A stretch of DNA of 51,898 nucleotides from an archaeon (GCA_043821945.1 JBDRCH010000003.1:1-51898), one strand, 5' to 3'; shown: positions 1 through 51,898, counted from the stretch's first letter. Notes: generated by a model not told the origin, from the sequence alone. Translations and numbers: made by a program.

Positions 1-1794
1 TCAGGTTGTCCATCTGAATTATCTTGTTCATTGAATATTTCAAATGCTGTTTATGGTGTAGGAACAATATCAGCAAATTATTCTACTCCTGGAAATGAAA
101 ACTATTCAGCAACCTCAACAACATTTATTGTTACGATAAATCCAATTGCATCAGAAGTTAATGTGACTCTTGATTATAATCAAACAAACATAAGTATCTC
201 TGTTGATTCTACAATTGATCTAAATTGTACAATTATAACTGGAGAATCTTCAGCATATCTTGTTATGTATAGGGATGAAATTTTAATTAACAATGGAACT
301 TCTCCAATTGGGAATACTACAACATTTAATACTGTTCAGATAGAAAATATCACCTGTATTTATTCAAGTTCCCAAAATTACACTTCTTCTTCAGATACTT
401 GGTGGGTTAATGTAACTTCTCCTGCTTCTGCACCAACAATAACACGGGTTTGGAATTGGTCTTCTGCAGTAACTCCAAATGATGGTCCGAGCAATACTAA
501 CCTAACAATTAATTTTTCTGTTACAGATGCTAATGGGATTGCTGATTTAGTTAATGATTCAGTAATGATAAATATTTCAAATTCCGGGATTGGAAGAATA
601 AACAATACTGCTTGTGTGCAATTCCAGGGTTTTGGAAATGATGCAAACTATACTTGCAATGTGACAATGTGGTGGTGGGACAGCGATGGAGTTTGGATAG
701 TTAATGTAAGTCTTAAGGATAGTAGTGATTTATGGGCAAGCAATGATTCCACGAATATAACAATAAACATGGTTACAGGATTTGTTAGTGGTCCAGGTAA
801 TTTAACTTTTGGGACTCTTGAACCCGGGACAACAAATCAAACTCCTACTAATTGGATAACTCTTAATAACACGGGAAATCAAGATATAAATTATAATACT
901 TTACAAATTAATGCAACTAATCTTATTGGTGAAACAATAAGTACTTTGGGATTGTGGGCTGCAAATTTTAGTTTGGGAAATCTTACAGGAGCAGCAAAAC
1001 CTGAATGTGATTCATCAAATAAAACAGCACAGAACATGACTTCTTCAGAATATACAACTATTGTTGGAGCAATTCTTCCCTCAGGAAATTTTTCAATAAA
1101 TAATAATGTTACTGGTCAGGAGATCTTGTATATCTGTATAAGGAAAGTCGGTCTTGAATTGGGTCAGCAACAATATTCCACTTTTAATGAAGGTGCTTGG
1201 ACAATAAGGATATTACTGGTTGCACTGACTTATAGAAAAAGGAAGAAGATAAATAAAAATAATAAACTTGTGAAAGCATTGAATATACTTTCAGAAGAAC
1301 TAAAGGAAGATTATTCTGAGGAAAAAGAAAAAATAATTAGATTATTAATTCTTGAAATCAAAAAGAAATATTCATTGAATAATAAAGAATTATCTGATTT
1401 AATTGACTTAAAATTAGAGATTGAAATTCCTATAGGAATTTTTGTAAATAAACTAGGAGCATTAGAATCAATTAGTAAATACATGAAAGAAAATCTTAAT
1501 ATGGATTATTGTGAAATTGCAAAATTATTAAACAGAAATGAAAGAACTATTTGGACTGCTTGCAAGAAAGCCTCGGAAAAACAGAAAAAATTAGTATTTA
1601 ATAAAAAATCAAATTTATTGTTGCCAATTTCAATATTTGATAATAAATTGACAATATTAGAGAATGTTATAGTTTATTTAAGAAAAATAAAAATGAGGTA
1701 TAATGAAATAGCTGAATTTATTGAAAGAGATCAGAGAAATATATGGACTATTTATTCAAGAGCTATGAAAAAATTAGATAATAAGAATATTTAA
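1..1794 (+). CDS. 5'-truncated large surface glycoprotein with a C-terminal tandem helix-turn-helix region
   Basis: Frame is open from base 1, so the true start lies before the window. Dense N-x-S/T sequons. A ~270-aa domain is paralogous to 1810..2778. The C-terminus has two copies of IP.xIF.NKL..LE....Y.......Y.EIA....R..R.IWT (HTH-like). Confidence 0.7.
   Translation, partial: SGCPSELSCSLNISNAVYGVGTISANYSTPGNENYSATSTTFIVTINPIASEVNVTLDYNQTNISISVDSTIDLNCTIITGESSAYLVMYRDEILINNGTSPIGNTTTFNTVQIENITCIYSSSQNYTSSSDTWWVNVTSPASAPTITRVWNWSSAVTPNDGPSNTNLTINFSVTDANGIADLVNDSVMINISNSGIGRINNTACVQFQGFGNDANYTCNVTMWWWDSDGVWIVNVSLKDSSDLWASNDSTNITINMVTGFVSGPGNLTFGTLEPGTTNQTPTNWITLNNTGNQDINYNTLQINATNLIGETISTLGLWAANFSLGNLTGAAKPECDSSNKTAQNMTSSEYTTIVGAILPSGNFSINNNVTGQEILYICIRKVGLELGQQQYSTFNEGAWTIRILLVALTYRKRKKINKNNKLVKALNILSEELKEDYSEEKEKIIRLLILEIKKKYSLNNKELSDLIDLKLEIEIPIGIFVNKLGALESISKYMKENLNMDYCEIAKLLNRNERTIWTACKKASEKQKKLVFNKKSNLLLPISIFDNKLTILENVIVYLRKIKMRYNEIAEFIERDQRNIWTIYSRAMKKLDNKNI
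754..885 (+). repeat. 132-bp near-identical direct repeat, copy 1 (copy 2 at 2302..2433)
   Basis: Direct comparison shows 2 mismatches in 132 bp (780/2328 and 873/2421), both synonymous. Confidence 0.9.
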
Positions 1795-1809
1795 AAACTA
1801 AAAAATCTT

Positions 1810-2778
1810 GTGATTAAAATGGGAAAGAAGAGGGAAATTATCTGGATTTTTTTATTATTGATGATTATCTTAATTCCCGGGGTTCTTGCGGGATTTTCTG
1901 ATTGGTTTAAGAAAGTGACTGGACAAGCATCTACAGAGGGTCCTGTTGATTTTAATATTAGTGTTGGAACTGGAAATGCTCCAACAATAACACAGGTTTG
2001 GAATTGGTCTGGAGCAGTTACATTAAATGATGGTCCAAGCAATACTAACCTAACAATTAATTTTTCTGTTACTGATGCAGATACTGCATCAAACTTAAAA
2101 GATAGTTCTGCCACAATAAATGTTTCAAAGTCAGGAGTAGGAAGAATAAATAATTCTGCTTGCACGAAGTATGAGTCTTCTGGAAATTTTGCAAATTATA
2201 CTTGCAATGTGACAATGTGGTGGTGGGATAGTGATGGGGTGTGGACAATTAACATTTCTATTCAAGATACTCAAGGGAATAAAGCAATTAATGATACAAC
2301 AAATATAACAATAAACATGGTTACAGGCTTTGTTAGTGGTCCAGGTAATTTAACTTTTGGGACTCTTGAACCCGGGACAACAAATCAAACTCCTACTAAT
2401 TGGATAACTCTTAATAACACAGGAAATCAAGATGTAGGTACTCATAATGTGCAATTTAATGCGACAGATCTTAAAGGCGAAACTACTGATACACAAGGAT
2501 TATGGGCTACGAATTTTAGTGTTGGTCCTACTACAGGAGCAGCAAAACCAGAATGTGATTCTGGAGGAAGTACTTCAACAAATATGACTAATGGAACATC
2601 AGGAGATTCTTTTGAGCCAATATATGATTCAGTTCTCATTGCAGGAAATTTTAGTATAAATAATAATGTTACTGGGCAAGAAACTCTTTATGTTTGTATA
2701 CAAAAATTAGGTTTAGGTTTAAGTCAACAATCTTATTCTACTCTTGCTGAAGGAGCATGGACGATTAAAGTTGTATGA
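1810..2778 (+). CDS. Secreted beta-rich surface protein (candidate filament or S-layer-associated subunit)
   Basis: Signal peptide (…IPGVLA), many sequons, no C-terminal anchor, FGTLEPG…NNTGN motif. The start may be the ATG at 1819. Confidence 0.75.
   Translation: MIKMGKKREIIWIFLLLMIILIPGVLAGFSDWFKKVTGQASTEGPVDFNISVGTGNAPTITQVWNWSGAVTLNDGPSNTNLTINFSVTDADTASNLKDSSATINVSKSGVGRINNSACTKYESSGNFANYTCNVTMWWWDSDGVWTINISIQDTQGNKAINDTTNITINMVTGFVSGPGNLTFGTLEPGTTNQTPTNWITLNNTGNQDVGTHNVQFNATDLKGETTDTQGLWATNFSVGPTTGAAKPECDSGGSTSTNMTNGTSGDSFEPIYDSVLIAGNFSINNNVTGQETLYVCIQKLGLGLSQQSYSTLAEGAWTIKVV
2302..2433 (+). repeat. 132-bp near-identical direct repeat, copy 2
   Basis: Matches 754..885. Confidence 0.9.
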
Positions 2779-2813
2779 TAAATTTTTAAACTATATTTGA
2801 TTTAAATAAAAAA

Positions 2814-3371
2814 ATGAAAAAAGAAAAGATAAAAGGGAAATTTGTTTTTGGAATTTTCTTAATTTTGTTTTTATTTTCAATTGTTTTCGTATCTGCTTTT
2901 TCTGTGGGAATGCCTTATATGGAAGATAAAAAATTGTATCTATCTCCAGGAGATATAACTGATCTGGAATTTGTCTTACAAAATAGTGGGGGAATAGAAA
3001 ATATTAATGCTATTGTTAGAATAGTAGAAGGTTCTGAAATAATTGAACGAATTGACACTAATGAAATTTATGTGGTTGTTCCTGGGGAACAGACAAAAGT
3101 AAATTTTAGAATAACTATACCTAGAGATGCTTTATTTGGGAGTAATTATAATATAAAATTAGATTTTAGTTCTGGAGTAGGGGGAGGTTCATTTGCTTTT
3201 GGAAGTGCAATAGAACAAAATTTTGAAGTTATTCTTGGAGAAAAAGTAATGCCCCAATCAGAAGAGGAAGAAGAGACTTCTCCGAGTAATTTATTCCTTT
3301 ATGGGGGAATAGCCTTTGTTTTAATTGGTTTAGTTGTATTTTTTGTAATTAGGAATAGAAAAAATAAGTGA
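2814..3371 (+). CDS. Membrane-anchored single Ig-like-domain surface protein
   Basis: Signal peptide (…FVSA), beta-sandwich-like L.PG…V.PGE pattern, C-terminal TM helix with a basic tail. Confidence 0.75.
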   Translation: MKKEKIKGKFVFGIFLILFLFSIVFVSAFSVGMPYMEDKKLYLSPGDITDLEFVLQNSGGIENINAIVRIVEGSEIIERIDTNEIYVVVPGEQTKVNFRITIPRDALFGSNYNIKLDFSSGVGGGSFAFGSAIEQNFEVILGEKVMPQSEEEEETSPSNLFLYGGIAFVLIGLVVFFVIRNRKNK

Positions 3372-3410
3372 TTTAGACAAATTTAAATATACCTTTTTCT
3401 TAATCTTTTA

Positions 3411-5093
3411 ATGAGGGGGGATTTAATTTTTGTATATGTCTTTTTCTTAATTCTAAGTTTAAATGTTTCAGCAGAAATAACTGGAGAAGCTGTAACCGGA
3501 AAAGCTACTCAACAGAATTTTGGTATAAACATTTCTGTTGTAGTTATTTTTCCTTCGTTGAATTTGGTAAGCCCCGAAAATAAAACTTATATTCAAAATC
3601 AATCAATTTCTTTAGAGTATTCATCAAGTAGTGCTAATCTTATTTGGTATAATATAGATAATGGTGTGAATACAACTTTAAGTTCTAATATTGAATTTTC
3701 TGTTAGCGATGGAAACCATGTTTTAAATATATATGCAAATAATACTAATGGACTTGTGACAAAAAATGTGAGTTTTTTTGTTGATTCTGATTTTTTTGTG
3801 ATTATTGACGATGAATTTGATGATGAAGATGGTGAAAGGGGTTATAATCTAAAAGAGACTATGAAGGGGGAGTCAACTGATCTTTTAGATTATACATACG
3901 AAGATTTACAAAATTTGAGTGGAATTATTTTTGAGCGACCTAATTTTGGAAAAATTGTTTTTAATGAGATTATTAATGTAACTGATGATGATAATCCAGA
4001 AGATAATAAATTGGACCTTGACTCAAATATTAATATATCTTTTAATAGAATCGAGTTAAATTCAACTTCTCTGAATAATTTTAATAAAAGTGCTACTTTA
4101 TATATTTATAATTTATCTTTTTCTGATCCCAGAATTTTAAGAGATGGAGAAATTTGCCCTTCTTTTATTTGCACAAAATTAAGTTATTCTGGAGGAACTT
4201 TAATGTTTAATGTTACTGGATTTAGTGTTTATAGTTCTGAAGAAACTCCTACAAGTGAAATTCCTAGCGGAAGTGGGGGTGGTGGAGGGAGGGGAATTAG
4301 TGTAAAAAAAAATCAACTTGATCTTGATGTGAATAAAATTCTTGTTTCTTTAAAACAAGAAGAAACTACTAAAAAGGAGATCATATTAAGAAATACTGGG
4401 AATAAAAAATTAAAAATAAATTTACAACCTTTGGAAATTGAAGATTTTATTAAGGTTAGTGAAAGTGATTTTGAATTAAATGTGGGAGAATCCAAAAAGA
4501 TAATTTTAGATATTATAGCAGGAGAAGATGTTGTTCCTGAGATGTATTTTGGGAAACTTTTGATAAGGGGAGAAAGTATTGAAAAAGAAGTTTTAATTTT
4601 AATTGAAATTGAATCTAAAAAATCTTTGTTTGATGTTAAATTAGATATTTCTGAAGAATATCTTGAAGTCTTACCAGGAAGTGTTTTGCCACTGGAAATA
4701 TCTCTATACAATTTAGGAAATATTAAAAAAATTGATGTTCTTGCAAAAATGATTCTTTTAAATTCAGAGGGAAAAGAGATAGTTTCTAAATCCAGATCTA
4801 TCGCAATAGAAACTCAAGTATCTTTTATTGAAAAATTTAAAATTCCTGATAATGTGATTCCAGGAGATTATGTAGTTTATTTTAGATTAGATTATGAAGG
4901 AGAAGTTGCAACTGCAACAACTTGGATTTCCGTTATAAGAGAAAAATCAGAGTTATCTAAAATAATTTTCTATATAATAATTTGTTTATTTATTGCAATG
5001 ATAATATTTCTCTTATTTTTTATTTTATATAAGATGAAAAAATATTCTCTGATTTTACCACCTCATAATTTTGGATTATTTGAAGATTCTTGA
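3411..5093 (+). CDS. Membrane-anchored multi-Ig-domain surface protein
   Basis: Signal peptide, Ig-like repeats, GSGGGGG linker, C-terminal TM helix. Confidence 0.75.
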   Translation: MRGDLIFVYVFFLILSLNVSAEITGEAVTGKATQQNFGINISVVVIFPSLNLVSPENKTYIQNQSISLEYSSSSANLIWYNIDNGVNTTLSSNIEFSVSDGNHVLNIYANNTNGLVTKNVSFFVDSDFFVIIDDEFDDEDGERGYNLKETMKGESTDLLDYTYEDLQNLSGIIFERPNFGKIVFNEIINVTDDDNPEDNKLDLDSNINISFNRIELNSTSLNNFNKSATLYIYNLSFSDPRILRDGEICPSFICTKLSYSGGTLMFNVTGFSVYSSEETPTSEIPSGSGGGGGRGISVKKNQLDLDVNKILVSLKQEETTKKEIILRNTGNKKLKINLQPLEIEDFIKVSESDFELNVGESKKIILDIIAGEDVVPEMYFGKLLIRGESIEKEVLILIEIESKKSLFDVKLDISEEYLEVLPGSVLPLEISLYNLGNIKKIDVLAKMILLNSEGKEIVSKSRSIAIETQVSFIEKFKIPDNVIPGDYVVYFRLDYEGEVATATTWISVIREKSELSKIIFYIIICLFIAMIIFLLFFILYKMKKYSLILPPHNFGLFEDS

Positions 5094-5159
5094 TATAATC
5101 TTGAATTTATGTGTGTTTAAATCTCTAGAATAGATATAATTGTTCTACAATTATATAAA

Positions 5160-5231
5160 AGCCTGCAGAGAGATTTGAACTCCCGACCTACTGCTTACAA
5201 GGCAGCCGCTCTGCCACTGAGCTATGCAGGC
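5160..5231 (-). tRNA. tRNA-Thr(TGT)
   Basis: Reverse complement folds into a cloverleaf: GCCTGCA/TGCAGGC acceptor, anticodon loop CTTGTAA, TTCAAAT T-loop. Confidence 0.95.
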
Positions 5232-5267
5232 ATGATACAATTAGATAGAGTTCATTTAAAAGATTTT

Positions 5268-5873
5268 TTATTCTTCTTTTTCTATTTCTTCTTTAGGTTT
5301 AATTGATTTTGTTTTTTCTGAGACTTGTTTTTTATTTTCTAAAAATTTTTCAACTTTCATAATTCTTATTTCGCAGAGTGAAAGAGGGTAGATTTTCTTG
5401 AGCTTTAAACTTAATGTCTTTTGTAAAATATTTTTTAATACTTCATTAAACAATTTTTCAGATTCTTTAGTTTTTACATATTTTATGATTTCTTCTTTTG
5501 ATTTTTCTCTTAATGCCTTTCTTATTGAACGAGGAACTTTTCTACGTGTTATCAAGAAAGGTTTTATTTTTATTTGAGCATCCTTACAATTTGTTGAAAA
5601 TGAATCTTCTATGTAATTTGTGCCTTTTCTTAACATTCTTCTTAGAAAATAAGGCATAAGTTTGATTTGAGTGGGAATTGTAGTGGTTTCTTCATTCTCA
5701 ATCTTTACTTTGAGTTGAATGAGCATACTTTTGCCCCTGAGCATTCTTGTTAGATCATATTCAATATATCTACCTTCTAATTCTTTAGATTCATAGGCTT
5801 GAAGCTGTGTTTGTTTTTTTATAATGGGGATGTCTACTTCAAAAAACTTTTTTTTCTTTTTTGCTTGTGCCAT
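5268..5873 (-). CDS. rps3ae: 30S ribosomal protein S3Ae (eS1)
   Basis: GR..E.DL, Y.RRM.RKGT.YIEDSF and KKIYPL…EIR motifs; adjacent to L44e. Confidence 0.88.
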   Translation of the reverse strand: MAQAKKKKKFFEVDIPIIKKQTQLQAYESKELEGRYIEYDLTRMLRGKSMLIQLKVKIENEETTTIPTQIKLMPYFLRRMLRKGTNYIEDSFSTNCKDAQIKIKPFLITRRKVPRSIRKALREKSKEEIIKYVKTKESEKLFNEVLKNILQKTLSLKLKKIYPLSLCEIRIMKVEKFLENKKQVSEKTKSIKPKEEIEKEE

Positions 5874-5874
5874 T

Positions 5875-6210
5875 TTATTCTTGTAATAATTTTCCTACTC
5901 GTTTATTTCTTCTTCCTTGCCTATATTTTGATTTTTTACATTCTTGGCAAGTGTACATTATATTTGTTTTTTTAGTTGTTTTTGTTTTTCTTTTATTCTT
6001 TGTAATTGCTGGTTTAGAACCCCATTTCCCTTTATTACCTATTCCTCTTCCAAGCCCCCTTAGTTTAGCTCGTGATTTTGAACCTCTTGTCAATGTACCT
6101 CTTTTACCACCTGTTCCGACTATTTTTATTTTTTGTTCTGTTTTTTTATTGCAGTAAGAACAAAATCTTTTTGTTGTTTTAGGAATTTTCATTTTATGTT
6201 TTTGAGACAT
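5875..6210 (-). CDS. rpl44e: 50S ribosomal protein L44e (eL42)
   Basis: MKIPK…FC.YC and KTTKK…Y.C.EC zinc-ribbon pattern. Confidence 0.92.
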   Translation of the reverse strand: MSQKHKMKIPKTTKRFCSYCNKKTEQKIKIVGTGGKRGTLTRGSKSRAKLRGLGRGIGNKGKWGSKPAITKNKRKTKTTKKTNIMYTCQECKKSKYRQGRRNKRVGKLLQE

Positions 6211-6257
6211 CTCATTGGTTTATAAAAGTTTTTATAGTTCTGGTCCCGTAGTTATTT

Positions 6258-6551
6258 ATGAAAAGAGTTAAATTTAGAAAAGGTAGGCAGAGAAAATTCT
6301 TAAAAAGAGTTTTATTTGAATTAAATTGTCCTTCTCTTAGAGCGTTTATTCAGTTCGGATTTGATTTTCCTTATTCCACCTTGAAAAATTATTATTCTGA
6401 AAAAAGACTTTTGCCTTATGAATTTTTCAAAAATCTTTGTTATATTGCTAAGATTGATGAAAAAAATTTAAATTTTGAAATTCTAAATAAAAATTGGGGG
6501 CAGATAAGAGGAGGGCAAATTAGTAAAAGAAATGGTCCTGCGCAGAATTGA
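6258..6551 (+). CDS. Small basic hypothetical protein, possibly HTH DNA-binding
   Basis: 97-aa ORF with YSTLKNY.SEKRLLP and NWGQIRGG motifs; its 3' end overlaps the antisense tRNA-Val. Confidence 0.6.
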   Translation: MKRVKFRKGRQRKFLKRVLFELNCPSLRAFIQFGFDFPYSTLKNYYSEKRLLPYEFFKNLCYIAKIDEKNLNFEILNKNWGQIRGGQISKRNGPAQN

Positions 6552-6604
6552 ACTGCGATTTTTTCCACGTCAAGGAAATGTCTTAACCATTGGACTACAG
6601 GACC
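6533..6604 (-). tRNA. tRNA-Val(GAC)
   Basis: GGTCCTG/CAGGACC acceptor, TTTCC-TTGACGT-GGAAA anticodon arm, CGCAG-TTCAATT-CTGCG T arm. Confidence 0.93.
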
Positions 6605-6607
6605 CTC

Positions 6608-6710
6608 AAGAGAACCTAAGCGGTTCTTTGGAATTTCCCTTCTTGTTCTGGAGAGGCGATTTCTTTAGATGCTTCCTTAGGAAATCACACAAAAACCTGA
6701 AGGTTTTATG
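6608..6710. repeat. Multi-hairpin palindromic element directly upstream of tRNA-Val
   Basis: Hairpins AGAACC-taagc-GGTTCT (6611-6627), GATTTC…GAAATC (6658-6686) and AAAACCT-ga-AGGTTTT (6692-6707). Confidence 0.55.
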
Positions 6711-6762
6711 AAAAGAACTTATGTTTAGAAATATTTAAATATAATGGTTTACCATTAAAGTT

Positions 6763-6960
6763 ATGGTGAGAATCAAATGGACTTTATTCATAATTTATTT
6801 ATTTATAGCATTTTATTTTCTTAATTTAGGATGGGAATTTTTTAAAATACCTGAAGTTATTTCTAATTTTGATAAATGGATTTTGACTATAGGGGCTATT
6901 TTGATTATTTTTGAGGGTTTGAGTCTATTTAGAAGTAAAAAATCAATTAATCTTTTATGA
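6763..6960 (+). CDS. Small two-TM membrane protein
   Basis: Two hydrophobic segments; TATA-like tttaaata about 25 bp upstream. Confidence 0.7.
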   Translation: MVRIKWTLFIIYLFIAFYFLNLGWEFFKIPEVISNFDKWILTIGAILIIFEGLSLFRSKKSINLL

Positions 6961-6992
6961 TTTCTTAGTTATGTTAGTTTTAATTTTGTGAT

Positions 6993-7045
6993 TTACTTAC
7001 TAACTTACTAAGTAACTAACTTATTTATTAAGAAACATTTATATA
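6993..7045 (+). promoter_or_regulatory. Tandem TWAC tetramer array (operator-like) followed by BRE/TATA
   Basis: ttac ttac taac ttac taag taac taac tta (6993-7023), then agaaac and tttatata (7038-7045). Confidence 0.55.
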
Positions 7046-7080
7046 TTCAATTTATTTTATTAGTTAAATTAGAGGTTAAT

Positions 7081-7221
7081 ATGAAAAAGTATTTACTCCT
7101 TATTGAAGATGAGAAACTTTGGGGAAAGTTTAAAGAAATGATCTCAAAAGACATAAACACAGAAGTTCTTGAATTGATAAAAGAAAAAGTTAATTTGGAG
7201 GTTAAAAAAAGTGGAAAGTAG
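7081..7221 (+). CDS. 46-aa ribbon-helix-helix-like regulator (not in the ORF track)
   Basis: Translates to MKKYLLLIEDEKLWGKFKEMISKDINTEVLELIKEKVNLEVKKSGK*. GAGGT RBS upstream. Strand-helix-helix pattern of Arc/CopG type. Overlaps the start of the next gene. Confidence 0.65.
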   Translation: MKKYLLLIEDEKLWGKFKEMISKDINTEVLELIKEKVNLEVKKSGK

Positions 7222-9058
7222 AAAGGCACAGGTTACAATTTTTATATTAATTGCAGTTATTTTGGTGAGTTTGGTTATAGGATTTTTTCTTTTGAAGGAT
7301 AGATTATCGAAAGAAGGACTTCCTACGAGTGTTGAACCTGCTTATAAAAGTTTTTTATCCTGCTTAGAAGAAGAAACTTTAGTAGGAGTGTCTCTTTTAG
7401 AAAGTCAAGCTGGATATATTGAACTACCTAATTTTGAGTTTGGCTCAGAGCATATGCCTTTTGGTTCTCAATTAAATTTTTTAGGAAATCCTATCCCTTA
7501 TTGGTATTATGTTTCTGGAAATAATATACAAAAAGAGCAAGTTCCTTCTAGGAGTAATATGGAAGAACAGCTTGGAAATTTCATAGAGCAGAAGATAAAG
7601 AACTGTGATTTTAGTAGTTATTATGAACAAGGATTTGAGATTAATTTAGGAGATCCTGAGACATCAATTAAAATTAAGAGTAATAAGATTGATGTTAATT
7701 TGAATATGAATATGAATTTTGTTAAAGGAGAAGATAATTCTATAATCAATAGTCATAAAATAACTGTTGATTCTGAATTAGGAAATCTTTATGATTCTGC
7801 AATTAAAATTTATGAAAAAGAACAAGAAGAATTATTCTTAGAAAATTATGCAGTTGATATTTTAAGACTTTATGCACCTGTTGATGGTGTTGAGTTAACC
7901 TGCTCTCCAAAAATTTGGAACGCTGAAGAAATTTTTGATGGATTAGAAGAAGCTATTGAAGCAAATACTCTTGCATTAAAATCAGAGGGAGGGGATTATT
8001 CTTTAAATGAAAAACAAGATGAATATTTCGTTATTGATTTAGATGTGAATGAAGATGTTAGATTTATTAATTCAAGAAATTGGGCACATGGTTTTGAAGT
8101 TAGTCCAAGCGAAGAGAGTGTGTTGATTTCTAAACCAGTAGGAAGTCAACTAGGATTGGGAATTTTAGGTTTTTGTTATGTTCCTTACCATTTTGTTTAC
8201 AATGTTCGATACCCTGTTTTAATTCAGGTTTATAGGAATGAAGAAATTTTCCAATTTCCTTTTGCAGTTGTTATTCAAGGAAATAATCCTCGAGAAGCTT
8301 TAGATGTTAGTGCTGTAGAAGTAGGATTAACTGAATTATGTCAATACAAAAATAATCTTATTGAAGTTAATACTTATGACACTAATTTAAAATTAGTTGA
8401 TTCAGATATTTCTTATGAATGTTTTGGGACTACATGTAGCATTGGAAAAACAGAGAATGGAAAATTGTCTGGAGATTTTCCTCAATGTGCAAATGGATAT
8501 ATTTTAGCAAGATCAGAAGGATTTGATGATGCAAAATATTTGTATTCAACTAATAAGGAAGGAAGTGTAGATATAATCATGAGCAAACTTTATAGAATTG
8601 ATTTAAATTTGAAATTAGATGGAAGAGATTATGGAAAAGATGCTATAATTAGTTTTATTTCAGATAAGAATTCTAAGACTATTATTTATCCTGAAACAAA
8701 AAGTGTTGAGCTTAGCGAAGGCCAGTATGAAATCCAGGTTTCTGTTTATAGAAATTCTTCTATTAGATTAGATGCAACAACACACGAGCAGTGTGTTGAA
8801 ATTCCTAAATCTGGATTAGGGGGATTGTTTGGAATTACTGAAGAAAAATGTTTTGAGATTGATATCCCTAGTCAGGTTGTTTCAAATGCTCTTGCTGGGG
8901 GGGGCAAGGAGAATTATTATGTCTTGGAATCTGAATTAAAAAATTCAAATACTCTTGAAATAAATGCAGAGAGTTTGAATATTCCAAAATCAATTGAAGA
9001 ATTGCAAAATAATTATATCTTATTTGAAAATAATGATTTGGATGTGGTGTTTAAATGA
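7211..9058 (+). CDS. Large protein with a class III (type IV pilin-like) signal peptide
   Basis: MESRKA/QVTIFILIAVILVSL matches the archaeal prepilin-peptidase motif; GGAGGT RBS; ATGA overlap with the next gene. Confidence 0.8.
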   Translation: MESRKAQVTIFILIAVILVSLVIGFFLLKDRLSKEGLPTSVEPAYKSFLSCLEEETLVGVSLLESQAGYIELPNFEFGSEHMPFGSQLNFLGNPIPYWYYVSGNNIQKEQVPSRSNMEEQLGNFIEQKIKNCDFSSYYEQGFEINLGDPETSIKIKSNKIDVNLNMNMNFVKGEDNSIINSHKITVDSELGNLYDSAIKIYEKEQEELFLENYAVDILRLYAPVDGVELTCSPKIWNAEEIFDGLEEAIEANTLALKSEGGDYSLNEKQDEYFVIDLDVNEDVRFINSRNWAHGFEVSPSEESVLISKPVGSQLGLGILGFCYVPYHFVYNVRYPVLIQVYRNEEIFQFPFAVVIQGNNPREALDVSAVEVGLTELCQYKNNLIEVNTYDTNLKLVDSDISYECFGTTCSIGKTENGKLSGDFPQCANGYILARSEGFDDAKYLYSTNKEGSVDIIMSKLYRIDLNLKLDGRDYGKDAIISFISDKNSKTIIYPETKSVELSEGQYEIQVSVYRNSSIRLDATTHEQCVEIPKSGLGGLFGITEEKCFEIDIPSQVVSNALAGGGKENYYVLESELKNSNTLEINAESLNIPKSIEELQNNYILFENNDLDVVFK

Positions 9059-12000
9059 TAAATAAAAAAATAATAAATTTTGGAATTATTTTTTTAATTG
9101 GAATTTTGGTTATTTCTTTAGTTAGTGCAAGTTATTCTCGGGTAAATCCAAATTATGGGGCTTTTGATTCATTTGTTAGAGAGAATCCAATATCTGATAA
9201 AGAAAGATGTGAAGCAGGGCAGGATTTTATTTTACAAATTGCTCCTTTGGGTTGCACTCCTGCTGTTGTAAGAAGTGATCTTCTTGAAGAGCAGAATGTT
9301 CCTGTGTTTTGTCAAGTTGCAGCTACAAAAATTAATCCATTAATTGATGTAGAGGCAATAGAAGGAATTTCTTTTTCAGGACAATATCCTAAAGAAGTTT
9401 CTGGTGTTGGTTTTCATCCTGCGCAAGCAGCTTTAGGTGTTAGTGGTGATTTAAATTCTCCACTTTTGAATAATATTGGTTATGCTGTTATTGTTTTGAA
9501 AAAGCAAGAGAGTGAAAGAGATATGCCTGATTTTGTTTCTGGAAATTTGACTGCTAATTTGAGATATGACATTAAGAATGCTTTTGGAATTGGAAGGGCA
9601 AGCTTTTATCTTCCTGAAATTGAGAATAGTGAATGGGAGAATAGAAAAACTCAGTATAGTTTTTGGCAGGGAAGAGGATATTTGAGAGCAGAAAATATTG
9701 ATAATGATAAAGCAACAATTTCTGTTTATAATGATCTGAAAAAAATTTCTAGTGTAAATTTGGACAAGGGAGAAACTTCTGGAGATATTTATCTTCCTGG
9801 ATTTGATTGTTTGGCTGGGTTAAGGTTGAGATTGGATAGCCTTGAAAATCCAGATAAAAGAGTTAAGTTAGATATTAATGGAGAGATTGTTGAAGTTGCT
9901 GAAGGAGAGAAATTTTTGGAGAATAAATGTTTTGTAAGAAATATTGATAAAAAAGGAATTGTAGAAGAAGTTGAGATCAGATGTGATACAGATGATCAGA
10001 AAAATAAGAGAATTGATTTGAAAGTTAGTCCTAATGTGAAATTAGAAATAGAGGGAGTTAAGCAAACAGAATTTGAGGTGGGGGATATTTTATATCAAGA
10101 TGAAGTTGATTCTATGAGAAATATATTTTTAGGATATGTTGGAAAAGGTAAAGATGGGAAATTATTTGCTATGTTTGCAATGACAACTGCAAAAAGCAAA
10201 GAAGAATATTTGAATTCAATTGATATGAGAATAATAAAAGAAATTGCAGAAGTTGAAGAAAGTTATTATAAAAGGGGGGAAAAAGATCTTGTAACTGAGT
10301 TGAAAAAAGATTTAGCTTTTATGACTATAATTTCTAATGCAATTACAAGGGGGAGTGATTATAGTTATGCAATTTATGAGGGGGGTGATAGTGTGGAAGG
10401 AATATTTAGATTTAGGAATTTTTATGAAATTTTTCTCAAAATAAAAGAGATAATTTTTAAGGATACTTATACTATTAAAAAAATTAAGTTTGTAGGTCTT
10501 GCTGGACCAGAAGATAAATTATCTAAAGATGGATTTAGTGAAAATTACAAAAACGCAAAAGAAGATTATGATAGAGTGACGAGCAGTTTTGGTGGGGAGA
10601 ATTGTGGGGAAATAACTTGCGGTGAAGAAGCATTATATAAGATGATTATCCTTGCGTTTGATAATAATCAAAAAAAGACAACTGTTGATTTGTGTGAAAA
10701 GTTTAATAAAGATTATCCTGAATCTAAAAAGAATTTGAATGAATATTGTAAGGATAAATTAAAGCTTTCAAGTTCTGAGTCTTCAACTCAAGATGTTGTG
10801 ATAAATAATAGGGTTAAGAGAATTTCTTTTGAAGAAATTTATGAGCCAAGTTTTGAGGATTATGGAGCTGTGATTAGTGTGAGTGGAACTAAAGATAGAG
10901 TTTATGATTTCCCTTATAATTTAGAAAAAGGTGAACAAGTTAAACTTTCTGATAATGAATTTTTTGAATTAAAAGAAGTCAATGACGATTATGTTTTAAT
11001 TCATGCAGAGGTTAAGCCAGAAGGAATTGTAGATAAGTTAATAATTCAACAGAAGGATTATAAGATTAAATTAAACAGCTACGAGGTTATTGGAGATGAT
11101 AGATATCAAATTAGATTAGAAAAAATTAATCTTAAAAAATCAGCAAAGGTTTCTGTTATACCAAATGTTAATAATGTTGGTACAACTGCGAGTTTTCCAT
11201 TTAAAGTTGGAATTGAAAAAAGATCTATTCAATTATCTCCTGAAAAAACAAAAGAGAGAATTGGGAATTTAGATGAGACAATTAAAGAATGGGAAGATAA
11301 ATCTAATAAATTAGGAAATGTTGTTAAGGGTTTGAAAGGGGCTTGTTTAGCTACTGGAGCTACATTAACAATTAAGAATTTTATTGAAAATGGTCTTTTT
11401 AGTAGTGGAAAATCAATTGCAAGGCAGAATGTTATGAGGGGTGAAGGAGGGTGGAATTCAAGATGCGCTGATGCTGTTGGAGGTAGTGGGGAATTAGCAA
11501 GCAAAGGATATAAAACAATTAATGAGTGTTTGACTAAAGAATCGTCAAATATAGACGAAGAAGTTGATAAATATTATGGAGTAATGTCTGAACAAAATGA
11601 GGATATAAAAGAATTGCAAAAGGAATGTGAACAAGATTCTGGGATTATTGATAGTTTGTTGGGAGGTAAATCTATTGATACTGATTGTTTTAAGGATAAA
11701 TTAATTTCAGATAGTTATAAGAAAGAGTTGGTAGCAAATTGTGGGGGCAATATTAAAGTTAGTAGTGATAAAGAAGTTCCTTGTTCTGAAATAATTAATA
11801 TGATTGATAAAGATTCTATTGGTGTTGAGCAATTGAGAAGATTGCAGTTAAATTCAAGAGTTGATTCTGATATGGCTAAAAGTCAGTTTGAAAAAGATCT
11901 CAAGGATATTTATGTTAATAATGAGAAGAGAGTTGAGGTTGAAGATATTGCAAATCAATTGGGTCAAAAACCAGAAGATGTGGCTCTTTTTTTGAGAAAA

Positions 12001-15000
12001 GATGCTAAGGAATTAAAGTATACTGGTCAAACTTATGGGAATATTAAGAGTAAAATAGGAATTATTGTGGATTACACAAGAGAGAGAAGTGATAGTGTAA
12101 TTTATCTTGATGATAACACTCCTATACAGACTATCTGGACTTCTGATGGGAAAAAATATGTTGCAGTATTAGATAAAAATGGAGATAAATATGCTATTAG
12201 AAAAAATGGTCTTTATGATTTTAATGGAATTGCTGTTGAAGATGAAGAATTAACTAAGGCAATTTATTTTAAAGAATATGATTCTTCTACTTATGAAAAT
12301 AAATTCAAATCTGTTTCTGGTGAAACAGGTGTTGTTGTGAAGTTTTATGAGACAGATCCTTACAAAGGTCTTCCTGCACTTGTGCCTTTTGATTTGAAAA
12401 ATGGTTGGTATGTTGCAACACAACAGACTCTTCCTGTTTTAGGAAATATAAAACCTTATGATGAATCTGGAAGAGTTACTAGTTTGTGGTTGTGTAATGT
12501 TGGTGATAATGGAGTTGCTGAATTTAAATCTGGAATTGGAGATGATATTTGCAGACAAGTTAATTTAGGAACAGGACAGCCATATGATGTTTTTTCTGGA
12601 TTAGATACAAATGATGCCTCGAAATTTGTTAGATGTGCTGTTGATGCAATTGAAGATGCTTCAAGGCATAAATCAGGAGGGAAAGTTAGCATAAGTACTA
12701 CTTGTGATGGTTCGCATTCTATTAATATTGGAAAGCCTGCTGTTGATATTCCAGAAATGCAGTGCCAGGATTTTATGTCTCCTAAAGAATGTAATATTTT
12801 GTTTAATGTTTGTGATCCTGTTATTTGTCCTTCAAGTAGATGTAATTTAGGAGGAACTTATCATGTTCAAGATGTTGTGCAATCTGGAATAATTGGGAGT
12901 ATTGCATTGTGTTTGCCTAATATTCGGGAGGGAATTTATGTTCCGGTTTGTTTAACTGGAATTCAAGCAGGAATTGATGGTTATTTATCAATTGCAAAAG
13001 CACATAGAGATTGTTTACAGGAAAGTTTAGATACTGGAAAGACTGTTGGAATTTGTGATGAGATTTATTCAATACATCTTTGTGAATTTTTTTGGAGGCA
13101 AGGACTTCCTGTGGCAAAATTAATCTTGCCTAAATTAATTGAATTAGCAATGGGGCAAGGAATTCGTGGAGGAGGAGAATATTTAGGTGTTGCAGAAGCA
13201 TGGGCTAATGCTGATAAGTCTGTAACTTACTTTACTCAATATTATGCTGCAAATTCTTACAAGGCATTTAAAGCAAGAACAGCAGAAGATGTTGGAGGAG
13301 AAGTTTGCAAGAGTTTTGTTTCTGGAGTTTATCCTGAAGGAGGAAATTTATTAGATTCATTAACAGAGCCTGATTCACCTTCTCAATTTCATGGAAGATT
13401 TGATGAGATTCCATTCACAACAGCAACTGTTCCACCTGTTTCGCAGTATAAAGTATTTTATCATATTTATGCAGGAAAAGATTCAGGAGTTTATTATCAA
13501 GTTTATTTAAAGAGTGGTTCAGAGAGTTCATTTTATCAAGACACTTCTTACAGAAAGATTGTTGATTCTGGTTATGTTACAAGGGGGCAATATGTTGATG
13601 AGACAAAGGATTTTACTGCACCTGCTGGTTACAAAGAGATGTGTATTAGAGTTAATGATCAAGAAGAATGTGGGTTTAAGCAGGTTTCAACTTCTTATGC
13701 TGTTAATTATATTAAAGATAAATATATGGAAGATCAGGCAAGTCAGAAAAATATTAAGACTGGAAAAGAATGTATTTCTGGAACTGCGAGTGTTTATAGT
13801 TTAATCTCTCCTAATCTGCAAGAAGGTGTTGATGAAGCTATTAATCCTGCAATTTATGAAAGAGGAATAATTAGAATTTGCGCAACTGATAATCCTGGAA
13901 AAGGAACAGATGCAAAAGCAGGAATGAATGGTTCAAGATGGATTCCTATTGGTTATTGTGATGATCAGAAAATAATATGTTGGCAAGATCAGAATAGTAT
14001 TAAGAATGTTATTAATGATTTAAATATTGAATCTAAAGTTTTATCAGAACAAACAAATAATTATTTAGAAATTTTGGAAAAAGAAGGAAATTATGAAAAG
14101 AAAAAAGTAATTGATAAATTAATTGAGGATATAAATGATGGAAAACTTGGTCCTAAAGAGATAATCAAGAAAATTAGTGATATTATAGGAAGAGTTTTTT
14201 GGAATAATCAAAAAGCGAGATTGTTTTTAGAAAGAGGTAATGCTTATGGGGTGTTGGCTGGGGAAGATAGAAAAGCAAGGGAGCAGGAGAGAAGTTCAGG
14301 AGGAGGTGGGGTTGGAGGTAGTTTTGATGAAGGTGAGATATCTAAGTTAAATGAATGTAGTGATTGTGATAAGTGGGAAGATGGAGTTACTTGTACTGAA
14401 GAATTATGCAACCAGATTGGGGAAAATTTAGATAAGAATTGTCAATACGAAGATTCGTGGATCTCTTTTACTGAAGGTAGTTGTAAAGAAGTATTTTCTT
14501 ATGGCAAAAATGCTGAAGATGAATGTAAGATTTTTTGCGGTGGTTTACAATATAAGATAGAGGATAGTTGTTTAGAGAACTTAGGAGATTTATCTTTTTT
14601 AAAACAAAAGGTAAATCCTCTTGCTGCTCTAAAAACTTGTTGTTGTTATGCAGAAATCAAATCCATTTTCCTAAAGAAGACTGATGGAATTTCTACTAAG
14701 AATCTTCAACAAATTAATGAGCGATATTCTCCTTGTGGAGGTTATTCTTTTTTAATAACCTATGCAGCTAAAAAATATAATATTCCTGATCCCTTGTTTT
14801 TAATGTCTCTTATGATTCATGAATCTTCTCATAATGGAATTTATTGTGATGTGAATGATGATACTGATGAATCTTATGGATTAATGCAATTGACAAAAGG
14901 AACTGTTGAATTTTATTGTGCTGGAAAAATAAATGGAATAAGTAATTTTGATGATATTAAGGGTTCTGGAAATACTAATAATAATATCAACTGCGGAGCT

Positions 15001-15204
15001 AAAATTTTGAGGGATAAGTATGAAGAATTTAAAGATGGAAAACAATTTAGTGGGGCGTGTACTGAGGAATATAAAAAGATTGTCTATGAAGAATGGGCTG
15101 CTGCTTTAAGAGGTTATAATGGTTGGGGGTGTAATGTAAATTATCCTCAGCAAGATAAATTTGTTGATAATGTTCTTGAGATTTATGATTCTTTTGAAAT
15201 TTGA
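9055..15204 (+). CDS. Giant secreted Cys-rich protein with a C-terminal lytic transglycosylase (SLT-like) domain
   Basis: Signal peptide (…LVSA). C-terminal motifs AAKKYNI…LM.H-ES (E1923), SYGLMQ, NI.CGAK.L, W.AALRGYNG and FVDNV. Confidence 0.8.
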   Translation: MINKKIINFGIIFLIGILVISLVSASYSRVNPNYGAFDSFVRENPISDKERCEAGQDFILQIAPLGCTPAVVRSDLLEEQNVPVFCQVAATKINPLIDVEAIEGISFSGQYPKEVSGVGFHPAQAALGVSGDLNSPLLNNIGYAVIVLKKQESERDMPDFVSGNLTANLRYDIKNAFGIGRASFYLPEIENSEWENRKTQYSFWQGRGYLRAENIDNDKATISVYNDLKKISSVNLDKGETSGDIYLPGFDCLAGLRLRLDSLENPDKRVKLDINGEIVEVAEGEKFLENKCFVRNIDKKGIVEEVEIRCDTDDQKNKRIDLKVSPNVKLEIEGVKQTEFEVGDILYQDEVDSMRNIFLGYVGKGKDGKLFAMFAMTTAKSKEEYLNSIDMRIIKEIAEVEESYYKRGEKDLVTELKKDLAFMTIISNAITRGSDYSYAIYEGGDSVEGIFRFRNFYEIFLKIKEIIFKDTYTIKKIKFVGLAGPEDKLSKDGFSENYKNAKEDYDRVTSSFGGENCGEITCGEEALYKMIILAFDNNQKKTTVDLCEKFNKDYPESKKNLNEYCKDKLKLSSSESSTQDVVINNRVKRISFEEIYEPSFEDYGAVISVSGTKDRVYDFPYNLEKGEQVKLSDNEFFELKEVNDDYVLIHAEVKPEGIVDKLIIQQKDYKIKLNSYEVIGDDRYQIRLEKINLKKSAKVSVIPNVNNVGTTASFPFKVGIEKRSIQLSPEKTKERIGNLDETIKEWEDKSNKLGNVVKGLKGACLATGATLTIKNFIENGLFSSGKSIARQNVMRGEGGWNSRCADAVGGSGELASKGYKTINECLTKESSNIDEEVDKYYGVMSEQNEDIKELQKECEQDSGIIDSLLGGKSIDTDCFKDKLISDSYKKELVANCGGNIKVSSDKEVPCSEIINMIDKDSIGVEQLRRLQLNSRVDSDMAKSQFEKDLKDIYVNNEKRVEVEDIANQLGQKPEDVALFLRKDAKELKYTGQTYGNIKSKIGIIVDYTRERSDSVIYLDDNTPIQTIWTSDGKKYVAVLDKNGDKYAIRKNGLYDFNGIAVEDEELTKAIYFKEYDSSTYENKFKSVSGETGVVVKFYETDPYKGLPALVPFDLKNGWYVATQQTLPVLGNIKPYDESGRVTSLWLCNVGDNGVAEFKSGIGDDICRQVNLGTGQPYDVFSGLDTNDASKFVRCAVDAIEDASRHKSGGKVSISTTCDGSHSINIGKPAVDIPEMQCQDFMSPKECNILFNVCDPVICPSSRCNLGGTYHVQDVVQSGIIGSIALCLPNIREGIYVPVCLTGIQAGIDGYLSIAKAHRDCLQESLDTGKTVGICDEIYSIHLCEFFWRQGLPVAKLILPKLIELAMGQGIRGGGEYLGVAEAWANADKSVTYFTQYYAANSYKAFKARTAEDVGGEVCKSFVSGVYPEGGNLLDSLTEPDSPSQFHGRFDEIPFTTATVPPVSQYKVFYHIYAGKDSGVYYQVYLKSGSESSFYQDTSYRKIVDSGYVTRGQYVDETKDFTAPAGYKEMCIRVNDQEECGFKQVSTSYAVNYIKDKYMEDQASQKNIKTGKECISGTASVYSLISPNLQEGVDEAINPAIYERGIIRICATDNPGKGTDAKAGMNGSRWIPIGYCDDQKIICWQDQNSIKNVINDLNIESKVLSEQTNNYLEILEKEGNYEKKKVIDKLIEDINDGKLGPKEIIKKISDIIGRVFWNNQKARLFLERGNAYGVLAGEDRKAREQERSSGGGGVGGSFDEGEISKLNECSDCDKWEDGVTCTEELCNQIGENLDKNCQYEDSWISFTEGSCKEVFSYGKNAEDECKIFCGGLQYKIEDSCLENLGDLSFLKQKVNPLAALKTCCCYAEIKSIFLKKTDGISTKNLQQINERYSPCGGYSFLITYAAKKYNIPDPLFLMSLMIHESSHNGIYCDVNDDTDESYGLMQLTKGTVEFYCAGKINGISNFDDIKGSGNTNNNINCGAKILRDKYEEFKDGKQFSGACTEEYKKIVYEEWAAALRGYNGWGCNVNYPQQDKFVDNVLEIYDSFEI

Positions 15205-15224
15205 TTAATTTTAAAAATATTAAA

Positions 15225-15308
15225 TGCGGAGAGAAGGATTCGAACCCTCGTAGGCACTAAGCCAACAGGTCCTAAGCCTGTCCCGTTTGACCACTCCGGC
15301 ATCTCCGC
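15225..15308 (-). tRNA. tRNA-Leu(TAG)
   Basis: ACAGG-CTTAGGA-CCTGT anticodon arm, long variable arm, TTCGAAT T-loop. Confidence 0.95.
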
Positions 15309-15358
15309 ATAGAATTAATGATTATCTGAGATATAAAAAGGTTTAGAATTACAGAAAA

Positions 15359-16282
15359 TTATTTCTTTTTTGATGCAGCTTCTTTTTGTTTTATTTTTTC
15401 TTCGAGATTTAATCTTTCAATTAATTCCTTATATCTATTTCTTATTGTAACTTCTGTTATCCCTGCAATGTCTGCAACTTCTCTTTGAGTTTTTTTCTCA
15501 TCGTTCATTAGGGCTGCGACATATAATGCTGCTGCTGCAATTCCTGCAGGACCTCTCCCAGAAGTTAATTCAACACCTTCCGCTTGTTTTAATACTTTCA
15601 ATGCATCATTTTGGGTTTTTGGGGATAATTTCAAGACAGACGAAAATCTTGAAATGTAATCTTTTGGAGAACTTTGTTTTATTCTAATTCCTAATTTTCT
15701 TATTATAAATCTATATGTCCTCCCTATTTCTTTTCTTTCAACATCTGAAGCAGTTGCCATTTCATCAAGGGTTCTTGGAATATTATATGAACGGCATGCT
15801 GCATAAAGACACGCCGCGATTACTGATTCCATACTTCTTCCTCTAACTAATCCTCTTTGTAAAACATAATTATAAATTCTTGATGCTTCATCTCTTACAA
15901 CATTTGGAAGATTTAAGTAAGATGCAATAACCCTTAATTCAGCCATTGCTAATCTCAAATTTCTTTCAATACTTGTTGATACTCTTTCTTGCCATTTTTT
16001 TAATCTTAAAAATTTTCTTGTTTGTCCTGGATCTAATTTGTATATATCTGAAATTTCTCCTACATTAGTAGTTAAACCTTTGTCAAATTTTTGCATAGAA
16101 ATCGGTGCTCCTCCTCTGCCCTTTTTTTCATTCTTGTCAAATTTACCTTGAAGGTCTATTCCTGTGTCGACCATTTTTTCTTCTACGACAAGCCCACAAT
16201 CATTGCATATAACTTCCCCAAGATGAGGATTATAAGTTAGATTAATGCTTCCACATTCAGTACATTTTCTTATAAAAGTCAT
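15359..16282 (-). CDS. tfb: Transcription initiation factor IIB
   Basis: N-terminal Zn ribbon (CTECG…CNDCG) and two cyclin repeats (RGRS, TQREVA…TEVTIRNRYKEL). Confidence 0.97.
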   Translation of the reverse strand: MTFIRKCTECGSINLTYNPHLGEVICNDCGLVVEEKMVDTGIDLQGKFDKNEKKGRGGAPISMQKFDKGLTTNVGEISDIYKLDPGQTRKFLRLKKWQERVSTSIERNLRLAMAELRVIASYLNLPNVVRDEASRIYNYVLQRGLVRGRSMESVIAACLYAACRSYNIPRTLDEMATASDVERKEIGRTYRFIIRKLGIRIKQSSPKDYISRFSSVLKLSPKTQNDALKVLKQAEGVELTSGRGPAGIAAAALYVAALMNDEKKTQREVADIAGITEVTIRNRYKELIERLNLEEKIKQKEAASKKK

Positions 16283-16384
16283 TTTTATAGAGGTAAATTA
16301 GGTTAATAGCAACCTTTATAAATAGTTGTCTTTTATAAACTTTTTGTTTTTTATAGTTATGTAAGAATAGTGAAAATTTGTTTT

Positions 16385-16750
16385 TTATTCTGCTAAAATT
16401 CCATTAACAACACCTTCTTGGCTTGGGCGATTAGTAACTTTTACTTTTCCAATTTCTGTTTCAAGAATTGTCCCTTTTGTGATTATGTTTTGTCTTGCTA
16501 GAAATCTATTCGAAGGAGTTTCAAGAACATTTTTTATTTCTACTTTTGAAGTTTTGTCTTCTGATTTGACATTTACAAATTTTGTTTTCAGAGTCATTGT
16601 TTTTTTGTTTCCACCAAGTGTTCTTTTTGTTTTTCTTTTTTCTTCACCTTTTTTTACTACTCTCTTTTGCCCAGCTATTTCATAGGATTTCTTTTTTCTA
16701 TTTTTGATATATTTTCCTCCAGATATTTTTTTCCCTTTGTTCATATTCAA
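16385..16750 (-). CDS. rps8e: 30S ribosomal protein S8e
   Basis: GGN.K, RQNIITKG and VTNRPSQEGVVNG motifs. Confidence 0.95.
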   Translation of the reverse strand: MNMNKGKKISGGKYIKNRKKKSYEIAGQKRVVKKGEEKRKTKRTLGGNKKTMTLKTKFVNVKSEDKTSKVEIKNVLETPSNRFLARQNIITKGTILETEIGKVKVTNRPSQEGVVNGILAE

Positions 16751-16884
16751 CTAATTAGATTTTTATTTAAAAATGCTTCTATTGATTGATTTATTTAAAT
16801 TTTTTAAAATTTTATTCTTATAAAACAATTCATTATATTCTTGAAAACAAAAACATTTAAAAATAGAGATTACAAAACTATCTT

Positions 16885-17136
16885 ATGGTTAATGGAATTG
16901 AAAGACCTTTAGATTTGTTGAATAATTCAAAGAATGAAGAAGTTTTAGTTCATCTTAAGGGCGATAAACAATTTGTTGGTAAGTTATTGGCTTTTGATAT
17001 TCATATAAATTTGGTCTTAGATAATACAAAAGAAATGCAAGACAATGAGATAAAAAGAAATCTTGGATTGACTTTTTTGAGGGGAGATACAATAATCTTT
17101 ATTTCTCCAGCGTCAACTGCTTTAAAGAAAGAGTAA
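16885..17136 (+). CDS. Sm-like archaeal protein (LSm family)
   Basis: RPLD.L, GKL.AFD.H.NLVL and LRGD motifs. Confidence 0.93.
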   Translation: MVNGIERPLDLLNNSKNEEVLVHLKGDKQFVGKLLAFDIHINLVLDNTKEMQDNEIKRNLGLTFLRGDTIIFISPASTALKKE

Positions 17137-17167
17137 TTATATAAATTCTTTTTTGCTTATCATTCTT

Positions 17168-18061
17168 ATGATAAAGATAACTTTTTTAGGAACATCTGCA
17201 CAAATTCCTACTTCTAAGAGAAATCATACTGGAATTTTGTTGAACTTCAATGAAGAGAATATTTTAGTTGATTGTGGAGAAGGGATTCAAAGACAGTTCA
17301 GAAAAGCAAGATTAAATCCTTGTAAAGTGACGAGAATTTTAATTAGTCATTGGCATGGAGACCATGTTTTAGGTATTCCTGGAATTTTGCAGACTTTAGC
17401 GTTTAATGGATATAATAAGAATCTTTTTATTTATGGTCCTAAAGGAACTAAAGAATTTATGAAGATCCTCTTGAGAACTTTTGAGTTTACTAAAAATTAT
17501 AACATAAAAGTAGAAGAAGTTAGTGGAAAGTTTTTTGAAACAGATGAGTTTTATCTTGAAGCAAAATCAATGACTCACGGAATTCCAACAAATGCTTATA
17601 TTTTTGTTAAAAAAGGAAAGAGAAGAATTGACAAGAAAAAATTAAATGAACTTAAGTTGCCTTCTGGACCTTTGCTTAAAAAATTAAAAGAAGGAAAAGA
17701 TATTAATTTTAATAGTAAAAAATATCTAGCAAAAAATTTGACTTTCACCGAGGGAGATAAAAAAGTCTCTTTTGTTTTAGATACTTCTACTAACAAGCAG
17801 ATTGTGAATTTTGTTAAGAATTCTGATTTGTTAGTTTGTGAAGCTAGTTTTGATTCAAGTTTAGAAAGTAAAGCTAAAGAACATAAACATTTAACAGCAA
17901 AGCAAGCTGGAGAAATTGCTAAAAAATCAAAATCAAAAAAACTTTTATTGACCCATATAAGTCAAAGGTATGAAATTTATTTGAATAAAATTTTAGATGA
18001 TGCAAAGAAAGTTTTTAAAAATTCTTTTTTAGTCGAAGATCTTGATAAATTTGAGATTTGA
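17168..18061 (+). CDS. rnz: Ribonuclease Z
   Basis: FLGT, DCGEG, HWHGDH, HLTA and THIS.RY motifs. ATG at 17168 preferred over TTG at 17153. Confidence 0.93.
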   Translation: MIKITFLGTSAQIPTSKRNHTGILLNFNEENILVDCGEGIQRQFRKARLNPCKVTRILISHWHGDHVLGIPGILQTLAFNGYNKNLFIYGPKGTKEFMKILLRTFEFTKNYNIKVEEVSGKFFETDEFYLEAKSMTHGIPTNAYIFVKKGKRRIDKKKLNELKLPSGPLLKKLKEGKDINFNSKKYLAKNLTFTEGDKKVSFVLDTSTNKQIVNFVKNSDLLVCEASFDSSLESKAKEHKHLTAKQAGEIAKKSKSKKLLLTHISQRYEIYLNKILDDAKKVFKNSFLVEDLDKFEI

Positions 18062-18165
18062 TTATTCTTTAATTTTGATTATTTTTTGTGCACTTTAGTT
18101 TAACCTTAGTGAACAAAGTCGGCAGAACATTAAGGAAGTGAAAAAATTTACATCATTTTTTGAAA

Positions 18166-18240
18166 TGCCCCCGACAGGATTCGAACCTGCGACCTACTGC
18201 TTAGAAGGCAGTCACTCTATCCAGACTGAGCTACAGGGGC
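18166..18240 (-). tRNA. tRNA-Arg(TCT)
   Basis: ACTGC-CTTCTAA-GCAGT anticodon arm; canonical D and T arms. Confidence 0.95.
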
Positions 18241-18337
18241 CCTTATAATTCAAAAGAAAATCCTCTTTAAAATGTTTCTGATTATAAAAGTGAGAGATAA
18301 CTAATTTTAAATAGTTCTCTTATCTGTGTAGATTCAT

Positions 18338-18440
18338 GCGCGGATGGCACAAACTCCCATTTACATTCGATTTACTACATTCGCTAGCTCACTAATAAAA
18401 ACTCATGCAAATGCTCGGCGGTTACTACGCCTCTGTGCCA
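18338..18440 (+). ncRNA. Candidate small RNA or tRNA-Cys-derived pseudogene
   Basis: Begins with the same sequence as tRNA-Cys (16-bp repeat, 18336-18351 = 18478-18493). Has its own TATA-like box at about 18305-18312. TGGCACA…TGTGCCA closing stem. Confidence 0.4.
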
Positions 18441-18479
18441 ATGAATAATTTTATATATCCTTAGAATATCTTTTTTTAT

Positions 18480-18623
18480 GCGCGGATGGCACAGCGGCTA
18501 CTGCAATCGGTTGCAGAGTAAAAGAACCTAGGTTCTTCTTACGACATCTCCTAGAGATGCTCGCTTTGCTCGAGATAAAACGCAAAACCCGATTTTTCCT
18601 GGGTTCGAGTCCCAGTCCGCGCT
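18480..18623 (+). tRNA. tRNA-Cys(GCA) with a 71-nt intron at 37/38 (18517..18587)
   Basis: GCGCGGA/TCCGCGC acceptor and ATCGG/CCGAT anticodon stem. Bulge-helix-bulge: TTGC/GCAA helix with 3-nt bulges AGA and AAC. Confidence 0.9.
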
Positions 18624-18679
18624 TTTATAATATTGTAAATACTTCTTATAAAAACATATTCGCTGTAGAGAATTAATCT

Positions 18680-19477
18680 TTAATTCTTTCTATATCTTCT
18701 CTCAATTGCAAGTAGAATCATTGCGCCAAAAACCACAAAGACAAAAACATAAACAAATTTGCTTGTTTTAATATAACTAAATAATTCTCCTTCTGAATCT
18801 GGGTCAGGACTTATTCCTGTTATTCCTCTCGATGCACCTCCTGTGCTTTCATCTAAAACTCCTACTGCTTTACCTGTTAAACCTTTACCTGTTAGGGGAA
18901 CATCGTTAACTTCTAAGATTGGGGATGTTGTTCCATCTTCTTTAATCTGAATGTTGTAAACTCCTTCAGGAGCAATTAATCTATAAGAAATTGATTCACC
19001 TATACCTAAACGAGGAGTTTTGGTCCCTATTGTATCGCCGATTGTGATATATATTTTTTTTTCATAAATTGTGTTTCCGGTATTTGTTATTATTAATTTT
19101 TCTCCATCTAATTTAAATTCAGCTAATTCATTTTTCCCAACAAAAAAAGATTCAGAAATTTCTGTTCCTTTATAATTTGCAATCATTTTTCCTTCTCCTG
19201 CGATTATATTTTTATCTAACACTATTTTTGCAAAATTAGCTGATTTGATTGTCGTTTCTTTTATCTTAACTCCCTTTAAATCTTCTAGGATTATTAAAAC
19301 ATCATCTTCAATTATTTTATTATTGATATCTTGAAGAGTAACTTTTATTTGAATTGTTTGTCCTGGCTCGAATATTTTATCCTTGGGTATTGTCGAAATT
19401 TCCATTTTATATTCTTGAGCTATGATTAAAGAAGATAAGAATATTATCCCAAATAAGATGATTAAAATCTTTTTCAT
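18680..19477 (-). CDS. Membrane-anchored surface protein
   Basis: Signal peptide, beta-rich body, C-terminal TM helix with an ERRYRK tail. Confidence 0.75.
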   Translation of the reverse strand: MKKILIILFGIIFLSSLIIAQEYKMEISTIPKDKIFEPGQTIQIKVTLQDINNKIIEDDVLIILEDLKGVKIKETTIKSANFAKIVLDKNIIAGEGKMIANYKGTEISESFFVGKNELAEFKLDGEKLIITNTGNTIYEKKIYITIGDTIGTKTPRLGIGESISYRLIAPEGVYNIQIKEDGTTSPILEVNDVPLTGKGLTGKAVGVLDESTGGASRGITGISPDPDSEGELFSYIKTSKFVYVFVFVVFGAMILLAIERRYRKN

Positions 19478-19579
19478 ATATATTTTAATTATTAGGGATA
19501 TTTAAATATTATTGTTTGTATTTTTTAAGATTACTAAAAATTTAAAAATATTTAAAAATAGGGTTTGTTTTAATAAAAT

Positions 19580-22483
19580 ATGAAAGAAAGAGGAATTAAT
19601 TATCTTATTGTATTCATTGTTATTAGCGTTGCAGTTTTAGGATTGTTTTTCTTAAATAAAGGTCTTACTGGATTTGTTGTTTTTAACCAAGACGATCAAA
19701 CTGAATTTGATTTAGGAATTTATACAAATACTGAATGGAATGGAAGCGCTGTTGTTCTTTCGGAAAATAATTTGAGTGGAACATATATTAGTAAAGTTTT
19801 TGATGCTGAGGCTGATGCTGTTTGGAATAATCTGATGAAGGTGCAAAACACTCCAAATGTAGAAAGTTTTTATGTTGTTGATGGGGGGGGAGATATTTAT
19901 CAATCAACAGATTTTGGAGTTAATTGGGCTATAAGTCAAGAGAATTTTGGGAGAACAACTGCTACAGAAGATATGTTTTCTAATTCTAATTATCTTTATA
20001 TTCTTTCAAATTCTGGAAATGAAGTTTGGAGGTCAGTAGATGGAACTTCTTTTAGTGTTGTTAATAATAGTTTTTCAGCTTCTCCTTTAATTGGAGAGTC
20101 AGATTCTAATGGAAATTTATTTGTTGCAACTGCTCCTGGAACACTCTATAAATCTACTGATAATGGAATAACTTGGGAAGAAATTGGAGATTGTAATAAT
20201 GATGCAACTAATAATCCTAAGGGAATAGCGATTAATTCAACAGATGATATGTTTGTAGTAGATGGTGCAGGAGATGTTTATTCTTCTATTGATGCAGGGG
20301 TTACTTGGACAAAAGTTAATGATGGTTATGGGGGAAGTACTGGAACAGATGGGTTGAGTGTTGATAGTGATAATTATCTTTATATCTTGTTGGGTTCAGG
20401 TATTTATCAATCAACAGATGCAGGGGCTACTTGGAGTAAGATAAATGATGATTTTAGCCCTTATTCTAATGAAGGTTTTGAGATAATAATAAATGAAAAT
20501 AATATATTTGTTGCAGATGGTGCTGGTAGAATTTTTAAATCAATAAATTCTGGAGTTGATTTAGTAGAGCTTGGTGATTTTAATGGGGGAGCAAGCACTA
20601 CTCCTTTAGGATTAACTTTCTTTACCCAAAAGACTAACTTATCCTTTCAAGTTCGAAATTGTTCTTCTTCGGATTGTTCTGATGGAAGTTGGCAAGATGT
20701 TGATTTGAGTAATGTTGATTTAACTGGAAGATATTTTCAATACAGAGTTAATTTTACAAGTCCTGATTCTGGAACAACTCCTGTTTTGATAAGTGTTAGT
20801 ATTGATTATGATTTGATTAATCAAGCCCCTACAATCAGCTTAGTTTCTCCTCAGAATGGGACGACTTATGGGTATAATGAATCTATTCCTTTGAAATTTG
20901 TTACGAGTGATGTGGATGGAAATATTGATTCTTGTTGGTATAATATTGATGGGGGAGACAATGTGAAATTAAATGATTGTGCAAATACTACTTTTGACGT
21001 TGCTGGAAATGAGGATTATACCTTAACGATCTATGTAAACGATACCCAAGGTGAAGAAGCAAGTGATAGTGCAAGTTTTAGTGTCCAGATCGGAGCACCA
21101 ACAATAGAATTGACCTCTCCTATTGATTCTTACCTAAATGATAATAATATTATTTTCAGATATGTTCCTACTGATCTGGATTTGAATTCTTGTGAATTAT
21201 TAGGGGATTTTACTGGTAGTTTTGTTTCTAATCAAACAGATGTAAATCCTACGAGTGGCTCAGAAAATATTTTTAGTTTGTCATTAGCTGACGGAGTTTA
21301 TTTATGGAATATAAAATGTAATGATAGTCAAGGAAATATTGCTATGAATGGAAACAAAACTTTTTATGTCGATACAACTAATCCCATTTTGACTTTAATA
21401 GAACCAACAGGAAGTAAATCAAGTAGATTAATTTCTTTAGAGTGGAATGTTTCTGATAATAATTTGAATTCTTGTTTATACAATGTTTATCGGGGGGAAA
21501 ATATTGAAGTTGCAAATACCTCTGTAAGTTGTTCATCTGACTTAGCAAGTTTTAGTGTGACTGTTGATGCAAATTTTGTTTTAAACTTTTATGTTAATGA
21601 TTTGGCAGGAAACTCTGTTTTTGATTCCTCAAATTTCACTGTTTCAACTTCTTTAGGAGGAACAACAGTTGTTTCAGGAGGAAGTGGGGGGGGTGGAGGA
21701 AGTTCAACAACTATCATCACTCAGAATGGAACAACCAAATTAAATGTAGGGGAGATACAAAATTTACTTGTTGAACCAAAGTATGTTAAAAAAATTAAGT
21801 GGGGTGTTAAGAATACTGGGACTAATTTTCTTAATGATTGTAAAGTTAAGGGAGAGGGAAATTATGCCTCTTGGGTTTCATCTGATGAAATAAAAGATTT
21901 AGCTGCAGGAGAAGAACATGATTTTGTTTTTAATTTGAATGTTCCTGAAAATGTTGTGACTAGTAAATATGATCTAATAGTTTTATTAGACTGCCAGGAA
22001 ATTTCTGAAGCTTCTAGTTTTGTCGCAGAGATTATTGAAAAAAAATTGAATTTTGAATTAATAAAAGTTGAAAGAGAATCTAATGATCAAGTTAAAATAA
22101 TTTATTCTATAGAAGAGCTTTCTAATGTTGAGCAGAAAGTAGAGCTTCAGTTTTTGTTGTTTGATTCTAATAATGAAAAATCTATAGAGTCTAAAGAAAC
22201 CAAAACAATTTCTGCAGGTTCAAAAGAAGATTTTGAAACTTTTATCCTAATTGATTCTTCATTAGAAGGGGATTTGAGTTTGCTAGTTAATCTCAATTCA
22301 GAAACTTATTCAACATTTGTACAGGAAAATATTGTTTTGGGTTCCCCTATCAGTGGATTTGCTGTTTTTGGGAATGCGAGTAGTACTGATGGAGTGATTA
22401 GTATAGGATTGATTGCTCTATTTTTAGTGTTCGTTTTTTTTGTTATTAGAAGAATCTTAAAACATAAGAAAAAGAAAAAATAG
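19580..22483 (+). CDS. Surface protein with a BNR/Asp-box beta-propeller and Ig-like domains
   Basis: Repeated S.D.G.TW motifs, Ig-like repeats, poly-Gly linker, N- and C-terminal TM helices. Confidence 0.8.
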   Translation: MKERGINYLIVFIVISVAVLGLFFLNKGLTGFVVFNQDDQTEFDLGIYTNTEWNGSAVVLSENNLSGTYISKVFDAEADAVWNNLMKVQNTPNVESFYVVDGGGDIYQSTDFGVNWAISQENFGRTTATEDMFSNSNYLYILSNSGNEVWRSVDGTSFSVVNNSFSASPLIGESDSNGNLFVATAPGTLYKSTDNGITWEEIGDCNNDATNNPKGIAINSTDDMFVVDGAGDVYSSIDAGVTWTKVNDGYGGSTGTDGLSVDSDNYLYILLGSGIYQSTDAGATWSKINDDFSPYSNEGFEIIINENNIFVADGAGRIFKSINSGVDLVELGDFNGGASTTPLGLTFFTQKTNLSFQVRNCSSSDCSDGSWQDVDLSNVDLTGRYFQYRVNFTSPDSGTTPVLISVSIDYDLINQAPTISLVSPQNGTTYGYNESIPLKFVTSDVDGNIDSCWYNIDGGDNVKLNDCANTTFDVAGNEDYTLTIYVNDTQGEEASDSASFSVQIGAPTIELTSPIDSYLNDNNIIFRYVPTDLDLNSCELLGDFTGSFVSNQTDVNPTSGSENIFSLSLADGVYLWNIKCNDSQGNIAMNGNKTFYVDTTNPILTLIEPTGSKSSRLISLEWNVSDNNLNSCLYNVYRGENIEVANTSVSCSSDLASFSVTVDANFVLNFYVNDLAGNSVFDSSNFTVSTSLGGTTVVSGGSGGGGGSSTTIITQNGTTKLNVGEIQNLLVEPKYVKKIKWGVKNTGTNFLNDCKVKGEGNYASWVSSDEIKDLAAGEEHDFVFNLNVPENVVTSKYDLIVLLDCQEISEASSFVAEIIEKKLNFELIKVERESNDQVKIIYSIEELSNVEQKVELQFLLFDSNNEKSIESKETKTISAGSKEDFETFILIDSSLEGDLSLLVNLNSETYSTFVQENIVLGSPISGFAVFGNASSTDGVISIGLIALFLVFVFFVIRRILKHKKKKK

Positions 22484-22528
22484 TTATCCATATAAATATT
22501 TAAATAGTTTTATAGTACCTAATTAATA

Positions 22529-24187
22529 ATGGTATTTATTGTGAAAAAGAACATTAAAGGAAATGAATATTATTATCTTAATGAAAATAAGAGGGTAGAA
22601 GGAAAAGTAAAAACAAAATCCATTGCTTATTTAGGAAAAGATAAAAAACAGGCTGAGAAGAAAGCTAAGGAGATAATGGGTGGTCTGAAGAAAGGTAAAA
22701 ATGCAAAAGATGGGGAAGTCAAATTGCGAAGAGAGGAGATCTCAATAGAAGAACTTACTAATTTCTGTAAAAGAAAGGGGTTTGTTTTTAGAAGCTCGGA
22801 TATCTATGGGGGATTTGCTGGTTTTTGGGATTTTGGTCCTTTAGGAGTTGAATTATTTAATAATTTAAAACAAAATTGGTGGAATTATTTTGTTCGGAGT
22901 AAAGATAACATGATTGGAATAGATGCAAGCATAATTTCGCACCCTAAGACATGGAAAGCTTCTGGACATATTGAAAATTTTAATATTAATGATTTTTTAG
23001 TTACGTGCAAAAAATGTAAAAAATCAAACAAAGTTGATAAGCCTGATTTACATAAAGTTAAATGTGAATGTGGTGGAGAATATGACTGGAGTAAAGCAAG
23101 AATGATTGAACAAATGTTTAAAACAAAAGTCGGTGCAGATCAAAATGAGGCTTATCTTCGGGGAGAAACTGCTCAAGGGATGTTTATGAATTTTAAATTA
23201 ATTGAACAAAATTCAAGAATGAAAATTCCTTTTGGTGTAGCACAAATTGGTAGATGTTTCAGAAATGAAATTGCTCCAAGAGATTTTTTATTTAGATGTA
23301 GGGAATTTCATATAGGGGAATTTGAGTTTTTTATTTCTCCTGATGAAACAAAATGCGTGATTCTCGAAAACAAACACCTTAATCTTAAATTAAGATTACT
23401 TGATTCCGAAACCCAAAAAAAAGAAAGTGAAGAATTAAAAGAAACAACTATTAAAAAAATGTTAGAAGAAAAGAGATTAGAAGAATGGCATGCTTATTGG
23501 CTTGCTGAACAAATTATGTGGTTTAGGAGTTTAAATTTGGAAGATATAAAAATCAGAGAACATACAAAAGATGAATTAAGTCATTATTCTTCTGCAACTT
23601 TTGATATTGATTATGAATATCCTTTTGGAAGTAAAGAAGTTGCAGGAAATGCGAATCGTGGCCAATATGATTTAACTCAACACGAAAAAGAAAGTAAGCA
23701 GAAAATGGAAATTTTCGACGAGGAATCTGGAAAGAAAGTTTTACCTAGAGTAATTGAACCTACTTTTGGAATGGAAAGAGTTTTTTTGGCTATTTTAACA
23801 AATGCTTATTCAAAAAATGAAAAAGGAGAGATTGTTTTACGATTACCTACGAAACTTGCACCCATAAAAGCTGCTGTTTTTCCAATTATAAAAAGAGAAG
23901 ATTTTGAAAAAATTTCAGAGAAGATTGTTGATGATTTGAAAAAAGAATGGAATATTTTTTATGATAAATCTGGTTCAATCGGTAGAAGATATGCAAGAAA
24001 TGATGAAATAGGAACTCCTTTTTGTATTACTATTGACGGTGATTCTCTAAAAAATAAAAATGTTACAATTAGAGAAAGAGATACAACTAAACAAATTTGT
24101 GTTAAAATTTCTGAATTAAAAAATATTTTAAGACAATTAATTAATGGCGAAATAGAATTTTTAAACGCGGGAAAATTAGTTATATGA
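22529..24187 (+). CDS. glyS: Glycine--tRNA ligase (alpha2 type) with an extra N-terminal domain
   Basis: IYGG..G.WDFGPLG, LRGETAQG.F, FRNEI.PR, GSIGRRYAR.DEIGTP. Confidence 0.95.
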   Translation: MVFIVKKNIKGNEYYYLNENKRVEGKVKTKSIAYLGKDKKQAEKKAKEIMGGLKKGKNAKDGEVKLRREEISIEELTNFCKRKGFVFRSSDIYGGFAGFWDFGPLGVELFNNLKQNWWNYFVRSKDNMIGIDASIISHPKTWKASGHIENFNINDFLVTCKKCKKSNKVDKPDLHKVKCECGGEYDWSKARMIEQMFKTKVGADQNEAYLRGETAQGMFMNFKLIEQNSRMKIPFGVAQIGRCFRNEIAPRDFLFRCREFHIGEFEFFISPDETKCVILENKHLNLKLRLLDSETQKKESEELKETTIKKMLEEKRLEEWHAYWLAEQIMWFRSLNLEDIKIREHTKDELSHYSSATFDIDYEYPFGSKEVAGNANRGQYDLTQHEKESKQKMEIFDEESGKKVLPRVIEPTFGMERVFLAILTNAYSKNEKGEIVLRLPTKLAPIKAAVFPIIKREDFEKISEKIVDDLKKEWNIFYDKSGSIGRRYARNDEIGTPFCITIDGDSLKNKNVTIRERDTTKQICVKISELKNILRQLINGEIEFLNAGKLVI

Positions 24188-24284
24188 TTTTCCGTCGGTG
24201 ATTTTATATTATAAAAAATATTTTAAGGAAAGTTTTTTAAATAAACTATTCGTAGTATTATTAATTAAATTGAGGTGATTAAAA

Positions 24285-24482
24285 ATGGTAAAACCAAAGA
24301 CACCAAAACAATTTGCTGCTGCTATTAGAAAGCTTAAGAAAGATGTGACTAAGCTTGAAAAAGCAAAGAAAGCTGCTACTAAAAAGAAAAAGCCAGCAAA
24401 GAAAAAAGCAGTAAAAAAGAAAAAACCTGCTAAAAGAAAAGTAGCAAAAAGAAAGTCTTCTAAGAAAAAAAAGAGAAGATAA
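24285..24482 (+). CDS. Small Lys/Ala-rich basic protein (histone H1-like composition)
   Basis: GAGGTGA RBS; KKKKPAK repeats. Confidence 0.75.
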   Translation: MVKPKTPKQFAAAIRKLKKDVTKLEKAKKAATKKKKPAKKKAVKKKKPAKRKVAKRKSSKKKKRR

Positions 24483-24561
24483 ATAATTTATTTTTATTTT
24501 TATTTATTATAATTTTAGTTAAACCAATATATTTTTAATTGGTTGTTTGCTTTATTCTTTT

Positions 24562-24909
24562 ATGGATTGCATTTTTTGTAAGATATTTAGTGAATTAATC
24601 AAATCTAAAAAGATTATTTATGAGAATGATAATTTTTTTTCTATTCCTGATATTAATCCTTTAGTCGAGAGGCATTGTCTAGTTATTTCTAAGAAACATT
24701 TTGAAACTATTTTAGATTTGCCAGATAGTTCAGGTTCTGAGCTTTTAGAGTGTATTAAAAAAACTGCCTTAAAAATGATTGTAGAAACACAATCTAAGGG
24801 GTTTAATTTACATTTAAATTCATATAAGGTTGCAGGACAATTAGTTGAACATTTTCATATTCATCTTTTGCCTAGAAAAGAAGGAGATGGGTTTAAACCC
24901 TGTGCTTGA
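24562..24909 (+). CDS. HIT family nucleotide hydrolase
   Basis: DCIFCKI, AGQ.V.HFHIH motifs. ATG at 24562 preferred. Confidence 0.93.
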   Translation: MDCIFCKIFSELIKSKKIIYENDNFFSIPDINPLVERHCLVISKKHFETILDLPDSSGSELLECIKKTALKMIVETQSKGFNLHLNSYKVAGQLVEHFHIHLLPRKEGDGFKPCA

Positions 24910-25271
24910 TTTTTATTGATATAAATATAAATTAATATTGCAGAAAAAATTCCTAAACTATTTGTTAAAATGTCACTAAAGCTTGAAGATCTAAATGGAA
25001 CGAATAATTGATGAATTTCGTCTAGAAATGCTTGTGTTACTGATAGAATAATTACTAATATAATCTGTTTTGTTTTGATATCTTTTTGGCTTGTTGTAGC
25101 AAATAAGAAAAAGCTAAATAAAAAGAAAACAGTGAAATGATAAACTCTTGGAATCCATTGGTTTCCTCTGGTTCCTAATTCTTGATTTCCAGGAATAGAT
25201 GAAAAATAAAATATCTCTATTATGATCAGAAGAGTAAATAAAAAAGTTATTGTTTTATTTTTTTTGATCAT
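24861..25271 (-). CDS. VanZ family membrane protein
   Basis: DEIHQ.FVP.R..S..D…N motif. Confidence 0.88.
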   Translation of the reverse strand: MIKKNKTITFLFTLLIIIEIFYFSSIPGNQELGTRGNQWIPRVYHFTVFFLFSFFLFATTSQKDIKTKQIILVIILSVTQAFLDEIHQLFVPFRSSSFSDILTNSLGIFSAILIYIYINKNQAQGLNPSPSFLGKR

Positions 25272-25321
25272 TAATTAAGATTCTCTCTTAAGTTAAAAGA
25301 ATTGTTGTTAATTAAAACATA

Positions 25322-25394
25322 TGTCTCTGGAGGGAGTTTAACCCTCGACCCCTGCCTCATGAGAGCAGTGCTCTAAACGCTGAGCTACAGAGAC
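25322..25394 (-). tRNA. tRNA with CAT anticodon (elongator Met or Ile2), atypical
   Basis: GTCTCTG/CAGAGAC acceptor, CTGCT-CTCATGA-GGCAG anticodon arm, T-loop TTAAACT. Confidence 0.8.
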
Positions 25395-25444
25395 AAAATT
25401 AAGATAAAAAGAGAATTTAAAAAGTTTGTTTTATTGAATAAATT

Positions 25445-25723
25445 ATGGTTTTGGAAAATGTTGGCAATGCAATAGTCGATGAAGTTACAAATTCTTCAAC
25501 TTCTGCAGTTTTTAACGTAGTTTCAGAGCTTGGAAAAATAGGTAACTGGCTTCAGGCTATTGGAATTATAGTTGTAATCTGGATTATAATACAAGTAGTT
25601 AATTTTATTTTTAATCATAAAAAAAAGAACTATTTGAAATCTATTGAACAAAGATTAAAGCAAGTTGAGAAAAAAATAGACAAATTATCTAAATCAGGTA
25701 AGAAAATAGCGAGAAAAAGATAA
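25445..25723 (+). CDS. Single-TM protein with a short coiled coil
   Basis: Hydrophobic helix followed by IEQRLKQVEKKIDKL. Confidence 0.7.
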   Translation: MVLENVGNAIVDEVTNSSTSAVFNVVSELGKIGNWLQAIGIIVVIWIIIQVVNFIFNHKKKNYLKSIEQRLKQVEKKIDKLSKSGKKIARKR

Positions 25724-25933
25724 TTATTCTTTTTGAAGAATTTTTGGTCTTTCTAACTTTTCTTGTTTTTTTAATCTTGCTAAAAATCCCGCCATTTGAT
25801 TTCTTATTTTTTTGCTAGGCATAGTATTCTTTAATATCCTTTTATTCTCTGTAAAATTTTCATTAAATTTAATACCTTCTTTTAAAAGTATCTGTCCCGA
25901 CCTTCTTATTAATTTTGATTTTGTTTTTCCCAT
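25724..25933 (-). CDS. rps17e: 30S ribosomal protein S17e
   Basis: MGK.K…F..NK…SKKIRN.MAG motif. Confidence 0.92.
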   Translation of the reverse strand: MGKTKSKLIRRSGQILLKEGIKFNENFTENKRILKNTMPSKKIRNQMAGFLARLKKQEKLERPKILQKE

Positions 25934-25964
25934 ATCTAACCTATTTTTTGACCTTATTTAAATT

Positions 25965-26927
25965 TTATGTTTCTAGTTTTTCTATTTTATCAAGCTTTTT
26001 TATAGCTTCTATTAGATTGTTTAATTTTTTTAAAGGTTCCCCTAAACTTAAGATTATATAAGAAAGGTTTGAATCTGAAGCTATTTTATTTGCTTTGATG
26101 AGGTCTTCTTCATTCACTCTTTTTTTGTTGTATGCTATTAGTAGCTCTTCTTTTTCTTGAACTTTGACTTTTAAAACTAGATCATCTTTATTGAAATTTT
26201 CAATATCAATTATTTCTATTTGTTTTTTTAAAAGGAATTCTTTTACTTTATTAAAAAATTTGTCATTTTTCTTTTGAGGAGCTGTTTTTTTCTTAATTCT
26301 TTTTGTTTTTTTTGGCTTTTCAAATATTTTTAATTCTTTTGGCTTTTCTTTTTTAGTGTTTCCTGGCGTAACTGGTTGTTTTGTGTCTGGTTCTAAAATC
26401 TCTTGTGGATTGTCTGCCAATTTTTCAATTATGGTATTTGGAATATGTTCTATTTGGGATGTTGTTTCTTCTTTAATTTGTTCCTCTTTTTTTGGAATTT
26501 CTTTTTCTTGAAATTCTGATTCTTGAATTTTAAAATATCTCCAAATAAGTCTATTGTCTCTTTCAAAAGAAATTGCAAAATCTTTTATTGCTCTTAATGC
26601 AACTCTTATTGCAGGATCTTGTTCATTATCTTTTAGAAATTTTTTGTCTTTTAGCAAGATAAATGCATCTTTTTCTTTGCTCTTTAGATGGTGTGCAAAT
26701 TTTTCTAGTTGGTATTTTTGTTCGGGTATAAAATAAATTGGTGAAGATCCAACTTTCATGCTACTTGTTGTTACTTTTCTTTCAGAGATTAATTCAGATA
26801 AGAACGCAGATGCAAAGAGAATACTTAATCCTGTTTCTCCTGCAATATGAACTGGAAGACTCGGACCCCTCCTTCTTAAGATTGAGAGTATTCTTTCCTT
26901 TGTTTGTAGAGTGTCTTGAGTAGGCAT
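25965..26927 (-). CDS. Hypothetical protein with an N-terminal winged-helix-like domain
   Basis: ILSILRRRGPSLP.HIA…ASAFLSEL pattern. ATG at 26927 avoids overlap with endA. Confidence 0.7.
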   Translation of the reverse strand: MPTQDTLQTKERILSILRRRGPSLPVHIAGETGLSILFASAFLSELISERKVTTSSMKVGSSPIYFIPEQKYQLEKFAHHLKSKEKDAFILLKDKKFLKDNEQDPAIRVALRAIKDFAISFERDNRLIWRYFKIQESEFQEKEIPKKEEQIKEETTSQIEHIPNTIIEKLADNPQEILEPDTKQPVTPGNTKKEKPKELKIFEKPKKTKRIKKKTAPQKKNDKFFNKVKEFLLKKQIEIIDIENFNKDDLVLKVKVQEKEELLIAYNKKRVNEEDLIKANKIASDSNLSYIILSLGEPLKKLNNLIEAIKKLDKIEKLET

Positions 26928-26970
26928 AGTTGGAAAAGAAATAAGATAGTTATAAATATTATGGGTTTTG

Positions 26971-27489
26971 TTAAGGTCTAATCCATTTAACTTCATAATA
27001 AGTTATATCTCCTTCTTCGTCAACAATTGCTAAAAGAAGGTTCTTTTTTGTTGAATGAGCTACTCTATTTTTTGCTGAGAATTCATGCCATGTTAGTTTT
27101 TTTGATTCATGATCTGTGAATACAATCCATTTTGCGTGTTTTTTTCCAGGTCTTGAGCCTTTGTCATAAACTCTGAATTCAGCCCCGAATTTAAGAGCTG
27201 TTTTTACAATATATCCTCTTTCTCTTAAATTCTTAAATACTACGTATTTGATTTGAATTTTTTTATCAATTCTATTGAGTTTTTTGATTAAATCTGTTTT
27301 TGAGAGTTTTTTTGATTTTGAATTTAATTCCATTTTATTTTTCTCAATCAGGAAAAGTGTTTCTGGAAGGGAATATTGAATTTTTTCTCCAACTGGTTTT
27401 CCAAAACAGCTTTTCTTATAAAGAGCATGAGCTTCAGAAGTGTTGCTAGAAATTATTTCTCCTGTAAGATATGCTTGAATTTTTTCCAT
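26971..27489 (-). CDS. endA: tRNA-intron (splicing) endonuclease
   Basis: LR.RGY.VKTALKFGA.FRVY, H, and RVAHSTKK catalytic motifs. Confidence 0.93.
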   Translation of the reverse strand: MEKIQAYLTGEIISSNTSEAHALYKKSCFGKPVGEKIQYSLPETLFLIEKNKMELNSKSKKLSKTDLIKKLNRIDKKIQIKYVVFKNLRERGYIVKTALKFGAEFRVYDKGSRPGKKHAKWIVFTDHESKKLTWHEFSAKNRVAHSTKKNLLLAIVDEEGDITYYEVKWIRP

Positions 27490-27539
27490 ATATTGAGTAG
27501 CAAAGAAGATTATTTAAATATTGTGAGGGGAGTTATTTA

Positions 27540-28088
27540 ATGAATTGTATAATTGTTCATGGACTTAATATTGTAAAAGGATTTAACCAAAATGAACTAG
27601 ATTGGATTCCTTGGATTAAAAAAGAATTAGAAAAAAGAGAAATTGATTGTGATACTCCTTTAATGCCTAGAAGTTGGAATCCTAATTATGATGAATGGAA
27701 GGAAGAGTTTGAAAAATTAGATATTGGTGAAAATAGCATCTTAATCGGGCATAGTGCGGGAGGTGCTTTTTTAGTTCGTTGGCTTGGGGAAACAAAACAG
27801 AGAATTAAAAAATTGATTTTAGTTGCACCTGCAAAAGTAATAGATGATTTTAATGGTCGTTTGGAGATTTTTTATGATTTTAATGTTGATGATTCAATTA
27901 AGAATAGAGTTGGGGAAATTGTTATTTTTTTTTCAGATACTGAAAGAAAAGGAATCAAGGAAGCTGTTAAATTATATTCGCATATGTTTGAAATAGTTCC
28001 AATTGAATTGAAAAATAAAGGGCATTTTATTGAGAATCACATGGGAACAAAGGAATTTCCTGAATTGTTGAATGAAATTTTTAAGTAG
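27540..28088 (+). CDS. RBBP9/YdeN-family alpha/beta hydrolase
   Basis: IVHG, W.PW, GHSAGG, LVAP and GHF motifs. Confidence 0.88.
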   Translation: MNCIIVHGLNIVKGFNQNELDWIPWIKKELEKREIDCDTPLMPRSWNPNYDEWKEEFEKLDIGENSILIGHSAGGAFLVRWLGETKQRIKKLILVAPAKVIDDFNGRLEIFYDFNVDDSIKNRVGEIVIFFSDTERKGIKEAVKLYSHMFEIVPIELKNKGHFIENHMGTKEFPELLNEIFK

Positions 28089-28123
28089 GAAAATTTAAAA
28101 ACTTTATCTTTGTAAAAGAATTC

Positions 28124-28183
28124 ATGAAACTAACACAAAGTTTGTTTGTCTTTATTTTATTGTTAGTCTTGACTCTCATTTAG
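28124..28183 (+). other. 19-aa Leu-rich short ORF with overlapping hairpins
   Basis: MKLTQSLFVFILLLVLTLI*; TATA-like tttaaaaa about 30 bp upstream; hairpins at 28170-28188 and 28185-28217. Confidence 0.35.
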
Positions 28184-28268
28184 AGTCATTAATTAAATTC
28201 TTCTTTAATTAAATGACATATATTATTTATTCTAATAGAATTCTTAAAGGGGGTTTTTTGTAGTTGCG

Positions 28269-28559
28269 ATGATTGTCGATTATGCTCGTAAGTTTCCTTT
28301 TAAAAATAATGGATCATATCAAAGTGATTTATCTTTAAAGTGTAAAGAAGGGGAGAGTGATATTACTATTTTTGGAAGTCAGCCTATTTATCCTACCGAG
28401 AATAATGATGGATTTGAATTAGATGATAATTACACTGCAAGGATTATGTGTTATCTTCCTTTTGAATATAATGAAATAATTATTCATAATGGAATGAGTG
28501 TAGAAGGTCCTTTTGGTAAAAGAATTAAATCATTATTGGATAATTTGAAAAATGAGTAA
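28269..28559 (+). CDS. Hypothetical protein
   Basis: 96-aa ORF with ATG start; no recognisable motif. Confidence 0.55.
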   Translation: MIVDYARKFPFKNNGSYQSDLSLKCKEGESDITIFGSQPIYPTENNDGFELDDNYTARIMCYLPFEYNEIIIHNGMSVEGPFGKRIKSLLDNLKNE

Positions 28560-28579
28560 GTAGTTTTTGAGGAGATATT

Positions 28580-28864
28580 TTGAAGATGTCAAAATGCAAA
28601 AAGCGAAATAATAGAAATGGTAAGATCATAGCGTCTGCTAGAAATTATCTTGAAATACCTACAAAACCTTATATTTCTTTAGCATACAAAAATGGGGTGT
28701 ATGTTCCTGATGGAGCATGTAAAAGTTTTAATGATTTGAAGCCTTTTATAGATAGAAGTTCTTTTGAAGGTATAACTCCTTTAGCAAGAAAGAATCTTAT
28801 TAGGGAAATAATGCCAAGACCTCTTTATAATAAAATTAAAAAATTAGAGGTTATTGATATATAA
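28580..28864 (+). CDS. Hypothetical protein
   Basis: GAGGAG RBS; start at 28580 or 28586; no recognisable motif. Confidence 0.55.
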   Translation: MKMSKCKKRNNRNGKIIASARNYLEIPTKPYISLAYKNGVYVPDGACKSFNDLKPFIDRSSFEGITPLARKNLIREIMPRPLYNKIKKLEVIDI

Positions 28865-28899
28865 GAATAATTTAAAAGTATTGTTTAATTAATTTTAGA

Positions 28900-31332
28900 A
28901 TGAAACAAATCAACTTTAAAAAAATAGAAAAGAAATGGCAGAAAAAGTGGGAGCAGGAGAAGGTTTTTGAAGTAGAGGTAGATAAGAAGAGAAAAAAGTT
29001 TTATTGTCTTGAAATGTATCCTTATCCTTCTGGAGAGGGTTTACATATTGGTCATGGTTTGAATTATACTGTTGGAGATATTTTTGCGCGTTTTAAGAGG
29101 ATGAATGGATTTAATATTCTTTATCCCATGGGGTATGATAGCTTTGGTCTGCCTGCTGAAAACGCGGCTATAAAAGTTGGAATTCATCCTAAAAAATATA
29201 CTCTGAAAAGTATTGCTAATTTTGTTAAACAACAGAAAATTTTGGGGCTTAGTTATGATTGGTCTAAGATGTTGAGTTCTTGTGAAGTTGGTTATTATAA
29301 ATGGAATCAAATGTTCTTTTTGAAATTTTTAGAAAAAGGACTTGCATATAGAAAAAAAGCTCCTGTGAATTGGTGTCCTAAGTGTAATACTGTTCTTGCA
29401 AATGAACAGGTCCATCAAGGGAAGTGTGAGTATCATGGAGATGTTGATGTTGAAATAAAACATTTAGAGCAATGGTTTTTTAAAACAACAGAATATGCTG
29501 ATGAATTGTTGAAATGTATTGATGATTTGGAATGGCCTGAAAGAATTAAGTCAATGCAGAGAAATTGGATTGGTAAGAGTCATGGGACTGAGATTTTGTT
29601 TGGGGTTGAAGGAGAGAATTGGCCTGTGTTTACAACTCGTCCTGATACAATTTATGGTGTGACTTTTATGGTTATTGCTGCTCAACATTCTGATTTAATG
29701 AGTTTAGTCACAAAAGAGCAGAAAAAAGAAGTTGAGAAATTTTTGAAAAAGTTAAAATCTGTTTCAGAGAAAGAGTTAGAAGAGATGGATAAAGAAGGAG
29801 TTTTTACAGGCTCATATGCAATTAATCCTGTAACTAAAGATAAGATTCCTATTTGGGCTGGAAATTTTGTTATTGCAGATTATGGTTCTGGAATGGTAAT
29901 GGCTGTTCCTGCTCATGATCAGAGAGATTTTGATTTTGCTAAGAAATATAATATTCCTATTAAAGTTGTGATTAATCCTGAGACTTCTGAATTGAATGCA
30001 GAAAAAATGTCAAGACCTTATGTTGGAGAAGGCAATCTAATTAATTCTGGAGAGTTTGATTCATTGAATAATAAAAATGCAATGGATGAAATTACAAAAT
30101 TTTTAGAGAAAAAGAAATTAGGTAAAAAGACAGTGCAGTATAAGTTGCGTGATTGGTTGATTTCTCGTCAGAGGTATTGGGGAACTCCGATTCCTATTAT
30201 CTATTGTGATAAATGTGGAGTTGTTCCTGTTCCTGAAAAAGATTTTCCTGTTGAATTACCTATGAATGTCAAATTTGGGAAAGGTAATCCTCTTGAGAGT
30301 GCAAAAAATTGGATAAGTGCCAAATGTCCTAAGTGTAATTCAAAAGCCAGAAGAGAAACTGATACAATGGATACTTTTGTTGATTCTTCTTGGTATTACA
30401 TGAGATATCCTGACAATAAAAATGAAAAAAAACCTTTTGATAGTAAAGTTGAAAATTATTGGTTGCCTGTTAATGTTTATATTGGTGGTGCAGAACATGC
30501 AACAATGCATCTAATTTATGCAAGATTTTGGACAAAAGCTTTGAGAGATATGGGGTATATTAATTTTGATGAACCATTCAAGCGATTATTTAATCAAGGG
30601 ATGCTTCATGCAAGTGATGGAAGAAAAATGTCTAAATCTCTTGGGAATGTTATTAATCCTATTAATGTTGTTAATGAATATGGTGCAGATCCATTGAGAC
30701 TTGCACTTGTGAGTTTTGCTTCTCCTGATTCAGATACTCATTGGGACGAGAAAGTTCTTATTGGGAGTTTAAAATTTTTGAATAAAGTCTTTGATAAATT
30801 TGAGAATATTAAAATAGGAAAATCTTCTGCAAAAATAGAAAGTAAGTTGAATAATTCAATTAAAGAGATAACGCATCAGATTGAAAATTTCAAGTATAAT
30901 CTTGCAGTGATTAAAATTCGTGATTTATTTAATTCTCTAAGTAATGAAGAGAGTAAAAAGGTTTTAGAAAAAAGTTTGAAGTTGTTGTCTCCTTTTTGTC
31001 CTCATGTTGCCGAAGAATTGTGGGCGAGAATTGGAGGGGATGGGTTTATTAGTTTAGCAAAATGGCCTGAGGTTGATGAAGAAAAAATTAATAAGAAATT
31101 TGAAGAACAAGAGCAAGCTGTTGAGAAATTAGTTGGTGATATTAATCAGATTAAGAGAATCACTGGAAAAGAAAAAGCAAAAGTTTATGTTTATGTTCTG
31201 CCGAATGAAATAGAGATTTATAAAAGTATAGAAGGAATTAATTTATTTGCAGTTAATGACAAAGAGAAATATGATCCTGAAAATAAGAGTAAGAAGGTTA
31301 AGCCAGGAAGACCAGGGATATATTTAGAGTAG
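28900..31332 (+). CDS. leuS: Leucine--tRNA ligase (bacterial-type core)
   Basis: MYPYPSG.GLHIGH, FTTRPDT, LRDWLISRQRYWG, KMSKS. Confidence 0.96.
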   Translation: MKQINFKKIEKKWQKKWEQEKVFEVEVDKKRKKFYCLEMYPYPSGEGLHIGHGLNYTVGDIFARFKRMNGFNILYPMGYDSFGLPAENAAIKVGIHPKKYTLKSIANFVKQQKILGLSYDWSKMLSSCEVGYYKWNQMFFLKFLEKGLAYRKKAPVNWCPKCNTVLANEQVHQGKCEYHGDVDVEIKHLEQWFFKTTEYADELLKCIDDLEWPERIKSMQRNWIGKSHGTEILFGVEGENWPVFTTRPDTIYGVTFMVIAAQHSDLMSLVTKEQKKEVEKFLKKLKSVSEKELEEMDKEGVFTGSYAINPVTKDKIPIWAGNFVIADYGSGMVMAVPAHDQRDFDFAKKYNIPIKVVINPETSELNAEKMSRPYVGEGNLINSGEFDSLNNKNAMDEITKFLEKKKLGKKTVQYKLRDWLISRQRYWGTPIPIIYCDKCGVVPVPEKDFPVELPMNVKFGKGNPLESAKNWISAKCPKCNSKARRETDTMDTFVDSSWYYMRYPDNKNEKKPFDSKVENYWLPVNVYIGGAEHATMHLIYARFWTKALRDMGYINFDEPFKRLFNQGMLHASDGRKMSKSLGNVINPINVVNEYGADPLRLALVSFASPDSDTHWDEKVLIGSLKFLNKVFDKFENIKIGKSSAKIESKLNNSIKEITHQIENFKYNLAVIKIRDLFNSLSNEESKKVLEKSLKLLSPFCPHVAEELWARIGGDGFISLAKWPEVDEEKINKKFEEQEQAVEKLVGDINQIKRITGKEKAKVYVYVLPNEIEIYKSIEGINLFAVNDKEKYDPENKSKKVKPGRPGIYLE

Positions 31333-31583
31333 AACATAAATCTTTAAGAATAAGGAATTTTAATTATATTTAATTCAAATGGGATTAAAAAAATTTGTTA
31401 AGGGTCTTTGCGATAGTTTTTCTAATGAAAAAAATGAAAATAAAGGGGGATGTGATCTTTTGAATAAATGTAGTATTTATGGTGAAAAATCTTCTAATTT
31501 TCAATGGAAGTATTGTCTTGGAGAAAAATATCCTGAATGTGATGAGAGAAAAAAGATATGGATTATAGAACATAAATCTTTAA
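31330..31583 (+). repeat. 18-bp direct repeat tagaacataaatctttaa (31330-31347 and 31566-31583)
   Basis: Exact match; each copy precedes one of two small paralogous ORFs. Confidence 0.8.
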
Positions 31584-31600
31584 AAATTAAATATAATTAA
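31379..31600 (+). CDS. Small Cys-containing protein (paralog of 31608..31814)
   Basis: GCD…KC…N…KYC..E….C pattern. Confidence 0.6.
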   Translation: MGLKKFVKGLCDSFSNEKNENKGGCDLLNKCSIYGEKSSNFQWKYCLGEKYPECDERKKIWIIEHKSLKIKYN

Positions 31601-31607
31601 TATAACT

Positions 31608-31814
31608 ATGAGTGGTTCATTGAATAAAACTGTTTCTGAAACCCAAGAAAAAGGTTGTGATAAAAAAAGATGTTTCAAAAGAGATTATACAAATCCAAAT
31701 TTGAGGAAAAAATTTTGTTATTCTGAAAGAGCTCAAAGTTGTTTGTATAATAGGAAAGATTGTGAGCTTGGAATGTTTTATACTCCTGATGGTGGACAGC
31801 ATTATTTTAGCTAA
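31608..31814 (+). CDS. Small Cys-containing protein
   Basis: GCD…RC…N…KFC..E….C pattern. Confidence 0.6.
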   Translation: MSGSLNKTVSETQEKGCDKKRCFKRDYTNPNLRKKFCYSERAQSCLYNRKDCELGMFYTPDGGQHYFS

Positions 31815-31855
31815 ACTTTAGATAGTTTTTTATAATTAATATTCTATTTTATTAA

Positions 31856-32899
31856 ATGAGTGATGAAGAGAGTGATTTTAATCTGAAGGTTGTATCAGTT
31901 GGATTAATTATTTTTGTTGGTTTAATGATTTTTCTATTTGGGATAATCTTTGTGCAAGAGGATAAAGAAAATACTTCTTTTTGTGGTGATGGAACTTCTT
32001 ATGGAAATTGCTCATTGAATAAGCCTTATTTTTGTGATAATGGATTTTTGGTTGAAAGAGCAAGTGTTTGTGGTTGTTCAAATATTTTGGATATAAAAGA
32101 TGATTTATGTGTTTCAGAGTATTATATTTTTCCTAAGAATTTGAATCTGAGATATTTTTTGAGGGGGGAGGAGAATTCAATTAATTTTGTTGTTTATGAG
32201 GGGCTTGCTGATTATATTTCTGAACTTCCAAGATCAATTAATTATGAAGGATCTGAGATTCCTCTGAGAAGTGATTTTAAAATTAGGAATATAAATGAGG
32301 AAAACCAGAGAGGGGCGCTTTTGCCCTTGGTGGTTCAAATACAGAATATTGCAAATGATAAAGAAGATCAAGTGAGGATTGCTGTAAGTATTGTACAGAA
32401 TATTCCATTTGGAGGTTCTGATAAGATTGTTGGTTTTGGAAGTAATCTTGGAGTAAATTATTCAAGATATCCTTATGAAGTTTTGTATGAAATGCAAGGG
32501 GTTTGTGGAGAAAAATCAGAACTGCTGGCTTTTTTGCTGAGAGAACTTGGTTATGAGGTTGTTATTTTTTATTATAATGAAGAAAATCATGAAGCTGTTG
32601 GTGTAAGGTGTCCATTGGAAAATAGTGTTTTGAATACTGAATATTGTTTTATTGAAACTTCTGGGATTTCTATAATTAGTGATGATGAACTTGAATATGC
32701 CGAAGAGATTAGACTTTATTCAGAACCTGAAATTATTTTTATCTCAGAGGGAGATTCTTTAGGATATGATTTATATGAATATAAAGATGCTGAATATTTG
32801 ATTAGGATACGAGATAAAGGGGTTATTAATTATTTTGACAAATATAAATTAAGAAAACTTCAAGAAAAATATGCTTTGGATGAGAGTTATAATATTTGA
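31856..32899 (+). CDS. Membrane-anchored transglutaminase-like protein
   Basis: N-terminal TM helix and Cys-rich segment; RYPYEVL…GVC.EKS.LLA.LL, H.AVG and Y.FIET motifs. Confidence 0.8.
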   Translation: MSDEESDFNLKVVSVGLIIFVGLMIFLFGIIFVQEDKENTSFCGDGTSYGNCSLNKPYFCDNGFLVERASVCGCSNILDIKDDLCVSEYYIFPKNLNLRYFLRGEENSINFVVYEGLADYISELPRSINYEGSEIPLRSDFKIRNINEENQRGALLPLVVQIQNIANDKEDQVRIAVSIVQNIPFGGSDKIVGFGSNLGVNYSRYPYEVLYEMQGVCGEKSELLAFLLRELGYEVVIFYYNEENHEAVGVRCPLENSVLNTEYCFIETSGISIISDDELEYAEEIRLYSEPEIIFISEGDSLGYDLYEYKDAEYLIRIRDKGVINYFDKYKLRKLQEKYALDESYNI

Positions 32900-32978
32900 T
32901 TCTGAAAAGTATTTCTTAAATATAACAAAAAAATATTGCTTCCTTACTTCATTGATTGAAATTGAGATAAATTATCTT

Positions 32979-33122
32979 TTAATTGTCATGTTTCTTAACA
33001 GTAAATCCGCATTCTGTGCATTTCCATTTTTCAAAAACATCTTCTTTGTATGAAAAAGGAACTAGATAACCTTTTTCGCATTTTTGACATTTTGGGAATA
33101 TACATGCTTTGTTTTCTTCCAT
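32979..33122 (-). CDS. Small zinc-ribbon protein
   Basis: CQKC.KG.L.P…W.C.ECG. ATG at 33122 preferred. Confidence 0.7.
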   Translation of the reverse strand: MEENKACIFPKCQKCEKGYLVPFSYKEDVFEKWKCTECGFTVKKHDN

Positions 33123-33268
33123 TTTTTCGCCACATCTCCTAATATTAAAAGGAGAATTATTCAATTAGAATAAAAAAGAGAGGGATGTTTTTAAGATTTA
33201 TTGTTCATGAGATTGTTAGGAATTAGGGAGTTATCATAAAAATTTTTAGTTAAATATTTAAAAGAAAT

Positions 33269-34249
33269 TTGTATATTTCTATTATGAAAAAGAGTGTTAT
33301 TTTTGGAATTGGAGTTGTTGTGTTAATTATTATTGGTTCCCTTGTTTTTTTAAAAATAGGTTCTGATGTAAGAAGTAGTGATACCGATGATTTTGATGGA
33401 TTTTCTAAGTCCTTATTTTTGGAAGATAAGTTCTGTGAGTTTAGTGCTGAAGTATATTGTGCATCTTATAAATTTTCAGAAAATGAAGAAGCAAATGAAG
33501 AAGAATTTGATGAGGAGATTCTTGATTTAATAGATAAGTATGATTATACTCAAGATGAAGCCTATGAATTAATTGAAGATTATACATATGATATTGAATT
33601 TCAAAAATCTGTGTTAGAGAAGGTGAAGAAGTTATGTCCTGAAGCAGTATCTAGTTTTGAAAATAATATTGAACAGCTTGAGCAAGACATGGGTAGTGGC
33701 AGTCAAGAATCGTATCAAGGATCAAGTGGTAATTGTCTGGAAGAAGCTATGACTTATAGAACCTTCAATGGAACAAGAGATGCACCCTGTTGTGGAGACT
33801 TAGATAAAAGATACCTTGATAATAGAATGTCAATTGGAAATGATGGCAAGCTAGTTTGCACTTTAAGTAGTACTGATGTTATTTTGTGTATTGATTGTGG
33901 TAATGGTATATGTGGATATGGAGAAAGTCCTTGTCAATGTCCTGAAGATTGTGGATGGTGTGGCGATAGCATATGTGACTCAACTAGTTTGGAAGATTAT
34001 AATAGTTGTCCTGAAGATTGTGAGAACGATTATAGAGACGATTGTATAATGAACGGTCATCGAGGAGGTTCATACTATGTTCAGGGGTTAGATTGTTGTG
34101 AGGGTTTAGAAAAAAAGCCAGCTTATGATAGGAGTATGATTAGTTGCGAGGTTTCACCTATTAAAAATATATTTACTTGTATAGATTGTAATGATGTTGT
34201 ATGTGGAAAACCTATCAATAAATGTCTCTGTCCTGAAGAGTGTTCATAA
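33269..34249 (+). CDS. Membrane-anchored acidic Cys-rich surface protein
   Basis: N-terminal TM helix; CG.GIC…E….CPEDC repeats. Start is probably the ATG at 33284. Confidence 0.75.
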   Translation: MYISIMKKSVIFGIGVVVLIIIGSLVFLKIGSDVRSSDTDDFDGFSKSLFLEDKFCEFSAEVYCASYKFSENEEANEEEFDEEILDLIDKYDYTQDEAYELIEDYTYDIEFQKSVLEKVKKLCPEAVSSFENNIEQLEQDMGSGSQESYQGSSGNCLEEAMTYRTFNGTRDAPCCGDLDKRYLDNRMSIGNDGKLVCTLSSTDVILCIDCGNGICGYGESPCQCPEDCGWCGDSICDSTSLEDYNSCPEDCENDYRDDCIMNGHRGGSYYVQGLDCCEGLEKKPAYDRSMISCEVSPIKNIFTCIDCNDVVCGKPINKCLCPEECS

Positions 34250-34332
34250 ACCTAAACAAAATAATTTTTCTAATGAATTTTGATAAGAAAACAAAAGAGA
34301 AGTTTAAAGATTGTTTGATTAAAAAAGATAAT

Positions 34333-34515
34333 TTACCATATTTTTAAATTTTTGATAAAAAGTTTTTTTTCAAGAAAGCGTTCTTGCCATTCCTTAAGGA
34401 ATATTTCTGGTATCTTATTATACTCTCTAAGCCCGTATTGTTTGTGGATCATTAAACCTAAATCACTTCTAGTATCGCAATAGTCTCTTTTTTTAAATCT
34501 CCTTCTTGTATGCAT
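34333..34515 (-). CDS. Small hypothetical protein
   Basis: 60-aa ORF downstream of alaS; no motif. Confidence 0.35.
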   Translation of the reverse strand: MHTRRRFKKRDYCDTRSDLGLMIHKQYGLREYNKIPEIFLKEWQERFLEKKLFIKNLKIW

Positions 34516-34557
34516 TCCTTAATCTTTTAAGTTAATGCTTCCTTGTTTAACATTTGT

Positions 34558-36307
34558 TCACTCAAGTACCGCCTTAATTCTCCTCACTCCTGATGAAGAG
34601 GATTCTTCTTTTTTAATTTTAAAATGCCCGAGCTCACAAGTATTTTTTGCATGAGGTCCTGCGCAGATCTCTTTACTAAATTCTCCAATTGAATAAACTG
34701 AAACTTTATCACCATATTTTTTATCAAATATTCCACATGCTCCTTGTTTTTTTGCTACTTTCAAAGGCATTTCTTCTCTAATTATCTCACATGAGTTTTG
34801 AATTTGTGCATTGACTAAATTCTCAACTTTTTTTATTTCTTCTGGAGTTAATTTTCTATCAAATAAAAAATCCAATCTTAATCTTTCGGGGGTTATATTG
34901 CTTCCTTTTTGAATTATATTGTTATCTTTTAAAACAATTTTTAATGCTTGAAGTAGAAGATGAGCTGCAGTGTGAAGCTTGGTTGTTTTTTCTGAGTTAT
35001 CTGCTAGACCTGATTTGAATTTTCCTTTTGTTGCTATTCTTGACAATTCTTGGTGTTTCTCAAATTCTTTACAAAAACCTTCTTCATCTACTTTGATTTC
35101 TTTTTCTTTTGCTAATTCTTTTGTCATTTCAATTGGGAAGCCATAACTTTGGTAAAGTAGAAAGGCATCTTTACAGGAAATTTGTTTTTTACTTTTTGTT
35201 ATTTTTTCAAATATTTTTAATCCTCTTTCTAGAGTTAAATTGAATTTTTCTTCTTCTTTTTTTAATTCTTCCAAAATCTTTTTTTTTGTTTTTTTGCAAA
35301 TGTTCATAATCAGTATAAATTTCAAAAACTGGTTCTGCAACTTTTGGAGTAAAATTTTCAATTCCTAAATTCTTTCCATATCTGATTGCTCTTCGAATTA
35401 ATCTTCGTAATATATATCCTTGTTCTGTGTTTGAAGGGGTTATCCCGTCGGCAATTATAAAACAAGAAGCTTTGAGGTGGTCTGCGATTATTCTCATGGG
35501 TTTTTCTTTTCCTTTATAGGATTTTTTTGATAATCTTTCAATTTGTTTTATTATTGGTTGCCAGATTTCTGTTAAGTAGTTATCTTCTAAGTTATTTATT
35601 ACTGCTAAAATTCTTTCTAATCCTCTCCCGTTGTCAACATTTTTTTGATTTGCAGAATTATAATTTCCTTTATCATCTTTTATATATTGCATCAAAACAT
35701 CATTCCATATTTCTACCCAATTTTCATCTTCAGGATTAAATTTTTTTGGAGCTGGTTTTGAATTATCTTTCCAATAAAATGTTTCTGTGTCTGGTCCACA
35801 GGGTCCTGTTTTTCCTGCAGGGCCCCACCAATTTTCTGATTTAGGTAAAAATACAATTCTTTCTTTTGGTATTCCTAATAATTTCCAAATTTCTGAAGAT
35901 TCATTGTCTTTAGGAGCGTCTTTATCTCCTTTAAAACAACTGATTGCTAATCTTTTTTTCTTTAACTTTAATATTTCTGTTGCAAATTCAAAAGACCACT
36001 TAAGTGCTTCAGGTTTCCAATAATCTCCAAAACTCCAATTTCCAATCATTTCAAAAAAAGTATGATGAACAGTATTGCCGACTTCTTCAATGTCTCCTGT
36101 TCTTATACATCTTTGAATATTCATTACTTTCCTTCCTAAAGGATGTTTCTGTCCTAAGAGATATGGGACAAGAGGATGCATTCCTGCTGAAATAAATAAA
36201 GTTGTTGGATCATTTTCAGGAATCAAACTTGCATTTTGGATTTCTTTATGACCTTTTGATTTAAAAAAATCAAGATATTTTTTGATTAATTGTTTTCGAG
36301 TTATCAT
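34558..36307 (-). CDS. alaS: Alanine--tRNA ligase (short form lacking C-Ala), frameshifted at about 35279-35295
   Basis: The 5' ORF has TTLF..AGM, HHTFFEM.GNWSFGDY and GPCGP. The 3' ORF has LYQSYGFP.E, HTA.HLL, EICAGPH and GVRRI.A. Removing one A from the A9 run joins them into 582 aa. Confidence 0.93.
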
Positions 36308-36351
36308 AGAAATTTTAGGATAATAGGTTTTAAAAATTATTTGTTAGAAGC

Positions 36352-36738
36352 TCAATAATTCTTTTCTTTTAATTCGGCTAGTTTGTTTTGAATTTCCTGC
36401 AATTGAGTTTCAATATCTTCATCATATTTCTTTGCTTTTTCTTTAATCTTCTTTGTTTCTTTTTTCTCTTTCTTTTTTTCTTTCTCTTCTTCTTCAGAAA
36501 TTTTTTGGAGATTTATTTTTGGAAGAGTTTTTTTTAATTTTCTTATATCTATTATTAATGATCTCAGCTTTGTGCTTAATTTTATTTTGGTGTCTAATTC
36601 ATTTAATCTAAGGATCTTATAATTTTTCATTATCTGTGCAGTTCTTAGGGAATCTCTTTCTAAAGAAAGAATAATTGTTTCTGCTTTAATAGCTTCTTCA
36701 TGTTCCAATTTGAGATGTATTAAATTTTTATTGTTCAT
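36352..36738 (-). CDS. Coiled-coil hypothetical protein
   Basis: Charged helical sequence; coupled to the upstream ORF. Confidence 0.7.
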   Translation of the reverse strand: MNNKNLIHLKLEHEEAIKAETIILSLERDSLRTAQIMKNYKILRLNELDTKIKLSTKLRSLIIDIRKLKKTLPKINLQKISEEEEKEKKKEKKETKKIKEKAKKYDEDIETQLQEIQNKLAELKEKNY

Positions 36739-37280
36739 TATAATTTAGAAAAAAGTTCTTTATCTACTTTTTCAATTTGTTGTTTTACTATTTGTATTTC
36801 TTGTGCCCAAGAATTTAATTCTTTTTCTTCTTGTTGTCTTATGTTTTGAATGTCTCTTAATAAATGTTCTATGGTAGATATTTTTTCTTTTGTTTTTTCA
36901 AAGATATCCATACTTTCTTCAAATTTATCTATTCTTATAAAAAGGGGTTCTGATTCTTTTGTTATTCTTTTAAAACGACTTGAATTTTCAGAAGGTTCTT
37001 CTTTTGTTGATCTTATCAGAGGTCTTTGCATCATTTGCGCATCTTCCTCAGCAAATTCATCTGCATCAAAAACCTCGTCACCTTCTTTTCTCCCAGTCAC
37101 AGCATCTTTTATTGTGTTTTGAGAAAATTTATCTCCAAAAGAATTATTTGGAAAACTTGGTAATTGGGGTATTTGTTCTTCATATTTTTCTAAAGAAGGG
37201 AATTCGGGAAGTTCTGGAAGGTCTGGCAATGAAGAAGGAAGTTCTTTTCTTTTTAATTCTGTTTTATTGATCCACCCCAT
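36738..37280 (-). CDS. Hypothetical protein (Pro-rich N-terminus, C-terminal coiled coil)
   Basis: LP.LP repeats, EPLFIRIDKF and a coiled coil. Confidence 0.7.
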   Translation of the reverse strand: MGWINKTELKRKELPSSLPDLPELPEFPSLEKYEEQIPQLPSFPNNSFGDKFSQNTIKDAVTGRKEGDEVFDADEFAEEDAQMMQRPLIRSTKEEPSENSSRFKRITKESEPLFIRIDKFEESMDIFEKTKEKISTIEHLLRDIQNIRQQEEKELNSWAQEIQIVKQQIEKVDKELFSKL

Positions 37281-37354
37281 TTTATATTTTATTTCATATC
37301 TTTTTTATTATATATAAAACATAACATAGGTTTAAAAATCCTTCGATAAATATT

Positions 37355-37395
37355 TTTGGAGTCATAAATTTATCTGAAAAATTTATGACTCCAAA
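37355..37395. repeat. Perfect 17-bp inverted repeat with a 7-nt spacer
   Basis: tttggagtcataaattt-atctgaa-aaatttatgactccaaa, between divergent genes. Confidence 0.9.
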
Positions 37396-37447
37396 CCGAA
37401 AGGTATTTATTTGCTTGATTATAAATTGAATAATAAATTAACTTAAA

Positions 37448-38185
37448 ATGCTAAAAAAACTTCTTAAAGAATCAGTAATCATTGTGGTGGGAAAACAATC
37501 AGGAGAGATATTTGAATTTCTTGATACTAAGAAGTATCTTAGTGAATTTTTAATAGCAAAAAAAATGGATATTACTGTCAATCAAGTTAGGAATATTCTT
37601 TATCGACTTGCAGATAATGGTCTTGTTTTATTCACAAGAAAGAAGGATAAAAAAAAGGGGTGGTACACTTATTCTTGGAAAATTGAAATATTAAAATCGC
37701 TGGAATTTTTAAAAGATGTTTTCAGAAAAGAGATAGAGAGAATTAAATATCAGGTAAAAAGCAGACAAAACAAGAATTTTTATCTTTGTGAAAGGTGTAA
37801 AATAGAGTTTAATGAGGAAAATGCTTTGTTTCATAATTTTACTTGTGATGAGTGCGGAGATATTTTCGTTTTAAAAGATAATTCTAGTTTATTAAAAGAG
37901 TGCAATAGAGATTTGGATAAATTAAATAATAAATTAAAGTTAGTTGAAGAAGAAATACAAAAAGAAATGAAGTTATTAAATGCTAAAAAAATTAGAATTA
38001 TTAAAAAAGAAGAAAAAGAAAAAAAGATGAAAAGGGAAGCTAAGAGAAAGATGACTAAGAAAAAATCTCCTAAAAAACCAATTAAGAAAAAAATAAAAAA
38101 GAAAGTTTCTAAGAAAGTAACTAAGAAAAAAATTAAGAAAATTCCTTTAAAAAAACCAAAGAAAAAGATTCCTAAGAAAAAATAA
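37448..38185 (+). CDS. tfe: Transcription factor E with a Lys-rich C-terminal tail
   Basis: Winged helix (VR.ILY.L…GWYTY.W) plus C..C…F.C.ECG Zn ribbon. Confidence 0.9.
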   Translation: MLKKLLKESVIIVVGKQSGEIFEFLDTKKYLSEFLIAKKMDITVNQVRNILYRLADNGLVLFTRKKDKKKGWYTYSWKIEILKSLEFLKDVFRKEIERIKYQVKSRQNKNFYLCERCKIEFNEENALFHNFTCDECGDIFVLKDNSSLLKECNRDLDKLNNKLKLVEEEIQKEMKLLNAKKIRIIKKEEKEKKMKREAKRKMTKKKSPKKPIKKKIKKKVSKKVTKKKIKKIPLKKPKKKIPKKK

Positions 38186-38186
38186 T

Positions 38187-38855
38187 ATGATGAGAGTTTA
38201 TCAAATGAACACTAAAAAGAAAAATATTTTTAATAATTTTAGTATGACTTTTAAAATAGTTTTGATTAATATTCTCCTTTTTGTTCTTTTTAGTGTTGCA
38301 TTAAATTTTAATTCAGGATATTTGGATTCTATTGCATTGAAACCTTCAAATATTGTTGAAGGAAAATATCTTTGGACTTTTTTAACAAGCATGTTTATGC
38401 ATGGAGGATTTTTTCATATTTTTGCAAATATGTTTTCGTTGTTTTTTATTGGTTCTTTAACTGAAAAAATTTTGGGTTCAAAAAGATACTCTTGGTTTTA
38501 TTTAGTCTCAGGTTTGTTTGCTGGTTTATTTTTTGTTTTATCTAGTTTAATTTGGGCTTCTGATTTTAATACATATGCTGTTGGGGCTTCAGGTGCTTTG
38601 TTTGGGTTAGTGGGATTGTTGGTTATTTTGACGCCAAATTTACCTGTTTATGTTATGTTCATTCCAATTCCAATAAAAATGAAATATGCTGGACCTGGAA
38701 TTTTGATTGTTTTATGGCTGATTTCTATAGCAGGAAATATTGGTATTGGAAACACTGCTCATTTGGGAGGATTGATTGTTGGTTTAATTTATGGATTCTA
38801 CTTAAGGAAAAAATTTCCAAATAAGACAATGCATCTGAATAAGGTTTTTAGTTGA
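38187..38855 (+). CDS. Rhomboid family intramembrane serine protease
   Basis: TSMFMH…HI..NM, GASGA and AHLGG motifs. Confidence 0.93.
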   Translation: MMRVYQMNTKKKNIFNNFSMTFKIVLINILLFVLFSVALNFNSGYLDSIALKPSNIVEGKYLWTFLTSMFMHGGFFHIFANMFSLFFIGSLTEKILGSKRYSWFYLVSGLFAGLFFVLSSLIWASDFNTYAVGASGALFGLVGLLVILTPNLPVYVMFIPIPIKMKYAGPGILIVLWLISIAGNIGIGNTAHLGGLIVGLIYGFYLRKKFPNKTMHLNKVFS

Positions 38856-39451
38856 AAATGAAAAAAAGAAAAAGAGGTTTTAGTTTAAAGAATGAGTATG
38901 TTGATAGTTTGGATTATCTAAAAAAGTCTAAGAAATTTATTTATGTTTCTATTGGAGTTTTTTTCTTTTTTGCTTTAATTGGTTTTTTTATTCCTGTTTC
39001 AGATTCAATTAAAGGACAAATTATTGAACTTTTAAAAGAGATTCTTGAAAAAACAGAAAATATGAATTCATTTCAATTAATTAGATTTATTTTTTTTAAT
39101 AATCTGCAGAGTAGTTTTCTTGGAATGATGCTCGGAGTTTTTTTAGGAATCTTTCCTCTTATTACAATTATTTTGAATGGATATCTTTTGGGTTTTGTTT
39201 CTCTGATGGCAATTAATGAGGGAGGAATTTTTGTTTTATGGAGACTTCTGCCCCACGGAATTTTCGAATTACCTGCTGTTTTTATTTCTGTTGGTCTTGG
39301 ATTGAAATTTGGAATTTTTATTTTTCAAAAAGATAGGGTAGAATCTTTTAGAAATTTTCTCTGGAATTCTTTAAGGGTTTTTTTGTTTATTGTGATTCCT
39401 TTGTTAATTATTGCTGCAATTATTGAAGGAATTTTAATAACTCTTTTTTAG
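38852..39451 (+). CDS. SpoIIM-family membrane protein
   Basis: IF.NN, NG..LG, PHGIFELPA and AAIIE motifs. Confidence 0.88.
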   Translation: MKMKKRKRGFSLKNEYVDSLDYLKKSKKFIYVSIGVFFFFALIGFFIPVSDSIKGQIIELLKEILEKTENMNSFQLIRFIFFNNLQSSFLGMMLGVFLGIFPLITIILNGYLLGFVSLMAINEGGIFVLWRLLPHGIFELPAVFISVGLGLKFGIFIFQKDRVESFRNFLWNSLRVFLFIVIPLLIIAAIIEGILITLF

Positions 39452-39499
39452 TTAATCTTAAATACTTCTTAATTTGATATATATTAAAGGAGGTGTAAA

Positions 39500-39679
39500 A
39501 TGTGGTATGAAAAAACTGCTTTGGTTTTAGCTGCTGTAGGTGCTATTAATTGGGGTCTTGCAGAAGTGGGATGGAATGCTGTAGATAAGTTATTGGGATT
39601 TGTTGACTGGTTACCAATGATTGTTTATTATGTTGTAGCCCTATGTGGAGTTTATGCACTATACAAAGTGTTTAAATAA
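39500..39679 (+). CDS. DUF378-family small membrane protein (not in the ORF track)
   Basis: 59 aa, MWYEKTALVLAAVGAINWGL…IVYYVVALCGVY; GGAGGTG RBS; GAINWGL signature. Confidence 0.85.
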   Translation: MWYEKTALVLAAVGAINWGLAEVGWNAVDKLLGFVDWLPMIVYYVVALCGVYALYKVFK

Positions 39680-39732
39680 AATTTCTTTTTATTTTTTTTA
39701 TTTATTAATTTTAGAATTCTTTTTATTTGAAA

Positions 39733-39933
39733 TTATTCTTTTAAGTCGCTTATACCTAACATTATAAAAAGAAGTCCTATCATAAGGACGAACCAAACTA
39801 GTCCTCCTTTGAAAACTTCCCATGCTGCATGTCTGAGATTCCAGAAGCTTTCCCATCGTGCAGAATACCATGTTAGTAGTATAATTCCATTTACTAGAAT
39901 TAATCCCATTAAAAGTTCAGCCCATTTATTCAT
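39733..39933 (-). CDS. Small two-TM membrane protein
   Basis: Two hydrophobic helices ending LGISDLKE. Confidence 0.7.
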   Translation of the reverse strand: MNKWAELLMGLILVNGIILLTWYSARWESFWNLRHAAWEVFKGGLVWFVLMIGLLFIMLGISDLKE

Positions 39934-40275
39934 TGTAGAATTACAATCTGTTTTTCCTTTAAAAAGATTTTTATGGTGGAATATATATTAATTTTAAATT
40001 CAGTGTAGTTTTTGGTTGATTATTTTTTAAAAATATTATTCTTACTAGGGGGTAGATATTATTTTGTTTCATTGTTGTGGTTATGTCTTGTTTCATTTGA
40101 AGTGCAGCTTCTCTCTCATCTCTTTTGTTGAGGGATAGTTTGTTAAAAATATCGTTGTGTTATTCTAAACATAAGTTTTAAAAAACCTCTTATTTTTTAA
40201 ATTCAATGAATAAGATATTTAATTGTTTAGCAATACCAATTATTTAATCTAGTGTAAACTTTTCTATATAATAAA

Positions 40276-41265
40276 ATGAAATTACCTAATAATGAACAAA
40301 GAGCAAGGGAGAGTATTTTCAAGGAATCAGTAGAGATAGAAGGTGTTGGAATTAAAGGCTATGATTTTAATAAAGGAGTGAATTACTCGAAACTTCTTGA
40401 TAGTTATTCTACGACTGGAATGCAGGCAGTGCATTTTGCTAAAGCAATTGAAATAATTAATAAGATGATTAAAGAGAATGTTTATGTTTATCTTGGTTAT
40501 ACTTCCAATATGGTCACTTCTGGATTAAGAGAAATTTTTCGTTATCTTGCAGAACATAAGAAGGTTAATGTGATTGTTACAACAGGTGGAGGAATTGAAG
40601 AAGATTTTATTAAGTGTATTGGGGATTTTGTTCTTGGAGATTTTACTTCTTCTGGCAAGGAATTAAGAGAAAAAGGAATTAATCGTGCTGGAAATATTTT
40701 TATTCCAAATTCAAGGTATTGTGCTTTTGAGGATTTTGTTATACCTGTTTTAGAAGAATTTTATCAAAATCAGAAAAAAACAGGAGAGATTGTTACACCC
40801 AGTAAGTTGATTTGGAAACTTGGAGAGAAAATAGATAATAAAGAGTCAATTTATTATTGGTGCTGGAAAAATAAAATTCCTGTTTTTTGTCCTGCTATTA
40901 ATGACGGAAGTTTGGGCGATATGATTTATTTCTTCAAGTCAAAGCACCCTGATTTTAAAGTTGATGTTTCTGATGATGGCTGGGAGTTGAATAATACTTC
41001 TTTGGGGCAGGAGAAGACTGGAATGATTATACTTGGTGCAGGAGTTATTAAACATCAAATATGCAATGCGAATTTATTTAGAAATGGTGCAGATCACACA
41101 GTGTATATTAATAATGCTTATGAGTATGACGGCAGTGATGCAGGTGCTCTTCCTGAAGAAGCTATTTCCTGGGGCAAGGTTCGCCCAAATGCAGAAAGCG
41201 TGAAAGTTTTTGGTGATGCAATTTTGTTGTTTCCTTTGATTGTTGCTAAGACTTTTGCTAAGTGA
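40276..41265 (+). CDS. dys: Deoxyhypusine synthase
   Basis: YTSNMV.SGLR, TGGG.EED, DGSD.GA.P.EA.SWGK. Confidence 0.95.
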   Translation: MKLPNNEQRARESIFKESVEIEGVGIKGYDFNKGVNYSKLLDSYSTTGMQAVHFAKAIEIINKMIKENVYVYLGYTSNMVTSGLREIFRYLAEHKKVNVIVTTGGGIEEDFIKCIGDFVLGDFTSSGKELREKGINRAGNIFIPNSRYCAFEDFVIPVLEEFYQNQKKTGEIVTPSKLIWKLGEKIDNKESIYYWCWKNKIPVFCPAINDGSLGDMIYFFKSKHPDFKVDVSDDGWELNNTSLGQEKTGMIILGAGVIKHQICNANLFRNGADHTVYINNAYEYDGSDAGALPEEAISWGKVRPNAESVKVFGDAILLFPLIVAKTFAK

Positions 41266-41347
41266 AATTTTTATTTAAATTGGATTTTAAGTTTGTTATA
41301 TAAATTTTTACATAAAAATTTATATATTCAAAACTTTTGATTTTCTT

Positions 41348-42391
41348 ATGGATGGAAAAAATAAAGATAATGAATTGATTGAGATTCTTAAATTATTTTC
41401 ACCAGGAACTTCAATTAGAACTGCACTTGATGATTTATTAAGAGCAAGAATGGGCGCACTTATTGTTATTGATAAAGATAATTTAATAAATATCGTGGAT
41501 GGAGGTTTTAGAGTCAATTCTAAATTTAGCTCTCAGAGATTAGTTGAACTTGCTAAAATGGATGGAGCAATTATTCTTTCTTCTGATTTAAAGAAAATTC
41601 TTTATGCAAATACTCTTCTTTTTCCAGATGTTCGTTTGTCTACCAAAGAAACTGGAACTCGACATAAGGCTGCTGAGAGAACTGCAAAGCAAATGAAGAC
41701 AATTGTTATTGCTGTTTCTGAAAGAAAGAATAAGATTACTCTTTATTTTGAAGATATTAAATACGAACTTGAGGGAAGTTCTGAAATTTTGCGTAGGGCA
41801 ACAGAGACTTTGCAAATTTTAGAAAAACAAAAAGAAATGCTTGATGATTTATTGATTAATTTGAATGTTTTAGAGATAAATAATATTGCTACTATTAGCG
41901 ATATTTGTGGAATTTTACAGAGAATTGAGATCATCAATAGAATCTCTGATACTGTTAAGAGATATCTTGTTGAGTTAGGAAAAGAAGGATTTATTATTAG
42001 TATGAGATTAAAAGAATTAACAAGAAACCTTAATCAAGAACGTAGAATGATTCTTGAAGATTATTTTGATTCAAGGTTATCAAAAGTAGATCTTATTCTT
42101 AGTAATATGAATTTTGATGTAATGCTTGACACAACGAATCTTTTAAAAGAACTTTTTGGAGAAATACATGATAAATCCATCTCTCCTAGTGGTTTGAGAA
42201 TTTTAAGAAAGATTAATTTGAATGGAGAAAATTTAGAAATTTTGATTAATAATTTTGAAAGTTTAGATAATATCTTTAGTGTAAAAAAAGAAGATTTGAT
42301 TAAGATTTTTAAGGATGAGAATTTTGCAGGTTCTATTAAACACGATTTAGATAGTTTAAGAGAAAAAATTATGGGTGGAAAGAAAGTATAA
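41348..42391 (+). CDS. disA: DisA-type diadenylate cyclase
   Basis: PGT..R.ALD, ELAKMDGA and ETGTRHKAAERTA motifs; linker domain; degenerate C-terminal HhH. Confidence 0.88.
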   Translation: MDGKNKDNELIEILKLFSPGTSIRTALDDLLRARMGALIVIDKDNLINIVDGGFRVNSKFSSQRLVELAKMDGAIILSSDLKKILYANTLLFPDVRLSTKETGTRHKAAERTAKQMKTIVIAVSERKNKITLYFEDIKYELEGSSEILRRATETLQILEKQKEMLDDLLINLNVLEINNIATISDICGILQRIEIINRISDTVKRYLVELGKEGFIISMRLKELTRNLNQERRMILEDYFDSRLSKVDLILSNMNFDVMLDTTNLLKELFGEIHDKSISPSGLRILRKINLNGENLEILINNFESLDNIFSVKKEDLIKIFKDENFAGSIKHDLDSLREKIMGGKKV

Positions 42392-42422
42392 TCTTTAAAA
42401 ACTATTCATTAGTATTCTTATC

Positions 42423-43451
42423 ATGCTTACTGATGATCAAATAGAAAAGATAAAAGAGCATCTTGAAAGAGCTCAGAATCCTCTGTTTTTTTTTGATAAT
42501 GATCAAGATGGTTTGTGTAGTTTCTTGTTATTGCAGAGATATATTAGCAGAGGTAAGGGAATCCCTGTAAAGTCTTTTCCAGATTTAAGTGTTGATTATT
42601 TTAGGAGAGTCAGGGAATTAAATGCAGATTATATCTTTATCTTAGATAGATCTATTGTTTCAAGGGAATTTTTTGAAGAGGTCTCGCAGAATAATATCCC
42701 TGTTGTCTGCATTGATCATCATAAAATTGAGGGGGTTTATATTCCTGATTTTGTAGATTATTTTAACCCTGATTCTGATATTAATGAGGCAGTTTCTGCT
42801 TTTTGTTATCAAGTGACTAAAAGAGATTTGTGGATTTCTATTGTGGGGTGTATTTCTGATGCATTTATTCCTGATTTTTATGAAGAGTTTAAGGAAAAGT
42901 ATCCTGATTTGACTATTGATTCTAATGATGCTTTGGATATTTATTATGAATCTGAAATTGGTAGGCTTGCACAAATTCTTGGGGCTGGATTAAAAGATAA
43001 GACAACTAATGTTGTGGGAATGATGAAATTTTTAATGAAAGTTGAAACTCCTTATGAAGTTCTGGAAGAGAATAATAAGACCTCTGTTTTTCATAAGAGA
43101 TTTAATGAAATAAATAAGAAATACCAAAAATTTTTGATGAAGGCAGAGGATGTTGCAAAAAATTCAGACAAGATTCTTTTTTTTGATTATGGTGGGAATA
43201 TGAGCATAAGTGCGGATTTGGCAAATGGGTTAAAACATAAGTTTCCTGATAAAATTATTGTTGTGGGTTATATTTCTGGAGCAAAGATTAATGTTTCTAT
43301 TAGGGGAAAGAATGTTAAAGAAAAAATTTTGAGAGTGATTGGGAATTTTGATGGGGCAACAGGTGGAGGGCATGATGATGCTGTTGGTGCGAGACTGAAT
43401 TCCCAAGATTGGGAGAGGTTTAAGGAGAGATTTAGGGAAGAGATTGAGTGA
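42423..43451 (+). CDS. DHH/DHHA1 phosphoesterase
   Basis: D.D.DG, D, IDHH, S.RG and GGGH..A.GA motifs. Confidence 0.9.
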   Translation: MLTDDQIEKIKEHLERAQNPLFFFDNDQDGLCSFLLLQRYISRGKGIPVKSFPDLSVDYFRRVRELNADYIFILDRSIVSREFFEEVSQNNIPVVCIDHHKIEGVYIPDFVDYFNPDSDINEAVSAFCYQVTKRDLWISIVGCISDAFIPDFYEEFKEKYPDLTIDSNDALDIYYESEIGRLAQILGAGLKDKTTNVVGMMKFLMKVETPYEVLEENNKTSVFHKRFNEINKKYQKFLMKAEDVAKNSDKILFFDYGGNMSISADLANGLKHKFPDKIIVVGYISGAKINVSIRGKNVKEKILRVIGNFDGATGGGHDDAVGARLNSQDWERFKERFREEIE

Positions 43452-43691
43452 TTTTGTCGTCAATAAAAAGTTACAACTTTTAATAGAAAGTTATAAAAAG
43501 GAATCTATCTTCATAAAATTATGAAAAGAAGGCTGAACTTTGTGTATTGGAATAATATGTTTAGTTTAGTCTGTGGTTCAATTAAACCTACTTTAATTTA
43601 ATTCAGTCTTATTTTTCTACCTGAATTAAATTTGATTTCTTTAAAATTTATTTAGGATTTAAAAATAATTCTGAGTTATGTTAATTTGAAA

Positions 43692-43805
43692 ATGGAAAAA
43701 AACAAAATGGAAAAAAGATATGTGGAAGCTGAATTGAGTAATTTAATGGAAATTACTCTTAGATTAGAAGATGAACTCCATTCTTTAATTAGTGATGATG
43801 AATAG
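43692..43805 (+). CDS. Possible 37-aa acidic peptide
   Basis: MEKNKMEKRYVEAELSNLMEITLRLEDELHSLISDDE*; TATA-like tttaaaaa about 30 bp upstream. Confidence 0.3.
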   Translation: MEKNKMEKRYVEAELSNLMEITLRLEDELHSLISDDE

Positions 43806-43838
43806 CGAGTTAATTTAGAAAGGGGTTTTTCTTATTTG

Positions 43839-45281
43839 TTAATATGACCGAGCAATGTATACCCAGTAATCTGCTTGTTTTCTAGTGATTATACATTTTT
43901 TGTTTTTTATTTGGGGTTGTTTATGAGGGCGATTAAGAGTTTTTGCTCCATTTGTTTTTTCTTTTAGAATATCTTCAACTTCTGGAGAATTTGAAAGTGG
44001 CACCAAAACTATTTTCCTGTTTTTTATTTTTTTAATGGCATCCTCCAAGTCCTCTGATTTTTCTAAGTTTTTATTAAGATTTTTTTCAGCATTAATGTAA
44101 AGAGTTCCTTGAATATTTTCTAATTCTTGTTTAGCTTGTTTTTTTATGTTTGCAAATTTTATTGGAGTTTTGTTGTTATTTGTTCTATTGACAAATATAA
44201 CTTGTTTTTTATCAAGGTCTTTTGGCCCTATTTCTATTCTAAGAGGTATTCCTTTTAATTCCCATTCGTTGAATTTATATCCTGGAGTTACTTCTGATCT
44301 TTCATCAAGAATTGGATTAAGAGAAGATAGTTGTTTTTTTATTTCTCTTGCTTTTTTCAGAATTTTTTCATTTTCTTGGAAATTTATTGGTATAATTATA
44401 ATCTTATTTGGTGCTAATTTTGGGGGGAGCACTAGCCCCTTGTTGTCTGAGTGGATTGCAAACATTATTCCGAGCATTCTTGTTGTTATTGCAAATGTGT
44501 TTTGCCAGACATATTGTTTTTTTTCATTTTTGTCTGTGAATTTTAAATCATAAGCTCTTGCGAAATTTTGTCCGTCGTGATGAAAATCAGGTCCTTGTAT
44601 TGCTTTTCCATTAGGAAGATATAATTCTAGAGAATCTGTGTATATTGCTCCTGCGAATTTTTCTTTGTCTGTTTTTCTTCCAAGTAAAAATGGAAGTGCC
44701 ATGTAATTTTTTAAAAAGTTTCCATATATTTTTAAGATTCTTTTTCCTTCATTTTCAGCTTGTTTTTGTGATGCAAAAATAGTGTGACCTTCGTTCCATA
44801 AAAATTCTCTTGTTCTGAAAAAAGGCACAGGATGTTTGAATTCCCATCTAACTACATTATTCCATAGATTAAGTCTTAGAGGAAGGTCTTTGTAGGATCT
44901 TATCCATTTTTTGATTGTCTCATAAATTATTGTTTCAGATGTGGGTCTTATTGCCAATTTTTCATTTAGTTTTGAGTTTCCTGCATGAGTTACCCATGCG
45001 ACTTCTGGCGTGAATCCTTTGAAATGTTGTTGTTCTTTACTTAAAACTCCTTCTGGAATAAACAAGGGAAAGTAAGCATTTTGCAAACCTTCTTTTTTGA
45101 AATCTTTATCAATGATGTTTACTAGTTTTTCCCATATTGAATAAGAAAGGGGTTTAAGGACAATGCACCCTGAAACTTTTGTGTAGTCTGCTAAATCTGT
45201 TTTTAATACAAGTTGTGTAAACCACTCTGAAAAATTTTCCTCTTTTTTTGCAGTGATTCCTTCTTGCTCTTTTTTTGACAT
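43839..45281 (-). CDS. proS: Proline--tRNA ligase (archaeal/eukaryotic type)
   Basis: FSEWF, RPTSET, RTREFLW.EGH, E.FAGA and C-terminal ARSY. Confidence 0.96.
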   Translation of the reverse strand: MSKKEQEGITAKKEENFSEWFTQLVLKTDLADYTKVSGCIVLKPLSYSIWEKLVNIIDKDFKKEGLQNAYFPLFIPEGVLSKEQQHFKGFTPEVAWVTHAGNSKLNEKLAIRPTSETIIYETIKKWIRSYKDLPLRLNLWNNVVRWEFKHPVPFFRTREFLWNEGHTIFASQKQAENEGKRILKIYGNFLKNYMALPFLLGRKTDKEKFAGAIYTDSLELYLPNGKAIQGPDFHHDGQNFARAYDLKFTDKNEKKQYVWQNTFAITTRMLGIMFAIHSDNKGLVLPPKLAPNKIIIIPINFQENEKILKKAREIKKQLSSLNPILDERSEVTPGYKFNEWELKGIPLRIEIGPKDLDKKQVIFVNRTNNNKTPIKFANIKKQAKQELENIQGTLYINAEKNLNKNLEKSEDLEDAIKKIKNRKIVLVPLSNSPEVEDILKEKTNGAKTLNRPHKQPQIKNKKCIITRKQADYWVYIARSY

Positions 45282-45305
45282 GTATTGTTAAATCAAAGTA
45301 TCTAT

Positions 45306-45942
45306 TTAAGTTTTCTTATTCTTAAAATAATTTTCAAAAATCTTTTCTAAAAACTCAACTTTAATTTCAATAGGTCTTCCACAATTCATTAATTCCCCTT
45401 TTTCTTTTAATAATATACTTAATTTTTCTGCTAAGAAATAGAGATTTATTGTATCTTGTTTGTTATATTCTAATAATTCTTCTAATGCTTGTAAATCATC
45501 TTTATCTAAATACTCTCTCCAAAGTTTTGTTGCAATTCTTCTTTTTTTTGATGATTCTTTTAATCTCGATATATTAAATGTATTTTCTAACACTTTTAGA
45601 TTTGTATTAAATCCTAATCTTCTTGAGAATCTGTATATATCAATTACAGGAATGTTTTTTGGGATTATATTTTGGAATTCTGAATTTATCTTTGGGATAT
45701 CGTGTTTTATTCCATTATATGTTATAAGTAAAGGGCAATTTTTAAGAGCATTTGAAAGATTTATAAAATTTAAATTTTTTCCTCTAAACTAACTGCAAAC
45801 ATTCAATAATACCTTCTTTTGGGGTATATAAGCCGATTACAGTAATTGGTCCTTTAATTCCATCTGTTTCAATATCAAGACATAATGATTTGTTTTTGAA
45901 TTTGTGATAGAGCGTATCCCAATATAGAAGTGGCTTAAGCAT
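45306..45942 (-). pseudogene. YprB-like RNase H-fold (DEDD) nuclease with a +1 frameshift at about 45786-45788
   Basis: ATG at 45942 gives MLKP…CLDIETDG…LQLV*. The shifted frame continues RGKNL…TYNG..HDIP…LLEYN.QD. Removing one base gives 211 aa. Confidence 0.8.
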
Positions 45943-46000
45943 TTTGTTTAATTAAGAAAAGAGAGTTTAAAATATTTGTTAAACAGATGTTTAAATAATT

Positions 46001-46864
46001 TTAAATTAAGGTTTGATTCAATACCTTTTGCGAGATATCATTGATGACTTCTCTTATGTAATTTGATTCTAAGGCAAATCCTAAACTTTCTCCTCCACCC
46101 ACCTTAAAGTTGTTTATTCCAATAACTTTTCCTTGTTTGTTAATTAAAGGTCCCCCTGAATTGCCTGGATTCAGTGCAGCGTCTGTTTGAATATATGCTT
46201 TAATTTCGTTTATTCCCGGTCTGTTTACTGCTGAAACAATTCCTTCTGAAATTGAGAATTGCAATCCTAAGGGATTTCCTATTGCAATTACTTTTTCTCC
46301 TATTCGAATTTGGTCCGAATTAGCAAGTTCTAATTCTTGATAGTTTCCTGAAATTTTTAATAATGCTATATCCAGATTTCCATCGTATCCAATGAATTCA
46401 GCATTTTTAGTTTCTTGCTCGTAGGTGATTGCATTAATTTTGATTCCTCCTGATAATACATGCGCGTTTGTAACAATATATCCCTCTTCTGTTATTATGA
46501 ATCCTGTTCCTTGTCCCACATTTGTTCTTATTGTCACAACAGACTTAACAGCTTCTTTTGCTATTCCTGAGAAGTCATCACCTGCTGTTGCTTTTAATTC
46601 ATCTATTTCCAGATTTAATGATTTATCTAAGCTGCTTAAATTTTCACTTACGCTTTTTTGGGTGTCGATTATGTTTGTTGTTAGTTCGTTTATCTTGCTT
46701 TGAGTATCTGTTTGTAATTCTGTTATTTGGTTTTCTAATTTATTATTGCTGATTTGTAATTGTGCGTATAAAAAATAAAGAAAAATTGTATTTGCTATTA
46801 GAACTATAATTAAGAGTGAACTAACTCCTCCAATCATTATTTTGTGGTGTTTTTTGAGTGGCAT
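46001..46864 (-). CDS. Membrane-anchored HtrA/DegP-like trypsin serine protease without PDZ domain
   Basis: GTGF, TNAHV, DIALLK, IGNP and QTDAALNPGNSGGPL; N-terminal TM helix plus coiled coil. Confidence 0.92.
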   Translation of the reverse strand: MPLKKHHKIMIGGVSSLLIIVLIANTIFLYFLYAQLQISNNKLENQITELQTDTQSKINELTTNIIDTQKSVSENLSSLDKSLNLEIDELKATAGDDFSGIAKEAVKSVVTIRTNVGQGTGFIITEEGYIVTNAHVLSGGIKINAITYEQETKNAEFIGYDGNLDIALLKISGNYQELELANSDQIRIGEKVIAIGNPLGLQFSISEGIVSAVNRPGINEIKAYIQTDAALNPGNSGGPLINKQGKVIGINNFKVGGGESLGFALESNYIREVINDISQKVLNQTLI

Positions 46865-46906
46865 TCTAATAGCAAATCTTAAAACTATAAAAAACTAACT
46901 CTTTTT

Positions 46907-46978
46907 AGGCTGGTCGTCTAATGGATAGGATATCAGGTTTCGGCCCTGCTGATGGGGGTTCGAATCCCTCCCAGCCTG
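46907..46978 (+). tRNA. tRNA-Arg(TCG)
   Basis: AGGCTGG/CCAGCCT acceptor, CAGG-TTTCGGC-CCTG anticodon arm, TTCGAAT T-loop. Confidence 0.85.
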
Positions 46979-47027
46979 TTTTTTTAGAAGGGTGATTTAG
47001 AAAATATAGAAATGAAAATTTTACTGA

Positions 47028-47486
47028 TTATTGATTTTTTGATTTACAATATTCTTTTAATGCTACTGAAAGAGTTTGATTATCATACCCGTTTTTTCTC
47101 ATCAAATCGCTGAATACAGCGTTTTTTCCAAGAATAGAAACCCAATTCCAAGAATATTTTGGAATATTTCTTTCTTTGAAATATTGATCAAAATACGGCT
47201 TGAATGTTCTATGAGCAGATGCATCTCTTTTTTGTATAGAATCTTGAATAATTAAATTAATTTTTTTATAGGGAGATTTATCCTTTTCTTGTGTAGAAGA
47301 TTGAATAACCTGTTGCACTCTATTTATTTTATTTTCTATACTATTCCCTATCATCAAGCCGAAACCACATGGAATACTTGATATCCCAATTCCAATTAAT
47401 ATGAGGTTTCTAAGAGAATTATTTCTAGGTTTAACTTTGTACATTGATTCTAATATTGGATTTTCAAATCTGTTTATTTTTCTCAT
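47028..47486 (-). CDS. Hypothetical single-TM protein
   Basis: 152-aa ORF with one hydrophobic segment. Confidence 0.6.
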   Translation of the reverse strand: MRKINRFENPILESMYKVKPRNNSLRNLILIGIGISSIPCGFGLMIGNSIENKINRVQQVIQSSTQEKDKSPYKKINLIIQDSIQKRDASAHRTFKPYFDQYFKERNIPKYSWNWVSILGKNAVFSDLMRKNGYDNQTLSVALKEYCKSKNQ

Positions 47487-47601
47487 AATTGTTCCACAAA
47501 TTTATCTTTTATAAATGTTTCTATCTATTACTATTATTTAGTAATAACTAATAACAAATTGTTTTCATTATGTTTTTATAGTATTGGGGATTAGAAGTTG
47601 C

Positions 47602-48870
47602 ATGGAAAAAGATATGAACTTTGGAGACCGAATTAAAATTATTTTTTCAAAAGAAGAATACGAAGGAATTTTGTTAGAGAGTCCTGAAAAAGGAATTGTT
47701 TTGTTGAAGCTTGATTCTGGATATAATATTGGTTTGAATAAGAAAGATATTTTAAATTTTAAATTGATAAAAAAAGCCAGAGAGATTGAAGATGTTGTGG
47801 AAATTAAGAAAGTTAAAGATAAACCTAATATTGCAATGATTATTACTGGTGGGACGATTGCTTCTTGTTTAGATCCTAAAACAGGAGGAGTGGATCCTTT
47901 GACTGATCCAAAAGACCTCTTTAAGTTTTATCCAGAGTTGTTTGACAAGGTTAATGTTATTAAAGTTGAAGTTCCCTTTATGAAAGCTTCAGAAGATATG
48001 AATTTTAAAGATTGGCAAAAGATTGCGAGAATTGCTGAGAAACTTTTGAATGATAATAATGTCAAGGGAATTATTGTTACTCATGGAACTGATTTTTTGA
48101 ATTATACTTCTGCTGTTTTGAGTTTTTTTCTTAGAAATTTGAATAAACCAGTGATTTTAACTTATTCTCAAAGAAGTATTGACAGGGCATCTTCTGATGC
48201 GAATCTAAATTTACAATGTTCTGCTTTGGCTGCAATTTCTGATATTGCAGAAGTAATGTTGGTTGGTCATGCGAACAGTGACGATGATTTTTGTTATGCA
48301 ATGCCAGGGGCAAAAGTGCGAAAGCTCCATACTTCAAGACGAGATGCATTCAAGGTTGTTAATTCAAAACCCTTTGCTAAAATTTTTAATGATAGAATTG
48401 AAAGAATTTCGAAATATAATTTAAGGGGAAAAAGTAAAAAAGTTAAATTGGATTTAAAATTTGAAGAAAAAGTTGCTTTGGTGAAAATTTATCCTGGGCA
48501 GGATCCGAATATTTTGGATTTTTATTTAAAGAATAAATATAAGGGAATTGTTTTAGAAATGGCTGGCTTGGGGCATGTTCCAATGAAAAAAGCAAATTTG
48601 AGCTGGATAAAAAAATTAATTGAAGTTCAGAAAAAAGGATTGATTGTCTGCGCTGCAGCCCAATGTATAAATGGAAGACTTGATCCATTAGTTTATTCTA
48701 ATGGCCGTGAACTTTTAGAAACAGGGATTATTTATTTAGAAGACATGCTTAGTGAAACTGCTTTGGTTAAGTTGGGATGGATTTTAGGTCATAAAGAATG
48801 GAAAAATAAAATTAAGGAAAAAATGCTTGAAAATATTGCTGGAGAATTAAATAAAAGATTAGAAGAATGA
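47602..48870 (+). CDS. gatD: Glu-tRNA(Gln) amidotransferase subunit D
   Basis: LKLDSGYNIG, TGGTIAS, HGTD, SQRS.DR.SSD, K.HTSRRDAF. Start at 47602 or 47614. Confidence 0.94.
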   Translation: MEKDMNFGDRIKIIFSKEEYEGILLESPEKGIVLLKLDSGYNIGLNKKDILNFKLIKKAREIEDVVEIKKVKDKPNIAMIITGGTIASCLDPKTGGVDPLTDPKDLFKFYPELFDKVNVIKVEVPFMKASEDMNFKDWQKIARIAEKLLNDNNVKGIIVTHGTDFLNYTSAVLSFFLRNLNKPVILTYSQRSIDRASSDANLNLQCSALAAISDIAEVMLVGHANSDDDFCYAMPGAKVRKLHTSRRDAFKVVNSKPFAKIFNDRIERISKYNLRGKSKKVKLDLKFEEKVALVKIYPGQDPNILDFYLKNKYKGIVLEMAGLGHVPMKKANLSWIKKLIEVQKKGLIVCAAAQCINGRLDPLVYSNGRELLETGIIYLEDMLSETALVKLGWILGHKEWKNKIKEKMLENIAGELNKRLEE

Positions 48871-49302
48871 TTATTTTTTCTTATATTTTCTTCTTAAAAG
48901 ATTTTTGATTTCTCTTATTTCTCTTTCTGCTTTTTTGTTAATTGCATAATCATATTGTGCTCTTTGCCTATCTCTTTGATTTTCTCTGTTTTGGCTCATT
49001 AAGATTATTGGAGCTTGAATTGCAGCTAAGCAGGATAAAACCAAATTTAGAAGTATGAATGGATAAGGATCCCAGGGTTCTCCAAGATTATATTTGTGAA
49101 GCATTGTCACATTGACATACATCCATAAAATTAGGAAAAAGAAGAATCCTATGATGAATATCCAACTTCCTGCCCACCTTGTTATCCAATCTGCGGATTT
49201 TTGCCCAAATGTCCTTGGTGATTTGAAAATAGGATGAATAGTTTGAACAAAATCTAATTTATCTTTTAATTTTTGTATTTTTTCTATTTCCTCTTTTTTC
49301 AT
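48871..49302 (-). CDS. DUF1003-family membrane protein
   Basis: GSW.FI and DPYPFILLNL.LS.LAA.QAPIILMSQNR. Confidence 0.9.
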   Translation of the reverse strand: MKKEEIEKIQKLKDKLDFVQTIHPIFKSPRTFGQKSADWITRWAGSWIFIIGFFFFLILWMYVNVTMLHKYNLGEPWDPYPFILLNLVLSCLAAIQAPIILMSQNRENQRDRQRAQYDYAINKKAEREIREIKNLLRRKYKKK

Positions 49303-49408
49303 GATTTAATATAGAATAAAAGAGTTATAAAGTTTTTGGGATCATGGGTGTTTGATGTTGTGTTATGATTGTTTAGGGGTGACAAATAGAAAAGTTTAAA
49401 AAGAATGA

Positions 49409-49858
49409 ATGCTCTATAATTTCATGAAAACAGAAAATTTATCTGAGAAATTCCCTGCTTTAAAGTTGGAAAACCTGAAAAATCTTGGAGAGTGTTCAAA
49501 TCAGTCTTTAGTGAATTTTGGAAAAGAGAGGATAGATTCTCTAAAAAAGTCGATTGATGAGCTTAATTTATTGATAGGCCAAAGAGAAAATTTGAGCAAG
49601 GATATCTTTAATGAAGGTGAGAAAATAAAGAACGAGATAACTAATTTTTTATTGTCAAATAAAGCTGAAGATGTAGAAGACCACAAAGAAAGAAATGGAT
49701 TGAGACAAAAGCAAATTGAAATTTCTGAACTGCAATTAAATGAAAAAGTTAATTGTTGGAGAGATGTGTCTCAGTTGAAAAAGGAGTTGAGAGAGAACCA
49801 GAAAGAACTTATTGAAAAAGAAGATCATATCAAAATGTTAAATGATATTTTAGAATAA
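49409..49858 (+). CDS. Coiled-coil hypothetical protein
   Basis: Charged heptad pattern; ends 1 bp before the ATPase gene. Start at 49409 or 49424. Confidence 0.7.
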   Translation: MLYNFMKTENLSEKFPALKLENLKNLGECSNQSLVNFGKERIDSLKKSIDELNLLIGQRENLSKDIFNEGEKIKNEITNFLLSNKAEDVEDHKERNGLRQKQIEISELQLNEKVNCWRDVSQLKKELRENQKELIEKEDHIKMLNDILE

Positions 49859-49859
49859 A

Positions 49860-51824
49860 ATGCAAGCACAAAGATTAACTGTTGAAGAATTATGCGTGAA
49901 ATTAAAACCAATATTTGGAAAAAGAATAGATGATATTTATTTGAAATACACTCTTGCTGGAAGAGATGAGAAGGAAAATTTGATTCAATATCTGAATGCT
50001 CTTTATCACAAGAACTTGACTGAATTATTGAATAATAAAGTTTTGTTAGAGCCTCCTTTGGAGAGAGTTATTGACGGAGAGTATCCTCTTGGAGTTGTTA
50101 GTTATGCTGATAGAAAACTTTTTCCATTTAAGTTAAGAGAAAAAGATTGGCCGAGGCATGTTTGTATTAGTGGAATGAGTGGAAGTGGAAAGACAACTTT
50201 TGCATTTAATATTCTTTGCAATTTTATTGAGAAAAATAAACCTTTTTTGGTTTTTGACTGGAAGAAAAGTTTTAGGCCTTTGATTAAAGTTAGTCCTGAT
50301 GTTATGTGTTTTACTATTGGAAACAAATCAGTTAGCAATTTATTTAAGATGAATATTAATCAACCTCCTAAAGGAATTGATCCTAAGGAATGGGTAAATG
50401 TATTATGTGATTTGCTTGTGGAAAGTTTTGCAGCTTCTTTTGGTGTGCATAAGGTTTTGCTTGAAACTCTTGATGAATCTTTTAAGGAATGGGGAGTTTA
50501 TGAGGGGTCTGAGAATTACCCTACTTGGGAGCATATCAAGTATAATTTAGAAGAGAAATCAAATAAATCAAAAGGAAGAGAATCTGGATGGTATGAAAGT
50601 GCTTTGCGTATAGCAAGTGTTTTGACTTTTGGTAATTTTGGTGAAATATGTAATTATAAAGGGGAGGGTAATTTGAGTGTTGAGGATTTATTGGATAAAA
50701 AAGTTATTCTTGAATTAAATGCTTTGAGTAATATTGAGAAGAAGTTTTTTTGCGAGTTTGTTTTGGCTTATATTTACAAGTTGAAGAAGGCGAGGCAAGA
50801 GAAATTAGAAGGGAAATTTGATTTTGCTATTTTGGTAGATGAGGCTCATAATATTTTTTTAAAAATGCCGACTCATTTTGTAGCAGAGTCTGTTACTGAC
50901 ATGATTTATAGAGAGATGAGAGAGTATGGAATAAGCTTGATTTGCTTGGATCAGCATATTTCTAAATTAAGTGATACTGTTAAGGGAAACAGTGCTTGTC
51001 ATGTTGCTTTTCAGCAGCAGCTTAATTCAGATATTATGGAGATAAGCAGTTTGATGCAGCTTCAAGGGTCGAGGAATTTTTTTTCAATGCTTCCTGTTGG
51101 TTCTGCTATTGTTAAATTATCTGAGAGATATACTTCACCATTTTTAATTGAGGTTTCTCCTTTTGAATTAAGAAAAGAGTCTATTACTGAAGAGGATCTT
51201 AAGAATAGAACTAGTAATTTGACTATGTCTATGAGTCTTCAGAAGGGGGATGATCCTGAGTTTGTTAAAGAGATAACTAGTGAGAAAAATATTATCAAGA
51301 AAGTTGAGAAATTTATTGAAGAGAAACCTGTTGCTGTGAAAAAAGTTAAGGTAAAAGCAAAAAAGCTTAAGAAATTAAATTCTGTTCAACAGGTTTTGTA
51401 TGATTTTGTAAAAGTAAAATTAGATAGTGGTAGAGATATTACTGAATTAGAGAATTTATTAGAGAGTGGAAGAGAAAGAGGAGGATATTCTATTTCAGAT
51501 ATTGGTGCTGTGATTAATCATGCTTTGGCTGAGAAATTTGGAGAAAATCATGTTTTTGAGGGAGAGCAAAAAATTTATAAAGTTGAGATACCTCTCAATA
51601 GTAGTAATATAAATTCAGAGCAGGAAATGTTTTTATCTTTTCTGCAAAAAAACTCTGACGGGAATTATGGAACTGTTGATATTTACAAACAATTAGGATT
51701 ATCAGCAAGAAAAGGAAATAAGATCAAGAATGAACTATTGGACCAAAATAAGATCAGAGTTGAAGAAATAAGAAATGACAAAGGATGGAAGAAAATTATT
51801 AGATTGAGTGCACCTTTGTTTTAA
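49860..51824 (+). CDS. HerA/FtsK-superfamily (DUF87-like) ATPase with a C-terminal winged-helix-like domain
   Basis: H..I.GMSGSGKT Walker A, FDWK, ILVDEAH Walker B, REMREYG….DQ; C-terminal IYKQLGLS.RKGNKIK.EL. Confidence 0.85.
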   Translation: MQAQRLTVEELCVKLKPIFGKRIDDIYLKYTLAGRDEKENLIQYLNALYHKNLTELLNNKVLLEPPLERVIDGEYPLGVVSYADRKLFPFKLREKDWPRHVCISGMSGSGKTTFAFNILCNFIEKNKPFLVFDWKKSFRPLIKVSPDVMCFTIGNKSVSNLFKMNINQPPKGIDPKEWVNVLCDLLVESFAASFGVHKVLLETLDESFKEWGVYEGSENYPTWEHIKYNLEEKSNKSKGRESGWYESALRIASVLTFGNFGEICNYKGEGNLSVEDLLDKKVILELNALSNIEKKFFCEFVLAYIYKLKKARQEKLEGKFDFAILVDEAHNIFLKMPTHFVAESVTDMIYREMREYGISLICLDQHISKLSDTVKGNSACHVAFQQQLNSDIMEISSLMQLQGSRNFFSMLPVGSAIVKLSERYTSPFLIEVSPFELRKESITEEDLKNRTSNLTMSMSLQKGDDPEFVKEITSEKNIIKKVEKFIEEKPVAVKKVKVKAKKLKKLNSVQQVLYDFVKVKLDSGRDITELENLLESGRERGGYSISDIGAVINHALAEKFGENHVFEGEQKIYKVEIPLNSSNINSEQEMFLSFLQKNSDGNYGTVDIYKQLGLSARKGNKIKNELLDQNKIRVEEIRNDKGWKKIIRLSAPLF

Positions 51825-51898
51825 TATCACTATCACATTCATTTAATCAACTTAAACACAATGTAAAAACCGGAATAACCCAATTTTGGGATATTTCA

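What the first reader, a model, noticed from the sequence alone, without database searches (positions are those of the whole stretch)
6993..15204. Three-gene operon: RHH-like regulator, pilin-signal protein and giant lytic protein as a candidate contact or invasion apparatus
Seen: 7081..7221, 7211..9058 and 9055..15204 overlap successively (11 bp and 4 bp), share one BRE/TATA at about 7031-7045, and end at a convergent tRNA-Leu. The middle gene has the class III signal RKA/Q followed by a hydrophobic helix. Inference: the pilin-like protein may couple the giant enzyme-bearing protein to a type IV filament or secretion machine, forming a regulated host-attachment and wall-penetration module.
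Basis: partly seen in the sequence, partly recalled or inferred. Interest (0 to 1): 0.75.

Follow-up and report, generated by a model that had tools for sequence, protein, structure and literature searches.

The report
Conserved archaeal surface operon with wall-cutting giant
A tiny, probably host-dependent archaeon carries a widely conserved gene pair, a pilin-signal surface protein and a 2,049-residue secreted giant that ends in an enzyme for cutting bacterial cell walls; the giant family is already in print, its partner and local regulator apparently are not.

Summary
The three ORFs, the 11-nt and 4-nt overlaps, the BRE/TATA at 7030-7045, the convergent tRNA-Leu and the RKA|Q class III signal are all present.

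The two large genes form a lineage-wide pair. The 615-aa protein matched 325 of 401 sampled genomes of the phylum. A giant ORF lay directly downstream in all 60 loci I fetched.

The giant has a conserved core of about 1,740 residues and an exchangeable tail. Here the tail is an SLT lytic transglycosylase with its E-S and GLMQ motifs intact. Relatives carry SLT, M23, M15 or NlpC/P60 tails.

The genome encodes a prepilin peptidase, two pilus ATPases, TadC-like proteins and many small pilins, so neither refutation condition is met.

The 46-aa first gene is not universal (8 of 60 loci, own family only). It always co-occurs with a TTACTNAGTAA palindrome beside the promoter, so it looks like a local autoregulator. 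Sequence tests gave no support for RHH membership.

Physical coupling of the two proteins, and any link to a pilus, remain untested.

The giant family is published (fam00969, Castelle 2021). This scan has already reported the same module on other genomes.

Verdict: real and biologically suggestive, but a further member of a partly known system.

The parts
6993..7015 (.). Two adjacent copies of the palindrome TTACTNAGTAA (6993-7003 with 1 mismatch, 7005-7015 exact). Candidate operator of the 46-aa protein, ending 14 nt upstream of the BRE.
   Evidence: One search gives the positions. The window-wide count of 3 is not above chance (3.9 +/- 2.2 expected). The exact motif occurs once in the 490-kb genome, here. 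It is present at <=1 mismatch upstream in 9 of 9 cases with the small ORF against 1 of 52 without. Alignment of the promoters.
7030..7045 (+). BRE-like AAGAAACA plus TATA box TTTATATA. Candidate operon promoter.
   Evidence: Sequence. The same AAGAAACATTTA[TA]ATA stands at the same place in 5 of the 8 related loci that carry the small ORF (L053, L058, L060, L063 exact, L051 one base off); L065, L066 and L070 have looser versions. Function is inferred from the archaeal promoter consensus (established knowledge).
7081..7221 (+). 46-aa conserved small protein (P0001). Probable DNA-binding autoregulator; an RHH-like beta-alpha-alpha pattern is only inferred.
   Evidence: 19 invariant columns in 9 sequences; Atlas clusters of 249, 354 and 126 members; single copy, always directly upstream of the partner gene.
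7211..9058 (+). 615-aa class III (prepilin-type) signal protein (P0002). Signal MESRKA|Q = residues 1-6 (7211-7228). Hydrophobic helix residues 7-28 (7229-7294). Alpha/beta domain about 42-360 with conserved Cys. Beta-sandwich domains about 380-460 and 461-590.
   Evidence: 8 invariant Cys, Q7 in >=90%; AF2 pLDDT 86.8; transthyretin/CarboxypepD_reg-like sandwich, Z about 10 over about 78 residues.
9055..15204 (+). 2049-aa secreted giant (P0003). N-terminal signal or anchor, residues 1-31. Conserved N1 (27 to about 300), N2 (about 685-840) and core (1091-1740). The core includes a Cys-rich region at about 1230-1440 that is the most widely conserved part.
   Evidence: 31 invariant columns, 15 of them Cys; 56 Cys; the only hydrophobic segment is 1-31.
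14752..15123 (+). C-terminal SLT (GH23-type) lytic transglycosylase domain, residues 1900-2023, with E1923-S1924, GLMQ 1942-1945, NINCG 1977 and YNG 2021. It follows a Gly-rich linker (about residues 1747-1756) and a Cys-rich spacer.
   Evidence: weak alignment to EtgA placing HES on NES and GLMQ on GIMQ; the only SLT match in the genome.
15224..15309 (-). Convergent tRNA-Leu(tag) that bounds the operon.
   Evidence: A tRNA-Leu follows the giant gene in most own-family loci.

Best explanation
This is the local copy of a chromosomal, lineage-wide surface module of Pacearchaeota/Woesearchaeota-type DPANN archaea. Its core is a translationally coupled pair.

The first partner is a 615-aa protein with a prepilin-type (class III) signal. 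I infer that the genome's A24 peptidase cleaves it after RKA. I also infer that its N-terminal hydrophobic helix holds it in the membrane, or possibly in a pilus-like fibre, and that it displays a disulfide-bonded alpha/beta domain on a stalk of beta-sandwich domains.

The second partner is a Sec-exported, Cys-rich 2049-aa giant with no other hydrophobic segment. I infer that it stays at the cell surface through the partner. Its conserved 1,740-residue body carries an exchangeable C-terminal enzyme. Here that enzyme is an SLT lytic transglycosylase, which cuts the glycan strands of bacterial peptidoglycan. The archaeon shows no murein synthesis of its own, so the target is another cell's wall: attachment to, or feeding on, bacteria.

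In this genome and some close relatives the operon is headed by a 46-aa protein. This protein most likely binds the TTACTNAGTAA palindromes beside the BRE/TATA and autoregulates the operon.

Shown: gene order, conservation, motifs, domain identity and presence of the processing machinery. Inferred: cleavage, anchoring, binding between the two proteins, the substrate, and regulation.
For: Pair and coupling:
- The P0002 family has 2272 hits and the P0003 family 1237 hits. The names given are Pacearchaeota or Nanoarchaeota, and the two lists share contig lengths.
- P0002 matched 325 of 401 sampled genomes of the phylum and 27 of 27 in the own family.
- A giant-core homologue lies directly downstream in 47 of 47 loci with a close P0002 match.
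- In the 13 distant loci a 1520-2227-aa ORF lies directly downstream in 13 of 13. Seven of these match the core profile at E 4e-13 to 4e-6.
- The ATGA overlap is present in 38 of 60 evaluable cases.

Core gene, not an island:
- GC is 0.311 against 0.298 for the genome.
- The tRNA-Val, S3Ae, tRNA-Leu, TFB, S8e and LSM neighbours recur (TFB in 31 of 59 loci).

Class III signal:
- [KR]-[GAS]-Q followed by a hydrophobic run is visible in nearly all 60 N-termini. Q7 is conserved in >=90% of sequences.
- Machinery is present in the genome. Peptidase_A24 was found in 387 of 401 genomes.

Extracellular location:
- P0002 has 8 invariant Cys. P0003 has 56 Cys and a single N-terminal hydrophobic segment.

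Enzyme:
- SLT scores above the Pfam cut-off. E-S and G-L are invariant in 12 of 12 SLT tails.
- Of 44 tails scanned, 11 carry SLT, 2 M15_4, 1 M23 and 1 NlpC/P60.
- No Mur ligase was found in the genome, which is 77.8% complete. SLT rang only in bacterial control genomes.

Regulator:
- The palindrome co-occurs with the small ORF in 9 of 9 cases against 1 of 52 without it, and occurs once in the genome.
- Other lineages have a true RHH (L086) or a MarR-like wHTH (L080) at the same position.

Literature: passages of PMC8204110 and PMC9723730 propose the same role for the giant.
Against: - There is no direct evidence that the two proteins bind, that the signal is cleaved, that the SLT is active, or that the genes are expressed.
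- P0002 has no Pfam pilin or class III signal hit at E<=0.1.
- 27 of 44 relatives' tails have no recognised domain at E<=1e-4, and one carries a phosphoesterase. Wall cutting is therefore not shown to be the function of the whole family.
- P0002 was not found with this query in 76 of 401 genomes.
- The conserved giant core has no recognisable fold (pLDDT 68.8, best Z 7.3), so what the body does is unknown.
- Cleavage of the giant's signal peptide (VSA|SY) is my reading only. If it is uncleaved, the giant anchors itself.
- Kin are not independent, so the 9 of 9 against 1 of 52 motif association may partly reflect shared descent of one promoter cassette.
- The tallies include five or six unpublished genomes (G243, G244, G322, G333, G396; also G360).
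Confidence: 0.6

Rival explanations
1. Pilus-coupled device. The 615-aa protein is a modular minor or tip pilin that is built into a type IV pilus-like fibre. It presents the giant at the fibre's end, or the pilus machine exports the giant.
For: There is a class III signal with Q at +1, as in the small pilin-like genes of the same genome. Complete pilus machinery is present. Large pilins with grafted domains and tip-located adhesins are known in bacterial type IV systems (established knowledge, recalled).
Against: The operon lies on contig C3, away from both pilus clusters on C2 and C8. The AF2 model shows the transmembrane helix (5-31) separated from the next helix (42-65) by a low-confidence Pro/Gly linker, unlike the continuous alpha-1 helix of filament-forming pilins. 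The giant has its own Sec-type signal. Class III signals also occur on non-filament surface proteins in archaea (established knowledge).
Confidence: 0.2
2. Structural envelope. The pair is a two-component surface layer analogous to SlaA/SlaB (large outer protein plus smaller membrane-anchored stalk). The enzyme tail is an add-on.
For: The pair is near-universal in the sample (325 of 401), single copy, lies among housekeeping genes and is translationally coupled. The partner has beta-sandwich stalk domains that also match SlaB (8qox_B, Z 9.0, 81 residues).
Against: The SlaB match is a generic sandwich tied with dozens of unrelated rows. The anchor is N-terminal, not C-terminal. The giant is Cys-rich (56 Cys) and carries exchangeable peptidoglycan hydrolases, which is unusual for lattice proteins. 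P0002 was not found in 76 of 401 genomes.
Confidence: 0.12
3. Released antibacterial weapon. The giant is secreted free into the medium as a bacteriolytic enzyme for competition or nutrient scavenging, and the 615-aa protein only helps its export or folding.
For: Archaeal peptidoglycan hydrolases that kill bacteria are documented, and are prominent in Nanoarchaeota (passages of PMC12352652). The tails are polymorphic. The giant has no anchor other than its N-terminal signal.
Against: A conserved body of 1,740 residues is far more than a diffusible lysin needs. Strict coupling to a membrane-anchored partner argues for retention at the cell. Many tails lack a recognisable hydrolase.
Confidence: 0.08

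Closest known systems
[quoted passage not shown] 2021, PMC8204110; also the 'large lytic murein transglycosylase' of Vigneron et al. 2022, PMC9723730)
   Same: A very large secreted protein in the same lineages with an SLT/GH23 domain, proposed there to bind or degrade bacterial walls (passages read).
   Different: In the passages I read, those papers describe the giant only. The words 'pilin' and 'pili' do not occur in either main text. The conserved partner gene, the translational coupling, the exchangeable non-SLT tails and the head regulators are not mentioned. The partner may be among the 51 unnamed families of their Module 98; I did not read Supplementary Table 3.
Specialised lytic transglycosylases of secretion and pilus machines (EtgA of the EPEC type III system, PDB 8urn/4xp8; VirB1-type enzymes)
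   Same: EtgA is the best, though weak, solved-structure match of the tail (E 0.049). The alignment places HES on the catalytic NES and GLMQ on GIMQ. Both are SLT-family enzymes tied to a surface apparatus.
   Different: Those enzymes are small proteins that open the producer's own wall. Here the domain ends a 2049-aa protein in an organism with no detected murein synthesis, so the wall must belong to another cell.
Archaeal class III signal (prepilin-like) surface proteins processed by PibD/EppA-type A24 peptidases, including non-filament substrates
   Same: A short basic leader, [KR]-[GA]|Q, a hydrophobic helix, and a cognate A24 peptidase in the genome.
   Different: At 615 aa with a novel disulfide-rich ectodomain it is far larger than structural pilins. 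It has no Pfam pilin hit. Cleavage and assembly are untested.
Sulfolobus SlaA/SlaB two-component S-layer
   Same: Adjacent genes for a large anchorless outer protein and a smaller stalk protein with beta-sandwich domains.
   Different: The anchor is at the opposite end, there is no coiled coil, the giant is Cys-rich with enzyme tails, and the structural match is generic.
Small plasmid and phage ribbon-helix-helix autorepressors
   Same: A protein of about 45 aa encoded first in its operon, next to palindromic repeats at its own promoter.
   Different: There is no sequence or profile match to any RHH family or structure. The fold was not modelled here.

Membership tests
fam00969-type giant murein-like transglycosylase proteins of Pacearchaeota/Woesearchaeota | Very large (up to about 3000 aa) protein encoded in Pacearchaeota/Woesearchaeota genomes | tested here: met
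   The protein is 2049 aa. The window is archaeal and DPANN-like (TFB, S3Ae, S8e, tRNA intron endonuclease). Homologues are named Pacearchaeota or Nanoarchaeota.
fam00969-type giant murein-like transglycosylase proteins of Pacearchaeota/Woesearchaeota | [quoted passage not shown] | tested here: met
   PF01464 at residues 1900-2023, 30.7 bits against a cut-off of 21.3. Found again by the genome search.
fam00969-type giant murein-like transglycosylase proteins of Pacearchaeota/Woesearchaeota | Clusters with the authors' family members | not testable with these tools
   The family's sequences were not on hand, and I did not read the paper's supplements.
SLT / GH23 family lytic transglycosylases | Catalytic Glu in an E-S motif | tested here: met
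   E1923-S1924. It aligns to the E of EtgA's NES. E-S is invariant in 12 of 12 SLT tails.
SLT / GH23 family lytic transglycosylases | GLMQ and AYNxG-type motifs | tested here: met
   GLMQ at 1942 and YNG at 2021. G-L is invariant in 12 of 12. The Y-N position is not in all rows of the alignment. The motif names are recalled knowledge.
SLT / GH23 family lytic transglycosylases | Cleaves the MurNAc-GlcNAc bond of peptidoglycan | not testable with these tools
   This needs an enzyme assay.
Archaeal class III signal (type IV prepilin-like) proteins | Short basic leader, [KR]-[GA] cleavage motif, then a hydrophobic stretch of about 20 residues | tested here: met
   MESRKA|QVTIFILIAVILVSLVIGFFLL. 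Hydropathy peak of 3.32 over residues 3-33. The motif is conserved across the 60 loci.
Archaeal class III signal (type IV prepilin-like) proteins | Cognate A24 prepilin peptidase encoded in the genome | tested here: met
   C2:34345-35187, PF01478 at 48.7-51.9 bits.
Archaeal class III signal (type IV prepilin-like) proteins | Match to a curated pilin or class III signal family | tested here: inconclusive
   There was no Pfam, NCBIfam or PHROG family at E<=0.1 to 1. Such short N-terminal models often miss.
Archaeal class III signal (type IV prepilin-like) proteins | Pilin fold (long N-terminal helix packed on a sheet) and assembly into a fibre | tested here: inconclusive
   In the AF2 model, helix 5-31 is followed by a low-confidence break at 30-41 and then helix 42-65. 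The N-terminal domain was barely tested by the fold searches. Assembly is not testable.
Ribbon-helix-helix (RHH) DNA-binding proteins (for the 46-aa protein) | Sequence or profile similarity to an RHH family or solved RHH structure | tested here: not met
   There was no Pfam hit for P0001. None of the 9 family members hit an RHH family. The profile search against the PDB gave no RHH chain at E<=10. hhalign against the true RHH of L086 gave probability 5.6%.
Ribbon-helix-helix (RHH) DNA-binding proteins (for the 46-aa protein) | Beta-alpha-alpha fold forming a dimer | not tested
The pattern of residues suggests it, but that is inference only.
Ribbon-helix-helix (RHH) DNA-binding proteins (for the 46-aa protein) | Palindromic or repeated operator at its own promoter | tested here: met
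   TTACTNAGTAA copies at 6993-7015. They co-occur with the ORF in 9 of 9 cases against 1 of 52 without it.
SlaA/SlaB-type two-component S-layer | Stalk protein with a C-terminal membrane anchor and coiled coil | tested here: not met
   The only hydrophobic segment of P0002 is N-terminal. The C-terminal half is beta-sandwich.

The most novel reading that the evidence does not exclude
The pair is the universal host-contact organelle of this archaeal class. A prepilin-anchored stalk holds a giant whose invariant, Cys-rich, hydrophobic-helical centre (about residues 1230-1440) is the only part shared even with the most distant giants and has no known fold. After the exchangeable tail enzyme has opened the wall, this centre inserts into the envelope of a bacterial host and creates the bridge through which the archaeon feeds. 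The tail type would then report the host's wall type, which would make the unknown hosts of Pacearchaeota and Woesearchaeota predictable from genomes.
Probability: 0.12. Interest if true: 0.85.

Novelty: new variant of a known kind. Interest (0 to 1): 0.5.

Why it matters
Pacearchaeota and Woesearchaeota are among the most widespread uncultivated archaea, and their hosts are unknown. The only published hint that they engage bacteria is the SLT domain on these giants.

Three results here turn that hint into a defined target. The giant is half of a strictly coupled, near-universal pair with a prepilin-type partner. The pair sits among housekeeping genes. Its tail is a swappable set of peptidoglycan hydrolases (SLT, M23, M15, NlpC/P60).

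These results suggest direct experiments:
- assay the tail on bacterial sacculi;
- test cleavage of the partner by the A24 peptidase;
- test binding between the two proteins;
- localise both on cells in enrichments.

If tail type tracks host wall chemistry, host range could be read from metagenomes. The small gene with its palindrome is also a compact, testable example of archaeal operon autoregulation.

Tried and rejected
- Complex prediction of P0002 residues 36-615 with giant residues 27-420, each as an alignment, scored 0.13 against a mark of 0.32: no verdict. Only this one segment of the giant was tried.
- RNA evidence: no RNA holder is listed.
- Fold searches for P0002:
  - Foldseek against the PDB gave TM <= 0.15.
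  - VIA-wide matched only the 378-461 sandwich.
  - BFVD gave TM <= 0.19, generic sandwiches of phage tail or baseplate proteins.
  - The N-terminal alpha/beta domain therefore remains effectively untested.
- Giant core: the model is weak (pLDDT 68.8, pTM 0.30). The conserved Cys-rich part scores 30-45. The best VIA Z was 7.3 and BFVD gave nothing.
- NCBIfam and PHROGs gave nothing usable for the three proteins.
- phmmer of the tail against the PDB at E<=0.01 gave nothing.
- The sigma-70 and terminator scan is not informative for an archaeon and showed no excess (37 found against 41.7 expected).
- Mobile island or viral origin is rejected. GC equals the genome's, the housekeeping flanks are conserved, and there are no viral family or fold matches.
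- The window-wide count of the palindrome is not above chance (3 found against 3.9 expected). Only its position and its co-occurrence with the small ORF carry weight.
- Peptidase_A24 is near-universal (387 of 401 genomes), so it cannot discriminate carriers from non-carriers.
- One notebook-index query failed on a malformed word and was not repeated.
- Literature searches for a published link between these giants and pilins found none: 'DPANN'+'prepilin'+'giant' gave 1 unrelated paper; 'Woesearchaeota'+'lytic transglycosylase'+'pili' gave 0; 'Pacearchaeota'+'type IV pili'+'peptidoglycan' gave 0.

Full report
**The observation**

The three reading frames are exactly as described: 7081-7221 (46 aa), 7211-9058 (615 aa, GTG start) and 9055-15204 (2049 aa) on the + strand. 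They overlap by 11 nt and by 4 nt (ATGA). A tRNA-Leu(tag) lies convergent at 15224-15309.

The upstream sequence shows several signals:
- AAGAAACA-TTTATATA at 7030-7045 fits the archaeal BRE/TATA consensus.
- Shine-Dalgarno-like GAGGT (7072-7076) precedes the first start.
- GGAGGT (7197-7202) precedes the second start.

The 615-aa protein begins (M)ESRKA|QVTIFILIAVILVSLVIGFFLL.

Pfam annotation of 44 other ORFs shows an archaeal, DPANN-type genome. It finds TFIIB, ribosomal S3Ae and S8e, LSM, tRNA-intron endonuclease, TFE and deoxyhypusine synthase. The assembly holds 490 kb in 14 contigs and is 77.8% complete. The window is contig C3.

**The two large genes are a conserved pair**

The 615-aa protein has 2272 database relatives. 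The best 120 are all 586-642 aa and 60-74% identical. Where a name is given it is Pacearchaeota, Nanoarchaeota or 'archaeon'.

The giant has 1237 relatives. Most align over the first 85% or so of the query.

In a sample of 401 genomes of the phylum, the 615-aa protein matched in 325, and in 27 of 27 of the own family. That tally includes five genomes flagged unpublished.

I fetched 60 loci from that list:
- 24 of the 27 own-family genomes. I dropped two whose match lies at a contig edge and one with a weak match.
- 2 genomes of the same order.
- 34 genomes that I picked from other families among the better matches. This is not a random draw.

Synteny in those loci:

| Loci | Test | Result |
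|---|---|---|
| L051-L097 (47) | BLAST-detectable giant-core homologue directly downstream | 47 of 47 |
| L098-L110 (13, most distant) | 1520-2227-aa ORF directly downstream | 13 of 13 |
| L098-L110 (13) | Match to a profile of the core | 7 of 13, E 4e-13 to 4e-6 |

In the distant loci the core profile always matches the same Cys-rich stretch.

The 4-nt ATGA overlap recurs in 38 of 60 evaluable cases, and most others lie within a few bases.

The operon's GC content (0.311) equals the genome's (0.298). Its flanks recur in relatives: tRNA-Val, S3Ae, tRNA-Leu, TFB, S8e and LSM, with TFB within 31 of 59 loci. It is therefore a core chromosomal gene pair, not an island.

The genome has one copy of each gene.

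**The 615-aa protein**

The N-terminal motif [KR]-[GAS]-Q-[VI]-T-x-F-[IV]-I is visible in nearly all 60 loci, including the most distant. In a 67-sequence alignment Q7 is at least 90% conserved and eight cysteines are invariant. This points to an extracellular, disulfide-bonded protein.

AlphaFold2 with that alignment gives mean pLDDT 86.8 and pTM 0.56:
- a hydrophobic helix at 5-31;
- a low-confidence Pro/Gly linker;
- an alpha/beta domain at about 42-360;
- beta-sandwich domains at about 380-460 and 461-590.

Only the 378-461 sandwich finds clear structural relatives. It is of the transthyretin/CarboxypepD_reg type, with Z about 10, rmsd about 2 Å and about 78 residues aligned. Global matches are absent: TM <= 0.15 against the PDB and <= 0.19 against viral models. 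The ESM Atlas finds only its own family. There is no Pfam, NCBIfam or PHROG family.

**The pilus machinery**

Contig C8 carries:
- five small pilin-like genes (2351-5267);
- a T2SSE ATPase (5269-6834);
- two T2SSF proteins (7033-9268);
- two more pilin-like genes.

Contig C2 carries:
- a second T2SSE ATPase;
- a run of small class III-signal genes;
- Peptidase_A24 (34345-35187).

Peptidase_A24 was found in 387 of 401 genomes of the phylum sample. It is compatible with the reading but cannot discriminate carriers from non-carriers.

**The giant**

Its only hydrophobic segment is residues 1-31, and it has 56 cysteines. Cleavage after VSA is my reading only.

Three blocks are conserved: N1 (27 to about 300), N2 (about 685-840) and the core (1091-1740). 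A Gly-rich linker at about 1747-1756 separates this body from the tail.

The tail holds the only Pfam domain, SLT at 1900-2023 (30.7 bits against a cut-off of 21.3). It contains E1923-S, GLMQ 1942, NINCG 1977 and YNG 2021.

The best solved-structure match is weak: EtgA, the lytic transglycosylase of a type III secretion system (E 0.049). Its alignment places HES on the catalytic NES and GLMQ on GIMQ.

Across the 12 SLT tails I aligned, E-S and G-L are invariant.

Domains found in the 44 tails of relatives scanned:

| Tail domain | Number of 44 | Loci |
|---|---|---|
| SLT | 11 | one also carries DUF2272 + GDSL lipase (L083), one also CAP (L057) |
| Peptidase_M15_4 | 2 | L078, L090 |
| Peptidase_M23 | 1 | L073 |
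| NlpC/P60 | 1 | L094 |
| Metallophosphoesterase | 1 | L079 |
| TSP3 repeat | 1 | L097 |
| Nothing at E<=1e-4 | 27 | |

BLAST adds two more SLT-like tails, L055 and L088. Among the 120 listed database relatives, 26 carry PF01464 by my count. Others carry PF01832, PF13365, PF07759, PF04536 or PF12799.

Every recognised catalytic type except the phosphoesterase and lipase acts on bacterial peptidoglycan. The genome shows no Mur ligase (77.8% complete). This SLT is its only SLT, and in the control genomes the SLT family rang only in bacteria.

The conserved core could not be explained. The model has pLDDT 68.8 and pTM 0.30. The invariant Cys-rich helical part scores 30-45. The best structural Z was 7.3.

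**The 46-aa gene**

It is real and strongly conserved where present: 19 invariant columns among 9 sequences, while the partner proteins drop to 40% identity. The Atlas holds clusters of 249, 354 and 126 such proteins.

It is not part of the universal unit:
- It heads the operon in 8 of the 60 loci, all in the own family.
- In a separate sample of 61 genomes of the order it was found in 6 (5 of 19 own-family genomes, 0 of 41 others). Each had a single copy directly upstream of the partner gene.

Other lineages place other small genes at that spot (read from the translations):
- a roughly 70-aa two-helix membrane protein (7 loci);
- a roughly 63-aa winged-helix protein (6 loci). L080 matches MarR at E 5e-5, just under the cut-off;
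- in L086, a true RHH. It matches ParG at 24.0 bits against a cut-off of 21.4.

For the 46-aa family itself, every sequence test for RHH failed:
- Pfam;
- a profile search of the PDB;
- hhalign against the L086 RHH, probability 5.6%.

The regulator reading rests on the DNA. All eight related promoters and the window carry copies of the palindrome TTACTNAGTAA just upstream of a conserved AAGAAACATTTA[TA]ATA.

| Palindrome within 330 nt upstream | Cases with the small ORF | Cases without it |
|---|---|---|
| <=1 mismatch | 9 of 9 | 1 of 52 |
| Exact | 6 of 9 | 0 of 52 |

The exact motif occurs once in the whole 490-kb genome, at 7005-7015. The window-wide count at <=1 mismatch is not above chance (3 found against 3.9 expected). 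The nine cases are also kin, so the association could partly be shared descent of one cassette.

**Mechanism**

I commit to the following, at about 0.6. The pair is a cell-surface module. A prepilin-type anchored stalk protein retains a secreted giant, and the giant's exchangeable tip enzyme attacks the wall of a bacterial neighbour or host. A local small autoregulator sits at the head of the operon in this lineage.

Rival readings:
- Direct incorporation into a pilus is possible but less likely (about 0.2). The operon is unlinked to the pilus clusters, the helix is followed by a flexible linker, and the giant has its own Sec signal.
- A structural S-layer-like role is possible (about 0.12).
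- A freely released lysin is possible (about 0.08).

**What is known**

The giant family is in print as fam00969, 'up to 3,000 aa ... murein-like lytic transglycosylase domain', specific to Woesearchaeota and Pacearchaeota (PMC8204110, abstract and passages). It appears as 'large lytic murein transglycosylase' in PMC9723730 (passages). It is also cited in PMC10936187, PMC11537232 and PMC12352652 (passages).

Neither of the first two main texts contains 'pilin' or 'pili'. Three full-text searches for such a link found nothing relevant. I did not read their supplements.

Earlier agents of this scan reported the same module on at least seven other genomes. I used their notes as leads and re-tested the claims above on this locus.

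Noticed in passing
own genome contig C1:2439-4952 (locus L113), minus strand: A miniature of the module. A 260-aa protein has the same KRGQVTIF class III N-terminus and matches the N-terminal domain profile of the 615-aa family (E 3e-28). It is followed by a 92-aa ORF and a 495-aa secreted, very Cys-rich protein that matches neither giant profile.
   Followed up: partly
loci L052, L054, L055, L057, L059, L061, L068; L080, L084, L085, L088, L089, L095; L086; L077: The gene at the head of the operon is swapped between lineages. It is a roughly 70-aa two-helix membrane protein, a roughly 63-aa MarR-like winged-helix protein, a true 43-aa RHH (L086) or a zinc-ribbon-like protein (L077). Only L052, L080 and L086 were checked against Pfam.
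   Followed up: partly
window 34558-36307, minus strand: Alanyl-tRNA synthetase appears as two overlapping ORFs. One is 366 aa with the catalytic part and one is 267 aa with the rest plus tRNA_SAD. The overlap is about 155 nt. This is a split gene or a frameshift.
   Followed up: no
window 28900-31332, + strand: The leucyl-tRNA synthetase matches PF13603 (Leucyl-tRNA synthetase editing domain) at E 1.6e-68. As I recall, this editing-domain type marks the bacterial form of the enzyme, so the gene may be of bacterial type in an archaeal genome. Its origin was not examined.
   Followed up: no
window 41348-43451, + strand: A DisA-type diadenylate cyclase (DAC plus DisA linker) lies directly next to a DHH/DHHA1 phosphoesterase. 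This is a possible pair for making and breaking c-di-AMP.
   Followed up: no
window 45306-45593, minus strand: A 95-aa ORF matches only the last third of the RNase_H_2 model (positions 109-164 of 165). It is probably a gene remnant or has a mis-called start.
   Followed up: no
window 9055+3687 to 9055+4320 (about 12742-13374), residues about 1230-1440 of the giant: This is the most widely conserved stretch of the whole family. It is Cys-rich with small-residue-rich hydrophobic helices. It is the only part detectable in the most distant giants, yet it is modelled at pLDDT 30-45 and has no structural match.
   Followed up: partly
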